NCBI GenBank assembly: GCA_963837925.1
Contig: CAWIPK010000008.1
Coordinates: forward strand, 90,708 to 154,707
Direction: 5' to 3'
Length of the DNA stretch: 64,000 bases
Origin: an uncultured Chloroflexia bacterium
Lineage (GTDB): Bacteria; Chloroflexota; Anaerolineae; CG2-30-64-16
Shown piece by piece: positions 1 through 64,000 of this stretch. Each line of letters starts with the position of its first letter. Within the stretch, counting starts at the first letter, position 1. Under the pieces are notes generated by a model. The model did not search any database. It worked only from the letters and a program-made list of their open reading frames with translations, and was not told the origin of the DNA. A program made the translations under genes and the position numbers.

Positions 1-97
1 TGTTGGCCCGCCTGCCCCGGCCTATACTGGGTCCTGCGTAGTTCGGCCCGCATGTTTTGTGGCCTGTTTTGCACTGCCCAACCAAGGAGATCCTGAC

Positions 98-2530
98 ATG
101 CCCGCACTTTCCCGTAGCCTGGCTCCGCTGATCGGCGCCGGGTTGGGCCTCCTCGGCCGGCGGCGCCTGTCTCAGACGGGCGGCCGGCTCTCGATCGCTG
201 GGCTTGCCGCGCCGGTGGAGATCATACGCGACGGTTGGGGTGTGCCTCACCTCTACGCCCAGAACAAGCACGATCTGCTGTTCGCGCAAGGCTTTGTGCA
301 CGCGCAGGACCGGCTTTGGCAGATGGACTTCAATCGGAGACTCGTCAGCGGGCGGCTGGCCGAGGTGTTGGGGGCGGTCGCCCTGCCGGTCGACCGCTGG
401 ATGCGGACCATCGGCATGCGCCGCGCGGCCGAACAGGACGTGGCAGCGCTCACGCCGGGCACGCGCGCCGACCTGGAGGCCTATGCTGCGGGGGTGAACG
501 CCCATATTGGCCGCGGTCCTTTGCCGGTTGAGTACGCGCTGCTGCGCTACAGGCCCGAGCCCTGGGGGCCGGCCGACACGCTTTCCTGGGCCAAGATGAT
601 GTCGTGGAGCCTGTCGGTCAATTGGGAAACCGAGATCTTGCGCGCGCAGTTGATCGCCCGTCTCGGCAGAGACCTGGCCGCTGAGCTCGAGGTGCCCTAC
701 CTCGATCGTTGGCCCCTGATCCTGACCGGCGACGATGGGCCCGGAACGGATGGCGACGGAGAGGGCGCCGGCGCCCTCGACAGGGCTGAGGCAGCCCGAC
801 CCTTCACCGGCCCGCGGGCGAACGCCGGCCTGGGCAGCAATAACTGGGTGGTCTCCGGAGCCCACACCGCCAGTGGCAAACCCTTGCTGGCGAATGACAT
901 GCATCTCCTGCTCAGCGCGCCCGCCATCTGGTACGAAAATCACCTCGACGATGGCGAGTGCAACATCGCCGGAGTTACCTTCCCCGGTATGCCGGGGGTC
1001 ATTGCCGGTCACAACAGCTACGTCGCCTGGGGCTTCACCAATGGCTTCCCAGACGTGCAGGACCTTTTCATCGAGCACCTGCAGCGCCTGGCCGACGGAC
1101 GCGTGCAGTACGAGTTCCGCGGCGAGTGGCTCGACGCGCAGGTGTTGCGCGAGGAGATCCGGGTCAAGGGGGCGCCCTCGGTGGTTGAGGAAGTTGTGGT
1201 CACCGGCCACGGGCCGATCATCAACAGCCTGGCCGCCGCTGAATTGAGCGGCGAGCAGCCCCTAGCCCTGCGTTGGACCTCACTCGACCCCGACCCCATT
1301 ATGGAGGGGTTGCGATCGATCAACTGCGCGCATAGCTGTCTCGAAATGCACGAAGCGCTCCGCTTCTGGACGGCACCCGGCCAAAATGTGGTCTACGCCG
1401 ACGTGGAGGGCAACATCGGCTTCACCCACGCCGGCAAGATCCCGATCCGGGCCAAGGGTGACGGCCAGGTCCCGGTGCCCGGTTGGACGGGCGAATACGA
1501 GTGGACCGGTTATGTTCCATACGATGAGCTGCCCCATCTCTACAACCCACCGGAGGGCTACATCGTCACCGCCAACAATCGTGTCGCCCAAGAAGGCTTC
1601 CCCTACTTCCTGGGACGGGAGTACTGCCAGGGGGATCGGGCAGAGCGCATCACCGAGCTGCTTCGGGCTCGCCTGGCGCAGAAGATCGACGTCGCCTACG
1701 TGCAACGGATGCAGTTGGACCAGGTATCGACTGCCGCTCGCTTCGTGGCCGGCTGCCTGGCGGCTCTGCCGGCTCATGGGCCGGGCGAGACGGCTGGGGA
1801 CGACGACCCCGAGCTGGCAGCGGCCATCGAATTGATGCGGGCCTGGGATGGCCAGCTTGCGCCGGACAGCCCGGCAGCAGCGGTCTATGAAGTGTTCATG
1901 CGCTGCATGCTCACGACAATGCTTTCGCCGCGGCTCGGCGACCTCACCGTCCGCTATATGGGCAAAGGGCCAACGCCGGTGCTCGCGGAGGCGAGCCTCT
2001 ACGGCGAGCGGGCTTTCGAGTGGGTCCAGGGTGTCCTGGCCGCGCCGGCCGCACCCTGGTTCGACGGCGTTGCCGAGCGGGACGACGCGATGCGCGCCGC
2101 GCTGCGCCAGGCCGTCAAATACCTGCACGGCGCGTTGGGGCCGCGGCGCGACGAGTGGGCCTGGGGCGACTTGCACAAGCTCACCTTTGGGCACATACTA
2201 GGCAGCGTGGGAGCGCTGGCCGGCTACTTCAATCGTGGGCCGTATCCCATTGGTGGTGACGGCAGCACGGTCTGGGCCAGCGGCTCAAGCTATCACGATC
2301 TGAACAGCCCGCAGGTCATAGGCCCGCCTTTCCGTTTCGTCGCCGACCTAAGCGACCTCAATCACTCGCTCGGCGTGCTCTCGCCGGGCCAGTCGGGCAA
2401 CCCGGCCAGCCCGCACTACGCCGACCAGGTGGAGGCGTGGTTCACCGGCGAGTACCATCCGCTGCTGTGCGAGCGGGGAGCGGTCGAGCAGGCCGGCCGG
2501 GCCACGCTCTGGCTGGAACCAAAGACTTGA
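98..2530 (+). CDS. Penicillin acylase family (Ntn-hydrolase, peptidase S45) protein
   Basis: IIRDGWGVPHLYA, AQGFVHAQDRLWQMD, GSNNW beta-subunit nucleophile motif, LLANDMHL, PGQSG..SPHYADQ. ATG at 98 follows GGAGA; the track ORF starts at 59. Confidence 0.93.
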   Translation: MPALSRSLAPLIGAGLGLLGRRRLSQTGGRLSIAGLAAPVEIIRDGWGVPHLYAQNKHDLLFAQGFVHAQDRLWQMDFNRRLVSGRLAEVLGAVALPVDRWMRTIGMRRAAEQDVAALTPGTRADLEAYAAGVNAHIGRGPLPVEYALLRYRPEPWGPADTLSWAKMMSWSLSVNWETEILRAQLIARLGRDLAAELEVPYLDRWPLILTGDDGPGTDGDGEGAGALDRAEAARPFTGPRANAGLGSNNWVVSGAHTASGKPLLANDMHLLLSAPAIWYENHLDDGECNIAGVTFPGMPGVIAGHNSYVAWGFTNGFPDVQDLFIEHLQRLADGRVQYEFRGEWLDAQVLREEIRVKGAPSVVEEVVVTGHGPIINSLAAAELSGEQPLALRWTSLDPDPIMEGLRSINCAHSCLEMHEALRFWTAPGQNVVYADVEGNIGFTHAGKIPIRAKGDGQVPVPGWTGEYEWTGYVPYDELPHLYNPPEGYIVTANNRVAQEGFPYFLGREYCQGDRAERITELLRARLAQKIDVAYVQRMQLDQVSTAARFVAGCLAALPAHGPGETAGDDDPELAAAIELMRAWDGQLAPDSPAAAVYEVFMRCMLTTMLSPRLGDLTVRYMGKGPTPVLAEASLYGERAFEWVQGVLAAPAAPWFDGVAERDDAMRAALRQAVKYLHGALGPRRDEWAWGDLHKLTFGHILGSVGALAGYFNRGPYPIGGDGSTVWASGSSYHDLNSPQVIGPPFRFVADLSDLNHSLGVLSPGQSGNPASPHYADQVEAWFTGEYHPLLCERGAVEQAGRATLWLEPKT

Positions 2531-2538
2531 GGAGTCTC

Positions 2539-3738
2539 ATGTCACGTGACGGCCAATCCAGAGTTGACGACGCCGATCCCGAGGTTCAGTTATCCTCGTT
2601 CCAGGCTGCCACGCACATCTTTTTTGGCCCGGGTGCCGTCGGCAAGGCCGGCGAGATCGTCCAGAAATTGGGGATCAGCCGGGCCCTGGTGGTGACCGAT
2701 GCGGGCGTGCTGCGGGCGGGTATCGCCGGCCACGTTCTGAATGCCCTGGCCGCCGCCGGCGTGAACGGCGTGGTTTTCGACGCCGTGGAGAGCAACCCGA
2801 GCATCGAAACCGTTCAGCGCGCCGCGGCGTTGTACCGGGCGCGCGGCTGTATGGGCATCGTCGCGGTGGGCGGGGGCAGTGTCATCGATGTGGCCAAGGG
2901 CGCCGGGGTGTTGGCGAGCAATCCCGGCGAGCTGCGCGCCTACGTCGGTGTCGGCAAGCTCGGCGAGGCTCTACCGCCGCTGGTGGCCATACCCACCACG
3001 GTCGGCTCGGGAAGCGAAGTGACTAACTTCATGCTGGCAACGGATCGCGCGCAGCGCAGGAGACTGCTCGTCGGCAGCCACCTGCTGGCGCCTGACTTCG
3101 CCCTGCTGGACCCAGGGCTGGCGCTGACGCTGCCCAAGGACGTCCTGGCCGGGACGGCGATGGGCGCCCTCGCTCAGGCCGTCGAGAGCCTCACCTCGGT
3201 ATTTGCTTCCCCGTTCAGCGATGGGCTTGCGCTGCAAGCCCTGCGTCTGATCGCAGCCAACCTCGAGGCGTCGCTCGCCTCACCCGCCCTCGGGCCGCGG
3301 GCCAATCTGCTCTATGCCAGCACGCTCGCCGGCCTGGCGCTGTCGTCGGCACGCCTCGGCCTGGCCCAGGCCATGGGGCAGGCGCTGGCCGCCTATCACG
3401 ACACGCCGGCCGGGCTCTCCACGGCGATCTTGCTTCCGCACGTTCTAGCCTACAATTTGCCGGCCGCGGAGTCGGCCCTGGGCCTCGTGGCCACGGCGCT
3501 GGATACGGGGCCCGCGACCAACCTGTCCGACCCGTCCGAGGGTGCGGCCGCGCCAGACGCCGTCCGCAGGCTCTTCGCCAAAGCCGGCCTCCCAAACTCC
3601 CTCGCCGCCCTGGGTGTCGATGAGAGTTTCGTCGAGCTGATGGCTGCAGACGTTGCCGAGACCGGCAGCGCCCAGGTGGTCAACCCACGCCGTTCGACGG
3701 CCGAGGAGCTGGCGGCCATCTATCGGGCGGCACTCTAG
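2539..3738 (+). CDS. Iron-containing alcohol dehydrogenase-family protein, metal ligands substituted
   Basis: GGGSVIDVAK and IPTTVGSGSEVT motifs retained; canonical D/H/H/H ligands replaced. ATG 2539 follows GAGGAG. Confidence 0.88.
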   Translation: MSRDGQSRVDDADPEVQLSSFQAATHIFFGPGAVGKAGEIVQKLGISRALVVTDAGVLRAGIAGHVLNALAAAGVNGVVFDAVESNPSIETVQRAAALYRARGCMGIVAVGGGSVIDVAKGAGVLASNPGELRAYVGVGKLGEALPPLVAIPTTVGSGSEVTNFMLATDRAQRRRLLVGSHLLAPDFALLDPGLALTLPKDVLAGTAMGALAQAVESLTSVFASPFSDGLALQALRLIAANLEASLASPALGPRANLLYASTLAGLALSSARLGLAQAMGQALAAYHDTPAGLSTAILLPHVLAYNLPAAESALGLVATALDTGPATNLSDPSEGAAAPDAVRRLFAKAGLPNSLAALGVDESFVELMAADVAETGSAQVVNPRRSTAEELAAIYRAAL

Positions 3739-3778
3739 ATCGCGCCCGCTCCGATGATGGCCGAGAGGAGAAGCAAGC

Positions 3779-3976
3779 ATGGCAAGGATCAAGCTGGTCG
3801 AGATTGTCGATCATCTGTCACCGCAGGTGCGTGCCGCACTGGATGAGGCGGTGGAACGAACGGTGCCGGGCGTCGAGGTGGACCGGGCCCGCCTCTACCG
3901 CGAGTTTCGCCGGGCATTGAGCGCGCGGGCGAAAATGTGGGAGAACGTGCCCAATTCGACAGTCGACGCGGAGTAG
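3779..3976 (+). CDS. Small hypothetical protein (65 aa)
   Basis: GAGGAG RBS, GC3-rich codons, fills the gap after the ADH gene. Confidence 0.7.
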   Translation: MARIKLVEIVDHLSPQVRAALDEAVERTVPGVEVDRARLYREFRRALSARAKMWENVPNSTVDAE

Positions 3977-4075
3977 TCCCGGAGGGCTACTTCCCGGGGG
4001 CGCCGCTGAAGCCGTCGTCGGAGATAGGGCAGAACCCTCGGGAGAGCGCATGAGGGGCGACTGCGGTCGGGCATT

Positions 4076-4105
4076 TAGACAAATAGCCAAAATGTTTGAT
4101 ATAAT
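4076..4105 (+). promoter_or_regulatory. Putative sigma70 promoter of the chemosensory operon
   Basis: AT-rich patch with extended -10 TGaTATAAT (4097-4105) and TAGACA (4076-4081), 18 nt upstream of the -10. Confidence 0.55.
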
Positions 4106-4176
4106 AAGCGGTGTAATAGCGCTTTAACCATGCTGCCCCGGTAGGGGCGGTGGCGACCGATCCTGGAAAGGCAGGC

Positions 4177-4569
4177 ATGCAGAACATTCTCGTCGTCGAC
4201 GATTCCTCAACCATGCGCCGTATGGTTATTGCCTCACTGGGCGGCCTGGGCGACGTCCGTTTCCAGGAAGCCGCGAGCGGACTGGAGGCCATCGAGCGCC
4301 TGGGCCTGGCGACGGTTGATCTGATGATCCTCGACATGAACATGCCCGACATGCACGGCATGGAAGTTCTCAAGTTCCTCCGCAGCTATTCCAGCTATCA
4401 AGCTCTCCCCGTCATCGTTCTGACGACACGCGGTGATGAAGCGACGCGGTTGGCGGCCCTCGAGCAGGGCGCCGCTCTTTACCTGACCAAGCCCTTCGAA
4501 CCTGGGGAGCTGGCCGGCCGCGTGCGCCAATTGCTGGGCAAAACTGAAAGAAAGGCGAGGGCATCTTGA
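4177..4569 (+). CDS. cheY: CheY-like single-domain response regulator
   Basis: ILVVDDS, LDMNMP (phospho-Asp), YLTKPF; first gene of the che operon. Confidence 0.88.
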   Translation: MQNILVVDDSSTMRRMVIASLGGLGDVRFQEAASGLEAIERLGLATVDLMILDMNMPDMHGMEVLKFLRSYSSYQALPVIVLTTRGDEATRLAALEQGAALYLTKPFEPGELAGRVRQLLGKTERKARAS

Positions 4570-6562
4570 GCGGAGATCCAGGCCCTTTCGACCAGGCTCT
4601 CCTGGCCCAGTTTCTCGACGACTATTTCGCCGAATGCGACGAGCACCTGACCACGATCAGGAACGGCTTGTTGGCGCTCGAGCGCGCGATCGACGGGCCC
4701 CTTGCGGACCATGCCTTACTCGACGGTTTGTTGCGCGCTTTCCATTCGGTAAAGGGGCTTTCGGGTATGGTGGGCGTGAGCGCCGCCGAACAGCTTTCCC
4801 ACGCGATCGAGAGCGAACTGCGCACGCTGCGCGAGCGGGCGGCCGGCCCCAGCCCGTCGTTGTATGCCGCGCTCGACGGACGCCACCCGCGCACTCGAGC
4901 AGGTGATCAACGCGCGCCGGGTCGACGAGCCGGCGCCCGACATCGAACCACTCATACAGCGCCTGGCCAGCGCCGCCACTGCGCCTTGGGCGGGTCAGCC
5001 GGCGCCTGATGTTCTCGATCCCGATACGGAGCAGGCGGCGCGGCTGGCAGCCGCAGCCCAGCGCGGCGCCCGCGCCTGGCGTTTCACCTTCGTTTCCTCG
5101 CCCGAGTTGGCCGCCCGCGGCGTGCACGTCAACTCGGTGCGCGCCCGGCTGCAAGCGGTCGGCGAGCTCATCAAGGCCACACCCCGCATTCTGGAGGGCG
5201 GCCGCGTGGCTTTTGATTTCTTGGTGGCCGGCGATGGCGACGAAAGCGCCTTTTTCGGTTGGGAAGCGGACGGCATCACCTACGTCGCCTACCCGATCTC
5301 TCAGCCGCTCCCCGCCGCGGAGGCGCCGGAGGCCTTCCCGGATCGCCCGTCCGTGGCCCCGGCCAATTACGTACGGGTGGACCTGGCACGCCTGGACGAA
5401 CTGATGCGCCGGGTGGGCGAGCTCACGGTCGGGCGCGTCCGGCTGGCTGAGAGCCTGGGTCGTCTCGAACGGCGGTTGCCGGTTGACGAGTGGCGGGCGC
5501 TGCAAGAGCAGACCGTGGCTCTCGAGCGTGGATTGCGCGATCTGCGCTCCGCTGCCATGCGGGTCCGGCTCGTGCCGATCGGCGAGGTGTTCGCGCGGCA
5601 TGCAGTTTGTCGTTCACGACCTGGCCCGGGCGACCGGCAAGCAGATCGAGCTGCAGCTGAGTGGGCAGGAGACCGAGATCGACAAACTGGTCGTCGAACG
5701 GATGATGGATCCGCTGCTGCACCTGGTCCGCAACGCCGTCAGCCATGGCCTGGAGGGTCCGGAAGAGCGCCTGGCCGGCGGCAAGCCGGCTGAGGGCACG
5801 TTGAGCTTGCGCGCTGCCACCGCGGGCGATATGGTCGTCATCGAGGTGGAGGACGACGGGCGCGGCCTGGACACTGAAAAGATCATCGCCCGCGCGCGTA
5901 CCAACGGCCTATTGGGCGCCGCCGAGGAGCCCAATGCCGAGCGCCTGCTGGAAATCATCTGCGCGCCTGGCTTCTCGACGCGCGAGGAGGCGGACCTGGC
6001 CAGCGGGAGGGGCGTCGGCATGGCCGTGGTGTACGACACAGTGCACGAGCTGGGCGGGCGGCTCAGTCTCGATAGCCGGCAGGGCCTCGGCGCCCGTTTC
6101 ACGATTCATTTGCCGCTGACCCTGGTCATAGTGGACGCGCTCCTGGTCACAGCTGGGGGACAGACCTTCGCCGTTCCTCAGCTTACCCTGCGCGAGATCG
6201 TCGAGGTCGAACCTGATGCGCTCCACCTGATGGAGCACAACGAGATCGTCTATCACCGGGGCGCGGCGCTGCCGGTGTTGAGGCTTGCGCGGCTGTTTGG
6301 CCTGCCAGACGAGCCCGCGCCCGCGAAAGCCGGGCGCCCGGTCCTTTATCTGCTCGTCGCCGGCTCCGGCGCTAAGCTCGCGGGCCTGGCGGTCGATCGC
6401 CTGCGCGGCCAGCGCGAGATCGTGGTGAGCGCGGTCAACGATCCCTTGCTGCGCATGCCCGGCATTTCCGGGGCGACCGAGTTGGCCGATGGCCGGGTCG
6501 TGCTGATTTTGGAGCCGGCCGCGCTGATTCGCAACTTGTCGCGGGGCAACGCCTATGCCTGA
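4566..6562 (+). CDS. cheA: Chemotaxis histidine kinase CheA (two +1 frameshifts, ~4875 and ~5598)
   Basis: Hpt FHSVKGLSGMVG (frame 4566); YVRVDLARLDELM dimerisation region (frame 4864); HLVRNAVSHG, DDGRG, GFST, SGRGVGM and CheW domain (frame 5483). Confidence 0.92.
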
Positions 6563-7040
6563 CACTGCCCCCATCGCCGAATCGTACGTTCTTTTCGAGC
6601 TGGCCGGCACCACCTATGCCATTCCCAGTCGAGCCATCCAGCAGATCGAAATGGTCGAGAAGCTGACGCCCGTGCCCAAAGCGCAGCCCTTCCTGGCCGG
6701 GGTAGTCTGGTTGCGCGGCCAGGTGATCCCGGCTATGGACATGCGGCTGCGCTTCGGCTTGCCGAAGCTTGCCTATGGCACACACACCCGCCTGGTCGTC
6801 GTCGCCTGCGAAGGACGGACCGTTGGCCTGATCGTCGATTCGGCGCGCGAGTTTGTGACCCTGCCCGCCGATGCCATTCAGCCGCCGCCCGCGGTGATCG
6901 ACGGGTTGAGCGGAGCATATCTACAAGGCGTCGTCACGCTGGGCGAGCGGATGGTGATCGTGCTTGATGTGCCAGCCGTGCTGCAGCAGCCGGAGCCTCC
7001 GCTGCTGGATGCGCAGGTCGAGATGGACGGTCACTCTTGA
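6555..7040 (+). CDS. cheW: CheW coupling protein
   Basis: [35 protein letters not shown]. Confidence 0.93.
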
Positions 7041-7080
7041 TCATCATGTCCCGGCCCTGATTGGGCACGGGGGAGGCAGT

Positions 7081-9174
7081 ATGGCAAACGATATACGAGC
7101 CAAAAACAACAGTGGTCAGAGCAACCGGAACGGACGCGGGGGCGGAAGGCGCAGCCGCGAGCTGGCAGCCGAGGTCGCTCAGTCCCTGGAACAGGTCCTG
7201 TCCGCCGGTGATGAGGCCGCGCGGGGCGCCGATGCCCAGGCGCAAACGCTGCAGGAAGTTGCCGAGCGGACGGAGAAGATGCTGGCCTCCCTGGAAAGTA
7301 CCGCCGCGCAGGCCGAGTCGGTTTCCGCCTCGAGCGAGGAACTCACCTCCTCGATCAACGAGATGGTCGCCTCGATCGAGCAGGTGGCTGCCAACGCCGG
7401 CAGTTTGGCTACGTCGAGCAGCGAAACGGCTTCGTCGATCCACTCGACCGGTACTGCTACCCAAGGCATCCAGGGTGCGGCGCAAGAGATGGCCACGTCG
7501 GCGACCGAGGTTAGCGCCGCGATGCACGAGATGGCGGCCTCGATCAAGAGTGTGAGTGCCGATACTGAGGTGCTGGCCACGTCGATTACTCAGACCGCCG
7601 CCGGCATAGAAGAGATGGCGCGCTCGATCGAGGGTGTGGCCGCCAATGCCGAGGAACTGGCCAGTTGTGCGGATGCTACATCCTCTTCGATCAACGAGAT
7701 GGCGGCTGCCATCGAACAATCCACGGCTATGGCGGAAAACATGGCGGCCTCGACCGAGCAGGTCTCCACCGCCATCGAGCAGACGGCTCGCTCTATTGAG
7801 GGGGTCGCGCTGAACGCCGAGCGTATCAGTGAGGCGGGCGGCAACGCGGCGACCAGTGCCACCGAATTGGACCGCTCCATCCGCTCTGTCGCCGAACTGG
7901 CTCACCAGGGAGACGAAGCTTCCCGCCGTATTCTGCGTGATGCAGAAGCCGGTGGGGCAGCGGTGCAGAAGTCGATCCAGGGCCTGGCCCGTGTCCGCGA
8001 AACGATCGCCACCTCCGCAGGGGTCATACGCGAGATGGGCAAACGCTCGGGCGAGATCAGCGGCATCGTGGACACTATCGATCTGATTGCCGAACGGACC
8101 AACTTGCTCTCGCTCAACGCCTCCATCGAGGCAGCTCGGGCAGGTGACGCCGGGCGCGGGTTCGCGGTCGTCGCCGAGGAGATCCGCAACCTGGCAGAGC
8201 GCGCCGCGCGCGCCACGGCCGATATTTCGACCATCATTAAGGCGCTGCAAGATGTCGCACAAGAAGCCGTGGTCTCGTCCAACGAGGGGATGCGCGTGGC
8301 CGAGGAAAGCGCCCACCTGGCTGAAGACGGGGCTGCCGGATTGGGCAAGATCCTGTCCGGCGTCCAAGAGACGTCGCAGGTGATCGGCCAGGTCGCGCGT
8401 GCCACCCAGGAACAGGCCAACGCGGGCCAGAACGTGCTCAACGCCATCAATACCACCGTGGCCCAGGCCAGGCAGGTGGCCACGGCGACCGTCGAGCAAG
8501 CCAAGGTGGTGCAGGGTGTCGCGCAGTCGGCAGTGGTCATGCGCCGGACGGCCCAGCAGGTCAGTGATGGCATGAATCAGCAGGGCCGGGCCGCGCGCGA
8601 TATCATCAAGTCCGCGCAGCAGACCGGCGCGTTGGCGGGCCAGTTGCGCAAGTCGGCCGCCGAACAGTCGCGCGCCGCCAATGAAGTCGCCCAGGCCACC
8701 GAATCCATGCGGCGGGGTGCTAACAGCACGTCGCGCGCGGTCGCGGAACAGGCAACGGCGGGGGAGCAGGTTTCGCACGAGGCTGAGCGGCTGGCAGGCC
8801 TGATCGGCACGATCAGCAAGGCGGTCGGCGAACAAGCGGTGGCCGCCACGCAGATGACGAGTGCCACGGAAGATGCGCGCCGCCAGACCGATCAGGTCGC
8901 CAAGGCAATGGCCGAGCAGGCGCGCGCGGCCAGGGACATGACCCAGGCTTCACAAAACATCGCTCGTCAGATAGCAGCCATCACTCGGGCCAATCGCGAG
9001 CATAGCGACACCGCGGGCGCGACGATGAACGACCTCGGCCGGCTCGAACGTGAGGCAGCCCGTCGGGCGCAGGTGCTCCAGGAATCGCGCCGGGCCACCG
9101 CCGCCCTACTGGCGCGCGCGCAGGCGATGGCCCAGAACGCTGATATCCTGAGTGGCAACGGACGGGGTAAATAA
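7081..9174 (+). CDS. Soluble methyl-accepting chemotaxis protein, no TM segment or sensor domain
   Basis: [37 protein letters not shown] hairpin tip; long 28-aa repeat arms; ATG after GGAGG. Confidence 0.93.
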
Positions 9175-9177
9175 AAC

Positions 9178-11913
9178 GTGAACCGGCTCGATCGTGCGAT
9201 CGGCATTTGCATCACCGATAAAGACCTGACCGTCAGGTCGTGGGACCCTTGGCTAGCTCGCGCCACGGGTATTCCCGCAGCAGTGGCGCGCACGCGTTCC
9301 CTGGCGGCGCTCTTCCCTGACCTCGAAGGGCGCGGGCTGCTCCGGCGCCTCCAACGGGTGGTCGATGAAGGCGTCGTCGAGGTCCTGGCGCCGGCCTTGC
9401 ACCACTATTTGATCGCTTGTGAACCGCTCACGCCTTCGCGGCACTTTGAGTTCATGCAGCAGCGTGTCACGATAGCGCCTCTGCGGGACGGCGAGAGCAT
9501 CATTGGCGCGATACTGGGCATCGAGGACGTGACCGACAGGCTGGATCGCGAACGCGATGTCGTGGTCGAAGGGGGTTCCGGGGATGAGGTGGCTCCCGCG
9601 CCGGTGCTGACCGGCGCATTGGGTCACGACGATTGGCGGGTGCGCCGTGCTGCCGCGGACGGGCTGGCGCAGCAATCCGGGCTGGCGGTGGTAGAGAGTT
9701 CTTTCGCGCCCTGCGCGATGAATACAATGATCTGAACGTGCTCAACAGCGCATTGCAGACCCTCTCGATGCTGGACATCGACACGGTCGCTCCACTGAGC
9801 GAGTTCTTGAAGGATCCCGATCCCGAGCTGCGGACCTACGCCGCGCTGGCCCTGGGCGCCCAAAAGGATCGGCGAGGGACGGCGGCGTTGCTCGCCGCCC
9901 TCGACGACCCGGACCCGAACGTCCGTTACCACGCCATCGAAGCGCTTGGCAAGCTGCGCGCGGCTGAAGCCAGTGACGCGCTGCTGGCAGTGGCCGAGAC
10001 GCGCGACTTCTATCTGGCCTTTCCTGCATTGGATGCTCTGGCCAGCATCGGCGATAGCTGGGTGGCCCCGCGCATCGTGCCATTGCTCGCAGACGAACTG
10101 CTGCGCAGCGCCGCGGTGGATGCGCTCGGTGAGCTCGGTGATGAGGACGTGGTCGCTCCGCTGGTGGCTCTGCTCAACCGGTCGGAGCCGGCGGCTTCGG
10201 GCGCCGAGGCGGCCGAAGCATCAGCGGATACCGGTTCGGCCGCCTCCGCGGCGGCGGTCGCGCAGGCCCTGGCACGTGTGCACGACCGGTACCAGAAAAA
10301 GTACCACGAAGGGGCCTACATCGCCGACCTCGTCCGGCGCTCGGTTGACGCGGAAGGCACGCGGAGGCTGCTCGAGTCGCTGGCACACGCCCAGGGTGAG
10401 GCGGCGCGCTACCTGGTGAAGGTTGTGGGCTGGTTGGAGGGACCGGCCGTTGACCGGGCGTTGACCCAACTTTTGGACTGGCCCAACCTGCGAGCCGAAG
10501 TCGTGGAGGCCCTGGTGCGCCATGGTGCACCAGTCACCGAGCTGCTGATCGCCCAGCTCAAAGCCGAAGACGTCGAGACCCGCCAGGCCGCGGTGGTCGC
10601 CCTGGGGCGGATCGGCGACCGGCGAGCCGTGCCCGAACTAACCCGCGTTTTGACCAGCGACGGCGAGCTGATGGTCATCGCGGCCGGTGCCCTGGCCCGC
10701 ATCGGCGACCCTCGTCCGTTTGAGGCGCTGATTGGGCTGTTGAGCCACCCCGAGATGGCCGTCCGTCTGGCCGTTATCTCGGCCTTGAACTCGCTGAGCC
10801 ATCCGGGTATGGCCGGTCGGATCCTGGAGTTGTTGCGCTCCCGAGACGCGCGTGTGCGCGAAGTCTGCCGTGCGCGTCGCCGGCTATTTCGGGTACGCCG
10901 AGTGCGTGGACCTGCTGCTGGAAGCCTGTCGGGATCCGGACGAGAACGTGCGCCGGGCCGCAGTCGAGCACCTGCCCTACCTGGAGGACCGGCGCGCCGT
11001 GCCCGCGCTGTTGAGCGCTCTCGAGACCGGGACGCCGCGCGTTCGCGCAGCGGCGGCGAGCGCGCTGGGAGAGGCCCCGACCGCACTGGCCATCCCGCCC
11101 TTGTTGGCTGCCTTGCGCGACGAAGGGCTGTGGGTGCGTTACGCGGCAGCACGCGCCCTGGCCCAGCACCGGTCGCCCGACGCACTCGAGACCCTGGAGC
11201 GCGCGGCCCGGGCCGATCCGGACACGCCAGTGCGGGTGGCTGCGCTCGAGGCTCTCGGGCAGATCGGTGGCGCCCGCGCTGTCGCAGTTCTGGCTTCGGT
11301 TATAGATGCACCCGAAAGCGACCTCGCGCTGTCTGCGTTGGGCGCCTTAGGTGAGATCGGGCACCCGGATGCTCTGGCGCCTCTGCTGGCCAGTCTGCGT
11401 TCAACGGACCCCCTTTACCGGCGCGCGGCCGCGCGCTCGCTGGGCCGGCGCGGCGGGGCAGGGGTGGCCGGCGCGCTGCAGTGGGTCGCCGCTGCCGATG
11501 CCGCTGAAGATGTGGGCCAGGCGGCGATCGAGGCGCTTGGGCAGCTTGCCACGCCCGAGGCTATCGCCGCCTTGATCGAGCTGACGATGGACAGCACGCG
11601 CCGAGAGGCGTCCGTCACCGCGCTCTCGAGCGTGGGCCAGGCGCATGTTGGCGACGTGGCCCGTGGGCTGATCCATCCGCAACCGGCGGTGCGCCAGGCC
11701 GTGATCGAGGCATTGGTGCAGATGAGGCGTCCGGAGGCATCCGACGCGCTGGGCTCCGCCCTCGATCACCAGGACCCGCAGGTCCGCGTGGCAGCCTGCC
11801 GGGCGCTGGCGCGGCTTGGCAACCGGGCCGCAGAACGTAAGTTGGCACTGCTGGCGCACTCCGATCCCGACCAGTCGGTGCGAACCGCGGCAGAGAAGGC
11901 GCTGCGCAAGTGA
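9178..11913 (+). CDS. PAS-like N-terminal domain plus HEAT/PBS-lyase repeat protein (frameshifts ~9697 and ~10863)
   Basis: GICITDKDLTVRSWD PAS-like start, then many HEAT repeats (DPDPNVRYHAIEALG, DPDENVRRAAVEHL, DPQVRVAACRAL) continuing across ORFs 9178, 9633 and 10852. Confidence 0.85.
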
Positions 11914-11919
11914 GCAAGC

Positions 11920-12756
11920 ATGGCCTTTTACTCTGAATCGCTCGGCCTTTCCGGCGCCGCCTTTACTTTACTGCGCGACCTGATCCACGAGCGAACCGGA
12001 CTGTGCTACGATGATGGCAAGAATGAGCTGCTAGCCGACAAGTTGTCCCGGCGGGTGGTGGACTCGGGCTTTGCCTCATTTCTGGACTATTACTACTACC
12101 TCAAGTACGATGCCGAATCGGAACTCGAGTGGCTGCGAGTGATGGATCTGCTCTCTGTGCCCGAGACTTTCTTCTGGCGCGAGATGGACCAGGTGCGAGC
12201 GCTGGTGGACGTCCTCGTGCCGCGCTTCTTCGCCGGCCAGGCGGGACCTTTGCGCATTTGGAGTGCGGCCTGCGCGACGGGCGAGGAACCGTTCAGTATC
12301 GCGATCGCACTCAACGAAGCCGGCTGGCTGGCGCGCGCGCCAATCGAGATCTATGCCAGCGACGCGAGTCCGGCAGCGATTGAGAAGGCGCGCGCCGGCC
12401 TCTATCGCGAGCGCTCGTTCCGCAGCCTGCCCGCAGCGCTTAAAGAGCGTTACTTCACGCCAGAACAGGCCGGCGAGCGCATCTCGCCCGAGATCCGTCG
12501 GCAGGTGAAGTTCAGTGTCGCCAATCTGATCAGCGAGGCCGACATCGCGCACCTGGCCAACGCCCCGGTCGTCTTTTGTCGCAATGTCTTCATCTACTTT
12601 TCTAATCTCACGTTAGCCAGGGTAGCGACAACGCTGGGGCGTTGCATGCCCTCGCCCGGTTATTTGTTTCTCGGCTCCGCAGAATCGCTGCTGCGTGTGA
12701 GCACCGTGTTCGAGCTAGACGAGGTGAGTGGTGCCTTCGTATATGTCAAACGGTAG
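11920..12756 (+). CDS. cheR: Chemotaxis methyltransferase CheR
   Basis: ETFFWRE, IWSAACATGEEPFS, FCRNVFIYF, GYLFLGSAES. Confidence 0.95.
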   Translation: MAFYSESLGLSGAAFTLLRDLIHERTGLCYDDGKNELLADKLSRRVVDSGFASFLDYYYYLKYDAESELEWLRVMDLLSVPETFFWREMDQVRALVDVLVPRFFAGQAGPLRIWSAACATGEEPFSIAIALNEAGWLARAPIEIYASDASPAAIEKARAGLYRERSFRSLPAALKERYFTPEQAGERISPEIRRQVKFSVANLISEADIAHLANAPVVFCRNVFIYFSNLTLARVATTLGRCMPSPGYLFLGSAESLLRVSTVFELDEVSGAFVYVKR

Positions 12757-13825
12757 CCGGGGTGTTTTCCCCGATCGGGTTGTACGGGTGCTCGTGGTGG
12801 ACGATTCGGCCTACGTGCGCAAGGTCGTGACGCAGATGCTGTCGCGCAGCCCTTTTATCGAGGTGATAGGTGTCGCTCACGACGGGGAAGAAGCCTTGGA
12901 GATGGCGGCCAGTCTGCAGCCAGACGTGATCACCCTTGACCTGATTATGCCCCGCATGGACGGCGTGGCATTCCTGAAGGAGCAGATGGCCCGCCAGCCT
13001 CTCCCGGTGGTGGTGGTCAGTATCGCAGGCGAAGGGGGCGAGCTGGCCTTGCAGGCGCTGGACGCCGGGGCGACCGATTTTGTCCAGAAGCCGACCGCCC
13101 TGGCTACCGAGCGGGTGCTTGAACTGGCCGATGAGCTGGTGCAGAAGGTCAAAGCAGCCAGCGAAGTTCCCTTGTCCCGCCTCCCTCCCCTGGTTCGCTC
13201 CGTCCCGGTCTCGTCAGGACCTGGGCGCGCCGGCAGTGCCACCTCGCGTAAAGGCCAGGTCGACGCGGTGGTGATCGGCATCTCGACCGGCGGTCCGCAG
13301 GGCCTGCGCGTGCTGATCCCGCAGTTGCCGGCCGACCTCCCGGTGCCCGTGGCAGTTGTGCTGCACATGCCGGTCGGCTACACCGAACTCTACGCCCAGA
13401 AGCTGGACCAGATTTCCCGGCTGAGGGTGATCGAGGGCCACGAGGGCGACGTGTTACGTCCGGGTCAGGTCATGGTCGCCCCGGCGGGCCGCCATCTGAT
13501 CTTGCAGCGCCAGGCAGACGGCCAGGTCACGGCCCATCTGGATGCGCGCCCGTTCGACACCCCGCATCGTCCCGCGGTGGATGTCCTGTTCCGGTCGGCA
13601 GCGGAGGTGTACCACAACCGCCTGCTGGGGGTCGTCATGACCGGAATGGGCACCGACGGCCTGCAGGGCGCGGCCTGGATCAAGGCTCAGGACGGTGTGG
13701 TCTTCACCGAGGCTGAGGAGTCGTGCGTCGTCTACGGCATGTCTCGGGCTGTTGACGAGGCCGGCCTCAGTGACGAGAGCGTACCTCTGGACCAGATGGC
13801 CGGCGCCATTCTGGAGGTTGTCTAG
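12743..13825 (+). CDS. cheB: Chemotaxis methylesterase CheB with receiver domain
   Basis: VLVVDDS receiver; GISTGGP, LHMP and TGMGTDG catalytic motifs. Confidence 0.95.
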   Translation: MSNGSRGVFPDRVVRVLVVDDSAYVRKVVTQMLSRSPFIEVIGVAHDGEEALEMAASLQPDVITLDLIMPRMDGVAFLKEQMARQPLPVVVVSIAGEGGELALQALDAGATDFVQKPTALATERVLELADELVQKVKAASEVPLSRLPPLVRSVPVSSGPGRAGSATSRKGQVDAVVIGISTGGPQGLRVLIPQLPADLPVPVAVVLHMPVGYTELYAQKLDQISRLRVIEGHEGDVLRPGQVMVAPAGRHLILQRQADGQVTAHLDARPFDTPHRPAVDVLFRSAAEVYHNRLLGVVMTGMGTDGLQGAAWIKAQDGVVFTEAEESCVVYGMSRAVDEAGLSDESVPLDQMAGAILEVV

Positions 13826-13871
13826 CGCGCGGCACGCGTGCACGAAGACGCTCGCAAGGGAGAAATATCTG

Positions 13872-14240
13872 ATGGCCAAAATACTCCTGGTGGATGACTC
13901 GGGTCTTTCGCGCCGCATCCTGCGCCGGATCCTCGAGCCGGCCGGTTACGAGGTGGTGGAGGCCGAGGACGGCATGGGCGCGCTGGAGCGTTACTACCTG
14001 GAGCGACCCGATGCGGTCATGCTTGACATGACCATGAGCGGAATGCACGGTCTGGACGTGCTGGCGCAACTGCGACAGATGGACCCCAAGGCCGTCGTCA
14101 TCGTCGCGACCGCGGACGTCCAGGATTCCAGCCGCCAACTCGCCGTGGCCGGCGGCGCAAAGAGCTTCTTGACCAAGCCGTTTACGCCTCAACGGGTGCT
14201 CGATACGATCAGTGCCGCGTTGGAGGTACACGATGCTTAG
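13872..14240 (+). CDS. cheY: Second CheY-like response regulator
   Basis: KILLVDDS, LDMTMS, FLTKPF; ATG after GGGAG. Confidence 0.85.
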   Translation: MAKILLVDDSGLSRRILRRILEPAGYEVVEAEDGMGALERYYLERPDAVMLDMTMSGMHGLDVLAQLRQMDPKAVVIVATADVQDSSRQLAVAGGAKSFLTKPFTPQRVLDTISAALEVHDA

Positions 14241-14833
14241 TGCCGAACAGAACGATGCCTTGACCGAGGTGATTAACATCGGGTTCTCGCGGGCTGGTGC
14301 CTCGCTTTCGGAGTTGACCGGCCATCGCGTGCTGCTTGACCCGCCCCAGGTCGCCATCTATCCGATCACCGATCTCGGCAAGGCCCTCGGCACCATCATC
14401 AAGGGCGACATCGCCACCGTACACCAGATTTTCGGCGGCCCGGTCGCGGGTGACGCTATGCTGATCCTCACCCAGGAAGACGCGAACTCTGTTGGCCCGT
14501 CTCCTGACGGGTGACGAGCGCCGGGGCCGGACACTGGAGGTCACCGATCGTGAGGTGCTGATGGAGACCGGCAACATCCTGTTGAGCGCCTGTCTCGGCA
14601 CCTTCGGCAACCTCTTGCAGGTGCACATCACCTTCACCGTGCCGCGCTTGCACGTGGAGGCGCTGGACGGACTGCTCGATAGCCTGGTCATCGGTTCCGA
14701 AGAACTGCGCTACGGTCTGGTGGTATTCGCCAACTTCCGCCTGCGCGACAGCGAAGTCGGTGGTTTTCTGGTGATGGTTCTCGGCATCGCGTCGCTCGAC
14801 CGCCTGATCCAGGAGGTCGAGAAGCTGGGCTGA
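14233..14833 (+). CDS. cheC: CheC-family phosphatase (+1 frameshift ~14488)
   Basis: DALTEVINIG and EVLMETGNI (two ExxN motifs) split across ORFs 14212 and 14492. Confidence 0.85.
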
Positions 14834-15066
14834 ACGGAAGGGGCTGACCAAGAACTCCTCGTATTGCAGCTACTCCTGCAGTCGTTCGCTCCCCCCATCC
14901 CCTCGCGCCCGTTGCCCGTACCATCTGGAAGCGAGCATGCTGACCGATGTCGCTCAGGTAGTAAGCTAATTAGGATCATCGCGGCAACTTATCGATCGCG
15001 GTGTATCTGCTCGCGACGCTGCCATCGGCCGGGCGAGGGAGGTGAAGACGGAAAGGAGCATCTGGG

Positions 15067-16818
15067 GTGGCAAACACAACCGCTGACCTGCTTATCGAAC
15101 GCCTGATTGACTGGGGGGTCGACACCATCTTCGGGTTTCCCGGTGACGGCATTAATGACATCTTTGAAGCTCTGCGCACGCACCAGGACCGCATCAAGTT
15201 CATCCAGGTTCGGCACGAAGAAGCGGCCGCCTTTGCGGCCTGCGGCTACGCCAAATACACCGGCAACCTGGGTGTTTGCCTGGCAACCTCGGGTCCCGGC
15301 GGCGTGCACCTCCTTAACGGTCTCTACGACGCGAAGGACGACGGACAGCCCGTCCTCGCCATCACGGGCCATACCTTTCACGACCTGATCGGCACTCACT
15401 ACCAGCAAGACGTCGACCTCGACAAGTTGTTCATGGACGTCTGCGTCTACAACGAACGCGTTATGGGCCCGACGCACGTTGTGAACGCCGTGGACGAGGC
15501 CGTAAAAACGGCCCTGACCCGGCGCGGCGTGGCGCACTTGACCATACCTAAGGACATCCAGGGCTGGAGCCTCGACGGTCATCGATCGAAAGCCAATCTT
15601 CCCCATCATAGCGCGGACCTGTTCACCGGGGCACAGCCGTTGCCTGCCCGCGGGTTGCTAGAGCGCGCCGCCGAAGTGCTCAACCAGGGCAACAAAGTCG
15701 CAATTCTGGCCGGGCGAGGTGCGCTCAATGCCCGCGCCGACGTGCTCGCCCTGGCCGAGAAGCTGGCGGCCCCGATCGTCAAGCCGCTGCTCGGCAAGGC
15801 TGTGGTCCCCGACGACAGCCCGTACACCACGGGTGGCATCGGCTTGCTTGGCACGGCACCGTCGCAGGATGCGCTGCAAGAATGCGACACCCTGATCATC
15901 GTCGGCAGCAGCTTCCCGTACATCGAGTTTTATCCGAAGCCCGGCCAGGCGAAGGCGGTTCAGATCGACATCGATCCGTCACGCATCGGCCTGCGCTATC
16001 CGGCCGAAGTTGGCCTGGTGGGCCACAGCCGCGACGTCTTGCAGGCCTTGCTGCCCTTGGTCCATGCCAAATCTGATCGCCGCTTTCTCGTAAAGGCGCA
16101 GGACCGCATGGTGCAGTGGCGCAAGCTGATGCAGGAGCGCGGGACCCGCCCTGACAAGCCGATGAAGCCGCAGGTCGTCGCCTACGCGCTCAATAAGCTT
16201 CTGGACGACGATGCGATCATCTCATCGGATAGCGGCACCATCGCCACCTGGTCGGCACGCTACATCGATATCCGCGGCGATCAGCAGTACTCGCTCTCCG
16301 GCAGCCTGGCCACCATGGGCAACGGCTTGCCCTATTCGGTGGGCGCGGCGGTCGCCTACCCTGGGCGGCAGGTGGTCGGCTTCGTCGGTGACGGCGGATT
16401 CACGATGCTGATGGGCGAAGTGGCGACCCTGGTCAAGTACAGGCTCAACGTCAAGATCATCATCATCAAGAACAACGTGCTTGGCCAGATCAAATGGGAG
16501 CAGATGGTTCTCAACGCCAACCCGCAGTACGGCGTGCAGTTGCAGCCGATCGACTTCGCCGCCTACGCCCGCGCTGTCGGCGCGGCCGGCTACACGATTG
16601 AGGACCCTGCGGACTGCGAGGCGACCTTGCGGGCCGCCCTGGCGCATCCGGGCCCGGCCATTGTCGAGGCCGTGGTCGACGCCAACGAGCCGCCGCTGCC
16701 GGGGAAAATCTCGACCGACCAGGCCACGCATTTCGCCGAGTCTCTGGCCCGTGGCGAGCGCAAGCGCTTCGAGATCATCAAGACCGTCCTCGAAGACAAG
16801 GTGCGGGAAGTGATCTAG
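15067..16818 (+). CDS. Thiamine-PP-dependent pyruvate oxidase/dehydrogenase (PoxB-like)
   Basis: IFGFPGDG, QVRHEEAAAFAA, TSGPGGVHLLNGLYDAK, GDGGF...NN TPP motif. Confidence 0.9.
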   Translation: MANTTADLLIERLIDWGVDTIFGFPGDGINDIFEALRTHQDRIKFIQVRHEEAAAFAACGYAKYTGNLGVCLATSGPGGVHLLNGLYDAKDDGQPVLAITGHTFHDLIGTHYQQDVDLDKLFMDVCVYNERVMGPTHVVNAVDEAVKTALTRRGVAHLTIPKDIQGWSLDGHRSKANLPHHSADLFTGAQPLPARGLLERAAEVLNQGNKVAILAGRGALNARADVLALAEKLAAPIVKPLLGKAVVPDDSPYTTGGIGLLGTAPSQDALQECDTLIIVGSSFPYIEFYPKPGQAKAVQIDIDPSRIGLRYPAEVGLVGHSRDVLQALLPLVHAKSDRRFLVKAQDRMVQWRKLMQERGTRPDKPMKPQVVAYALNKLLDDDAIISSDSGTIATWSARYIDIRGDQQYSLSGSLATMGNGLPYSVGAAVAYPGRQVVGFVGDGGFTMLMGEVATLVKYRLNVKIIIIKNNVLGQIKWEQMVLNANPQYGVQLQPIDFAAYARAVGAAGYTIEDPADCEATLRAALAHPGPAIVEAVVDANEPPLPGKISTDQATHFAESLARGERKRFEIIKTVLEDKVREVI

Positions 16819-16822
16819 GGCC

Positions 16823-17935
16823 ATGCCAGTAGGAGAGAGCACCATTCCGGTCGAGCGCCTGGATGTGTCGGCCTACAAGATCCCGACCGATGCACCCGAG
16901 TCGGACGGCACCTACCGCTGGGACAGCACCACGATCGTCATCGCGGAGGCGACGGCGGGCGGCAAGCGGGGCCTGGGCTATACCTACGCCGACGGCGCCA
17001 CCGCTCACCTGGTCCTCGAGATGCTGGCCGGCGTGGTGCGGGGCTGCGATGCCTTGGCGGTGTCCGGCGCCTGGTTAAAAATGGTCCAGGCGGTGCGCAA
17101 CCTGGGCCGCCCGGGCATTGCCGCGATGGCGATCTCGGCCGTGGACAATGCGCTGTGGGATCTCAAAGCCCGCCTGCTTGACACTTCGCTGGCGAAGCTG
17201 CTCGGGCCGGTGCGTGATGGCGTGCCGGCTTACGGCAGCGGTGGCTTCACTTCCTACTCGAAAGAACAGCTGCAGGGTCAACTCGGAGGTTGGGCCAGGC
17301 AGGGCATGAAGCGCGTCAAGATGAAGGTTGGACGGGACCCGGAGCAAGACCTGGAGCGGGTGCGCTGGGCACGCGAGGCCATCGGGCCGGACACCGAGCT
17401 GTTTGTGGATGCCAATGGCGCTTACAGGCTGACCCAGGCCCTCTGGTTCGCCGAGCGTTTCGCCGGCGAGTTCGGCGTTAGCTGGTTCGAGGAACCCCGC
17501 CCTTCGGACGACCTGGAGGGCCTGCACTGGCTGCGCGACCGGGCGCCGGCCGGGCTCGACATCGCCGCCGGGGAATATGGCTACGAACTGCTCTACTTCC
17601 GGCGGATGTTGGATGCCGCCGCCGTCGACGTGTTGCAGGCAGACGCAAGCCGCTGCGGTGGCATCACCGGCTTTATGGCTGCCGGCGCCCTGTGCGAGGC
17701 GCACCTGCTGCCCTACTCGGCGCACTGCGCACCCAGCCTGCACGTGCATCCCTGCTGCGCACTGTCGAAGGCAATTCACCTGGAATATTTCCACGATCAC
17801 GCGCGCATCGAGCACATCCTGTTCGACGGCGCATCTACCCCGGTAGAGGGTGTGCTTTACCCCGACCTGTCGCGGCCCGGTCTCGGACTGGAGCTCAAGC
17901 GGCAGGATGTGGAACGTTTCCGGATCGGGATCTGA
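16823..17935 (+). CDS. Mandelate racemase/muconate lactonizing (enolase superfamily) protein
   Basis: AISAVDNALWDLKAR, KMK, VDANG, WFEEP, AGE, RPGLG. Confidence 0.9.
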   Translation: MPVGESTIPVERLDVSAYKIPTDAPESDGTYRWDSTTIVIAEATAGGKRGLGYTYADGATAHLVLEMLAGVVRGCDALAVSGAWLKMVQAVRNLGRPGIAAMAISAVDNALWDLKARLLDTSLAKLLGPVRDGVPAYGSGGFTSYSKEQLQGQLGGWARQGMKRVKMKVGRDPEQDLERVRWAREAIGPDTELFVDANGAYRLTQALWFAERFAGEFGVSWFEEPRPSDDLEGLHWLRDRAPAGLDIAAGEYGYELLYFRRMLDAAAVDVLQADASRCGGITGFMAAGALCEAHLLPYSAHCAPSLHVHPCCALSKAIHLEYFHDHARIEHILFDGASTPVEGVLYPDLSRPGLGLELKRQDVERFRIGI

Positions 17936-17961
17936 TCGATGGACCCGGGAGGAATCAAGCC

Positions 17962-18159
17962 GTGAAAGATCGGGAAAGCTGGTTGGAGACCGGCCTCGTG
18001 CTGTTCGCCGGCGGGCTGCTGGTCGGACTGGGGGTGCTCCTGTTCGGCCGCGTCTCTGGCGGCGCGCACCGGGCGCGCCAGCATGGGCAACCGGCCCCGT
18101 CCGCCGGCAGCGTACCGGCCCATCGTCATCAGCACATCTCCAGCAACGCGGCGCGTTGA
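17962..18159 (+). CDS. Small single-TM protein (65 aa)
   Basis: GGAGG RBS, GTG start, MKDRESWLETGLVLFAGGLLVGLGVLLFG hydrophobic helix. Confidence 0.55.
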   Translation: MKDRESWLETGLVLFAGGLLVGLGVLLFGRVSGGAHRARQHGQPAPSAGSVPAHRHQHISSNAAR

Positions 18160-18308
18160 GTGAGGATGAAGTTCTCTCCTGCCCCCCTGTTCGTCCTGTC
18201 ACTCTGGCGCCGCCGGCTTCGACAGGCCTCACGGAATGCAGGGGCTCGGAGAATCGACCCCAATTCGGCCCGCCAATCGGTGGGCGTGATCGCTCTGTAG
18301 GATCGGGC

Positions 18309-19325
18309 ATGTTCAGGTTTGCACGCCGGAAGAAGAGCCCAGTTGAACGGCTGCGCGAGGCGGTTCGGGTGGCCCGCCTGGAAATACGGCAAGGTCGCTT
18401 CCAACGCAGCATGGCCGTGATCGCGTCGTTTGCGGCCCTCGTCAGCGGCTTCGAGGCCTACGCCCAGCACCAGCGGGGTGCCTTTGCCGACCGGTGGATG
18501 TGGACCCCTGTCTGGCTCACGCCTCCGGTCGTCGGCTCGGCGGGGGCAGCCTTGGTCAGCGAGCGGGCTGCCCGGCGGGTCTTGCCGGTCGTAGCAATGG
18601 CCGCGTTGGCCGATGGCTTCATCGGCTTCGGCCTCCATATACGTGGCATCACACGCTTGCCCGGCGGCTCCAGGCTCTGGCGCTACAACATCGTTATGGG
18701 CCCGCCCGTGTTCGCTCCCTTGCTCGTCGGCACAGTCGGGATACTCGGGCTGTTGGCGAGCGCGCTCAGACCTGAGGATGCGAGACTGTCCGACCTCAGG
18801 CGGCTTTCTCGGTCGGGGCCGTCCGGCGTGCTGGGGCGGGTGGCTCTCCTCCCCGCGCTGCGACCGGGGCCGGCGAGTGGCGGCGGCTCCGCGCCAGGGC
18901 AGGCCCTACGCGACTTGCAGCAGGAGATCTCTCGCGGCCGTTTTCAACAGGGCATGGCCCTGACCGCGGCCTTTCTGGGGATCCTGTCCGGAGGCGAAGC
19001 CTACTTCGAGCACCTGCGGGGCAGTTATAATCAGCGGATCATGTGGACGCCCGTTTGGGTCACGCCACTGATGGTCGCAGCCGCGCTTGGCGCCGCCGGC
19101 AGCCCCCGGGTTGCCCACCATGTCTTGCCCTGGGCTTCGGCCGTGACGCTCCTGGACGGCCTGCTGGGTTTCGGGCTGCACTTGCGGGGTATCACGCGGA
19201 TGCCCGGCGGACTCGACAATCTTCGCTTCAACGTGACGTTGGGCCCGCCGTTGTTCGCACCGTTACTCTTTTCGGCCGTCGGGTTGCTGGGCCTGATCGC
19301 CACACTGCTCCGGCGGCAGAGGTGA
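18309..19325 (+). CDS. Internally duplicated integral membrane protein
   Basis: Two homologous halves (GRFQ..EAY..H.RG....MWTPVW.TP..GFGLH.RGITR.PGG...N...GPP.FAPLL); lies upstream of the dehydrogenase subunits. Confidence 0.8.
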   Translation: MFRFARRKKSPVERLREAVRVARLEIRQGRFQRSMAVIASFAALVSGFEAYAQHQRGAFADRWMWTPVWLTPPVVGSAGAALVSERAARRVLPVVAMAALADGFIGFGLHIRGITRLPGGSRLWRYNIVMGPPVFAPLLVGTVGILGLLASALRPEDARLSDLRRLSRSGPSGVLGRVALLPALRPGPASGGGSAPGQALRDLQQEISRGRFQQGMALTAAFLGILSGGEAYFEHLRGSYNQRIMWTPVWVTPLMVAAALGAAGSPRVAHHVLPWASAVTLLDGLLGFGLHLRGITRMPGGLDNLRFNVTLGPPLFAPLLFSAVGLLGLIATLLRRQR

Positions 19326-19328
19326 GAG

Positions 19329-19979
19329 ATGATTGAGAATCGCTATCCGCAGGCGGACGTTCTGGGCCAGCGCGGGCACTGGGACGAGGCCACGCGCCAG
19401 GTGGTGATGGATCGGGTCGAGAACGTGCCATCGTTCCGCTACTTTAGCGACGAGCAGAGGGCGATTGTCGAAGCAGTCTGTGCGCGTGTCATCCCTCAGG
19501 AACACCGCCCGCCGGACCGCCGCGTGCCGATCGCACCCTGGCTCGATCAGCACTATGGCGAGCGCGAGATCGACGGCTTTCGCTTCGACGACATGCCGCC
19601 GATCCAGCAGGCCTGGGACTGGGGCCTGGAGGGGCTGGACCAGACGGCGAACGCGCTGTTCGGGCGGCAATTCGTCGCTCTCGACGGCGCCGAGCAGGAC
19701 CAGGTGCTGCGGGCGGTGCGCGATGGCCAACCACCAGGGGAAGTCTGGCAGAGGATGCCGGCCCGCCGCTGGTGGACCGTCGTCATCCTGCGCCAGATCA
19801 GCGGTATCTATTACGCCCACCCCCTGGCCTGGGATGAGATCGGTTTCGGCGGCCCGGCCTATCCGCGCGGCTACTTCGCGCTCAATCACGGCGCTCCCGA
19901 GCCGTGGGAGCCGCGCGAGGCGGGCAGCCGCTATGATTTTGGGCGAGAACGCTTCGTCGTCGTTCCCAAGGGAGGTTAA
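19329..19979 (+). CDS. Gluconate 2-dehydrogenase subunit 3 family protein
   Basis: FVALDGAEQDQVL, YYAHPLAWDEIGFGGPAYPRGY. Confidence 0.85.
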   Translation: MIENRYPQADVLGQRGHWDEATRQVVMDRVENVPSFRYFSDEQRAIVEAVCARVIPQEHRPPDRRVPIAPWLDQHYGEREIDGFRFDDMPPIQQAWDWGLEGLDQTANALFGRQFVALDGAEQDQVLRAVRDGQPPGEVWQRMPARRWWTVVILRQISGIYYAHPLAWDEIGFGGPAYPRGYFALNHGAPEPWEPREAGSRYDFGRERFVVVPKGG

Positions 19980-19982
19980 TAG

Positions 19983-21659
19983 GTGAGGTTGCACGTCCAT
20001 CTCTCTTCGGACTGGATACTCGACACCGAGATGCGCGAGTACCTTCCGCAAGAGACGGTCGATTTCTGCATCGTGGGCACAGGCGCCGGCGGGGGCGTGC
20101 TGGCCCAACGCCTGGCTGCCTACGGTTTTTCGGTGGTCGCGCTGGAAGCGGGCGACTGGCATGATTCAGAGACTGACATGGTGTCCGACGAGGCCGGCTC
20201 GACCCGCCTCTACTGGAACGACCTGCGCCTCACCGGCGGCACTGAGCCCTTGGAGCTCGGGGCCAATAATTCGGGCAAGGGCGTCGGCGGTGGCACGGTC
20301 CACTATGCCGGATTTACCCCGCGCCTGCACCCCTCCGATTTTCGCGTCAAGACGGAGAATGGTGTTGCCGTCGACTGGCCGATCGCCTACGACGATCTCG
20401 AACCCTACTACGAGCAGATGGAGCGCGAATACCCGGTCTCGGGCCCGGCTCACTATCCCTGGGGGAAGCCGCACGGCTATCGTTACGCGCCGCTCGAGGC
20501 GGGCACAGCCGGTCAAATGCTACTAAAGGGCTGCGCCCAACTGGGCATCCGGGCGGTCGCCGGCGGCCCGGTCGCGATCCCGGCCGGGCGCGCCGGCAAG
20601 CGCCCGCACTGCATCATGCGCGGCTTTTGCCTGTTGGGCTGCAAGGTGGGAGCCAAGAGCAGCATCCATCTCAGCCATATTCCGGATGCCATCGACCACG
20701 GTGCGGAGATCCGTACCGGCTCCATGGCCTACGAGATCCCGGTCGACGGCGCAGGCCGGGTGACCGGCGTGCGCTATTACCGCACCAAAGCAGATGGCCA
20801 GGTGGTGGCCGAAGAGCAGCAGGCGCGAGCCGTGGTGGTGGCGGGTTACGCCATCGAAACCCCGCGCCTGCTGCTCAACTCCCAGTCCGCACTTTTTCCC
20901 GACGGGCTGGCCAATTCCAGCGGCAAGGTCGGCCGCTACCTGATGGCGCAGGCGGGCCCGGTGGTCTGGGGCCGCTTCGACGACATGATCCGCCAGTATA
21001 AAGCGCCGCCGGCCTGTGCCTGCAGCGAGGAGTTCTACGAGACCGATCCCAAGAACGACTTTGTGCGCGGCTACGCGCTGCAGACCGTCGCGCCCCTGCC
21101 GATCGCCATGGCCCATCTCTTGACCGATCGCGACGGCCGCTTTGGCGAGGACTTGCTGCGCTCGATGCAGGATTACAACCACTATGCCTGCATCGGCGTC
21201 TTGGGCGAGATTTTGCCTGACGAGCGCAACTACGTGTCCGTGGCGGCCGACACGCGTGACAAGTTCGGGATTCCCGTGGCTCACGCACATTTCAATCTGT
21301 TCGATAACGACCGGCGCATGATCGCCGCCGGCATCCAGCGGGCGCGCGATGTTTTGCATGCGGCGGGGGCACGTGAAACGGATTTCGTCCATCGTTATGC
21401 ACACCTGGTCGGCACCTGTCGCATGGGCTTTTCGGCGCAAGACTCGGTGGTTGACCGCTGGCTGCGTACCTGGGATGTGCCGAACCTGTTTATCTGTGAC
21501 GGCAGCGTCCTGCCCACACAGGGCTCGTCTAACCCGGCCTTGACGATCTCTGCCCTGGCGGCACGTACCGCCGATTGGATACGCGGGGCGGCCCGACGCG
21601 GCGACCTCGACAGCCGGCCGGCCGCGGAGAAGACTCAGGCAGCCGTGGAGGTGTCATGA
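19983..21659 (+). CDS. GMC family FAD oxidoreductase (large subunit)
   Basis: IVGTGAGGG, GKGVGGGT, CIMRGFCLLGC, ETPRLLLNS, HLVGTCRMG, NPALTISALA. Alternative start at 20031. Confidence 0.92.
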   Translation: MRLHVHLSSDWILDTEMREYLPQETVDFCIVGTGAGGGVLAQRLAAYGFSVVALEAGDWHDSETDMVSDEAGSTRLYWNDLRLTGGTEPLELGANNSGKGVGGGTVHYAGFTPRLHPSDFRVKTENGVAVDWPIAYDDLEPYYEQMEREYPVSGPAHYPWGKPHGYRYAPLEAGTAGQMLLKGCAQLGIRAVAGGPVAIPAGRAGKRPHCIMRGFCLLGCKVGAKSSIHLSHIPDAIDHGAEIRTGSMAYEIPVDGAGRVTGVRYYRTKADGQVVAEEQQARAVVVAGYAIETPRLLLNSQSALFPDGLANSSGKVGRYLMAQAGPVVWGRFDDMIRQYKAPPACACSEEFYETDPKNDFVRGYALQTVAPLPIAMAHLLTDRDGRFGEDLLRSMQDYNHYACIGVLGEILPDERNYVSVAADTRDKFGIPVAHAHFNLFDNDRRMIAAGIQRARDVLHAAGARETDFVHRYAHLVGTCRMGFSAQDSVVDRWLRTWDVPNLFICDGSVLPTQGSSNPALTISALAARTADWIRGAARRGDLDSRPAAEKTQAAVEVS

Positions 21660-22462
21660 GCGGCATGGAATTGTGGTGGTTGGGACAGTCCGGATTCCGC
21701 CTGCGCGATCCGGGCGGTGGGCCGGTTGTGTTTGTCGACCCCTTTATTAGCGAGAACAAGGATCGGACCTGGCAGGCTCCTGTCGGGCCCGAGGCCCTGG
21801 CGCGGGCAGACGTGGTGCTGTGTACGCACGAGCACAGCGACCACTTCGACCGGCCGGCTCTGAAGGCGGCCAATTCCCTGCCGGGCGCGGCCTTCAGGCT
21901 GGTCGTGCCGCAGCCGATCGTCGACGAGGCCCTCGGGCTGGGTATCCCGCGGGAGCGAGTGTCAGGCGTGCAGCCCGGGCAGAGTTACGAATGGTCGGGC
22001 CTGCGCCTGACACCGGTGCCCGCCCGGCATGGTATCAACGTGGCGGATGCCTATTCCTTTGGGGAGCAGTTATCCGGCGGCGAAGTGCGCTACCTGGGCT
22101 ATCTGATCGAGCTGGGCGGCGTGCGAGCCTATCATGCAGGCGACACGCTGATCTACGACAAGCAGGCAGAGCAGATCCGGCCCTTCAAGCCCCACCTGGC
22201 ACTCTTGCCGATCAACAGCCGCGGCTTCTACCGGGAGACGGAGCGCAACATCGTCGGCAACGCCGACCCGCGTGAGGCGGCGAAGTTGGCAGTAGACATC
22301 GGCGCCCAGGTGCTGGTGCCGATGCATTGGGAGATGTTCGCCTTCAACCGCGGCTTCCCCCGGGATGTGGTGGCCTACGTGGTTGAGAACTTGCCCCAGT
22401 TGACTGTGCTGATCTTCGGCCGCGGCGCGAAGTTCACCTATTGTCCAAGCGAAGAACTCTGA
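21656..22462 (+). CDS. MBL-fold metallo-hydrolase (UlaG-like)
   Basis: WWLGQSGF, THEHSDH, YHAGDT, PMHW. Confidence 0.88.
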   Translation: MSGMELWWLGQSGFRLRDPGGGPVVFVDPFISENKDRTWQAPVGPEALARADVVLCTHEHSDHFDRPALKAANSLPGAAFRLVVPQPIVDEALGLGIPRERVSGVQPGQSYEWSGLRLTPVPARHGINVADAYSFGEQLSGGEVRYLGYLIELGGVRAYHAGDTLIYDKQAEQIRPFKPHLALLPINSRGFYRETERNIVGNADPREAAKLAVDIGAQVLVPMHWEMFAFNRGFPRDVVAYVVENLPQLTVLIFGRGAKFTYCPSEEL

Positions 22463-22465
22463 GTG

Positions 22466-24442
22466 ATGAGTAATAGCCACGGCTGCGCCCCCTATCCGCC
22501 CATCTCTGCCTACGCGATCATCGGCGACTGCCACACCACCGCGCTGGTGTCGGCTCAAGGCTCGATCGACTGGTATTGCCCGGGTCGCTTTGACGCGCCG
22601 GCTGCCTTCTGCCGCCTGCTCGATTGGCAGAAGGGCGGCTACTTCAGCGTAGCACCGGCGGGCCAATATCGGTCGACGCGTGGCTACCGGGCCGACAGCA
22701 ATATCCTGGAGACCACCTTTACGCTCACCGGCGGACAGGCCCGCTTGACCGATCTGATGCCGGTCTACGCCCGCGGCGAAGATCACCAGGGTTATGACGT
22801 GGGCGCGACGCACGAGATCCTGCGCCTGGTAGAGGCTAGCGCCGGAGAGGTGGAGCTGGAAGTGCGCTTCAAGCCGTCGTTTGATTACGCGCGGGCTGCC
22901 GCCGAGTTGAACGTCGTCGAGGACGGGGCCGTAGCGTACAGCGGGTCGCAAAGCCTGATCCTGCGCTGTCCCGGCCTGGCCATGTCTGCCGACGGAGACG
23001 GAACGCTGCGGGGTGTCCTGCGGCTCCGCTCCGGCGAGAGACGCTGGCTGGTGTTGACCGATAGCCCTGGTGGAGATCAGAACCCGCCCGTGCTGCGGAC
23101 GGCCGACCCGGACACACAACTTCGGCGCACGCTGGAGTACTGGATGGAATGGGCTAGCCACTGCCGTTACCGCGGTCCCTACCGGCGAGAGGTCATGCGG
23201 AGTCTGCTCGCGCTCAAGCTGCTCACCTACGAGCCAACCGGTGCCGTCGTGGCCGCACCCACTACCTCCCTGCCGGAAGTGATGGGCGGCCTGCGCAACT
23301 GGGATTATCGCTACACGTGGCTGCGCGATTCTGCGCTGATCCTCTACGCCATGATGACGGTCGGCTACCAGGAAGAGGCGGGCGACTTCTTCGAATGGCT
23401 CTGCAGGACTGAGCAAGCCGATCCTCAACCCGACCGGCAAATCATGTACACGATCAGCGGCGGGCGAGATATTCCGGAAACCGACCTGCCAGGGCTGGCC
23501 GGTTACTGTCGCTCCCGCCCGGTACGGGTCGGCAACAGCGCCGCGCGCCAGGTCCAGCTCGATATCTATGGCGACGTGCTCAGCGCGGCCTATCTGCACT
23601 TTTGTGGAACATCGCGCGGCCGGGCGACGGTTGGATCGCCGTCGAGCGGGCTGCGAGCGCACCAGTTGGACGGAGACACGTGGTCGGTCCTGCGGGGGCT
23701 GGTCGAACAGGCAGCGCAGCGCTGGCAGCAGCCCGACAACGGCATCTGGGAGGTGCGCGGCGGCCCGCAACAGTTCCTCTATTCCCGCCTGATGTGCTGG
23801 GCGGCCCTCGACCGCGGCACGCGGCTGGCCGAGCGGTTTGCCATGCCGGCTCCGCTCGACCGCTGGCGGGAGACGCGGGACGACATCCGCCGGGCCATCC
23901 TGACGAAAGGCTATGACCCGGAGCGTGGCGCCTTCACCCAGGCTTTCGGCAGCTCGGTGCTCGACGCCGCCGCCCTCTACATTCCGTTGACGGGCTTTCT
24001 TCCCCCCACCGACCCGCGCGTCAAGTCGACCGTGGAACGCATACGTCACGAACTGACCCGGGATGGACTGGTCTATCGCTACCGGGCGAACGACGGACTG
24101 CCTGGCGACGAAGCGACTTTCTCCCTGTGCACTCTGTGGTTGGTCGACAATCTGGCCCTCAGCGGGCAGCTGGACGAAGCGCACGATCTGTTCGAGCGAG
24201 TCTGCGGCTACGCCAATGACGTGGGTCTCCTCTCGGAAGAGATCGATGCCGCCACCGGCGAATTGACCGGCAATTTTCCTCAGGGGTTCACGCATATGGC
24301 GATCGTCGCGTCGGCGGTCAACCTGGCTAAGGCTGCCGGGCATGGCAGCGAGGAGGCGGCCGAGAACGAGGCCGAACGCTCCGAGCGAGCGCAGAGCTCG
24401 GCCGAGCAGGGGCATTCGGCGCGCCGGCCGCGCGGTCGCTAA
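22466..24442 (+). CDS. Glycoside hydrolase family 15 (trehalase/glucoamylase-like)
   Basis: YAIIGDCHTTALV, AAPTTSLPE, RNWDYRYTWLRD, QLDIYG, GIWEVRG, GLLSEE, GNFPQGFTH. Confidence 0.93.
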   Translation: MSNSHGCAPYPPISAYAIIGDCHTTALVSAQGSIDWYCPGRFDAPAAFCRLLDWQKGGYFSVAPAGQYRSTRGYRADSNILETTFTLTGGQARLTDLMPVYARGEDHQGYDVGATHEILRLVEASAGEVELEVRFKPSFDYARAAAELNVVEDGAVAYSGSQSLILRCPGLAMSADGDGTLRGVLRLRSGERRWLVLTDSPGGDQNPPVLRTADPDTQLRRTLEYWMEWASHCRYRGPYRREVMRSLLALKLLTYEPTGAVVAAPTTSLPEVMGGLRNWDYRYTWLRDSALILYAMMTVGYQEEAGDFFEWLCRTEQADPQPDRQIMYTISGGRDIPETDLPGLAGYCRSRPVRVGNSAARQVQLDIYGDVLSAAYLHFCGTSRGRATVGSPSSGLRAHQLDGDTWSVLRGLVEQAAQRWQQPDNGIWEVRGGPQQFLYSRLMCWAALDRGTRLAERFAMPAPLDRWRETRDDIRRAILTKGYDPERGAFTQAFGSSVLDAAALYIPLTGFLPPTDPRVKSTVERIRHELTRDGLVYRYRANDGLPGDEATFSLCTLWLVDNLALSGQLDEAHDLFERVCGYANDVGLLSEEIDAATGELTGNFPQGFTHMAIVASAVNLAKAAGHGSEEAAENEAERSERAQSSAEQGHSARRPRGR

Positions 24443-24594
24443 GCGGGGTGGGGTGCGGCGGCTTTACTTAACCGGGCGATGGGCTGTATACTCCGCAGCG
24501 ATAGTGGTCAGTTCGACGTACGCTGGCGGCGCGCCGCCGGTGCCGGACTGGCACCCGGCTGCCAGCCAGACGATCGTAGGAGCAGGCGCAAAGC

Positions 24595-26304
24595 ATGCAC
24601 GTGGAGGAGGAAGAGGGTTCTCTGTCCGTCAAGGCAGAGACCTATATTTTGGCGTTCGCCGTAGATAGGCCCTTCGTCTATCTTGACGATCCCAGCGGGT
24701 GCCGGATCGCCGAACTGTTTGTCCTGTCGAGTGTTCACCCGTTACACGATCGCGATGATACAGTAGGTGTTGGCCGCTGGCGCTGGGAAGAGAGCCCGGG
24801 CGAGATCGTTTTTTCCCTGGAAGTCGCCAGCTCCGTCTGGCAGTCCAAGATTTACCGCTTTCGCTGCCGGCCGCGGCGCTTTCTGTACGAGATCGAGATC
24901 GTGGGTGAGGGCCGGCTGGCGGAAGCCCACTATTTTGGCGGTTACTTCTCCGGCCAGGCGCGCTGGGGTTCGGGTTTCTTTCGTTCTGGCCAATCCTTCC
25001 GCAGAGGCTTCAATCCCGAGCCGAATAGCCAGGAAGTCAACTACTTCGTGCCTTCCGCCGGTTCGGTGATCGACTTGACCGGCGTTCCGTTGCCCGGCAA
25101 GGCCGGCTGGTTCTTTACGCCGCCGCCTTTCTGTTATGCCTTTCTCGCCAACCAAGGTTGGCTCGGGGTGGGAGTCGAGGCGGCCCCAGGCGCCAACCGC
25201 TACACCGAGTTCAGCTACTCCGGCGAGCTCAATTCGTTCTACCTCACGCTTGCCTACGAAGGCCACACTTCGGTCGCGGGGCGCTATCGTCTGCCGGCAC
25301 TAGGCTTTGACTTCGGCGACGACGAGTATGACGTGCTGCGCGCGCACGTGCGCGCTTTGGGCCTGGGTGGTCACCTTGGGCCGGCGCGGGCCCGCGTGAA
25401 GCCGGCGTGGTGGCATGAGCCGATCTTCTGCGGCTGGGGTGCGCAATGCGGCGCGGCCGTGCTCGAAGGCGGGCGTGCGCCCGACTATGGTCGCCAGGCG
25501 CTCTACGAGAGCGTGCTTGCGACGTTGGAGCAGAACGGGGTCTGTCCGGGTATCGTGGTGCTGGACGACAAATGGCAGGCGACGTACGGCGACAATCTTG
25601 TCGACCCGGCCAAGTGGCCCGATCTGCGTGGCTTTGTACGCAACCAGCACAGTCTCGGCCGTCGCGTGCTCCTCTGGCTCAAGGCCTGGGACCCGGAGGG
25701 GTTGCCCGCCGAGGAATGTATCAGCAACGCCGCCGGCCTCACCCTGGCGGTGGACCCCACCAACCCGGCTTATGTCCACCGGCTGTGCGCCTCGATCAAG
25801 ACAATGCTGGGACCGGATGGCTACGATGCGGACGGCTTCAAGATAGACTTTTCCGCCCGCATCCCGAGCGGCCCCGGGATGCACCTGCACGGTGACACCT
25901 GGGGCCTCGAGCTCATGCACACCTACTTGGGCGTGCTGCATGACGAAGCCAAGCGAATCAAGCCCGAGGCCCTGATCATGGCTCACACGCCTCATCCCTA
26001 CCTATCCGGCCTGCTTGACATGATTCGTCTCAACGACATCAACGTGGACAAGAACGTCGGCCGGGCAATGACCCTGCGCGCCAGAATCGCCGCCATCGCC
26101 TGCCCGGATGCCCTGATTGACACCGACAACTGGCCGATCCGCGACAAGGCTGCCTGGCGCGCCTACACCAGCCTGCAGCTCAGTTTGGGCATACCCTCAC
26201 TCTACTACGGCAGTCACATCGATTCGACCGGGGAGTTGCTGGAAGAGGAAGACTATGCGCTGCTGCGCGACACGTGGGCCGAGTATCGGGCAAGCCAGGC
26301 CTGA
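24595..26304 (+). CDS. Putative glycoside hydrolase, clan GH-D-like (GH31/GH36-type TIM barrel)
   Basis: VVLDDKWQ, KWPDLRGFVRNQHSLG, DGFKIDF (nucleophile-like Asp), MIRLND (acid/base-like Asp). Confidence 0.6.
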   Translation: MHVEEEEGSLSVKAETYILAFAVDRPFVYLDDPSGCRIAELFVLSSVHPLHDRDDTVGVGRWRWEESPGEIVFSLEVASSVWQSKIYRFRCRPRRFLYEIEIVGEGRLAEAHYFGGYFSGQARWGSGFFRSGQSFRRGFNPEPNSQEVNYFVPSAGSVIDLTGVPLPGKAGWFFTPPPFCYAFLANQGWLGVGVEAAPGANRYTEFSYSGELNSFYLTLAYEGHTSVAGRYRLPALGFDFGDDEYDVLRAHVRALGLGGHLGPARARVKPAWWHEPIFCGWGAQCGAAVLEGGRAPDYGRQALYESVLATLEQNGVCPGIVVLDDKWQATYGDNLVDPAKWPDLRGFVRNQHSLGRRVLLWLKAWDPEGLPAEECISNAAGLTLAVDPTNPAYVHRLCASIKTMLGPDGYDADGFKIDFSARIPSGPGMHLHGDTWGLELMHTYLGVLHDEAKRIKPEALIMAHTPHPYLSGLLDMIRLNDINVDKNVGRAMTLRARIAAIACPDALIDTDNWPIRDKAAWRAYTSLQLSLGIPSLYYGSHIDSTGELLEEEDYALLRDTWAEYRASQA

Positions 26305-26352
26305 GCCGGTGTCCTTTGCGGTGAGGCGCCCGAGCAGGGAGGAGGTCGATCG

Positions 26353-27501
26353 TTGCTCCGCGAGAGGATGACGCCGCGCGCGCGCATGATCGCTGCGATG
26401 TGTAACGAGCAGCCCGACCGGGTGCCGGTGGCCCCGGATATGTCAAACATGATCCCCTGCCGGCTGACCGGCAAGCCATTCTGGGAGATCTATTACTTCC
26501 GCGAGCCGCCACTCTGGAGGGCCTACATCGACGCCGTGCGCCACTTCGGTTTCGACGGCTGGTTCACGGATGGATCATTGCAGTACGAGTGGCCAGGCGA
26601 CCGTGCCGAGGCCATCGAGGACATGCAGAAGTCGGCCGAGCGCTGGGTGGTGCGTTACCGTGGCCGCATCGACGACTACGATTACCGTACCGAGAGAACC
26701 TACTACGTCGCCGATCCGCCGACCCCGACCGGCAAGCCGTTCTACGATATCGAACAGCAGTGGCCCCTGATCGAGAAGTGGTTCGCGCCGCCAGTGGGCT
26801 ACAACCCTTCGCTGCTGCAGCACCAGCGCCAGATGCTGGGGGAGTTGGGCGCTTTCGGCGTACAGGTCGGCTATCCCGGTTTTCAAACCTGGTTCTCGTT
26901 GTTCCAGGGTGGCCTGATGGATCTGAGCACCTGGTACTTCTTCAAGCACGACCACGTCGAGCGACTGCGCCAGCTTCACGAGCGGCAGGTGCTCAAACAG
27001 ATGGAGATGATCCTCGATGAGCGCCCGGATTTCGTCTTGCTCGGCGGATCGGGCACGCTCACTTTGCAGTCGCCGACCATCGCGCGCGAGCTCTCGCTAC
27101 CCACGATCCAGAAGCTGACCCGGATGGCCAAACAGGCCGGAGTGCCCACGATGTTGCACTCATGCGGCAAGGAGCGCAAGCTGGTACAGTGGTGCGCCGA
27201 GGAGACGGACCTGAACTGCATCAATCCCTTGGAGATTGCGCCGATGGGCGACTGCGACCTGGCTGAGGTGAAACGGGCCTTCGGCGGACGCCTTGCGCTG
27301 ATGGGCAACCTGCACACCACCCAGGTTATGCTGATGGGCACGCCGGCCGATGTCGACCGCGCTGCCCGCGAGGCGATCGATGCGGCCGGCGCGGGTGGTG
27401 GCTTTATCCTCTCGACCGGTGATCAGTGCGGGCGCGACACCCCCGATGAGAACATCCACAAGCTGATCGAGGTGGCCCGGACCCATGGCCGCTACGACTG
27501 A
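26353..27501 (+). CDS. Uroporphyrinogen decarboxylase/MtaA-like family protein
   Basis: MTPRARMIAAM..EQPDRVPV, LHSCG, LMGNL, GFILSTG..TPDENI; TTG start after GGAGG. Confidence 0.87.
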   Translation: MLRERMTPRARMIAAMCNEQPDRVPVAPDMSNMIPCRLTGKPFWEIYYFREPPLWRAYIDAVRHFGFDGWFTDGSLQYEWPGDRAEAIEDMQKSAERWVVRYRGRIDDYDYRTERTYYVADPPTPTGKPFYDIEQQWPLIEKWFAPPVGYNPSLLQHQRQMLGELGAFGVQVGYPGFQTWFSLFQGGLMDLSTWYFFKHDHVERLRQLHERQVLKQMEMILDERPDFVLLGGSGTLTLQSPTIARELSLPTIQKLTRMAKQAGVPTMLHSCGKERKLVQWCAEETDLNCINPLEIAPMGDCDLAEVKRAFGGRLALMGNLHTTQVMLMGTPADVDRAAREAIDAAGAGGGFILSTGDQCGRDTPDENIHKLIEVARTHGRYD

Positions 27502-27514
27502 CCGGACGGCTCGA

Positions 27515-29311
27515 ATGGATCGAATCAGCGAAAACCTGTACCGTTTCTGCGACACGTGCAACGTTTACATAATCCGACACGGCCGGGAGGCCGTGCTGGT
27601 GGACTTCGGCGCCGGGGATGTGCTCGGGCATCTGGCCGAGATAGGTGTCGAATGCGTGACCGACGTACTGATGACGCATCACCACCGCGATCAGGGGCAG
27701 GGGCTGGCGCGCGCGGCGGCGCTCGGCTGCCACATCTGGGTGCCTGCCGTCGAGCAGGATCTGTTCGCCAATATCGACGCTCACTGGCAAGGCCGCCCGG
27801 TCTACAACGACTATAACATGCGCCAGGACCGCTTTTCCCTGCTGGAGCCGGTGGCTTTCACCGGTCTGCTGCAGGATTATGCGACACTCCACTTCGGTAA
27901 ACGGTCCCTTACCGTCGTTCCCACGCCTGGCCATACTGTTGGTTCCTTGAGCCTGATCGGCGAGATCGACGGCCAGCGGGTGGCGTTCAGTGGCGATCTG
28001 ATCGCCGCCCCCGGCAAGCTCTGGTCGCTGGCTGCCACGCAATGGACCTACAACCAGGCCGAAGGGGTTGCGGCGGGCATCGCCTCGCTGCTCGACCTCG
28101 CCGGACGCGCACCGCGATTGCTTTTGCCATCTCACGGCGAGCCAATGCGCGAGCCGGCCGCGGCGATCGAGCTGTTGGTCGCCCGGCTGACCGAACTCCT
28201 CGCCTGTCGCCACGAGAACGAGCGCCTGGCGGAATGGTTCAGCGCACCCTATCTGCCCGTCACGCCGCACGTGCTCTGGAACCGCACCAGCCAGGCGTAC
28301 TCCTACGTGCTGCTGTCCGCGTCCGGCAGGGCCTTGTTCGTCGACTTCGGCTACGACTTCATGACCGGTTTCGCGGCCGGCGCCGATCGCGCCTCTCGCC
28401 GGCCCTGGCTGTACACGCTCCCGACGCTCAAGCGTGATTTTGGGGTGACCAAGATTGACGTGGTGATTCCCACGCACTACCACGACGACCACGTGGCGGG
28501 CTGCAACCTGTTGCGCGCGGTCGAAGGCAGCCAGGTCTGGGCCGCGCAGGAATTCGCCGCCATCCTGGCCGATCCCGCCCGCTACGACCTGCCTTGTCTG
28601 TGGTACGACGCCGTCCAGGTGGACCGTGTGCTGCCGGCCGGTCAGCCGGTGAATTGGGAGGAGTACCAGCTCCAGGTGCATCCGCAGCCGGGTCACACCC
28701 GGTACGCGGCGGCGATCACATTCGAGGCTGATGGGCGGCGCTTCCTCTGCAGCGGCGACCAATATGCCGACGAGGGGCTCGAGGCCTGGAACTACGTATA
28801 CCGCAACCATTTCGACACGGGTGACTACCGCGAGACGGCCGCGCTTTACGCCCGACTGCGCCCGGACGTGATCCTGTCGGGCCATTGGGAGCCCCACTGG
28901 GTGCGGACCGGCTACCTGGAACGGTTGGCGGAGAAAGGTGAGGTGTTGGAGCGCCTGCACCGCACGCTCCTGCCGCGCGACGACTTTGGCTGCGACGCCG
29001 AAGGGGGCATGGCGGCACTGCGGCCTTACCAGTCGACCGTGCTCGCCGGGCAAGAGTTCGAGCTGGAGGCCGAGATCACCAATCCGCTGGCGGTGGGAGC
29101 CGAGCTCGTCGCCCAGCTGGTGGTCCCGCCAGGCTGGGCGGCCGGGGAGGAAGTGCGCTTGCAGCTGGCAGCGCACGCCACCACCCGCCTGCCTCTGCGC
29201 CTGATCCCGCCGCCTGGTCTCCAGGTGCGTCGCGCGCGCGTTGCCATCGATCTGACCATCGGCGGCCGCCGGCTCGGGCAGCAAGCCGAAGCGCTGATCG
29301 ACGTCTGCTGA
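27515..29311 (+). CDS. Tandem (two-domain) MBL-fold hydrolase with C-terminal beta-sandwich-like domain
   Basis: Domain 1 THHHRDQ/PGHT/SGD/PSHG; domain 2 THYHDDH/PGHT/SGD/SGH. Confidence 0.85.
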   Translation: MDRISENLYRFCDTCNVYIIRHGREAVLVDFGAGDVLGHLAEIGVECVTDVLMTHHHRDQGQGLARAAALGCHIWVPAVEQDLFANIDAHWQGRPVYNDYNMRQDRFSLLEPVAFTGLLQDYATLHFGKRSLTVVPTPGHTVGSLSLIGEIDGQRVAFSGDLIAAPGKLWSLAATQWTYNQAEGVAAGIASLLDLAGRAPRLLLPSHGEPMREPAAAIELLVARLTELLACRHENERLAEWFSAPYLPVTPHVLWNRTSQAYSYVLLSASGRALFVDFGYDFMTGFAAGADRASRRPWLYTLPTLKRDFGVTKIDVVIPTHYHDDHVAGCNLLRAVEGSQVWAAQEFAAILADPARYDLPCLWYDAVQVDRVLPAGQPVNWEEYQLQVHPQPGHTRYAAAITFEADGRRFLCSGDQYADEGLEAWNYVYRNHFDTGDYRETAALYARLRPDVILSGHWEPHWVRTGYLERLAEKGEVLERLHRTLLPRDDFGCDAEGGMAALRPYQSTVLAGQEFELEAEITNPLAVGAELVAQLVVPPGWAAGEEVRLQLAAHATTRLPLRLIPPPGLQVRRARVAIDLTIGGRRLGQQAEALIDVC

Positions 29312-29328
29312 GCGAGGTCCGACAAGGC

Positions 29329-30378
29329 ATGACTATCCTGGCGGGGATCGACATCGGCGGCACCAAGTGCGCCGTCTGCCTGGGAGCGATTGAGGACGAA
29401 CAAGACGGCCTGCGCGTGTTGGGCAAGCGTCGCTTCCCGACCCCGCCAACACCGCCGGAGACGCTGGCTCGGTTCCAGCAGGAACTGGCCGGCCTCCTGG
29501 ACGAGCACGGCGTCTCTGCCGGCCCCGGAACGGCGCCGGCAGAGGGATCGCCCGGCAGCGCTGTCGGCGGCAAGCATACCCTCGCCTGGATCGGCATCAG
29601 CTGCGGTGGTCCCCTGGACAGCGCCGCCGGGGTCGTGTTCTCACCGGCCAACCTGCCCGGCTGGGACCGCGTGGACGTCGTGACGCCGTTCGCCGGCCGC
29701 TTCGGCGTGCCGGTGGCGTTGCAGAATGATGCCAACGCCTGTGCGCTGGCCGAGTGGCAGTGGGGCGCCGGACGTGGCTGCCGGAACATGATCTTTCTGA
29801 CCTTCGGCACCGGCATGGGCGCAGGCCTGATCCTCGACGGCCGGCTGTACTCAGGCACCAACGAGCTGGCCGGCGAAGTCGGACATGTGCGCCTGGCCCC
29901 CGACGGGCCGCTGGGTTACGGAAAGGCCGGCTCTTTCGAGGGCTTCTGCAGCGGCAGCGGCATCGCGAACCTGGCGCACGACCTGGCGGAGGAAAGCCTG
30001 CGCCGGCATCAGGCGCCGCTCTATTGCCCGACCGCGGCCGACCTGCCTTTTGTCAGCGCTGAAAAGGTGGGGCTGGCAGCCCAGGCCGGCGATCTCGTCG
30101 CACTGGCCGTTTTCGATGTCGTCGCCCGCCGGCTGGGCCAGGGCCTGGCGCTGCTGGTCGATATCCTCAACCCGCAGCGGATTGTCATCGGCAGCATCTG
30201 GAGCCGCCAGCGCGCGCTGCTGGAGCCGGCGACGTTGCGCGTGCTGCGGGACGAAGCCCTGCCACTGGCGCTCTCCGTCTGCCAGGTCATGCCGGCCGGC
30301 CTCGGCGAGAGCGTGGGCGATCTCGCCAGCTTGTCGGTCGCCCTCAATGCGCTGCGGACGGCCGGTCAGAGCCGCTAG
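29329..30378 (+). CDS. ROK family sugar kinase
   Basis: GIDIGGTK, NDANACALAE, GTGMGAG, AGEVGH; no HTH domain. Confidence 0.92.
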   Translation: MTILAGIDIGGTKCAVCLGAIEDEQDGLRVLGKRRFPTPPTPPETLARFQQELAGLLDEHGVSAGPGTAPAEGSPGSAVGGKHTLAWIGISCGGPLDSAAGVVFSPANLPGWDRVDVVTPFAGRFGVPVALQNDANACALAEWQWGAGRGCRNMIFLTFGTGMGAGLILDGRLYSGTNELAGEVGHVRLAPDGPLGYGKAGSFEGFCSGSGIANLAHDLAEESLRRHQAPLYCPTAADLPFVSAEKVGLAAQAGDLVALAVFDVVARRLGQGLALLVDILNPQRIVIGSIWSRQRALLEPATLRVLRDEALPLALSVCQVMPAGLGESVGDLASLSVALNALRTAGQSR

Positions 30379-30528
30379 CCGGGTTTGGCAGGGACCCTCA
30401 AGATCGTCTACGACCTGTTGCTTTACCGCAGCTTCGGGGCACACAAGCCCCCTGACCAAAGAGGCGCCTGAGGAACGCGCCGCCGGACGGCACATCTGCC
30501 TCATAGACCCACGGAAAGGATCCAGGGA

Positions 30529-31263
30529 ATGCGCTATAAACGCATACTTCTGAAACTCAGCGGGGCCGCCGTCGCGGGCGCCCAGGATTTCGGCTTCGAC
30601 CCCGGCGCGCTGGATTTCATCGCCGACGAGGTGCTCAAGCTGCACGGCGCGGGGATCGAGATCGGCATCGTGATCGGCGGTGGCAACATTTTCCGGGGCA
30701 ACCTGGGAACCCAGTGGGGCATCGAACATGCAGAGGCCGACAATATCGGCATGATGGCGACGGTCATCAACAGTCTGATGTTGCGCGGCGTCTTGACCAG
30801 CCGGGGCAAGGCCGAGGTGAGGGTGATGTCGGCGATCCCAATCAATACTGTGGCCGAGCCGTTCATCCGCCTGCGCGCGATCCACCACATGGAAAAGGGC
30901 TACATCGTCATCTTCGCGGCCGGTACGGGCCAGCCGTACATGACTACCGACTACCCAGCGGTGCAGCGCGCGATCGAAACGCGTGCCGAGGCTTTGCTCG
31001 CCGCCAAGTCCGGCACCGACGGCATTTACACTGCCGACCCCAACCTCGACCCGGGTGCCCGGCGCTACGTGCACATGGGCTACGACACGGTCGTGCATCA
31101 GAACCTGAAGGTGATGGACCAGAGCGCCGTCATCCTGGCGCGCGACCACGCCCTCCCTCTCCACGTCTTCAACTTTGACCTGCCCGACGCCATGTGGCGC
31201 ATCTGCCAGGGCGAGGACGTCGGCACGATCATCACCGACAGCGGCGAGGACCGGCTGGCCTGA
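30529..31263 (+). CDS. pyrH: UMP kinase
   Basis: KRILLKLSG, IGGGNIFRG, ADNIGMMATVIN, GQPYMTTD, DGIYTADP, LKVMD. Confidence 0.92.
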   Translation: MRYKRILLKLSGAAVAGAQDFGFDPGALDFIADEVLKLHGAGIEIGIVIGGGNIFRGNLGTQWGIEHAEADNIGMMATVINSLMLRGVLTSRGKAEVRVMSAIPINTVAEPFIRLRAIHHMEKGYIVIFAAGTGQPYMTTDYPAVQRAIETRAEALLAAKSGTDGIYTADPNLDPGARRYVHMGYDTVVHQNLKVMDQSAVILARDHALPLHVFNFDLPDAMWRICQGEDVGTIITDSGEDRLA

Positions 31264-31437
31264 GGCGAACTTTCCGCCGGACGGGCCGGCATGCTCCGCC
31301 GCCGGCCCATCTTCAGAACCTGTTGCACGGCCACCACCGTGCCGGGCATTCGACACCGGTACCACGCGGAAGCGGATACGTTCAGGACGTCCGATCCCGG
31401 CACAGCCGGGACGGAGCGTCTGCGCGCTCGCTTCGCT

Positions 31438-32517
31438 CTACGGCTGGATCGAGAAGGTGAAGTTCCAGGTCCCGTCCTCCGTGCCGTCCGTACGCGTGAT
31501 GTTGATATGCCCGTAGTATTGGTGGTTGAACTGTACCTTGGTGTATGTGTTCGGCCAGTACTGGTCGCGGGCCGGCACCAGAATGGTGCAGGTCGGTTCG
31601 CCGCCTCCGAACATGCAGAAGCCGGCCGTGTGCTCCTTCTGGGTGAACAGTGTCTCGCCGCCATCGTCGACGTCAAAGCGAACTTCCTGGATCCCCGCGC
31701 CGTCCTGGGAGCCTTTGGACTTCACGCGCGCCTTGACCTGCAGGGCGACTTGCTGGCGGAAGACGATGACCTGTCCGGAGACCGTCGGCTTCGCAGATGC
31801 CGGCAGAATGCCCGGCACGATGACCCGGAACGCCAGGTCGTCCAACCCGCTCGGCCCGCCCACGGCCACGTCGATGCTGGCGATGGCCAGCTGCGGCTGA
31901 GGTGTGTCGGTCGGGACGACCGGCGTCCCCGTCGGCGCGGGAGTCGGTGGGATGGCGCCGGAAGGCAAGGTGCGTGGGTCGAAGTTACAGCTCAGGAACT
32001 GCTCCGAGGCACTCACCCAGCCCGCCAGTCCCCCGGCTTCCACTTCTATCCACTGTCCGCTCGGGAAGCCGCGCCCGACGAAGGCCAGCGGCTTGACGGC
32101 CGCACCGGCCGCGAGGGCGGCCACCGGGGGTGCGAAGACCGTGCCGGGACCACTGCGCAGATTGAGGCCGTTGATCTGGACGGTACAGGTAGGCGCGGCC
32201 GGGACAGGGGTGTCACTTGGCGGCGGCGCTGCATTGCCCGGGGCGACGCCGGCAGGTGGAGAGGCCGCCGGCGCCGTTTGTCCATTGCCCGCGTCCGGCG
32301 GCAGGGGTGTGCTCTGGTCCAGCGGGGCTTGCTGCACGGCCGCGGCCGTCAGGTTGGCTGCGACTGCCTGCTGGTCCGCCACTTGCTGCGCCACCAGGTC
32401 GACTGTGGACGGGGGGTTAGGCGCTGCCGGTCCGGGCCCGGCTCCGCTCGGAGGTCCGCAAGCAGCCAGGGAGACTGTCAGGAGTGCCAGGCCGATGACG
32501 AGGGCAAAGTGCTTCAT
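31438..32517 (-). CDS. Lipoprotein with Pro/Thr-rich linkers and a bacterial SH3-like domain
   Basis: MKHFALVIGLALLTVSLAAC lipobox; LNLRSGPGT...W...GWVS SH3b pattern. Confidence 0.8.
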   Translation of the reverse strand: MKHFALVIGLALLTVSLAACGPPSGAGPGPAAPNPPSTVDLVAQQVADQQAVAANLTAAAVQQAPLDQSTPLPPDAGNGQTAPAASPPAGVAPGNAAPPPSDTPVPAAPTCTVQINGLNLRSGPGTVFAPPVAALAAGAAVKPLAFVGRGFPSGQWIEVEAGGLAGWVSASEQFLSCNFDPRTLPSGAIPPTPAPTGTPVVPTDTPQPQLAIASIDVAVGGPSGLDDLAFRVIVPGILPASAKPTVSGQVIVFRQQVALQVKARVKSKGSQDGAGIQEVRFDVDDGGETLFTQKEHTAGFCMFGGGEPTCTILVPARDQYWPNTYTKVQFNHQYYGHINITRTDGTEDGTWNFTFSIQP

Positions 32518-32598
32518 CTTCTCGCTCCGCAAGATGTGGGATCGGGTCCGGCCCGCCCTTCTTGATGGCCGGTCCATTCATAGGATGTTCGTTCGGGT

Positions 32599-35271
32599 TT
32601 ACCCTGCGGCGTCTGTCAGCCGATCGAGAAGAGGCTGGCATCCGGCCGCGATCACGCGATCGGCCAGCACGCTGTCGTACTGGTCTTCTTTGCCGAGGCC
32701 CACGCATTCGGTTGCCGCGGCCCTTGCCGCATCGTCCAGAGACTTGATTTCGGAGGTGGGCCCGCCGGTCAGGCGGCGGATGACGGCCTTGTTCCAGAAG
32801 GCCCCGGCCAGGCTCAAGTCGGCCTGGCCGAGCATGCGCTCTTCGCCGGCCGCCGCCAACACCAACCGGCTCTTCTCGATGTTCTGAATGGCCGTGTTGT
32901 AATCCTTGTCGGCGTCGGCATACTGAGCGGTTTGCAGGTAGGCGTCCGCTTTGAGCTTGTAGGCCTGCCCGAGCGCGAGCAGGGGCGTGCCGTCCGGTCC
33001 CCAGGCTCTGTCCAGCGCCGCTGACGGTGAAGCCGCCGACTGCGGCGTCGCAGTCTGCTGCGACGCAGTCTGCTGCGACGCAGTCTGCTGCGACGTCGAC
33101 ACGTCGGAGGTCAAGCCCGCCTGCCCGGAACCCCCGCTCGCGCTCTCCGCCGCCAGCGCGACCGCTTTCTGATACTCTTTCACCGCCTGTTCCCAGTCGG
33201 TGCTCTCCAGGCGATCGGCCGCACTCAGCGCCTGAGCGCGGTTAAAGTAAAGGGTGCCCAGGAGTACCTGCGCTCGCACCAACTCCGGATTGATTGCCAG
33301 CGCCCTGTGCAAGGCGTTCTCCGCTATACGATCGGCGGTGGCCGCGTCGGTGCCCGGGTCACCTTCCGCCATCAGCGCGGCCTGGCCGAGGAACATATAG
33401 TAAAGATCCTGGCCGTCTGCCCGACCTTTCAGGCGCGCGGCATACTTCTCACCCTCTTGCAGCACCGCCAGGGCCCTCCCGCCGTGTCCGTAGTTCTCCT
33501 GCCGCAGCCCCATGGTGAACCAGAAGAGAGTATTCGTCCGCATCGTAAGCGCGCTCCGAACCGCCTCGGCCGCGCTCATGTCCACCAGGATCGGCGTCTC
33601 ACCCAACCTATAGTGCCCGGTCACCAGGTCCGAATCGCCTCGCTGTTGCGACGAGATGTAGAAGTGCGGGGTGAACTGCTTTTGATCATCCAGGTTGCCC
33701 CAAATGAGCATTTGCGCGCCGAGGTCATGGGCCAGTTTTTCCGCGGCAGCCTCGTCATCGACGCGACCAACCGGCGCGCCTTGTTCGGATGAGAGCTGGG
33801 TTCCATGCCAGATGACCACGTTCGACGTTAGGTCGTGGTCCGGGTAACTGTCGCGTTGAGCTAAGAGTGACTTGAAGACCCACTCGCTCAGGCGGTCGCC
33901 GTCGTCCGAGTGCCCGATGTGCCCCGAAGTGTCCGCCACACCGAAATCGGCCACCGCGACATTGAAGTCGCCCGGCATGCGCAGCGGGCCGCGGGGCCGA
34001 TCGAGTGTCGCTCGCAGGCCCATGAAGGTAGCCCCGGACGCCAGGATCAGCAGCAGCGCCAGGACGGGCAGGGTGGGCACTTCCAGCTCGCCGAAGCGGA
34101 TGCGGTTCTTCTTTTTTGCGACCTGCCAGATGGTGCCGTCGGGCGAGCGCATGAAGAGCACCGGCGTCGCCCAGGTCAGCGCCGTCACACCCGCCGCGCC
34201 AGGATCATTGGCCAGTGACTTGCGCGCCTCGCTGACGGCGGCGTCCAGCGGGTAACCATCGGCGAGTGAGCCATAGAGTTCGTGCCCGAACAGCGCGGCG
34301 GCCGTGTCTGCGATCTCAAACTGCATCGCCACCACGGCCGGTATGCCGGCGCGCACCAGGCCCTGCGCCGCACCGGCAAACGGGTCGTCGTGCGCGCTGC
34401 GGGCTCCCTGGCAAGAGTTCAGCACCGCCAGCCTTAGTGAAGGGTGGTCCCGGAGCAGGTCGCCCAGGGCTCGCGCGCTGACCGGCTGGCCGTTGCCATT
34501 CTCATCCTCCATCACCAATACCCCGTCCCCTGACCCCTCGTCAAAGGCGCCGTGGCCGCTGAAATGAAGGACGTGATACTCGCCGCGCCGCAATTGTTCC
34601 TGGAGCGTGCTGAGACGGGCGTCGGGCAAGCGCTCTAGCGTCACCAATCCGCGCTGCTCCAATGGGCGCAAGGCCTGCGCCAGTTCTGCCCATTCCGCCT
34701 CGATGTCTAGCTTGGGGAACCCGGCCGGGCTGGCGAGCATGACCAGCACCCGCAACGGCGGCTTGACGGCCAGTTCCTCGGCGCTCTGGGGCAGTTCTAG
34801 GTAGCGCACCAGTGGGCTGGTGCTTGAAAGGGCCAGAAAGCGCGCGCCTGCCGGGTCGTACACGAGTTCCCAGGGTAGGGCGGACAGTTCGGGGACGTCG
34901 TTCAGCCGCAGACGGACACGCAGCCCGCGGCCCGCCTGGCGGCTCAGATCCAGGCTCCGGGCCAGGCTGTCAGCGACCTCACCGCTGAAGAGCGCCTGGA
35001 AGAGTTGTTCGCCAAGGCGTTGCGGCGCACTTGCTCCGCCAGATCCGTCCGGGGCCCGCTCGAGCTTCGACAGCAGATCGTCAAGTTCTGCGCCCGAGAA
35101 CGGCAGGCTGAATTCCGCGCTGGCCTCACCGGCCGGCGACTCGAGCACGCGCGCGCGATAACCGGCGGTCGCACGTTCTACCAGCAGATCGAAATTAGCA
35201 TAAACCAAACCGGCCACGCGCTGCCCCTTTTTTGCTCGCGAACGCCTCGCGCCGAGGAACTTATGTGACAC
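32599..35271 (-). CDS. CHAT (caspase-like) domain protein with a TM helix and C-terminal TPR-like region
   Basis: LPWE, HFSGHG, LNSCQG, VVAMQF, WATPVLF; TM PVLALLLILASGATFMGL. Start may be GTG at 35217. Confidence 0.88.
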   Translation of the reverse strand: MSHKFLGARRSRAKKGQRVAGLVYANFDLLVERATAGYRARVLESPAGEASAEFSLPFSGAELDDLLSKLERAPDGSGGASAPQRLGEQLFQALFSGEVADSLARSLDLSRQAGRGLRVRLRLNDVPELSALPWELVYDPAGARFLALSSTSPLVRYLELPQSAEELAVKPPLRVLVMLASPAGFPKLDIEAEWAELAQALRPLEQRGLVTLERLPDARLSTLQEQLRRGEYHVLHFSGHGAFDEGSGDGVLVMEDENGNGQPVSARALGDLLRDHPSLRLAVLNSCQGARSAHDDPFAGAAQGLVRAGIPAVVAMQFEIADTAAALFGHELYGSLADGYPLDAAVSEARKSLANDPGAAGVTALTWATPVLFMRSPDGTIWQVAKKKNRIRFGELEVPTLPVLALLLILASGATFMGLRATLDRPRGPLRMPGDFNVAVADFGVADTSGHIGHSDDGDRLSEWVFKSLLAQRDSYPDHDLTSNVVIWHGTQLSSEQGAPVGRVDDEAAAEKLAHDLGAQMLIWGNLDDQKQFTPHFYISSQQRGDSDLVTGHYRLGETPILVDMSAAEAVRSALTMRTNTLFWFTMGLRQENYGHGGRALAVLQEGEKYAARLKGRADGQDLYYMFLGQAALMAEGDPGTDAATADRIAENALHRALAINPELVRAQVLLGTLYFNRAQALSAADRLESTDWEQAVKEYQKAVALAAESASGGSGQAGLTSDVSTSQQTASQQTASQQTATPQSAASPSAALDRAWGPDGTPLLALGQAYKLKADAYLQTAQYADADKDYNTAIQNIEKSRLVLAAAGEERMLGQADLSLAGAFWNKAVIRRLTGGPTSEIKSLDDAARAAATECVGLGKEDQYDSVLADRVIAAGCQPLLDRLTDAAG
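33050..33094. repeat. 15-bp tandem repeat x3 (GCAGTCTGCTGCGAC; encodes SQQTA)
   Basis: Three exact copies, in frame, inside the CHAT gene. Confidence 0.9.
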
Positions 35272-35334
35272 AAGCTTATATCATATGTCGTCCACTCGTA
35301 CGGTAGGGACGCTTAATTTGCTCGTTCTCCGAAT

Positions 35335-35363
35335 TTGACAATCCAGGACTACTTAAGTAGAAT
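35335..35363 (+). promoter_or_regulatory. Near-consensus sigma70 promoter with an overlapping palindrome
   Basis: TTGACA-17 nt-TAGAAT; palindromes CTACTTAAGTAG (35349-35360) and TTAAGTACTTAA (35376-35387). Confidence 0.75.
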
Positions 35364-35369
35364 GCCGCT

Positions 35370-35573
35370 CATACTTTAAGTACTTAATACCTAGAGCCTT
35401 AACGGGTTCTAGGTTAGGAATTGTGGGATGCCGTTCGGGGAGATGGCAGCCGCTTCGTGCGCCGTGGAGGGGGCCGATGGGCCCCGGAAGAATCAGGGAC
35501 GCAGGGGTGCCACAGGGTGCCCGCAAGGTTGAAGAGCAAAACGCCCGGACCGCAAAGCCGGGCGTTTTGCTTT
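35370..35573 (+). ncRNA. Candidate ~200-nt small RNA (or small-peptide mRNA), family unknown
   Basis: Bounded by a strong promoter and a terminator hairpin; 5' hairpin at 35389-35414; no credible long ORF. Confidence 0.45.
35535..35573. terminator. Intrinsic terminator, possibly bidirectional
   Basis: 14-bp stem AGCAAAACGCCCGG/CCGGGCGTTTTGCT with A and T tracts in the arms; between the convergent sRNA candidate and pepF. Confidence 0.7.
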
Positions 35574-35675
35574 AGTCGCGACCTCGCGACGGCAGGGTGC
35601 ACCGGCGCAAGGGCCGCCTCTGTCAGAACGAGCGCAAGGGGGATCGTCTGCTCGGCGCGCGCGCGGCCGCAGCGT

Positions 35676-37460
35676 TCAAGCCGCCAACGTCTCCGCCTCG
35701 CTCACCATGTCATCCAGGATTTGCAGGCCGTCTTTCCAGAAGTCCAGATCCTTCAGATCCACGCCAAGCGGTCGTAGGATCTCGTACGGCCATTTCGAGC
35801 CGCCTGCGCTCAACATCGCCAGGTAGCGGTCTGGGAACTCGGCCCCAACCTGCTGATAGCGGGCGTACAGTGCGAGCACGAGCAACTCGCCAAAGGCGTA
35901 AGCGTAGACGTAGCCCGGCGTGTTGATGAAGTGCGGGATGTAGCTCCACCACAGGCCGTAATCCGCGGTCAGGTTGACGCTGTCCATGAACATCGCCCGC
36001 TGCGTCTCCAGCCAGAGCTCGTTGTAGCGTTCGGTTGTCAATTCACCCTCACTGCGGCGGGCCCCGTGGATCGCGTCCTCGAAACGGTTCATGCTCACCT
36101 GGCGGAACACGGTGGCGAAAGAGTCCTCCAGCTTGCCGGTCAGCATGCTCAGCCGCACCTGCGGATCGCTCTCGCGCCTCATCACGTCCTGGAACACCAA
36201 CATCTCGCCGAACACCGAGGCCGTCTCGGCGGTCGTCAGCGGGGTATGCATCTGCAGCATGCCCTGTTCACGCGACAGGGTCTGGTGGACGGCGTGGCCA
36301 AGTTCGTGCGCCACCGTCATTACGTCTCGGGGACGGGCCTCATAGTTCACGAGCACGTATGGGTGAACTGAGGGCACGGTGCCTGCGCTGTAGGCCCCGC
36401 CGATCTTGCCTGGGCGCATGGCCGCGTCGATCCAGTGATTGGTGAAGAACCGGCCTGCGATCTCGGCCATGCGCGGGTGGAAGGCGTGGTAGGCGTCGAG
36501 CACGATCCGGCGGGTCTCCTCCCAGGGATAGATGTGCAGGGCGGCAGGCAACGGAGCGTAGCGGTCGTACTCGAACAACTCATCCAGCCCGAGCAGGCGG
36601 CGCTTGAGGCGATAGTAACGGGCGACGACGTCATAACGGCCGGTGACGGCGTTCACCAGCGCATTGACTACTTCCGCGTCCACCTCGTTGGCCAGGTTGC
36701 GGGCGCTGATCCAGCTCGCGTAGTGGCGCAGCCGGTCATCAGAAGCCTTATCGGCCAGCAGATTGTTGAATATGTAAGTCGTGGCATGGCTGAGGTCCTG
36801 CAGTCCGGCCGTTACGGACGCAGAGGCCCGCCTGCGCAAATCGCGATCCGGCTCATGCAGTTTGCTCAGCACCTTCTCCTTGGGCAGCTTAACGCCGTCC
36901 AGCTCAAAGGTGGCGGCACTGAGAGTCTCGCTGAAGAAGCGTTCCCAGGCGCTGCGTCCGGTCACCGACTTCTCCGCCAGGATCCGCTCTTCGGGCTCGC
37001 TGAGGACGTGTGGGCGGTAGAGGCGAGCCTTCTCCAGGTAATGGCGGTAGTGCGCCAGTTCCGGGCTCTCGATCAGCTTTTGCGCCACGTCATCCGGCGC
37101 GTTCGCCCACTCCAGTTCGACGAACACCAACTCCTGGCTCAGTCGCGATTCACGCTCGGTCGCTCGCTGCATCAGGGCTCCGCGCGCCGGGTCCCTGGTA
37201 TCGGCGCTCCAGAGCAGGTAAGCGTAGGAGCCAACCTTGGACACGAGCTCGGAGATCGCTTCATATTCCTGGAGCATGCTCCGCAGCTGATCCGGGCTCA
37301 ACTCCGCGATCCGCCCATAATACTGCTTGCGCAGGCCGGCAGCCCGCGCATCGGCCTCGTCCAGATCCCCTGTCAGATGGGGATCGTCCGCGCCGCCGTA
37401 CAGATCGCCCAGGTCCCAGGCGACCTGCTCCGCTCCGGTCAGGGTTGTGTCATCGCTCAT
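35676..37460 (-). CDS. pepF: M3 family oligoendopeptidase F
   Basis: WDLGDLY, GKIGGAYS, HELGHAVH zinc motif, AETASVFGE, YVYAYAFG. Confidence 0.92.
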   Translation of the reverse strand: MSDDTTLTGAEQVAWDLGDLYGGADDPHLTGDLDEADARAAGLRKQYYGRIAELSPDQLRSMLQEYEAISELVSKVGSYAYLLWSADTRDPARGALMQRATERESRLSQELVFVELEWANAPDDVAQKLIESPELAHYRHYLEKARLYRPHVLSEPEERILAEKSVTGRSAWERFFSETLSAATFELDGVKLPKEKVLSKLHEPDRDLRRRASASVTAGLQDLSHATTYIFNNLLADKASDDRLRHYASWISARNLANEVDAEVVNALVNAVTGRYDVVARYYRLKRRLLGLDELFEYDRYAPLPAALHIYPWEETRRIVLDAYHAFHPRMAEIAGRFFTNHWIDAAMRPGKIGGAYSAGTVPSVHPYVLVNYEARPRDVMTVAHELGHAVHQTLSREQGMLQMHTPLTTAETASVFGEMLVFQDVMRRESDPQVRLSMLTGKLEDSFATVFRQVSMNRFEDAIHGARRSEGELTTERYNELWLETQRAMFMDSVNLTADYGLWWSYIPHFINTPGYVYAYAFGELLVLALYARYQQVGAEFPDRYLAMLSAGGSKWPYEILRPLGVDLKDLDFWKDGLQILDDMVSEAETLAA

Positions 37461-37490
37461 ACGTAGTGCTCCTTCTGCGCCTCAGCCCAT

Positions 37491-37528
37491 CGCAGATGCG
37501 AGCGCGCTCTGGCGCGCTCGCATCTGCG
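37491..37528. repeat. Perfect 17-bp inverted repeat (hairpin)
   Basis: CGCAGATGCGAGCGCGC-TCTG-GCGCGCTCGCATCTGCG between the ABC gene and pepF; no U-tract. Confidence 0.8.
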
Positions 37529-37537
37529 GGCACGGGA

Positions 37538-39454
37538 CTACGCGGTCGCCGACTGCGAAGCCGCCGGCCGTTGTGCCGTGACCGGCTGAGCGGTCGACGC
37601 CGCGCCAAGCGGCCCTGCGGCCGCGTCTGCCTCAATCTCGAACGGATCGAACTCGCGTTCGAGTTCGTGCCTGAACTGCTGCGTGTACAGCCGGTAATAG
37701 TGCCCTCGCTCGCGCAACAACTCGGCGTGCGTCCCCATCTCGGCGATCTTCCCGCCCTCGATGACGACGATCCGGTCGGCCCGCCTTATGGTAGACAGGC
37801 GATGGGCAATGATGAAGCTGGTCGAGCTCTCCATCAAGGTCTCCATGCCCCGCTGGATCAACGCCTCGGTGAGTGTGTCGACGGAACTGGTCGCCTCGTC
37901 CATCACGAAGATCTCCGGCCGGGCCAGCACCGCACGCGCCAGGCTGATCAACTGCTTCTGGCCGACCGACAGCAGGTTGCCGCCTTCACCTACCTCGTTA
38001 TCATACCCCTTGTCCAGAGTGACGATGAAATCGTGTGCGCCTGCCAGCCTGGCGGCCGTCTCGATTTCCTCGTTCGAAGCGTCCAACCGGCCGTAACGGA
38101 TGTTCTCGCGCACGCTTCCCGAGAACAGGTGTGGAGTCTGCAACACGACGCCGATACGCGATTGTATGCTATGGAGCGAGAGGCGGGTGTAATCGTGGCC
38201 GCCGATGCGGATCACCCCGGCCCTCGGCTCATAGAACCGGCAGACCAGGTTGACGATCGTCGACTTGCCGCCGCCTGTCGGGCCGACCAGGGCGATCGTT
38301 TCGCCCGGTTTCACGCGGAGGTTGAAGTCGGCCAGCACGGGCTTGCCGGCTTCGTAGTAGAAGTCTACGTGCTCGAACTCGACTTCCCCATGGATCGTGC
38401 CCGGGTCGATAGCCCCGGGCCGGTCGACGACGTCCGGCGTCGCGTCGATCAGGGAGAAGGCGCGCTCGGCCGAGGCGATCGAGTGCTGCAGGTCGGCGTA
38501 GACGCGCGCGAGGTCCGAGATCGGCCACATGATGGACGTAACGTAGCCGATGAACGCCTGAATGCCGCCGATCGTCATCCCCCCCAGCACGCCTGCCAGG
38601 GCTGCCTGCGCCATCGAGCGTCCGCTGTAGTAGATGATCGCGCCCACCGCCAGCGCGCTGATGATCTGCACTACCGGGAGGAATAGCGCCGACAGCCAGG
38701 CCGCACGGAACGACGCGCGGTACATATCGCTTGCCAGCAGGCCGAACTCGCGCAAGTTCTCTTCCTCGCGGCACAACGCCTTGACCACGCGGACCCCACT
38801 GATGTTTTCGTTGTAGGCGCCGGTGAGCTTCGAGTTGAACTTGCGCACCATCCGGTACTGGACCAGGATGCGCGACTTGAATTGAATGGCCACGACCAAC
38901 AGGATCGGGATGATCACGGCCACGATCAGGGCCAGCCGCCAGTTGATCACGAGCATGAAGGCCATGGCCGTGCAGACGTTCAGCACCGCCCAGGTTGAGT
39001 CCAGCGTCCCCCACGTGACCAGTTGGGCGATACGTTCCGAATCCGACGTGACGCGCGTCATGATCCAGCCGACCGGGGTGCGGTCGAAGTAGGAGAAGGA
39101 CAGCTCCTGCAGGTGTTTGAACATCTTTTGCCGCAGGTCGTACTGCACCCGCTCGCCCAAGAGAGCCACCAGGAAAATGAAACCCAAGACACACGCAGCC
39201 TGAACGAGTATCAGCCCGCCATAGAGCGCGATCAGGTGCATCAGCGCCGCCTGATCGCCGGCCAGGATGCCCTGGTCGATGATGCGCTTGCTCAAGAAGG
39301 TAAAGTAGCCGTCCAGGAATGAGACGATCGCGATCAGCACCAGGAAACCCGCCACCCAGGTCCAATGGGGCCGGGTCTGCGCCAGAATACGTCGCAGCGT
39401 CCCGCCGTTGAACTGGGTGGTGAACTCTTCTTCTTCAAAGTACGAGTTCGCCAT
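37538..39454 (-). CDS. ABC exporter half-transporter (TMD+NBD)
   Basis: GPTGGGKS, degenerate signature LSVGQ, IFVMDEATS, IAHRLS. Confidence 0.93.
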   Translation of the reverse strand: MANSYFEEEEFTTQFNGGTLRRILAQTRPHWTWVAGFLVLIAIVSFLDGYFTFLSKRIIDQGILAGDQAALMHLIALYGGLILVQAACVLGFIFLVALLGERVQYDLRQKMFKHLQELSFSYFDRTPVGWIMTRVTSDSERIAQLVTWGTLDSTWAVLNVCTAMAFMLVINWRLALIVAVIIPILLVVAIQFKSRILVQYRMVRKFNSKLTGAYNENISGVRVVKALCREEENLREFGLLASDMYRASFRAAWLSALFLPVVQIISALAVGAIIYYSGRSMAQAALAGVLGGMTIGGIQAFIGYVTSIMWPISDLARVYADLQHSIASAERAFSLIDATPDVVDRPGAIDPGTIHGEVEFEHVDFYYEAGKPVLADFNLRVKPGETIALVGPTGGGKSTIVNLVCRFYEPRAGVIRIGGHDYTRLSLHSIQSRIGVVLQTPHLFSGSVRENIRYGRLDASNEEIETAARLAGAHDFIVTLDKGYDNEVGEGGNLLSVGQKQLISLARAVLARPEIFVMDEATSSVDTLTEALIQRGMETLMESSTSFIIAHRLSTIRRADRIVVIEGGKIAEMGTHAELLRERGHYYRLYTQQFRHELEREFDPFEIEADAAAGPLGAASTAQPVTAQRPAASQSATA

Positions 39455-39455
39455 C

Positions 39456-41267
39456 TTATGCCCCTGCGAGCTCCTTCTCGAGCTCGGTCTCTATTCGTGC
39501 CTGTAATTCGTAGATCTGACAATACATGCCCGGCTGTTCCATCAACTCGGCGTGCGTGCCGCGTTGGACGATCTCGCCCTTATCGAGCACGAGGATCAGG
39601 TCCGCAGCCATCAAGCTCTGGATGCGATGCGCGATGATGAAGGTGGTGCGCCCACGCATCAGCCGCTCCAGGGCCAGGCGGATCTCCGCCTCCGTCGCCA
39701 TGTCGACTGACGAGGTAGAGTCATCCAGGATCAGGATGCGGGGATCCTTCAGCAAGGTGCGGGCGATGGCCACACGCTGCTTTTGCCCGCCCGACAGCGT
39801 GACGCCGCGCTCGCCGACCAGCGTGTTGTAGCCATCGGGAAAGCTGACGATCACGTCGTGAACTGCGGCGGCGCGCGCCGCGGCCTCGACCTCGGCCTGC
39901 GATACCTCGCGCCCCACGCCATAGGTGATGTTTTCGCGGATCGAACGCGAGAATAGGAACGGTTCTTGCTCGACGATCCCCATCTGGCGACGCAGGTAGT
40001 GGCGCGGGTAGTGGCGCAGTTCCACCCCGTCGATCAGGATGTGGCCGCTCGAGTACTCATAGAAGCGCGGCAGCAGGTTCACCAGGGTGGTCTTGCCCGA
40101 ACCTGTTGAGCCCAGCAGGGCGATCGCCTGGCCTGGCCGGCATTCGAAGCTGATGTCCTTCAGCACCGGGGCGTCAGCGTTGTACTCAAAGCCGACCTCG
40201 CGGTAGGTCACCTCACCCCGCAGGTCGCCGCTCGGCCGGTACGCACCTTCCTCGAGCGGCTCGCGTTCTTCCATCAGCACCTTGGTCACGCGGCCGTACG
40301 AGACGAGTCCGCTCGACATGTTGACGATCAGCCGCCCCAGGTTGCGCATCGGCCAGACGATCCAGCCCACCAGGCCGACGTAGGCTAGGTAGGTGCCGAT
40401 GGTGATCGTGCCGTGAAGGGTCATGGTTGCGCCCACAGTCCAGCCGATCAAGGTCTGCAGGCCGCATAGGGTATCGGACAGCGGCCAGAATAACGCGTTG
40501 AGCTGGACGAGACGCTTGCCTCGCCGATACTTCTCGATGTTGTCGCGCTCGAACTTCTCCTGTTCGTAGTTCTGGCGCGCGAAGGCCTTGACCACTCGCA
40601 CGCCGGTCAGGTTCTCCTGTAAGGTGGTCGAGAGCCTGGCCTCTTGTTCCTGGTACTTCTCGTAGGCTTTCGAGATGAGCCGGAAGAAGTACGCCGAAAC
40701 GCCGACGATCAATGGGATGATCACCACCGAGACCAGCGCAAGCCGCACGTTCAGCCCGAGCAGCGCGCCCAAGTTGATCACGAAGATAAGGATGATGCGG
40801 CCGATGCCGATGGCCTGGTCCGCGTAGAAACGGCGCATGGCTTCCACGTCGGAGGTGGCCCGTTCGATCAGCTCGCCGGTCGACGTCATGTCGTGGTACG
40901 TAAAAGTCATCCGCTGGATATGATCGTAAAGATACTTACGCAGCCGAAGCGTCACGCTCTCCGCGGTATAGGCGGCCAACCGCCCACTCAGGAAGCTGCA
41001 GCCCCCTTCGGTGACCGCGAGGCCGACGAAACCGAGCGCGTACAACGGCAGGACCGCGAGCTGATCCGCTCTGCCAAGGACATTGTCGATCAGTTGCCGC
41101 AACAGGAGAAACGTGCTGGTGCGGGCCAGGGCCGCGACTGCCAGGGCGAAGGTCGCGCCGAGATAGGCCAGCCGGTAGCCGCGCATCATGCGCCATAGGC
41201 CGGCCAACCGGTGTTCCGAGACCGCTTCCTGCAGGTCAAATTCCCGCTCACTGGCACGTGCATTCAC
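39456..41267 (-). CDS. ABC exporter half-transporter (heterodimer partner)
   Basis: GSTGSGKT, LSGGQ, degenerate Walker B ILILDDST; GTG start after AAGGAG. Confidence 0.93.
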   Translation of the reverse strand: MNARASEREFDLQEAVSEHRLAGLWRMMRGYRLAYLGATFALAVAALARTSTFLLLRQLIDNVLGRADQLAVLPLYALGFVGLAVTEGGCSFLSGRLAAYTAESVTLRLRKYLYDHIQRMTFTYHDMTSTGELIERATSDVEAMRRFYADQAIGIGRIILIFVINLGALLGLNVRLALVSVVIIPLIVGVSAYFFRLISKAYEKYQEQEARLSTTLQENLTGVRVVKAFARQNYEQEKFERDNIEKYRRGKRLVQLNALFWPLSDTLCGLQTLIGWTVGATMTLHGTITIGTYLAYVGLVGWIVWPMRNLGRLIVNMSSGLVSYGRVTKVLMEEREPLEEGAYRPSGDLRGEVTYREVGFEYNADAPVLKDISFECRPGQAIALLGSTGSGKTTLVNLLPRFYEYSSGHILIDGVELRHYPRHYLRRQMGIVEQEPFLFSRSIRENITYGVGREVSQAEVEAAARAAAVHDVIVSFPDGYNTLVGERGVTLSGGQKQRVAIARTLLKDPRILILDDSTSSVDMATEAEIRLALERLMRGRTTFIIAHRIQSLMAADLILVLDKGEIVQRGTHAELMEQPGMYCQIYELQARIETELEKELAGA

Positions 41268-41269
41268 GG

Positions 41270-42646
41270 TTAGGCACTCTCCTTGCCCGACTCCACCGCC
41301 CCTGCCCAGCGTGGGTCCCGCACCCACCAACGCATGAGCGCCCAGGCCGACAACAGGGCCAAGGCACTGGCGGCAAACAGCCAGCCGTAGCCGGCCTTAG
41401 CCAGCGCGGCGCCGATGAGGGGCGCCGCGATCCCTACCACGCCCACCCCCGTATTGGCGATCCCGATGTAGGTCGGGCGGCGCGTGGGTTCGCAGAACTC
41501 CAGCACGATCAAAAGGCCGGACACCATCATGGCAGCCAGGCCAATGCCCAGCAAAATGAACACCAGGTAGTAGGCCCAGGCGACCGGCGCCACGAGGGCA
41601 AGGGCGAAGCCCATGAACGAGGCCAGGATGCCAAGCTGCATGCACACCTTGTGACCGTTGCGGTCGGCCAGAAAGCCGAAGGCCAGATTGCCCGCCATCT
41701 GCCCGATCATCAAGGCGGCCGTGTAAACGCCTACCGTGCTGTCCGGAATGTGCCAGCGCTCCACCGCGGCCACGGTGACAAAGCCCGTGCCCATCCCGCC
41801 CATGGCCACCAGCATGCGGCTGACAAGAAAGCGACGGAAGTTATGGTCGCGCCGGAGCAGGTCGGGCAGCTCACGCATGAACTGGCGGTTGCTGCGCCGC
41901 ACGCCCTTGGGCTTGCGGGCGGGCTCACGCGTCAGCGCGATCGAGAACCAGCTCACCAGGATGGCCGTGGCGGCGATGCCAAAGGTGTAGACAAAGTTAG
42001 TCGGGAACGGGAACGCCACCAGCAGCCAGCCGCTCAGCCCGGCGCCAGCGGCTGCCGCGGTGTTGCCCACGAACATCGTGATGCCAAAAAAGCGCCCGCG
42101 CCGGTCTAGCGGAAAGATGCGGGCGATCAGATCTTGCCACGAGGCTCCCACCCAGCCGGCGCCCAGGCCATGCCACGCATACGAACTCAGCAGGATTACC
42201 AATGCCAGGCTGGGCGAGCGCCCGGCGACGGCTGCTGCGGCGACGATGCCCCAGACGGGCAGGCGCTCCAGGAACAGGCCCAGATTGACGACCACGGGTT
42301 TCTGCCGCGAAAGCTTCTCCAGCCAATTGGCAGTGAAAAGCTGCGGCAGGAACCAGGCAGCCTGAGCGATCACGGCGAGCACGCCTATCCATAACGGATC
42401 GTTCGATAGCTTGCTGACGAACAGTGGCAGGATCGTGGTCGAAGAAATGAAGCTAGCGCCGAACCAGAAGAACCCCCCGTCCAGCAGATTGACGGCGAAG
42501 TTCCAGCGGTAGTCGCGCTCGACCTCGGCCTCGATCTCCGCCTCGCTGAGTTCGGGCACAGGCACGTTCAGTCGCAAGAGCCAGGCGAACAGTCCGCGCA
42601 CCGGACCTGCCGTGATGGCTGCAGCCGCGTCAGCGCTTGATTTCAT
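41270..42646 (-). CDS. MFS transporter
   Basis: About 12 hydrophobic segments; GFLADRNGHK motif; RRPTYIG. Confidence 0.88.
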   Translation of the reverse strand: MKSSADAAAAITAGPVRGLFAWLLRLNVPVPELSEAEIEAEVERDYRWNFAVNLLDGGFFWFGASFISSTTILPLFVSKLSNDPLWIGVLAVIAQAAWFLPQLFTANWLEKLSRQKPVVVNLGLFLERLPVWGIVAAAAVAGRSPSLALVILLSSYAWHGLGAGWVGASWQDLIARIFPLDRRGRFFGITMFVGNTAAAAGAGLSGWLLVAFPFPTNFVYTFGIAATAILVSWFSIALTREPARKPKGVRRSNRQFMRELPDLLRRDHNFRRFLVSRMLVAMGGMGTGFVTVAAVERWHIPDSTVGVYTAALMIGQMAGNLAFGFLADRNGHKVCMQLGILASFMGFALALVAPVAWAYYLVFILLGIGLAAMMVSGLLIVLEFCEPTRRPTYIGIANTGVGVVGIAAPLIGAALAKAGYGWLFAASALALLSAWALMRWWVRDPRWAGAVESGKESA

Positions 42647-42743
42647 CTTCTCACCGGGCGTTTGGATCAAGAGACAAAGCAGCTATTCTATCACAGGCCA
42701 AAACGCGACGTCCAATATCGACGCAGGCCCTCTGCCCCCGACA

Positions 42744-42828
42744 TGACGCATTGCGTCAATCGTCTGATAACTATTCGCGTATTTCAGTGTTAAGTACGTA
42801 TTTACATTCTTGTGATGCTAGATACAAT
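42744..42828 (+). promoter_or_regulatory. Operator-like palindrome and putative promoter of the megasynthase locus
   Basis: TGACGCA-T-TGCGTCA (42744-42758); TTTACA-16 nt-TACAAT (42801-42828) in an AT-rich divergent region. Confidence 0.5.
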
Positions 42829-42862
42829 CCGAGTAGCGCGAGTGGTGGCGATATTAGGATGG

Positions 42863-43083
42863 GTGACAGTGCTGTTTGATCGTGACGGCCAGGATCTGCT
42901 CGATTGCCCCGTCTGCAAAGGGGGCTCTCACTCTTGGCGGGCTAAAGATCAAGGCTGATCCGAGTTGATCGTCGTGAGTCGCCCTACCGTTTCTGCAACG
43001 GCAATGGGAGGGTCTGCCAGCCCTACGTGGCCGAATACGACCCAAAGATGGTGAAGCCCGCTCTTCCCGATCGCGATCTGTGA
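42863..43083 (+). pseudogene. Possible small Zn-ribbon-like protein, frameshifted at ~42950
   Basis: Joined frames read ..DCPVCKGG..DQG/LIRVDRRESPYRFCNGNGRVCQPY..; AGGA upstream; not in the ORF track. Confidence 0.35.
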
Positions 43084-43218
43084 TGAGCACCGGTAGGTGA
43101 TGTTCCCCCCGGTGCGGACAGGCTGCTGCGGCTTTCGCTGCCACGGCCGGGGTTCGTGTTGCCATCTTGCGGACGCTGCTTGCGCGCCCGAGCCCACCTT
43201 TTCCCTGGAGGGACGTCG

Positions 43219-44853
<1,635 letters not shown>

Positions 44854-44936
44854 GCGTGCTGCGGCGGCGGGGTTCCGGAACGCCGATCACGCGAGGTCCG
44901 TTTCCGCGATCTGTGAAAAACATAACGAGGTGGGAG

Positions 44937-47900
44937 ATGGAACCAGACATCAACCGAGCCGTGGCGGTCGTGGGCGTAGGCGCCATTCTGCCCGATGCTC
45001 TCAGTGCGCCGGCCTTCTGGCAGAACCTGTGCGAAAAGCATTACAGTATTCGCGAGGTGCCAGCGGAACGCTGGAGCGTCGCCGACTACTACGATCCTGA
45101 TCCGGCTGCGCCGGGCAAGACCTACAGCAAGATCGGCGGCTGGGTGCAGGGGTTCAGCTTTGACTCAAAGCAGTACCGCATCCCGCCCCGCGTGGCAGCG
45201 GCGATGGACGAGGGGCAGAAGTGGGCGATCGCCATGACCGCCGAGGTGTTGGCGGATTTCGGCTATCCCCAGCGCGCTCTGAATCTCGAGCGCACCGGGG
45301 TCGTCCTCGGCAATGCCATGGGCGGTGAAATGCACTATCTCACCGCGCTGCACATCCTTTACCCCGAGTATGCCGGCGCCCTGGCTGCCTCCGAGGAATT
45401 CGGCAGCCTGCCGGCCGGCGTGCGCCAGACGATCCTGGCTCAACTGCGGGAGCGCGTCGACCGCAATCTGCCTCCCATCACGGAAGACTCCATGCCCGGC
45501 GAGTTGGCCAATGTCATCTCGGGCAGGGTGGCGAACGTCTTCAACCTCCGTGGCCCGAACTTCGTCACCGATGCCGCGTGTGCGTCGAGCTTTGCCGCGG
45601 TCAGTGCCGCAATCGAGCTGCTGGCTCAAAGACATTGCGACGCGGTCCTGACGGGCGGCGTAGACCACAACAACGGCGTGACCAGCTTTGTGAAGTTCTG
45701 CAAAATCGGCGCGCTCAGCGCTACCGGCTCGCGGCCGTATGGCGAAGGCGCGGACGGTTTCGTCATGGGCGAGGGTGGGGCGCTATTCCTGCTAAAGCGC
45801 CTGGCCGATGCCGAACGGGATGACGACAAAATCTACGCCGTGATCCGCGGCGTCGGTGGGGCGAGCGACGGCAAAGGCAAAGGCATCACGGCCCCGAACC
45901 CTATCGGACAACAATTGGCCATCGCGCGCGCCTGGCAAAATGCCGGCCTGAACCCGAACACGGCCGGACTGATCGAGGGGCACGGCACCAGCACTGCCGT
46001 CGGCGATCTCGCCGAGGCGGAGAGCCTCACCAAGGTCATCTGCGAGGCACCAGCGCACAGCATTGCCCTGGGCTCGGCCAAGAGCAATATTGGCCACCTG
46101 AAGGCAGGCGCCGGCGCGGCCGGGCTGCTGAAGGTGGTGATGGCGGTCCATCATAAACTGCTGCCGCCCACCCTCAATGTCAACCCGCCCAATTCGCGGA
46201 TCGATTTCGCCGCCACGCCGTTTTTCCTGAGCGACGAGTTGCGCGAATGGCCGCAGCCAAACGGTGGGCGCCGGCGCGCCGGCGCGAGCGCGTTCGGTTT
46301 CGGCGGCACAAACTTCCACATTGTAGTCGAAGAGCACCTGCCCGGCTTGCTGGCCGGCAACGGTCATCGATATACCGCTGTCAGCCTCACCATGGAAAAA
46401 CCAGAAAACAAGGATGCGGGAGGCACCCACATGAACGAAGCAGATGACGCAGCCGAGTCGAAGCCGCCTCTGCGTGGCATCCTGGCCCTCGGGGCAGCGG
46501 ATGTGGCAGGACTGCGTTCCGGACTAGACGAAGCGCTGGTGCGGGTCCAGAACGGCTGGATCCCGCCCACCTCTCCCGTCGACCGAGCGGTGCTGAAAGC
46601 CCCCGAGCGCCTGGTGGTTGACTGCGGCCCGCGCGAAGAACTGCTCGATCGCCTGGCCCGCGCCAAGAAGGCGCTGGCGACGGACAGCGCGCCGGCCTGG
46701 AAAGCCCTCCAGGCTCAAGGGGTGTTTCGCGGCAGCGGCCCGGCAGCCGGCAAGATCGCTTTCCTGTTCCCCGGCCAAGGCAGCCAGTATGTGAACATGG
46801 GCCGCGAGCTCGCCGCCACGCAGCCGGTGGTCGCCGAGACCTTCGCCGAGGCCGACCGGGTGATGACCCCGATCCTCGGCCAGCCATTGACCGGCTACAT
46901 CTTCGTGGACCCAGCCGATCGCCAGCGCATGAAACAGGCCGAAGGGGATCTCATGCAGACGGCCATCACTCAGCCGGCTGTGCTTGCCATGGATATGGCT
47001 CTCTATCGCCTGCTGCTCGAGTATGGCTTCCGGCCCGCAGTGCTGATGGGCCATTCGTTGGGTGAGTACGCGGCCCTGATCGCGTCCGGAATCATGCCAT
47101 TCGCCGAGGCGCTGGAAGCTGCGGCCGCCCGCGGCCGCGAGATGACCAGAATAAGCGATGGCGATAATGGCTGGATGGCAGCTATCTCGGCTTCTCCGGA
47201 GGTCATCGAGGAGGTCCTCGCCACGCTCGACGGTTATGTGGTGCCGGCCAATATTAACAGCCGCAGCCAGTGCGTCATTGGTGGTGCTAGCCAGGCCGTC
47301 GAAAAGGCCATCCAGGTCTTCACGGAGCGCGGCATCCAGGCCCAGCGGATACCGGTCAGCCATGCCTTCCACACCGGCATAGTAGCCCCGGCCAGCGTTC
47401 CACTGCGCCAGGTGCTCAATCGGCTGCACGTCTCGCCGCCCCGCCTTCCCCTGGTAGCTAACGTCACGGGCGAGTTCTATCCTGCGACCGCGGACGAGAT
47501 CCGCGATCTGCTGCAAAAGCAGGTCTCGTCGCCCGTCCAGTGGATCAAGGGCCTCGAAACGCTCTACGCCGCTGGCGTGCGCACGTTCGTCGAAGTCGGC
47601 CCCAAGAAGGCCCTCAAAGGTTTCGTCGACGACGTTCTGGGCGACCACCCAGAGGTCGTGGCCTTGTTTGCCAACCATCCCAAGACCGGCGAGATCGCGA
47701 GCTTCAATCAGGTCCTCTGCGGTCTTTACGCGGCGGGTCATGGTGCTGCGCCCGCGGCCGAGAGCGTCACTGCCATGACGGTTCAGCCGGTGCCGGCAGG
47801 CGCGGATAAGGCGATGGGAGCCGGTCCGGTACCGGCCGGCAAGGTCGCGCCGGTCGCACTGGCAGCGAAAGAGACACCTGCTCCGGTTACGACGGCCAAG

Positions 47901-50900
47901 TACCCGGGCCATGGAAGCGGCAACGTGTCTGGTGATGTGGGCGGCAACCAGCCTGGTACTAACGGCAACCAGCCCGGCAACGGCCATCACCCGGCCGCAG
48001 CGGCCCGCCCGGCAGGCACGGGAGACGGCGCTGCCCCTCCGGCCGTCGACCCGTTGTATGCCGCCGGCCAGTTGCTCGCCGCCCTGGGCAATCTGCCCCA
48101 GGCCAATCCCGCTCCCGCTCGCCGGCCCTACGATCGCAATGAGGCGCCGTTGGGTTCGGTGGTCATCAGCGGCACCGGCCTCGGCTTGCCCGGCGCCGAG
48201 AAGTCCGTCATGGACCCCGACAACGCCATGCGTATCCTGCGCGGCGAGCAATTCGTGGACCTGATCCCCGAGCGCTTCCGCAAGGCCATGCTCAAGAAGA
48301 ACATCACGCGCATCGTCAAGGATGAGGATGGCGGCGGCCGCTTCGCCACGATCGACCATCCGGACGACGTGATCAGATTGGCGGGACGAGCGGGCAGCTT
48401 CGACCTCGCGGCCGAATACGGCGTGCCGGAGAAACTGATCGAAGCGCTCGACATCACCACGCAGCTGGCTATGGCCGCCGGATTGGACGCGCTGCGCGAG
48501 GCGGGTATCCCCCTCGTGCAGGCTTACAAGCGCACCACCACCGGCAAACACCTGCCCGAGCGCTGGATGCTGCCGCAGAGCCTGCGCGACGAAACGGGGG
48601 TGATCTTCGCCAGCGCTTTCCCCGGCAACGACCGCCTGGCCGACGAAATCACTCGCAGCTGCACCTACCAGGGACGCCTCGACCAGTTGTCCATGCTGGA
48701 GGACCTGCGCCAATATACGTCGGACGACGCCACCCTGCTAGAGGTCGACCGGCGCATCCGCGCGCTGCGCGAAAGCCTGGCTCGCGAGCCGTACATCTTC
48801 GACCGGCGCTTCCTGTTCCGGGTGCTCTCGATGGGCCACAGCCAGTTTGCCGAGTACATCGGCGCACGCGGTCCGAATACGCAGGTCAACGCGGCTTGCG
48901 CCAGCACCGCCCAAGCGGTCGCTGTCGCAGAAGACTGGATTCGCACTGGTCGCTGCCGCCGTGTGCTGGTGGTGGCTGCCGACGACGTCACCAGCGATCA
49001 CCTGATCGACTGGGTGGGAGCCGGGTTCCTGGCCAGTGGCGCGGCCGCGACCGATGATCGGGTAGAGGATGCGGCGCTGCCCTTCGACCGCCGCCGTCAC
49101 GGCACGATCATGGGCATGGGCGCGGCGGCGCTGGTCCTGGAGTCGGAGGACGCGCTGCGCGAGCGCGGCATGCGCGGCATCGTCGAACTGCTCAACAGCG
49201 AGGTCTTCAACAGCGCTTTTCATGGCAGCCGTCTGGACGTCGACCACATCTCCCAGGTAATGGAGAATTTGCTTACCGGCGCCGAGCGACGCTTCGGGAT
49301 CAGCCGCCAGGCGATCGCTCCTTTCACCGTTTTCATGTCTCACGAGACCTACACGCCTGCCCGGGGCGGCAGCGCCGCGGCCGAGGTGGCCGCCCTGCGC
49401 CACGCCTTTGGTGCCGCGGCTAACGAAATCGTGGTGGCTAACACGAAAGGCTTTACCGGGCATCCGATGGGGGTGGGCGTCGAGGACGTGATCGCGTTGA
49501 AGATCCTCGAGCATTCCATCGTGCCGCCGGTGCCTAACTACCGGGAGGTCGATCCCGAGCTGGGCACGCTGAACTTGAGCCGCGGCGGTCGCTACCCGGT
49601 TCAATACGCCGTTCACCTGGCGGCAGGCTTCGGATCGCAGGTTGCCATGACTCTGACGCGCAAGATTCCGGGCGGCCTGGAGCGCGTCGACAACCAGGCG
49701 GCCTATCAGCGCTGGCTGGCCGACGTTGCCGGCTACGACTGGGCGGAGACGGAGGTTGTCAAGCGCGTGCTGCGTATCGTCGACCGCGGCGCGCCCACCC
49801 GGCCACCTGCTCCCAGCACCTGGCGCTACGGCATCGGCCCGAGCGAGCGAGCGTCCGCTCCCGGCGACGGCTTGATGGCTACCCATCGCCCAGCGCCGAT
49901 GGCGATCGTCGCGCAGGCCCTGTCCGGCTCCGTGCCCGGCGAGGGACCGGTCGCGTTACCGAGCGACGGGTCGGCCGGCTCCGGGAACGCCCAAGCTGGC
50001 AATGGCCACTTCGAGCGCGGGGTGGCGCCCGTCCCGGCGGCGACCGCCGCCGGCAACGGACACCACGTTCATGCCAGGCCGGCCGGCGAAAGCCAGGCAC
50101 CGCTACCCGGGATCTCTCTGACCCCGGGCCGGGAGGCCCCGCCAGAACCAGCCGGGCAGATCGCGGCTGCCCCGGCTGCACTCGCGGAGCCGCCGGCGGC
50201 ACCGTCCGCCGCGGTCATCGACCCGGTGCAAGCGCAGGTGCTCGAACTGGTAGCCCGCAAGACGGGCTATCCCGAGGACATGCTCGACCTGGACCTCGAT
50301 CTGGAGGCCGACCTGGGCATCGACACCGTCAAGCAGGCGGAGACTTTCGCCGCCATCCGCGAGACCTTTGCCATTCCCAAGCTGGAAAACCTCAGGTTGC
50401 GGGATTATCCGACCCTGGCGAGCGTGATCGGCTTCGTCTACAAGATGCGGCCCGACCTGGCGCAGGAGCAGGCGGTTCCATCAGGTGCGGAGACTACGGT
50501 CGAAGAGTGGCGACTGGCCGCAGCCCCGTCTGGCGCTCCTGCCGCCAGCGAAGACCAGCCAGCGGCAGCCGATATGGTCGCGCAGCAGGTGCTGGCGCTC
50601 GTCGCCGGGAAGACGGGCTATCCCGAGGACATGCTCGACCTGGACCTCGATCTGGAGGCCGACCTGGGCATCGACACCGTCAAGCAGGCGGAGACTTTCG
50701 CCGCCATCCGCGAGACCTTTGCCATTCCCAAGCTGGAAAACCTCAGGTTGCGGGATTATCCGACCCTGGCGAGCGTGATCGGCTTCGTCTACAAGATGCG
50801 GCCCGACCTGGCGCAGGAGCAGGCGGCCTCGCCCGCGGCATCGGCCACTGCCCAACCGGCGGAGGCCGGCGGGGGGATCACAAAGGCCGAGCCGCAGATC

Positions 50901-53900
50901 GCAGTGGCTCGCACCGGCGCCGCCTCAACCCCGGCGGGCGATGACCCGGTCAAGTTGCAGGTGCTGGCCCTCGTCGCCGACAAGACCGGTTATCCCCAGG
51001 ATATGCTGGATCTCGACCTGGACCTGGAGGCCGACCTGGGTATCGATACGGTCAAGCAGGCCGAGACCTTCGCTGCAATCCGCCAACTATTCGACATCCC
51101 CCGGCTCGAGAACCTGAAGCTGCGGGATTATCCCACCCTGGCCAGTGTGATCGGCTTCGTCTACGAGATGCGCCCCGACCTGGCACCACCCGCCGCCGGC
51201 GCTCCTCGAGATGGGGCTGAAGGTGCGGGCGAAGGGGCGGCCGGTGGGGCCACCGTCCCCGTGGTCGAGCCGCCGTCGCCCGCCGCCGAGGCTGCCGCCG
51301 GCGCGCCTGCCAGTGGGCCAGAAGCCGCGGCCATGGCAGATGCCGGCTTGGCCGCCGCCCTGGCCGAAGCGGACCGGATTCCCCGCCGTATCCCCATGCC
51401 CGAGCTGCGGCCGGTCCTCGACTTGTGCAAGCCCAGCGGGGTTACTCTCGACGGCGACACCCGCGTCGTGGTTGTCGCCGACCAGGGCGGCGCCGGGAAG
51501 GCGCTCGCCGAGGCGCTTGAACAGCGCGGCGTGAGGGTAATGGAGGTGAAAGGCAGCCCGGCGGCCGGCGCCTTGGAGGCGCAGATCAAGGGCTGGCTGG
51601 CGGAGGGGCCCATCCAGGGCGTGTATTGGTTGCCGGCGCTGGATGAAGAGCCGGCTATCGAGCAGATGGGGCCGGCAGATTGGCAAGACGCCGTCCGCCT
51701 GAGGGTCAAGAATCTCTACACCACTATGCGCGCGCTCTACGAATCGGTCGCGACCGGTGGCACCTTCCTCGTGTCGGCCACCCGCCTCGGCGGGCTGCAC
51801 GGCTACGACCCAGAAGGCGCGTCGGCGCCACTAGGCGGCGCCGTCACCGGCTTCACCAAGGCCTACAAGCGGGAGCGCCCGGAGGTTCTCGTCAAGGCGG
51901 TGGATTTTGCGGTGGAAGCTGCGCCTGGCGAGCTGGCCGAGCGGTTGCTGGCCGAGACGCTCGCCGACCCGGGCGCAGTCGAGATCGGCTACCGGGCCGG
52001 CCGGCGCTACAGCGTTGCTCTGCAAGAGGTCTCTGCAGTCGACGGTCAGCCGGGCATGCACCTGGATGACGAAAGCGTATTCCTGATCACCGGCGCCGCG
52101 GGGGGCATCACGAGCGCGATCGTGACCGATCTGGCGGTTGCCAGCCGGGGGACCTTCTACCTGCTGGACCTGGTGCCCGCTCCAGATCCCGCCAATCCGC
52201 TGATCCCGCTTCTCGATGGCGACCGCAAGGCACTCAAGGCAAAGCTGAATGAGTCGCTCAAGGCGGCCGGCGAGCGGCCAACCCCGGTCAAGATCGACAA
52301 ACAAATCCTGACGCTCGAGCGAGACGCTGCGCTCTTGCGCATGCTCGAGGCGATCCGGTTGGCCGGCGGCACTGCCCACTATCACAGCGCCAACCTGCTC
52401 GATCCCGCCTCCGTGAACGCGGTCGTCGACGAGATTCGCCGGCGCCACGGGCGCATCGACGTCCTGCTGCACGCGGCCGGGCTCGAGGTCAGCCGCACGC
52501 TGCCCGACAAGGAGCCCAAGGAGTTCGATCTGGTCTTCGACGTCAAGGCGGAGGGGCTGTTCAACCTGGTTCAGGCCACGCGGGGCCTGCCCATCGGGGC
52601 CGTGGTCGGCTTCAGCTCGGTGGCAGCTCGCTTCGGCAACGCCGGCCAGACCGACTACAGCGCGGCCAATGACCTGCTCTGCAAGGTGCTCAGCAGCATG
52701 CGCCGCTGGCGCGCGGAAACGCGGGCCATCGCCATCGACTGGACGGCCTGGGCGGGCATCGGCATGGCCACCCGTGGCTCCATCCCACGCATCATGGAGC
52801 AGGCCGGCATCGATATGCTGCCTCCCGAGTGCGGCGTGCCGACCATTCGGCGCGAGCTGACGGCCGGTGGCACGCGCGGCGAGGTGGTGATCGCTCAGCG
52901 CCTGGGGATTATGCTGGAGGAGTTCGACCCGACTGGCGGGCTCGACACAGAGAAGCTCGCTTCTCGCCTGGCCGCACGCGCTCGGCCCCTGCCGATGCTC
53001 GGCGCTGTCAAGGGAGCAGCGCTGCACGCTGGCCTGCAAGTCGAAACCACCCTCGATCCTCGGGTCCAGCCGTTCCTGGCCGACCATGCGATGGAAGGGA
53101 CCCCGCTCTTGCCGGGCGTCATGGGACTCGAGGCTTTTGCCGAGCTATCGAGCCTCATGACAGGCGATCGCGACCCCGGCCTTCATCCGGTGTTCAAGAT
53201 CGCGAACATACAGTTCGCCAGTCCCTTCAAATACTACCGCTGCGAGCCGCGCAGCTTCCTGCTCAGTGCACATGCTCATCCTGCCCAGAACGCCGGCCTG
53301 GTGGCTCATGTCGAACTCACCTCGACCATCCAGCCGCCGGTGCGCGGCCGCACCGCCGCGGCCCCGAAAGACACCGCATCCATAGCAATCGGCGCCGTTC
53401 CCTTGCCGGGCGGTCCCAAGCTGCATTTCGTCGCCGATGTTCGACTCGACGCGCAGGCGGAGGCGGGCCCGGCCAGGGCCTTCAGTGCTCCTTCTCCCGA
53501 TGCGCTCTCGATCCCGGCCGCCGATATTTACCGGGTGTATTTCCACGGACCGGCCTACCAGGTGATCGAAAGGGCGGAGGTTTCCGGCGATACGGTGACG
53601 GCGCTGATGGCCGCTAACCTCCCGCCAGCTACGGAACCGGCGGACGCCGAGACTTCTGATGGCGCCCCGCCTGATCGAGCTATGCTTCCAGGCCGCCGGT
53701 CTCTGGCTGATCCAGAACAAGGGAGTTATGGCCCTACCGATGGCCCTTGCGGCAGTGGAGGTCTATCACCGGCCGGAAGAAGCCGAGGGCAAACGGCTTT
53801 ACGCCCTGGTGAACGCCGTCAGCGAGGACGGCGTCCGGGACGGCGGCGAGGACGGCATCGAATTCGACGCCCAGGTGGTGGACGAGACGGGCAAGGTCTA

Positions 53901-53961
53901 CGTGGCCCTCAGCGGCTATCGGACCGTCCCATTGCCCGGTGACGTCAGCCTGGGTGCCTGA
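44937..53961 (+). CDS. Type I PKS/FAS-like (PfaA-related) megasynthase KS-AT-KS-ACPx3-KR-DH (+1 frameshift ~53655)
   Basis: KS1 DAACASS/HGTST/GHLK; AT GQGSQ/GHSLG/HAFH; KS2 NAACAST/SHETYT/TGHPM; 3x [14 protein letters not shown]; [16 protein letters not shown]; [14 protein letters not shown] with PRLIELCFQ in the shifted frame. Confidence 0.92.
50259..50826 (+). repeat. 217-bp identical direct repeat (ACP1 50259-50475, ACP2 50610-50826)
   Basis: Base-by-base reading shows two identical copies; ACP3 has diverged at synonymous sites. Confidence 0.9.
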
Positions 53962-54006
53962 GTTCGCTCGCAAATTGAAGCGTGGCGGCGAAGACCCGCC
54001 CGTGCC

Positions 54007-54038
54007 GGCGCAGCGGCTGCGATCACAGCCGCTGCGCC
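54007..54038. repeat. Perfect 13-bp stem hairpin without a U-tract
   Basis: GGCGCAGCGGCTG-CGATCA-CAGCCGCTGCGCC between the megasynthase and the carboxyltransferase. Confidence 0.75.
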
Positions 54039-54069
54039 CCCGAAATCGCACAGAGTTGGGAGGAATTGT

Positions 54070-55614
54070 ATGAAAGACCGGTTAGCGGAGTTGCAGGAGA
54101 GGTACGCGAAAGCGGAGGCCGGCGGCGGCGAAGCGCGTATCGCTGAACAGCACGCGAAGGGCAAGATGACCGCCCGCGAACGGATCGCCTACCTCGTCGA
54201 TCCGGACAGCTTTCAGGAGTTCGGCCATCTGATGACTCATCGCATGACCGATTTTGGCATGGCCGGCAAGGCTTTTCCCGGCGACGGCGTCGTAACCGGC
54301 CTGGGAAAGATCAACGGGCGCCGCGCGGCGATTTTTGCGCAAGATTTCACCGTCCTCGGCGGGTCATTTTCGGAGGTCCAATCGCAGAAAGTTTGTCGCC
54401 TGATGGATATGGCCCAGGACAGCGGGATCCCGATCATCGGTTTGCTTGACTCGGGTGGCGCGCGCATCCAGGAGGGCGTGCGGTCTCTGTCGGCCTACGG
54501 GCAGCTCTTTGTGCGCAACGTCCTGGCTTCGGGGGTAGTGCCGCAGATCTCCGTACAGATGGGCCCGTGCGCAGGCGGCCAGGTCTACTCGCCGGCGCTC
54601 ACGGACTTCATCGTGATGGTGCAGAGGACGAGCTTCATGTTCATCACCGGGCCCGAGGTCATCAAGTCGGTCACGGGTGAACAGGTCGACTTCGAGTCGC
54701 TCGGTGGCGCGCAGGTGCAAAACAGCGCCAGCGGTGTGGCCCACTTCGCCGCCGAGGACGAGTGCGCCGCGCTCGACCTTACCAAGCAACTTCTCTGCTA
54801 CCTACCGCAGAACAACACCGACGAGCCGCCGTGCACGGGTCCCCAGGATGACCCGAACCGCCGCGATTCGGCCTTGAACAGTCTGGTACCGGAGGACAGA
54901 AACAAGCCCTACGACATGCACGCGGCCCTTCAGAGCATTTTCGACGTGGACAGTTTCCTCGAAGTGCAGGCTCAATTCGCGCAGAACGCGATCGTCGGGT
55001 TTGCCCGGCTGGACGGGCGTCCGGTCGGCGTCGTCGCCAACCAACCCGCGTACCTGGCCGGTGTATTGGACATCAACTCGGCCGACAAGATCGGGCGTTT
55101 CGTGCGCTTCTGTGACGCCTTCAACTTCCCGATCGTCACCTTCGTCGATTCACCCGGCTATTTACCCGGCGTTGACCAGGAGCACGGCGGGATCATCCGG
55201 CATGGTGCCAAAGTGATTTATGCCTACTGCGAGGCGACGGTGCCGAAGATCAGCGTGGTGTGTGGCAAGGCGGTCGGTGGGGCCTACATCGCCATGAGCA
55301 GCAAGATGATGCGCTCGGATCTGGCATTTGCCTGGCCGACGGCGGAGATCACGGTGATGGGGCCGGAGGGTGCGGTCAACATCCTCTACCGCGCCGAGCT
55401 CGCCAAGGCCGCGGACCCTGTGCAGCGGCGCCAGGAACTCGTGGACGAATACTCGGAGCGTTTCCAGACCCCATACGCGGCTGCAGAAATGGGCTTCGTC
55501 GACGAGGTGATCGAGCCGGCCGTCACCCGCCCACGCCTGATCGCCGCCCTGCAATACTTACGCAGCAAGTCGCAATGCAACCCGCCGCGGAAGCATGGTA
55601 ATATCCCGCTCTAA
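54070..55614 (+). CDS. Acyl-CoA carboxyltransferase beta subunit (PccB/MmdA/transcarboxylase 12S-like)
   Basis: GKMTARERI, GDGVVTG, DSGGARIQEG, GPCAGG, GGIIRHGAK, VMGPEGA, KHGNIPL. Confidence 0.94.
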   Translation: MKDRLAELQERYAKAEAGGGEARIAEQHAKGKMTARERIAYLVDPDSFQEFGHLMTHRMTDFGMAGKAFPGDGVVTGLGKINGRRAAIFAQDFTVLGGSFSEVQSQKVCRLMDMAQDSGIPIIGLLDSGGARIQEGVRSLSAYGQLFVRNVLASGVVPQISVQMGPCAGGQVYSPALTDFIVMVQRTSFMFITGPEVIKSVTGEQVDFESLGGAQVQNSASGVAHFAAEDECAALDLTKQLLCYLPQNNTDEPPCTGPQDDPNRRDSALNSLVPEDRNKPYDMHAALQSIFDVDSFLEVQAQFAQNAIVGFARLDGRPVGVVANQPAYLAGVLDINSADKIGRFVRFCDAFNFPIVTFVDSPGYLPGVDQEHGGIIRHGAKVIYAYCEATVPKISVVCGKAVGGAYIAMSSKMMRSDLAFAWPTAEITVMGPEGAVNILYRAELAKAADPVQRRQELVDEYSERFQTPYAAAEMGFVDEVIEPAVTRPRLIAALQYLRSKSQCNPPRKHGNIPL

Positions 55615-55631
55615 TCGGAGGACAGCCGCCA

Positions 55632-57149
55632 ATGAATGAGAACCGCGCTAACCCGCTGAAGATAACCGATGTCGTGCTGCGCGATGGGCACCAGTCGCTG
55701 CTGGCGACCCGCATGCGCACAGAAGACATGCTGCCGATTGCGGAGCAGCTTGATGATATCGGCTTCTGGTCGCTCGAAGTCTGGGGCGGGGCCACCTTTG
55801 ACACCTGCCTGCGCTTCCTGAACGAAGATCCCTGGGAGCGCCTCCGCCAGTTGAAAGCGCTCATCAAGAAGACCCCGCTGCAGATGTTGCTGCGTGGCCA
55901 GAACGTGGTGGGCTACCGCAACTATCCAGACGACGTGCTCGAGCGCTTTATCGTCAAGGCGCGCGAGAACGGCATGGACATTTTCCGCATTTTCGACGCC
56001 CTCAACGACATCCGCAACATGCAGACCGCCATGCGCCTGGCCAAGCGCGAGGGCGCGCATGTCCAGGCAACGGTTTGCTATACGATCAGCCCGGTACACA
56101 CCGTCGACACGTTCGTCGAGATGGGCAAGCGCCTGGCCGAGCTGGGCGCCGACTCCATCTGCATCAAGGATATGGCCGGCCTCATCACGCCCTACGTGGC
56201 CTATGAGCTGGTCTCGAAGCTAAAGGCCACGGTCGCGGTGCCGATTCACCTGCACTCGCACTATACGAGCGGCATGGCCTCGGCAGCCTGCGTCAAGGCT
56301 GCAGAGGCAGGTGTTGACATAATCGATTCTGCCATCTCCACGCTGTCGCTGGCCACCTCGCACCCGCCGACCGAGACCATGGTCGCCATCTTCAAGGACA
56401 CGCCGCGTGACACGGGGCTGGATCTCGAGAAGTTGAGCAAGATCGCGGCCTATTTCGGCCAGGTGCGCAAGAAGTACCATGCCTTTGAGTCCCAGTTCGT
56501 CGGCGTCGACACCAACGTGCTGACCTTCCAGATCCCCGGCGGCATGTATTCCAACCTGGCCAGCCAGCTTCGCGAGCAGAACGCCTTGGACAAACTGCCT
56601 CTGCTGTTGGCCGAGATACCGCGCGTGCGCGCCGAGCTGGGCTACCCGCCGCTCGTCACGCCGTCCAGCCAGTTCGTGGGCACCCAGGCCACCCTGAATG
56701 TGATCCTGGGCGAGCGGTACAAGGTGATCCCCAAGGAGATCAAGGCCTACGTCAAGGGTCTGTATGGCAAGTCGCCGGGGCCGATCGATCCCCTGGTGCA
56801 AAAGCTGGCGATCGGTGACGAGGAAGTGGTCGAGTGTCGTCCGGCCGACCTGCTCGCGCCGGAGATGGAGAAAGCAGCCGCCGAGGTGGGCGGCCTTGCG
56901 CGCAGCGAAGAAGACGTGATCAGCTACGCGCTCTTCGGACCGGTCGCCCGCGAGTTCCTGGAAAAGCGGGAAACCGGCGATCTGCTAGAAAAGGAGGTCG
57001 TCGCCGCGATCGCTGCGGCGCTGATCCCCGCGCGGGCGAATGGTAGCCCGTTCCTTCCCGAAAGTGCTGCCGTCCCAGACGGTGATGGTTCGGGCTGGAT
57101 GACGGCCAGGCGTGCGTGGTTGAACAGACCGTCATGGAGGAACGAATGA
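55632..57149 (+). CDS. Pyruvate/oxaloacetate carboxyltransferase (transcarboxylase 5S/OadA/PycB-like), no biotinyl domain
   Basis: LRDGHQSLLATRM, EVWGGATFD, CIKDMAG, LHSH, PGGM, GYPPLVTPSSQ; no EAMKM motif. Confidence 0.92.
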   Translation: MNENRANPLKITDVVLRDGHQSLLATRMRTEDMLPIAEQLDDIGFWSLEVWGGATFDTCLRFLNEDPWERLRQLKALIKKTPLQMLLRGQNVVGYRNYPDDVLERFIVKARENGMDIFRIFDALNDIRNMQTAMRLAKREGAHVQATVCYTISPVHTVDTFVEMGKRLAELGADSICIKDMAGLITPYVAYELVSKLKATVAVPIHLHSHYTSGMASAACVKAAEAGVDIIDSAISTLSLATSHPPTETMVAIFKDTPRDTGLDLEKLSKIAAYFGQVRKKYHAFESQFVGVDTNVLTFQIPGGMYSNLASQLREQNALDKLPLLLAEIPRVRAELGYPPLVTPSSQFVGTQATLNVILGERYKVIPKEIKAYVKGLYGKSPGPIDPLVQKLAIGDEEVVECRPADLLAPEMEKAAAEVGGLARSEEDVISYALFGPVAREFLEKRETGDLLEKEVVAAIAAALIPARANGSPFLPESAAVPDGDGSGWMTARRAWLNRPSWRNE

Positions 57150-57625
57150 AGCTGAAGGTCGATGGCCGGAGTTACGATGTCGAGTTGCAGCTGGACGCGG
57201 TGGTCGTGGGCGGCGTTACCCTCAAGACCACCGTGCTTCACGATAATGGCGAAGCCACGGTGAGGGTGGGTGGGCGGCCGTACAAGGTGAAGGTCAAGGA
57301 CGAAGGGACGGTACTCGTCGACGGCCGGCAGTTCACGGTTGAGGTGAACGGCTACGGCTCGGTCGGCCGTTCAGCGCCAAAGCCCGTCAAGGTCCCGCTC
57401 AACGGCAACGCCAAGGGCGCAGTGTTCGCTCCTATGCCCGGCAAGGTCCTGTCGCTGCGCGTGCAAGAAGGCGACCGGGTCGCGAGCGACGCCGTGCTGC
57501 TGATCCTGGAAGCCATGAAGATGATGAACGAGATTAAGGCTCCCTGCGAGGGCATCGTGAAGCGCATCTCCGTGGCGCCCGGTCAAACGGTGAACAATGG
57601 CGACGTCATGCTGATCGTCGAATGA
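57146..57625 (+). CDS. Biotin carboxyl carrier protein (1.3S-like)
   Basis: APMPGKV, LEAMKM; ATGA overlap with the upstream gene. Confidence 0.93.
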   Translation: MKLKVDGRSYDVELQLDAVVVGGVTLKTTVLHDNGEATVRVGGRPYKVKVKDEGTVLVDGRQFTVEVNGYGSVGRSAPKPVKVPLNGNAKGAVFAPMPGKVLSLRVQEGDRVASDAVLLILEAMKMMNEIKAPCEGIVKRISVAPGQTVNNGDVMLIVE

Positions 57626-57666
57626 TCGCCGCACGGTAGGGGAACCGCGAAGTCAGGCAGGAGGCT

Positions 57667-59652
57667 ATGAATATGGACATCCCCGCGTACGTAAACAACC
57701 GCCGGTTGCGCATCTGGGTTCAGGAGATGATTGCCCTGTGCAAGCCCGATAGCGTGCACTGGTGTGACGGTTCACAACAGGAATATGACGCGCTCTGCGA
57801 GCAGATGGTGAATTCGGGCACGTTCATCCGGCTCAATCAGGAAAAGCGGCCTGGCTGCTTCTTGTGCCGCTCTGACCCGAGCGACGTGGCGCGCGTCGAG
57901 GACCGCACGTTCATCTGCAGTTGCGGCAAAGAAGATGCCGGGCCGACCAACAACTGGGTCGACCCGCAGGCCATGCGCACGACCCTGACCGGTCTCTTCG
58001 ACGGCTGCATGCGCGGGCGCACGATGTTCGTCATCCCCTTCAGCATGGGGCCGCTGGGCTCTCCCATCGCCCACATCGGGATCGAGATCACGGATTCACC
58101 CTACGTCGTCGCCAACATGCGGATCATGACCAGGATGGGACGCCGGGTGCTCGACGTGCTTGGCGATGGGGAGTTCGTGCCTTGCCTGCACTCCGTTGGC
58201 ATGCCACTGACCCCTGGCCAGCCTGACGTTCCCTGGCCGTGCAATAGCGAGCACAAGTACATCGTCCACTTCCCCGAAGACCGGTCTATCTGGTCCTTCG
58301 GGAGCGGCTACGGCGGCAATGCTTTGCTGGGCAAGAAGTGCTTTGCGCTGCGCATTGCCTCGGTCATCGCCCGGGACGACGACTGGCTGGCCGAGCACAT
58401 GCTCATCCTCGGCCTCGAGTCGCCGGAAGGTGAGAAGACCTACGTCGCGGCGGCTTTCCCAAGCGCCAGCGGCAAGACGAACTTCGCCATGCTGATCCCG
58501 CCGGAGGCCTTTGCCGGCTGGAAGGTAACCACCGTCGGCGATGACATCGCCTGGATCAAGCGCGGCCCCGATGGGCGGATCTACGCCATCAATCCCGAAG
58601 CGGGCTTCTTCGGCGTCGCCCCGGGCACCTCGGAAAGCTCGAACGCCAACGCCATGGCCTCCATCGCCCGCAACACGATCTTCACCAACGTCGCGCTGAC
58701 ACCCGACGGTGACGTCTGGTGGGAGGGTATGACCAAGGCTCCGCCGCCGGAGCTGATCGACTGGCGCGGTCAGCCCTGGACACCAGAGAGCGGGCGTCCG
58801 GCCGCACACCCCAATGCGCGCTTCACCGCCCCGGCATCCCAGTGCCCTTCGATCGACGAGGGCTGGGAAAACCCGCGTGGCGTGCCGATCAGCGCCTTTA
58901 TCTTCGGCGGGCGGCGCAGCAGCGTGGTTCCCCTGGTCTACCAGGCCTTCAATTGGAGCTACGGGGTGTATACGGCGGCCACCATGGGCGCGGAGACGAC
59001 GGCCGCAGCCGCGGGCCAGGTTGGCGAGGTGCGGCGGGATCCGATGGCCATGCTGCCGTTCTGTGGCCACCACATGGGCGACTACATCAACCACTGGCTG
59101 CAGTTCGGCCGCACGCTCCGCAACCCGCCGCCCATCTTCAACGTCAATTGGTTCCGCAAGGACGGGGAGGGCCATTTCCTCTGGCCCGGATTCGGCCAGA
59201 ACATGCGCATCCTCAAGTGGATCGTGGAACGGGCACACGGGCGGGCCAGCGGCGTCGAAAGCCCGGTTGGCTGGATGCCATGTTACGAGGACATCGACTG
59301 GCGCGGCCTGGAGGACTTCTCGCCCAGGCAGTTTCAGGAGATCATGGGGGTCGACCGCGATCAGTGGAAACAGGAGGTCCTCTCCCACGACGCGCTCTTT
59401 GTCAAGATCTACGACCGGCTGCCGAAGGAGATGATCTTCATTCGGGAGCTGATGCTCTCGGCGCTCTGGCGCTCGCCGGAACGCTGGGACCTGATTGCGG
59501 AGGACGTGAACGGCGCGGACGCCCTTCGTGGCGCGGCCTCTCTTGCCGAGGGGCAGGCCCCCACGCTTGGTCAGGCGGCCGAAGCGAACGGCAAGGCCGC
59601 GACCGGCGGCGAGCTCGCCGGGCAGGCAGCGCCGGCATGGGGTGTGCATTGA
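57667..59652 (+). CDS. pckG: Phosphoenolpyruvate carboxykinase (GTP)
   Basis: [64 protein letters not shown]. Confidence 0.95.
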
Positions 59653-59691
59653 TGAGTGGAGCGGACCATAATCGACTTGGGAGGTGCTGAG

Positions 59692-59934
59692 ATGCCTGTG
59701 TTCGAGGTCAAGATCGATCAGAAGACGTACCACGTAGACATTCCGTGGCTGGGCGCCAAACCGCTGCCGGTGATCGTGGATGGGCGCCCGCTCCAGCTTG
59801 TGATCGGCGAGGCGCAGGGCCCGGCGGCGCAGGAGTTCAAAGAGGCCGAGCTGCAGGCCGAACAACGGCTCACGCTGTTCACGAGTGGAAGACCCGTGCC
59901 GGCTGAGTGGCACGCGAGCATCCGAGAGGAATAA
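59692..59934 (+). CDS. Small protein resembling the N-terminal docking region of biotin carriers
   Basis: GGAGGT RBS; FEVKIDQKTYHVDI..VIVDGRP resembles KLKVDGRSYDVEL of the carrier; no MKM motif. Confidence 0.6.
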   Translation: MPVFEVKIDQKTYHVDIPWLGAKPLPVIVDGRPLQLVIGEAQGPAAQEFKEAELQAEQRLTLFTSGRPVPAEWHASIREE

Positions 59935-59974
59935 AGATCTGGCGGTCCTACGCCGGCCATGGAGGCATTACGAG

Positions 59975-60547
59975 ATGACTGCGGTGAATGTTTTTCGTCC
60001 GGCGCTGCGGCGCTATAGCCTGGCTTATGATTCGGCCTGCATGGTGGCCGGTAGCCTGCTGGTCGCGCTAAGCGCCCAGGTAGCGCTCCCGCTGCCCTTC
60101 AGTCCCGTTCCAATCACGGGCCAGACACTAGCCGCGCTGCTCGTAGGCGCATTACTGGGTAGGCGCCTCGGCGCAGGCGCGCTGCTGATTTACCTCGCCC
60201 AAGGCGCTCTCGGCCTGCCGGTCTTTGCCGGCGGTGGCCTCGGGCTTGCCCGGCTGGCCGGTCCAACCGGTGGCTTCCTGGCCGGCCTGGTCGTCGCTGC
60301 CTATCTGGTGGGCTGGCTGGCCGAACGCGGCTGGGATCGGCGCCCCGCCACGACGGTGCTTGCCATGCTGTTCGGCAACGCCGTGATCTATGCAATTGGT
60401 CTGATCTGGTTGGCCCGTTTCGTGGGTGCCGGCCAGCTGTTGGCAGCGGGGCTGCTGCCATTCATCCCCGGCGACTTGCTGAAGATTGCGCTGGCTGCCG
60501 GGCTCCTGCCCTCGGCCTGGACCTTGTTCGGGCGAGCGCAGAAGTAG
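59975..60547 (+). CDS. bioY: Biotin transporter BioY
   Basis: PFSPVPITGQT, GLPVFAGG, GPTGGFL, PFIPGDLLK. Confidence 0.93.
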   Translation: MTAVNVFRPALRRYSLAYDSACMVAGSLLVALSAQVALPLPFSPVPITGQTLAALLVGALLGRRLGAGALLIYLAQGALGLPVFAGGGLGLARLAGPTGGFLAGLVVAAYLVGWLAERGWDRRPATTVLAMLFGNAVIYAIGLIWLARFVGAGQLLAAGLLPFIPGDLLKIALAAGLLPSAWTLFGRAQK

Positions 60548-60787
60548 AGTCAGGCGCAAGCCTCCTCCGCCAAACTGCGGGGTTACCGTTCCGATGAAGA
60601 CGCGACCGTCATCAAAGGACAGGTAACCCCGCTCAATTTGCACCCTTCCCGGCGCTCGATTCGCGCCTGGCTGTGTTCAGGCTTATAATGCGGTCGTATC
60701 GCCCAGGTCCCGGTCCCGGCCTGGGCAGGTTGAGGTTCATGTCTTCGCGCACTTTAGCCGGCTGAGAGCCTGCAGTCTGGAGCGTTT

Positions 60788-62272
60788 GTGTCCCGCAGCC
60801 GCGTCATCGTCATCACAATCGGTGTGATGCTCGCCCTGTTCGTGTCCGCGGTCGAATCAACCGTGGTCGCGACTGCAATGCCGACGATCATCAGTCAATT
60901 GGGTGGCCTGGCGATCTATAGCTGGGTTTTCTCCGCCTACATGCTCACTTCGACCGTGACCGTGCCTATCTATGGCAAGCTGGCCGATCTGTACGGGCGC
61001 CGGCCGATCTTCCTGATCTCGATGACCCTGTTCCTGGCCGGCTCCTTCCTGAGCGGCCATTCGGCCGGCATGACCGAGCTTATCGTGTTCCGCACGCTGC
61101 AGGGGTTGGGCGCCGGTGGCCTGATCCCGCTCGCTTTCATCATCATCGGCGACCTGTTCAGTTTCGAGGAGCGGGCGCGCATGCAGGGCCTCTTTTCCGG
61201 CGTGTGGGGCGTCTCTTCGATCATGGGCCCGCTCCTGGGCGGTTTCCTGGTCGATCGCATTTCGTGGCATTGGGTGTTTTACGTCAACATCGGCCCCGGC
61301 ATCCTGGCGACGCTGCTGGTGATTTTCGGCTGGCATGAGGCGGCGGCCGCCCGTGCCGGCGGGTCGCGGCCGTCTCTGCCCATCGATTTTGCCGGCACCG
61401 CCCTGTTGAGCGGCGCCGTCGTCGCCCTGATGCTGGGGCTGTTCAACCTCAGCTCCATCCTCAGCGCCGGCCTACTGGCTCTGGCCGTCGCGCTGTTTGC
61501 CTGGCTGCTGCGGGTCGAGCGCCGTGCGCTTGATCCTATATTGCCCTTGCCCCTGTTCCGCAGTCGTCTGTTCCTCATCGCTTGCAGTCAGGGCCTGCTG
61601 GCCGGCTGGGCGATGTTTGGCGGCAGCTCTTTCGTCCCGCTCTTCGCGCAGGGTGTCCTCGGCGTCAGCGCGACTCTGGCCGGCGCTACCCTGACGCCCG
61701 AGATGCTGAGTTGGACCATCGCCAGCGTCATCGGCGGTCAACTGCTGCTGCGTTTCGGGTACCGCACTGTCGCGCTAGCCGGAATGGTCGCCCTGGTCGC
61801 CGGCAGCCTCTTGATGGCGCAGTTGAACGTGCACAGCACCTTGTCCGGGCTGATGGTCAGCTTCGCCCTGATGGGTGCCGGCATGGGTTTGTGCCTGCCG
61901 GCCTTTCTCATCGCCGTGCAGAATGACGTGCGCAGAGAGGTGATGGGGACGGCCACCGCCACGTTGCAATTCAGCCGCAGCATCGGCGGCACTATCGGCG
62001 TGAGCGTCATGGGTGCTGTGCTCAGTTGGCGTCTGGCAGCCGGACTGGTGGCAGCGGGCGTCGATCCCGCCACGGCCCCGCTCGGCGATCTGGTCGATCC
62101 GTTGACCGGCCCTGCCGTCGGCGCGGTCAGTGGCGCCCTCAAGATCGCCCTGGCGGGCGGTATTCGGGCCATTTTCGTCGTTGCCTTGCTGGCCGCCGGC
62201 GCGGGCCTTGTCGCGACTGCGTTCGCCCCGCGCGAACGGCTCGTGGCCCGGAAAGAAGGAGTGCCAAGTTGA
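60788..62272 (+). CDS. MFS drug/H+ antiporter (DHA2, 14-TM type)
   Basis: TVVATAMPTI, YGKLADLYGRR, RTLQGLGAGG, WHWVFYVN. Confidence 0.92.
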   Translation: MSRSRVIVITIGVMLALFVSAVESTVVATAMPTIISQLGGLAIYSWVFSAYMLTSTVTVPIYGKLADLYGRRPIFLISMTLFLAGSFLSGHSAGMTELIVFRTLQGLGAGGLIPLAFIIIGDLFSFEERARMQGLFSGVWGVSSIMGPLLGGFLVDRISWHWVFYVNIGPGILATLLVIFGWHEAAAARAGGSRPSLPIDFAGTALLSGAVVALMLGLFNLSSILSAGLLALAVALFAWLLRVERRALDPILPLPLFRSRLFLIACSQGLLAGWAMFGGSSFVPLFAQGVLGVSATLAGATLTPEMLSWTIASVIGGQLLLRFGYRTVALAGMVALVAGSLLMAQLNVHSTLSGLMVSFALMGAGMGLCLPAFLIAVQNDVRREVMGTATATLQFSRSIGGTIGVSVMGAVLSWRLAAGLVAAGVDPATAPLGDLVDPLTGPAVGAVSGALKIALAGGIRAIFVVALLAAGAGLVATAFAPRERLVARKEGVPS

Positions 62273-63747
62273 AGGTCTTGCTAGCCTATCCCGAGTTTCC
62301 CGACACGTTTTGGAGCTTCAAGCATGCTCTGCGCTTTATTCGCAAAAAGGCGGGCGCGCCGCCGCTGGGTCTGCTGACCGTGGCCGCCATGCTGCCCGCC
62401 GATTGGGAACTGCGCCTGATCGACCTGAATATCCAGCCGCTGAGTGAAGAAGATCTGTCCTGGGGCGATATGGTTTTCGTCAGCGCGATGGTCGTCCAGC
62501 GTGAGGGAAGCCGCCAGGCCATCCGGCAGTGTAAGGAGGCCGGCTTGAAGATCGTGGCCGGCGGTCCGCTCTTTACGGGCGAGTACGAGAGTTTCCCCGA
62601 GGTGGACCACTTCGTGCTAAACGAGGCGGAGCTGACGCTGGAACCTTTCCTGGCAGATTTATCTGCCGGCTGCGCCCAGCGCGTCTATGCCAATGCAGAG
62701 CACGCGGATATCCATACCACCCCGGCTCCCCGGTGGCGACTGGCCCAGCTCGAGCATTACGACAGCGTATCGATCCAGTTCTCGCGCGGGTGCCCGTTCA
62801 ACTGCGACTTCTGCAACATCACCGCCTTGCTCGGCCGCAAAGTACGCACCAAGACCACAGAGCAGATAATCGGCGAGCTGGAAGACCTGTACCGGGCAGG
62901 TTGGCGCAAGAACGTCTTCTTCGTCGACGACAACTTCATCGGCAACAAAAAGCTGCTGAAAGCCGAGGTACTGCCGGCGCTGATCAAATGGCGCAAGGGC
63001 AAGAAGGGCATGGCATTTAATACCGAGGTCTCGATCAACCTGGCCGACGACGATGAGCTATTGCGCCTGATGGCTGAGGCCGGCTTCAACACCGTATTTG
63101 TCGGCATCGAGACGCCCAGTGAGGCCAGCCTGCTGGAATGCAGTAAGTACCAGAACCGCAACCGCGACCTGGTCGCCAGCGTCAAGAAAATCCAGCGCGC
63201 CGGCCTGCAGGTCCAGGGCGGCTTCATCGTCGGCTTCGACAGCGATACCAGTTCGATCTTCCAGCAGCAGATCGACTTCATCCAGCGCAGCGGCATCGTG
63301 ACTGCGATGGTGGGCTTGCTGCAGGCACCGTACGGCACCCAGCTCTACGAGCGGATGAAGAACGAGGGCCGGCTGGCGGACGAGATGACCGGCGACAACG
63401 CCGACGGCTCGACCAACATCGTGCCAAAGATGGGGCTCGAGCAGTTGCGCCAGGGCTATCGCTGGCTGCTGGACCAGATCTACGCGCCTCAGCCCTACTA
63501 CGCGAGGGTCAGGACATTCCTGCGCGAATACAAGACTCCCCCGGTGAACGTCCACATCGAGCCGCAGTACGTGCTGGCCTTCTTCCGTTCTGCCTATCAG
63601 TTAGGCCTTAAGGGAAAAGAGCGCGCTCAATACTGGGGCCTCTTGGGTTGGACGCTCTTTCGCCGCCCGAAGCTCTTTCCCCTGGCCGTGACCCTTGCCA
63701 TCTATGGGTTCCACTTCCGCCGCGTGGCCGAGCTGCACGTGCAGTAG
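62269..63747 (+). CDS. B12-binding radical SAM protein (DUF4070/HpnP-like class)
   Basis: YPEFPDTFWSF, PPLGLLTVAA, SRGCPFNCDFC, FFVDDNF, VFVGIET, GGFIVGFD; TTG start overlaps the MFS stop. Confidence 0.9.
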   Translation: MKVLLAYPEFPDTFWSFKHALRFIRKKAGAPPLGLLTVAAMLPADWELRLIDLNIQPLSEEDLSWGDMVFVSAMVVQREGSRQAIRQCKEAGLKIVAGGPLFTGEYESFPEVDHFVLNEAELTLEPFLADLSAGCAQRVYANAEHADIHTTPAPRWRLAQLEHYDSVSIQFSRGCPFNCDFCNITALLGRKVRTKTTEQIIGELEDLYRAGWRKNVFFVDDNFIGNKKLLKAEVLPALIKWRKGKKGMAFNTEVSINLADDDELLRLMAEAGFNTVFVGIETPSEASLLECSKYQNRNRDLVASVKKIQRAGLQVQGGFIVGFDSDTSSIFQQQIDFIQRSGIVTAMVGLLQAPYGTQLYERMKNEGRLADEMTGDNADGSTNIVPKMGLEQLRQGYRWLLDQIYAPQPYYARVRTFLREYKTPPVNVHIEPQYVLAFFRSAYQLGLKGKERAQYWGLLGWTLFRRPKLFPLAVTLAIYGFHFRRVAELHVQ

Positions 63748-63906
63748 GGACGCGGCGAGAGGACCGGCCGGCGGGGACCGGACGCGTCTTGACTTATGAT
63801 CGGCCTGAATGGAGATGTTGCGCCGCCCCGTTCGGTCGTAGGGGAAGAAGATGTAAGCCATGCAGAAGGCACTGGCCTTCTCCCAGTCACAGTAGGAGAC
63901 TCTCGC

Positions 63907-64000
63907 ATGCCCGATCGCTCGAACCCTCGTAGGCCCAACCGACAGCGTCTAGCCTCAGGCAACGCGCAGCACGGCGGGGCGGCCAAACCGCCGGCGTCTG
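63907..64000 (+). CDS. Possible 5' fragment of a gene running off the window
   Basis: AGGAG RBS then ATG, frame open to the end of the window. Confidence 0.3.
   Translation, partial: MPDRSNPRRPNRQRLASGNAQHGGAAKPPAS

What the first reader, a model, noticed from the sequence alone, without database searches (positions are those of the whole stretch)
50220..51185. All three ACP domains have Thr instead of the phosphopantetheine-accepting Ser
Seen: each ACP reads [14 protein letters not shown], with Thr codons ACC (50325), ACC (50676) and ACG (51048). Two different codons make a sequencing error unlikely. Known: PfaA-type ACPs read LGIDS and PPTases modify that Ser. No PPTase or stand-alone ACP is present in the window. 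Inference: either Thr is phosphopantetheinylated by a specialised PPTase, or these domains are non-covalent/structural and the enzyme works on CoA esters or a trans-acting ACP.
Basis: partly seen in the sequence, partly recalled or inferred. Interest (0 to 1): 0.85.

Follow-up and report, generated by a model that had tools for sequence, protein, structure and literature searches.

The report
Carrier domains with threonine, not serine
A giant lipid/polyketide synthase, found in thousands of soil and hot-spring bacteria, carries threonine where every textbook acyl carrier protein has the serine that holds its swinging arm, and it always comes with its own arm-attaching enzyme, so the arm is probably attached to threonine, which has not been described.

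Summary
The 3028-aa ORF at 44856-53942 is a PfaA-like iterative synthase (KS-AT-KS-ACPx3-KR-DH). All three ACPs read [11 protein letters not shown], with Thr codons at 50325, 50676 and 51048.

- **Not decay or error.** Thr is family-wide: 597 of 597 ACP motifs in the 120 listed homologues plus the query, and 219 of 219 in 68 loci picked through the second KS alone. Among 150 distant representatives it is 331 Thr against 10 Ser. All four Thr codons are used.
- **Family.** It is the "Type R secondary lipid synthase" of Shulse & Allen 2011, whose product is unknown.
- **Dedicated PPTase.** An Sfp-type PPTase lies downstream in 52 of 56 loci with enough sequence. It is fused to the synthase in 42 of 150 representatives.
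- **This genome.** The PPTase sits on another contig beside a paralogous Thr-ACP synthase. Apart from an AcpP-like hit, the genome shows no other carrier domain.
- **Ser variants.** One mixed Ser/Thr protein and two Ser-only proteins are nested inside Thr clades.

Best reading (about 0.7): Thr is the phosphopantetheine attachment site. This is unproven; it needs mass spectrometry. My searches of open papers found no report of it. The frameshift at 53654 is absent from an independent contig.

The parts
43156..44853 (+). Acyl-CoA dehydrogenase-like gene (565 aa), ending 2 nt before the synthase ORF. Candidate enoyl reductase or dehydrogenase acting on carrier-bound acyl chains.
   Evidence: Pfam Acyl-CoA_dh_N/M/1. 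NCBIfam best matches include acryloyl-CoA reductase and prolyl-PCP dehydrogenase, all below cut-off. A homologue lies upstream in 65 of 65 related loci with at least 1.8 kb of upstream sequence.
44856..53961 (+). Type R PfaA-like iterative synthase: KS1-AT-KS2-ACPx3-KR-DH. As assembled the ORF runs to 53942 out of frame. The homologous reading shifts to frame +1 at about 53654 and stops at 53959-53961.
   Evidence: Pfam domains. TIGR02813 PfaA scores 958 bits, below its cut-off of 1010. Frameshift mapped against homologues. True stop located.
44955..46337 (+). KS1 (residues 34-494) with Cys/His/His motifs present.
   Evidence: PF00109, PF02801 and PF16197. Motifs read in the translation; their meaning is recalled.
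46761..47618 (+). Acyltransferase domain (residues 636-921) with GHSLG and HAFH motifs. HAFH as a malonyl-type signature is a recalled rule.
   Evidence: PF00698 at 149 bits; sequence.
48213..49715 (+). Second ketosynthase (residues 1120-1620). Shulse & Allen call it 'CLF', but it keeps the active-site Cys (ACAS). It is the hallmark of the family and was used as the ACP-independent query.
   Evidence: Second stretches of PF00109/PF02801 plus ACP_syn_III/Thiolase_N hits at 1339-1387. 547 confirmed genome loci. 8521 library hits at E<=1e-3.
50220..50465 (+). ACP1; Thr codon ACC at 50325-50327 in [11 protein letters not shown].
50571..50816 (+). ACP2; Thr codon ACC at 50676-50678. Shares a 217-nt exact repeat with ACP1.
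50943..51188 (+). ACP3; Thr codon ACG at 51048-51050. About 80% DNA identity to ACP1 and ACP2.
52077..52754 (+). Ketoreductase domain (residues 2408-2633).
   Evidence: PF08659 KR at 86.5 bits.
52992..53961 (+). PKS-type dehydratase domain. Its last ~100 residues are read in frame +1 after the frameshift.
   Evidence: PF21089. tblastn of five homologues' C-termini continues in frame 2 from tail position 1154-1157.
53654..53655 (+). Frameshift: one extra T in a TT pair compared with an independent contig of a soil-metagenome run.
   Evidence: read-laying table 4: 'left out 1' at 53654 in the X1 contig covering 53556-53816, which otherwise has 0 other letters. Sequence.
54070..55614 (+). Carboxyltransferase (12S-type), 108 nt after the synthase stop. 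In most relatives the PPTase gene lies between the synthase and this gene.
   Evidence: PF01039 at 615 bits. Synteny.
55632..57149 (+). Transcarboxylase 5S / oxaloacetate decarboxylase alpha-like subunit.
   Evidence: PF02436 and PF00682.
57116..57625 (+). Biotin carboxyl carrier-like protein (169 aa).
   Evidence: PF00364 Biotin_lipoyl. Homologue conserved downstream in related loci.
57667..59652 (+). GTP-dependent PEP carboxykinase. Membership of the cluster is uncertain.
   Evidence: PF00821 and PF17297.

Best explanation
The gene encodes an iterative, PUFA-synthase-like 'Type R secondary lipid' synthase. Its tandem ACP domains use threonine, not serine, as the residue that receives the 4'-phosphopantetheine arm. 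The arm is installed by a dedicated Sfp-type PPTase that belongs to this gene cluster. In most relatives that PPTase lies just downstream or is fused to the synthase's C-terminus. In this genome it lies on contig C3 beside a paralogous Thr-ACP synthase and would act in trans on the window's three ACPs. The holo-ACPs then shuttle malonyl and growing acyl chains between KS1, KS2, AT, KR and DH, with the upstream acyl-CoA-dehydrogenase-like enzyme as the probable reductase.

Shown here: the Thr, its position in an ACP fold, its family-wide conservation, and the PPTase linkage and fusion. Inferred: that the arm is actually attached to Thr, and the roles of the neighbouring genes. The product is unknown.
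For: 1. Conservation of Thr.
- 597 of 597 motifs are Thr in the window protein and the 120 homologues listed out of 6545 hits.
- 219 of 219 ACP motifs are Thr in 68 of 80 loci selected with the second KS only, so without bias from ACP words. The other 12 loci end before the ACPs, and one further regex match (DIGPDPLR in L062) was set aside as not an ACP.
- In 150 representatives at 50% clustering, reaching down to 36% identity, there are 331 Thr and 10 Ser. Two other regex matches (Q, G) lie outside the ACP context.
- No Ala, Gly, Asp or Asn occupies the site in an ACP-context motif, so a hydroxyl appears to be required.
- All four Thr codons occur (ACG 114, ACC 71, ACT 24, ACA 10), and 31 of 68 genes use more than one. 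Selection therefore acts on the amino acid, even though Ser is one base change away.

2. Ser and Thr are interchangeable in the same motif.
- P0223 (ELGVDSVKQAE) and P0218 ([11 protein letters not shown]) have nearly the same flanks.
- P0234 has Ser, Thr and Ser ACPs in one protein.
- In a KS2 tree of 88 family rows, the two Ser-only rows and the mixed row each sit inside a strongly supported (SH-aLRT 99-100) clade of Thr rows.

3. A dedicated PPTase.
- A homologue of the genome's only Sfp-type PPTase lies on the same strand downstream of the synthase in 52 of 56 loci that have at least 1.5 kb after the gene.
- The 4 misses are Acidobacteriota loci that end about where the PPTase is expected.
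- 42 of the 150 representatives have the PPTase fused at the C-terminus. Of these, 38 are Thr-only (Pfam confirms the fusion for P0184 and P0234).
- The PPTases keep the Sfp catalytic motifs: invariant H101, D121, K164, E165, K169.

4. In this genome the only PF00550 matches are one AcpP-like hit, the window's 3 Thr-ACPs and 2 Thr-ACPs of the C3 paralogue. The only PPTases are one AcpS-type and the Sfp-type next to that paralogue. The Sfp-type enzyme therefore has no detectable Ser client.

5. The ACP model is a confident four-helix ACP with Thr36 at the start of helix II.

6. A complex model of PPTase + CoA + Mg + ACP scores 0.80 against a best control of 0.07. That mark was reached by 58 of 80 solved complexes and 2 of 110 mismatched pairs. 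The runs agree in at least 92% of contacts and the partner's pLDDT is at least 85. Catalytic Glu165 touches ACP Thr36. Because Sfp-PCP complexes are solved, this pass may only reflect likeness to them.
Against: - No measurement of the modification exists.
- The one experimental precedent I could read points the other way for a different enzyme pair: E. coli ACP S36T cannot be modified with 4'-phosphopantetheine and is non-functional (PMC3340395, passages read).
- I found no PPTase residue that separates partners of Thr-ACPs from the partner of the Ser-type P0184.
- The complex model cannot tell Ser from Thr chemistry.
- PF00550 scores per domain are modest, 28-31 bits.
- The window's own cluster lacks the PPTase, and both paralogues carry one frameshift as assembled. 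The window's frameshift is contradicted by an independent contig.
Confidence: 0.7

Rival explanations
1. The Thr-ACP domains are never modified. They act as structural or docking repeats, and the synthase works on CoA thioesters or on a trans-acting Ser-type ACP such as the housekeeping AcpP.
For: E. coli AcpS does not modify ACP S36T (PMC3340395 passages). No precedent for Thr phosphopantetheinylation turned up in the paper searches. The genome does have an AcpP-like carrier on contig C5.
Against: This does not explain why an Sfp-type PPTase is syntenic in 52 of 56 loci and fused in 42 of 150 representatives. In this genome that PPTase has no other detectable client. A purely structural helix cap should sometimes be Asp, Asn, Gly or Ala, yet only Thr or Ser is seen in every ACP-context motif. 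Tandem ACP arrays of 2-8 copies are the pattern of working PUFA-synthase carriers (recalled).
Confidence: 0.12
2. The cluster PPTase does act on the synthase, but the arm, or a different CoA-derived group, is placed on another residue, or the Thr carries a different modification.
For: Nothing here identifies the modified atom. The ACP has another well-conserved hydroxyl residue, T65 (nearly invariant).
Against: Thr36 occupies exactly the Ser position in sequence and in the fold. The invariant block L26-E41 is centred on it. The complex model places it at catalytic Glu165. Natural Thr-to-Ser swaps occur at this very position. No CitX/MdcG-type gene was seen among the cluster genes scanned.
Confidence: 0.08
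3. The Thr codons reflect decay of a pseudogene or sequencing error in this assembly.
For: As assembled, the window gene has a frameshift at 53654 and its paralogue on C3 has one in the AT domain.
Against: Thr is universal in relatives from many phyla. Apart from the single indel the gene has no stop in 3028 codons, and all catalytic motifs read intact in the translation. An independent contig lacks the extra base at 53654.
Confidence: 0.02

Closest known systems
Type R secondary lipid synthase cluster (Shulse & Allen 2011, PLoS One 6:e20146; PMC3098273, passages read)
   Same: One pfaA homologue with KS-MAT-'CLF'-ACP(3-6)-KR. It is spread over Acidobacteria, Elusimicrobia and Chloroflexi, is followed by a PPTase gene, and in Koribacter has an acetyl-CoA-carboxylase-type gene in between. 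The window matches the architecture and the carboxyltransferase neighbour. A Roseiflexus MAG locus (L016) is among the close relatives.
   Different: The paper does not contain the words 'threonine' or 'serine' (0 occurrences each), so the Thr site is not reported there. The window copy lacks the downstream PPTase. The 'CLF' keeps its active-site Cys. An acyl-CoA-dehydrogenase gene is always upstream (65 of 65). PPTase fusions exist. The product remains unknown.
PfaA of marine PUFA synthases (TIGR02813 omega_3_PfaA)
   Same: KS-AT-tandem ACPs-KR-DH, an iterative mode, and a dedicated PfaE-type PPTase.
   Different: The score of 958 bits is below the family cut-off of 1010. A second KS is inserted before the ACPs. 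There are no PfaB/C/D partners in the window. The attachment residue is Thr, not Ser.
Sfp-type PPTase with its carrier protein (Sfp, PDB 1QR0 and 4MRT)
   Same: The cluster PPTase aligns with Sfp through the SISHS, GxDIE and W..KE..K motifs. It is predicted to dock helix II of the ACP at the catalytic Glu.
   Different: The residue presented is Thr. Identity to Sfp is low (E = 5e-8, 36 bits). In many relatives the PPTase is a C-terminal domain of the synthase, as in fungal FAS alpha subunits (the fungal case is recalled).
E. coli AcpP S36T mutant
   Same: The same substitution at the same position of an ACP.
   Different: In E. coli the mutant cannot be modified and is non-functional (PMC3340395). 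Here Thr is the conserved natural state and comes with its own PPTase.

Membership tests
Type R secondary lipid synthase (Shulse & Allen 2011) | Single pfaA homologue with KS-MAT-CLF(second KS)-ACP(3-6)-KR | tested here: met
   Pfam finds KS 34-494, AT 636-921, a second KS around 1120-1620, 3 PP-binding domains, KR 2408-2633 and DH.
Type R secondary lipid synthase (Shulse & Allen 2011) | PPTase (pfaE homologue) gene downstream of the synthase | tested here: not met
   The window has only 108 nt between the synthase stop (53961) and the carboxyltransferase (54070), with no PF01648 match on contig C8. The genome's paralogous cluster on C3 does have it, as do 52 of 56 related loci.
Type R secondary lipid synthase (Shulse & Allen 2011) | Close homology to members in Roseiflexus, Acidobacteria and Elusimicrobia | tested here: met
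   62-78% identity in KS2 to loci of Roseiflexus, Terriglobia, Sulfotelmatobacter and others. An Elusimicrobiales homologue is listed.
PfaA (TIGR02813) | Score above the curated cut-off; architecture KS-MAT-ACPn-KR-DH without a second KS | tested here: not met
   958.4 bits against a cut-off of 1010.1, matched in 3 stretches. A second KS is present.
Phosphopantetheine-binding carrier domain (PF00550) | HMM match above cut-off and a four-helix ACP fold | tested here: met
   28.4-31.2 bits per domain against a cut-off of 20.8. AF2 pLDDT 91.5, and the Foldseek top hits are all ACPs.
Phosphopantetheine-binding carrier domain (PF00550) | Conserved Ser at the start of helix II (the PROSITE PS00012 pattern requires Ser; recalled) | tested here: not met
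   Thr in all three domains and in nearly all relatives.
Phosphopantetheine-binding carrier domain (PF00550) | Covalent 4'-phosphopantetheine on that residue | not testable with these tools
   Needs mass spectrometry. The indirect support is PPTase synteny, PPTase fusion and the docking model.
Sfp-type PPTase (PF01648 + 4PPT_N), for the C3 gene L089 15776-16573 | HMM match above cut-off and the catalytic Asp/Glu/Glu/Lys/His motifs | tested here: met
   PF01648 scores 73.8 bits against a cut-off of 25. Alignment to Sfp. Invariant H101, D121, K164, E165 and K169 in 37 cluster PPTases.

The most novel reading that the evidence does not exclude
This family is the first natural carrier-protein system in which 4'-phosphopantetheine is attached to threonine, giving O-phosphopantetheinyl-threonine. 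A co-evolved Sfp-type PPTase lineage installs it. The pairing may keep these synthases orthogonal to housekeeping AcpS and to ACP phosphodiesterases. The system would be present in thousands of soil, sludge and hot-spring bacteria of at least six phyla. It could also supply a ready-made orthogonal tag/enzyme pair for protein labelling.
Probability: 0.6. Interest if true: 0.85.

Novelty: new variant of a known kind. Interest (0 to 1): 0.8.

Why it matters
An invariant serine as the phosphopantetheine acceptor is a textbook rule for fatty-acid, polyketide and non-ribosomal peptide synthesis. It is built into motif definitions and annotation pipelines. Here a very large and widespread synthase family (8521 library hits to its hallmark KS) breaks that rule consistently while keeping a dedicated PPTase.

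If Thr carries the arm, several things follow:
- a new post-translational modification is defined;
- PPTase substrate rules have to be widened;
- ACP and PPTase predictors that demand Ser would need to change;
- a Thr-specific or Thr-tolerant PPTase/ACP pair becomes available as an orthogonal tool.

The finding also draws attention to an abundant lipid pathway of Acidobacteriota and Chloroflexota whose product has been unknown since 2011. The test is simple: co-expression followed by mass spectrometry.

Tried and rejected
- **Sequencing error or pseudogene:** rejected.
- **Word-index bias of the first homologue search:** checked by re-sampling through the second KS only and by an all-against-library HMMER search. 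The result held.
- **Literature.** Five searches found no report of a Thr acceptor. They covered general terms, motif strings GVDTVK/GIDTVK/LGVDT/LGIDT (only unrelated hits), serine-to-threonine phrases, six phrasings of threonine phosphopantetheinylation (0 papers) and 'pantetheine' with 'phosphoryl threonine' (0 papers). A search for follow-up work on Type R organisms gave only the 2011 paper and unrelated genomics. Subscription journals and supplements were not searchable, so prior description cannot be excluded.
- **Earlier findings of this scan:** two look-ups returned nothing.
- **A PPTase residue that distinguishes Thr partners from Ser partners:** none seen in a 13-sequence alignment. 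With only one complete Ser-type PPTase there is no statistical power.
- **RNA evidence:** no RNA holder was listed.
- **Coverage by public runs.** Contigs of the soil-metagenome runs cover only parts of 50000-54100. X1 covers ACP1 (50201-50444, 0 differences) and 53556-53816. Uncovered parts say nothing.
- **Product of the pathway:** not resolved. No thioesterase or release enzyme was identified among the genes scanned.
- **** failed on a frame error and was corrected. **** failed on search-term syntax and was corrected.

Full report
**1. The observation**

The window has one very long ORF, 44856-53942 on the + strand, of 3028 aa. Its translation contains three repeats that each read [14 protein letters not shown].

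ACP1 and ACP2 share a 217-nt exact repeat (50259-50475 = 50610-50826), so they count as one observation. ACP3 is about 80% identical in DNA and uses a different codon.

Pfam gives KS (34-494), AT (636-921), a second KS (about 1120-1620), three PP-binding domains, KR (2408-2633) and a PKS dehydratase.

Three results place the Thr at the canonical acceptor position:
- A phmmer search of ACP1 against PDB sequences aligns the Thr with the phosphopantetheine Ser of PigH, CurA and type II ACPs.
- An AlphaFold2 model built on 65 homologous ACPs has pLDDT 91.5, with helices at 2-15, 36-50, 66-76 and 78-81. Thr36 is therefore the first residue of helix II.
- All top Foldseek matches in the PDB are ACPs, with TM 0.76-0.85.

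**2. Thr is the rule in this family, not an accident**

- *First homologue search.* A search with the ACP region gave 6545 hits at E<=1e-3 among 8000 scored candidates. In the window protein and the 120 hits listed, a pattern that allows any residue at the site found 597 motifs, and all 597 are Thr, with 3-8 per protein. That search selects candidates by shared 5-residue words and could favour Thr forms.
- *Re-sampling through the second KS alone.* I repeated the sampling with residues 1120-1620. 547 genome stretches were confirmed and 80 loci kept. In the 68 loci that reach the ACP region, 219 of 219 ACP motifs are Thr. Twelve loci end before the ACPs, and one extra regex match (DIGPDPLR, L062) is not an ACP.
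- *Taxonomic spread.* The loci come from Chloroflexota (Promineifilaceae, Anaerolineae, Caldilineae, Ardenticatenia, Roseiflexus, Kouleothrix, Oscillochloris). They also come from Acidobacteriota (Terriglobia, Bryobacterales, Holophagales, Thermoanaerobaculia, Vicinamibacteraceae, Blastocatellia), delta-proteobacteria, a Deferribacteres/KSB1 bin and an actinomycete bin. One search adds Bacteroidia/Saprospiraceae, Elusimicrobiales and Kineosporiaceae.
- *Codon usage.* The Thr codons are ACG 114, ACC 71, ACT 24 and ACA 10, and 31 of 68 genes use more than one. The amino acid is therefore under selection, although Ser is a single base change away.
- *Search without a word index.* An HMMER search of 1.84 billion representatives with the second KS gave 8521 hits at E<=1e-3 and 664 at E<=1e-30. 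The best 150 reach down to 36% identity and hold 331 Thr and 10 Ser motifs.

**3. The Ser exceptions are informative**

- P0184 has five DLG[IV]DSVK motifs.
- P0223 has two ELGVDSVKQAE motifs whose flanks nearly match the [11 protein letters not shown] repeats of P0218.
- P0242 has one Ser motif.
- P0234 has Ser, Thr and Ser ACPs in one polypeptide.

I built a maximum-likelihood tree of the second KS with 88 family rows plus KS1 as a long-branch outgroup. Rows without an ACP motif or with fewer than 420 aligned KS2 positions were left out, which removed P0223. In this tree P0184, P0242 and P0234 each sit in a clade of Thr rows with SH-aLRT 99-100. So there were at least three separate switches at this one position.

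Ser and Thr are exchangeable here, and no other residue occupies the site in any ACP-context motif. That pattern fits a residue whose hydroxyl is used. It does not fit a mere helix cap.

**4. The family and its PPTase**

The architecture and host range match the 'Type R' secondary lipid synthase cluster of Shulse & Allen 2011 (PMC3098273; passages read). That cluster is one pfaA homologue with KS-MAT-CLF-ACP(3-6)-KR followed by a PPTase gene. It occurs in Koribacter, Solibacter, Elusimicrobium and Roseiflexus, and its product is uncharacterised. The paper contains neither 'threonine' nor 'serine'.

The window itself has no PPTase. The genome (6.48 Mb, 10 contigs) has two: an AcpS-type on C4 and an Sfp-type on C3. 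The Sfp-type gene sits directly after a second, paralogous cluster:
- an acyl-CoA-dehydrogenase-like gene (77% identical to the window's);
- a synthase 61-63% identical to the window's over most of its length (54% over the C-terminal half), with two DLGVDTVK ACPs;
- the PPTase.

Using that PPTase as a query, a homologue lies on the same strand downstream of the synthase in 52 of 56 related loci that have at least 1.5 kb after the gene. In 40 of these its open frame begins within 1.2 kb of the end of the synthase frame. In 12, mostly Acidobacteriota, it follows an intervening stretch of 3-6.5 kb, usually a ~5.6-kb carboxylase-like ORF. The four misses are Acidobacteriota loci that end about where it is expected.

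In 42 of the 150 representatives the PPTase is fused to the C-terminus of the synthase. Of these, 38 are Thr-only, one is Ser-only, one is mixed and two are fragments without an ACP motif (Pfam confirmation for two).

The 37 aligned cluster PPTases keep the Sfp catalytic motifs.

In this genome PF00550 finds only an AcpP-like hit and the five Thr-ACPs. The Sfp-type enzyme therefore has no detectable Ser client.

**5. Docking model**

PPTase (37-row alignment) + CoA + Mg + ACP (65-row alignment) scored 0.80, against a best control of 0.07. That mark was reached by 58 of 80 solved complexes and 2 of 110 mismatched pairs. The runs agree in at least 92% of contacts, and the partner's pLDDT is at least 85.

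The interface pairs catalytic Glu165 with ACP Thr36 and Glu123 with Val37. Sfp-carrier complexes are solved, so this pass may only show likeness to them. It does not show that Thr is modified.

**6. Against the favoured reading**

- Nothing here measures the modification.
- E. coli ACP S36T cannot receive the arm (PMC3340395), so a canonical AcpS rejects Thr.
- I saw no residue that separates PPTases paired with Thr from the one complete PPTase paired with Ser.

**7. Gene integrity**

The last ~100 residues of the ORF as assembled are out of frame. Five homologues align in frame 1 up to about 53648 and continue in frame 2 to a stop at 53959-53961.

A contig of a soil-metagenome run covers 53556-53816 with no other difference. 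It lacks one letter at 53654, one T of a TT pair, which puts the end of the DH domain back in frame. The depth is low (3.1, one contig), so this is suggestive rather than final.

The C3 paralogue has a one-base indel in its AT domain, which I could not check against reads.

Otherwise all catalytic motifs read intact. Their meaning is recalled:
- KS1 and KS2: Cys/His/His;
- AT: GHSLG and HAFH;
- KR: YSAAN;
- DH: HxxxGxxxxP.

**8. Surroundings**

An acyl-CoA-dehydrogenase-like gene ends 2 nt before the synthase ORF and is conserved in 65 of 65 loci. Downstream lie a 12S-type carboxyltransferase, a 5S-type subunit and a biotin carrier. The carboxyltransferase and the biotin carrier are also conserved in relatives. 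They are followed by PEP carboxykinase and BioY.

I infer that the carboxyltransferase, 5S subunit and biotin carrier form a transcarboxylase that supplies malonyl-CoA, and that the dehydrogenase-like enzyme is the missing reductase. Neither was tested. The product is unknown.

**9. Verdict**

The finding is real and family-wide. The most likely mechanism (about 0.7) is phosphopantetheinylation of Thr by the cluster's own Sfp-type PPTase, acting here in trans from contig C3.

The family itself is known (Type R). Its Thr acceptor and the PPTase fusions are not reported in anything I could search. Subscription papers and supplements were out of reach.

I classify it as a new variant of a known kind, of high interest because a simple mass-spectrometry experiment could overturn a textbook invariant.

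Noticed in passing
window 53654-53655: One-base frameshift (an extra T in a TT pair) near the end of the DH domain. An independent soil-metagenome contig lacks the base, so this is probably an assembly error or a rare variant.
   Followed up: yes
L089 (G000:C3:1326000-1345900) 5455-16573: A second, paralogous cluster on another contig: an ACAD-like gene, a synthase with two DLGVDTVK ACPs, and an Sfp-type PPTase. The synthase is split by a one-base indel in the AT domain (about L089 9447-9450). This copy has the PPTase but no carboxyltransferase; the window copy is the reverse.
   Followed up: partly
window 54070-60547: A 12S carboxyltransferase, a 5S subunit, a biotin carrier, GTP-PEP carboxykinase and the BioY biotin transporter lie in a row after the synthase. 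This may be an ATP-sparing oxaloacetate-to-malonyl-CoA transcarboxylase supply line. In Acidobacteriota relatives a single ~1900-aa carboxylase-like ORF takes this place.
   Followed up: partly
proteins P0146-P0266 (42 of the 150 representatives): The PPTase domain is fused to the C-terminus of the synthase in many distant family members. This self-priming arrangement recalls the fungal FAS alpha subunit.
   Followed up: partly
window 48213-49715: The domain that the 2011 paper calls 'CLF' keeps its active-site Cys and both His motifs. It looks like a second working ketosynthase rather than a chain-length factor.
   Followed up: no
window 62026-63747: A B12-binding radical SAM protein with DUF4070. 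As listed, it overlaps the end of an MFS transporter ORF (60788-62272). Any link to the lipid cluster is unknown.
   Followed up: no
L051 and L052 (two contigs of one delta-proteobacterial bin): This bin also carries two copies of the ACAD-synthase-PPTase cluster, so duplication of the cluster is not unique to the window's genome.
   Followed up: no
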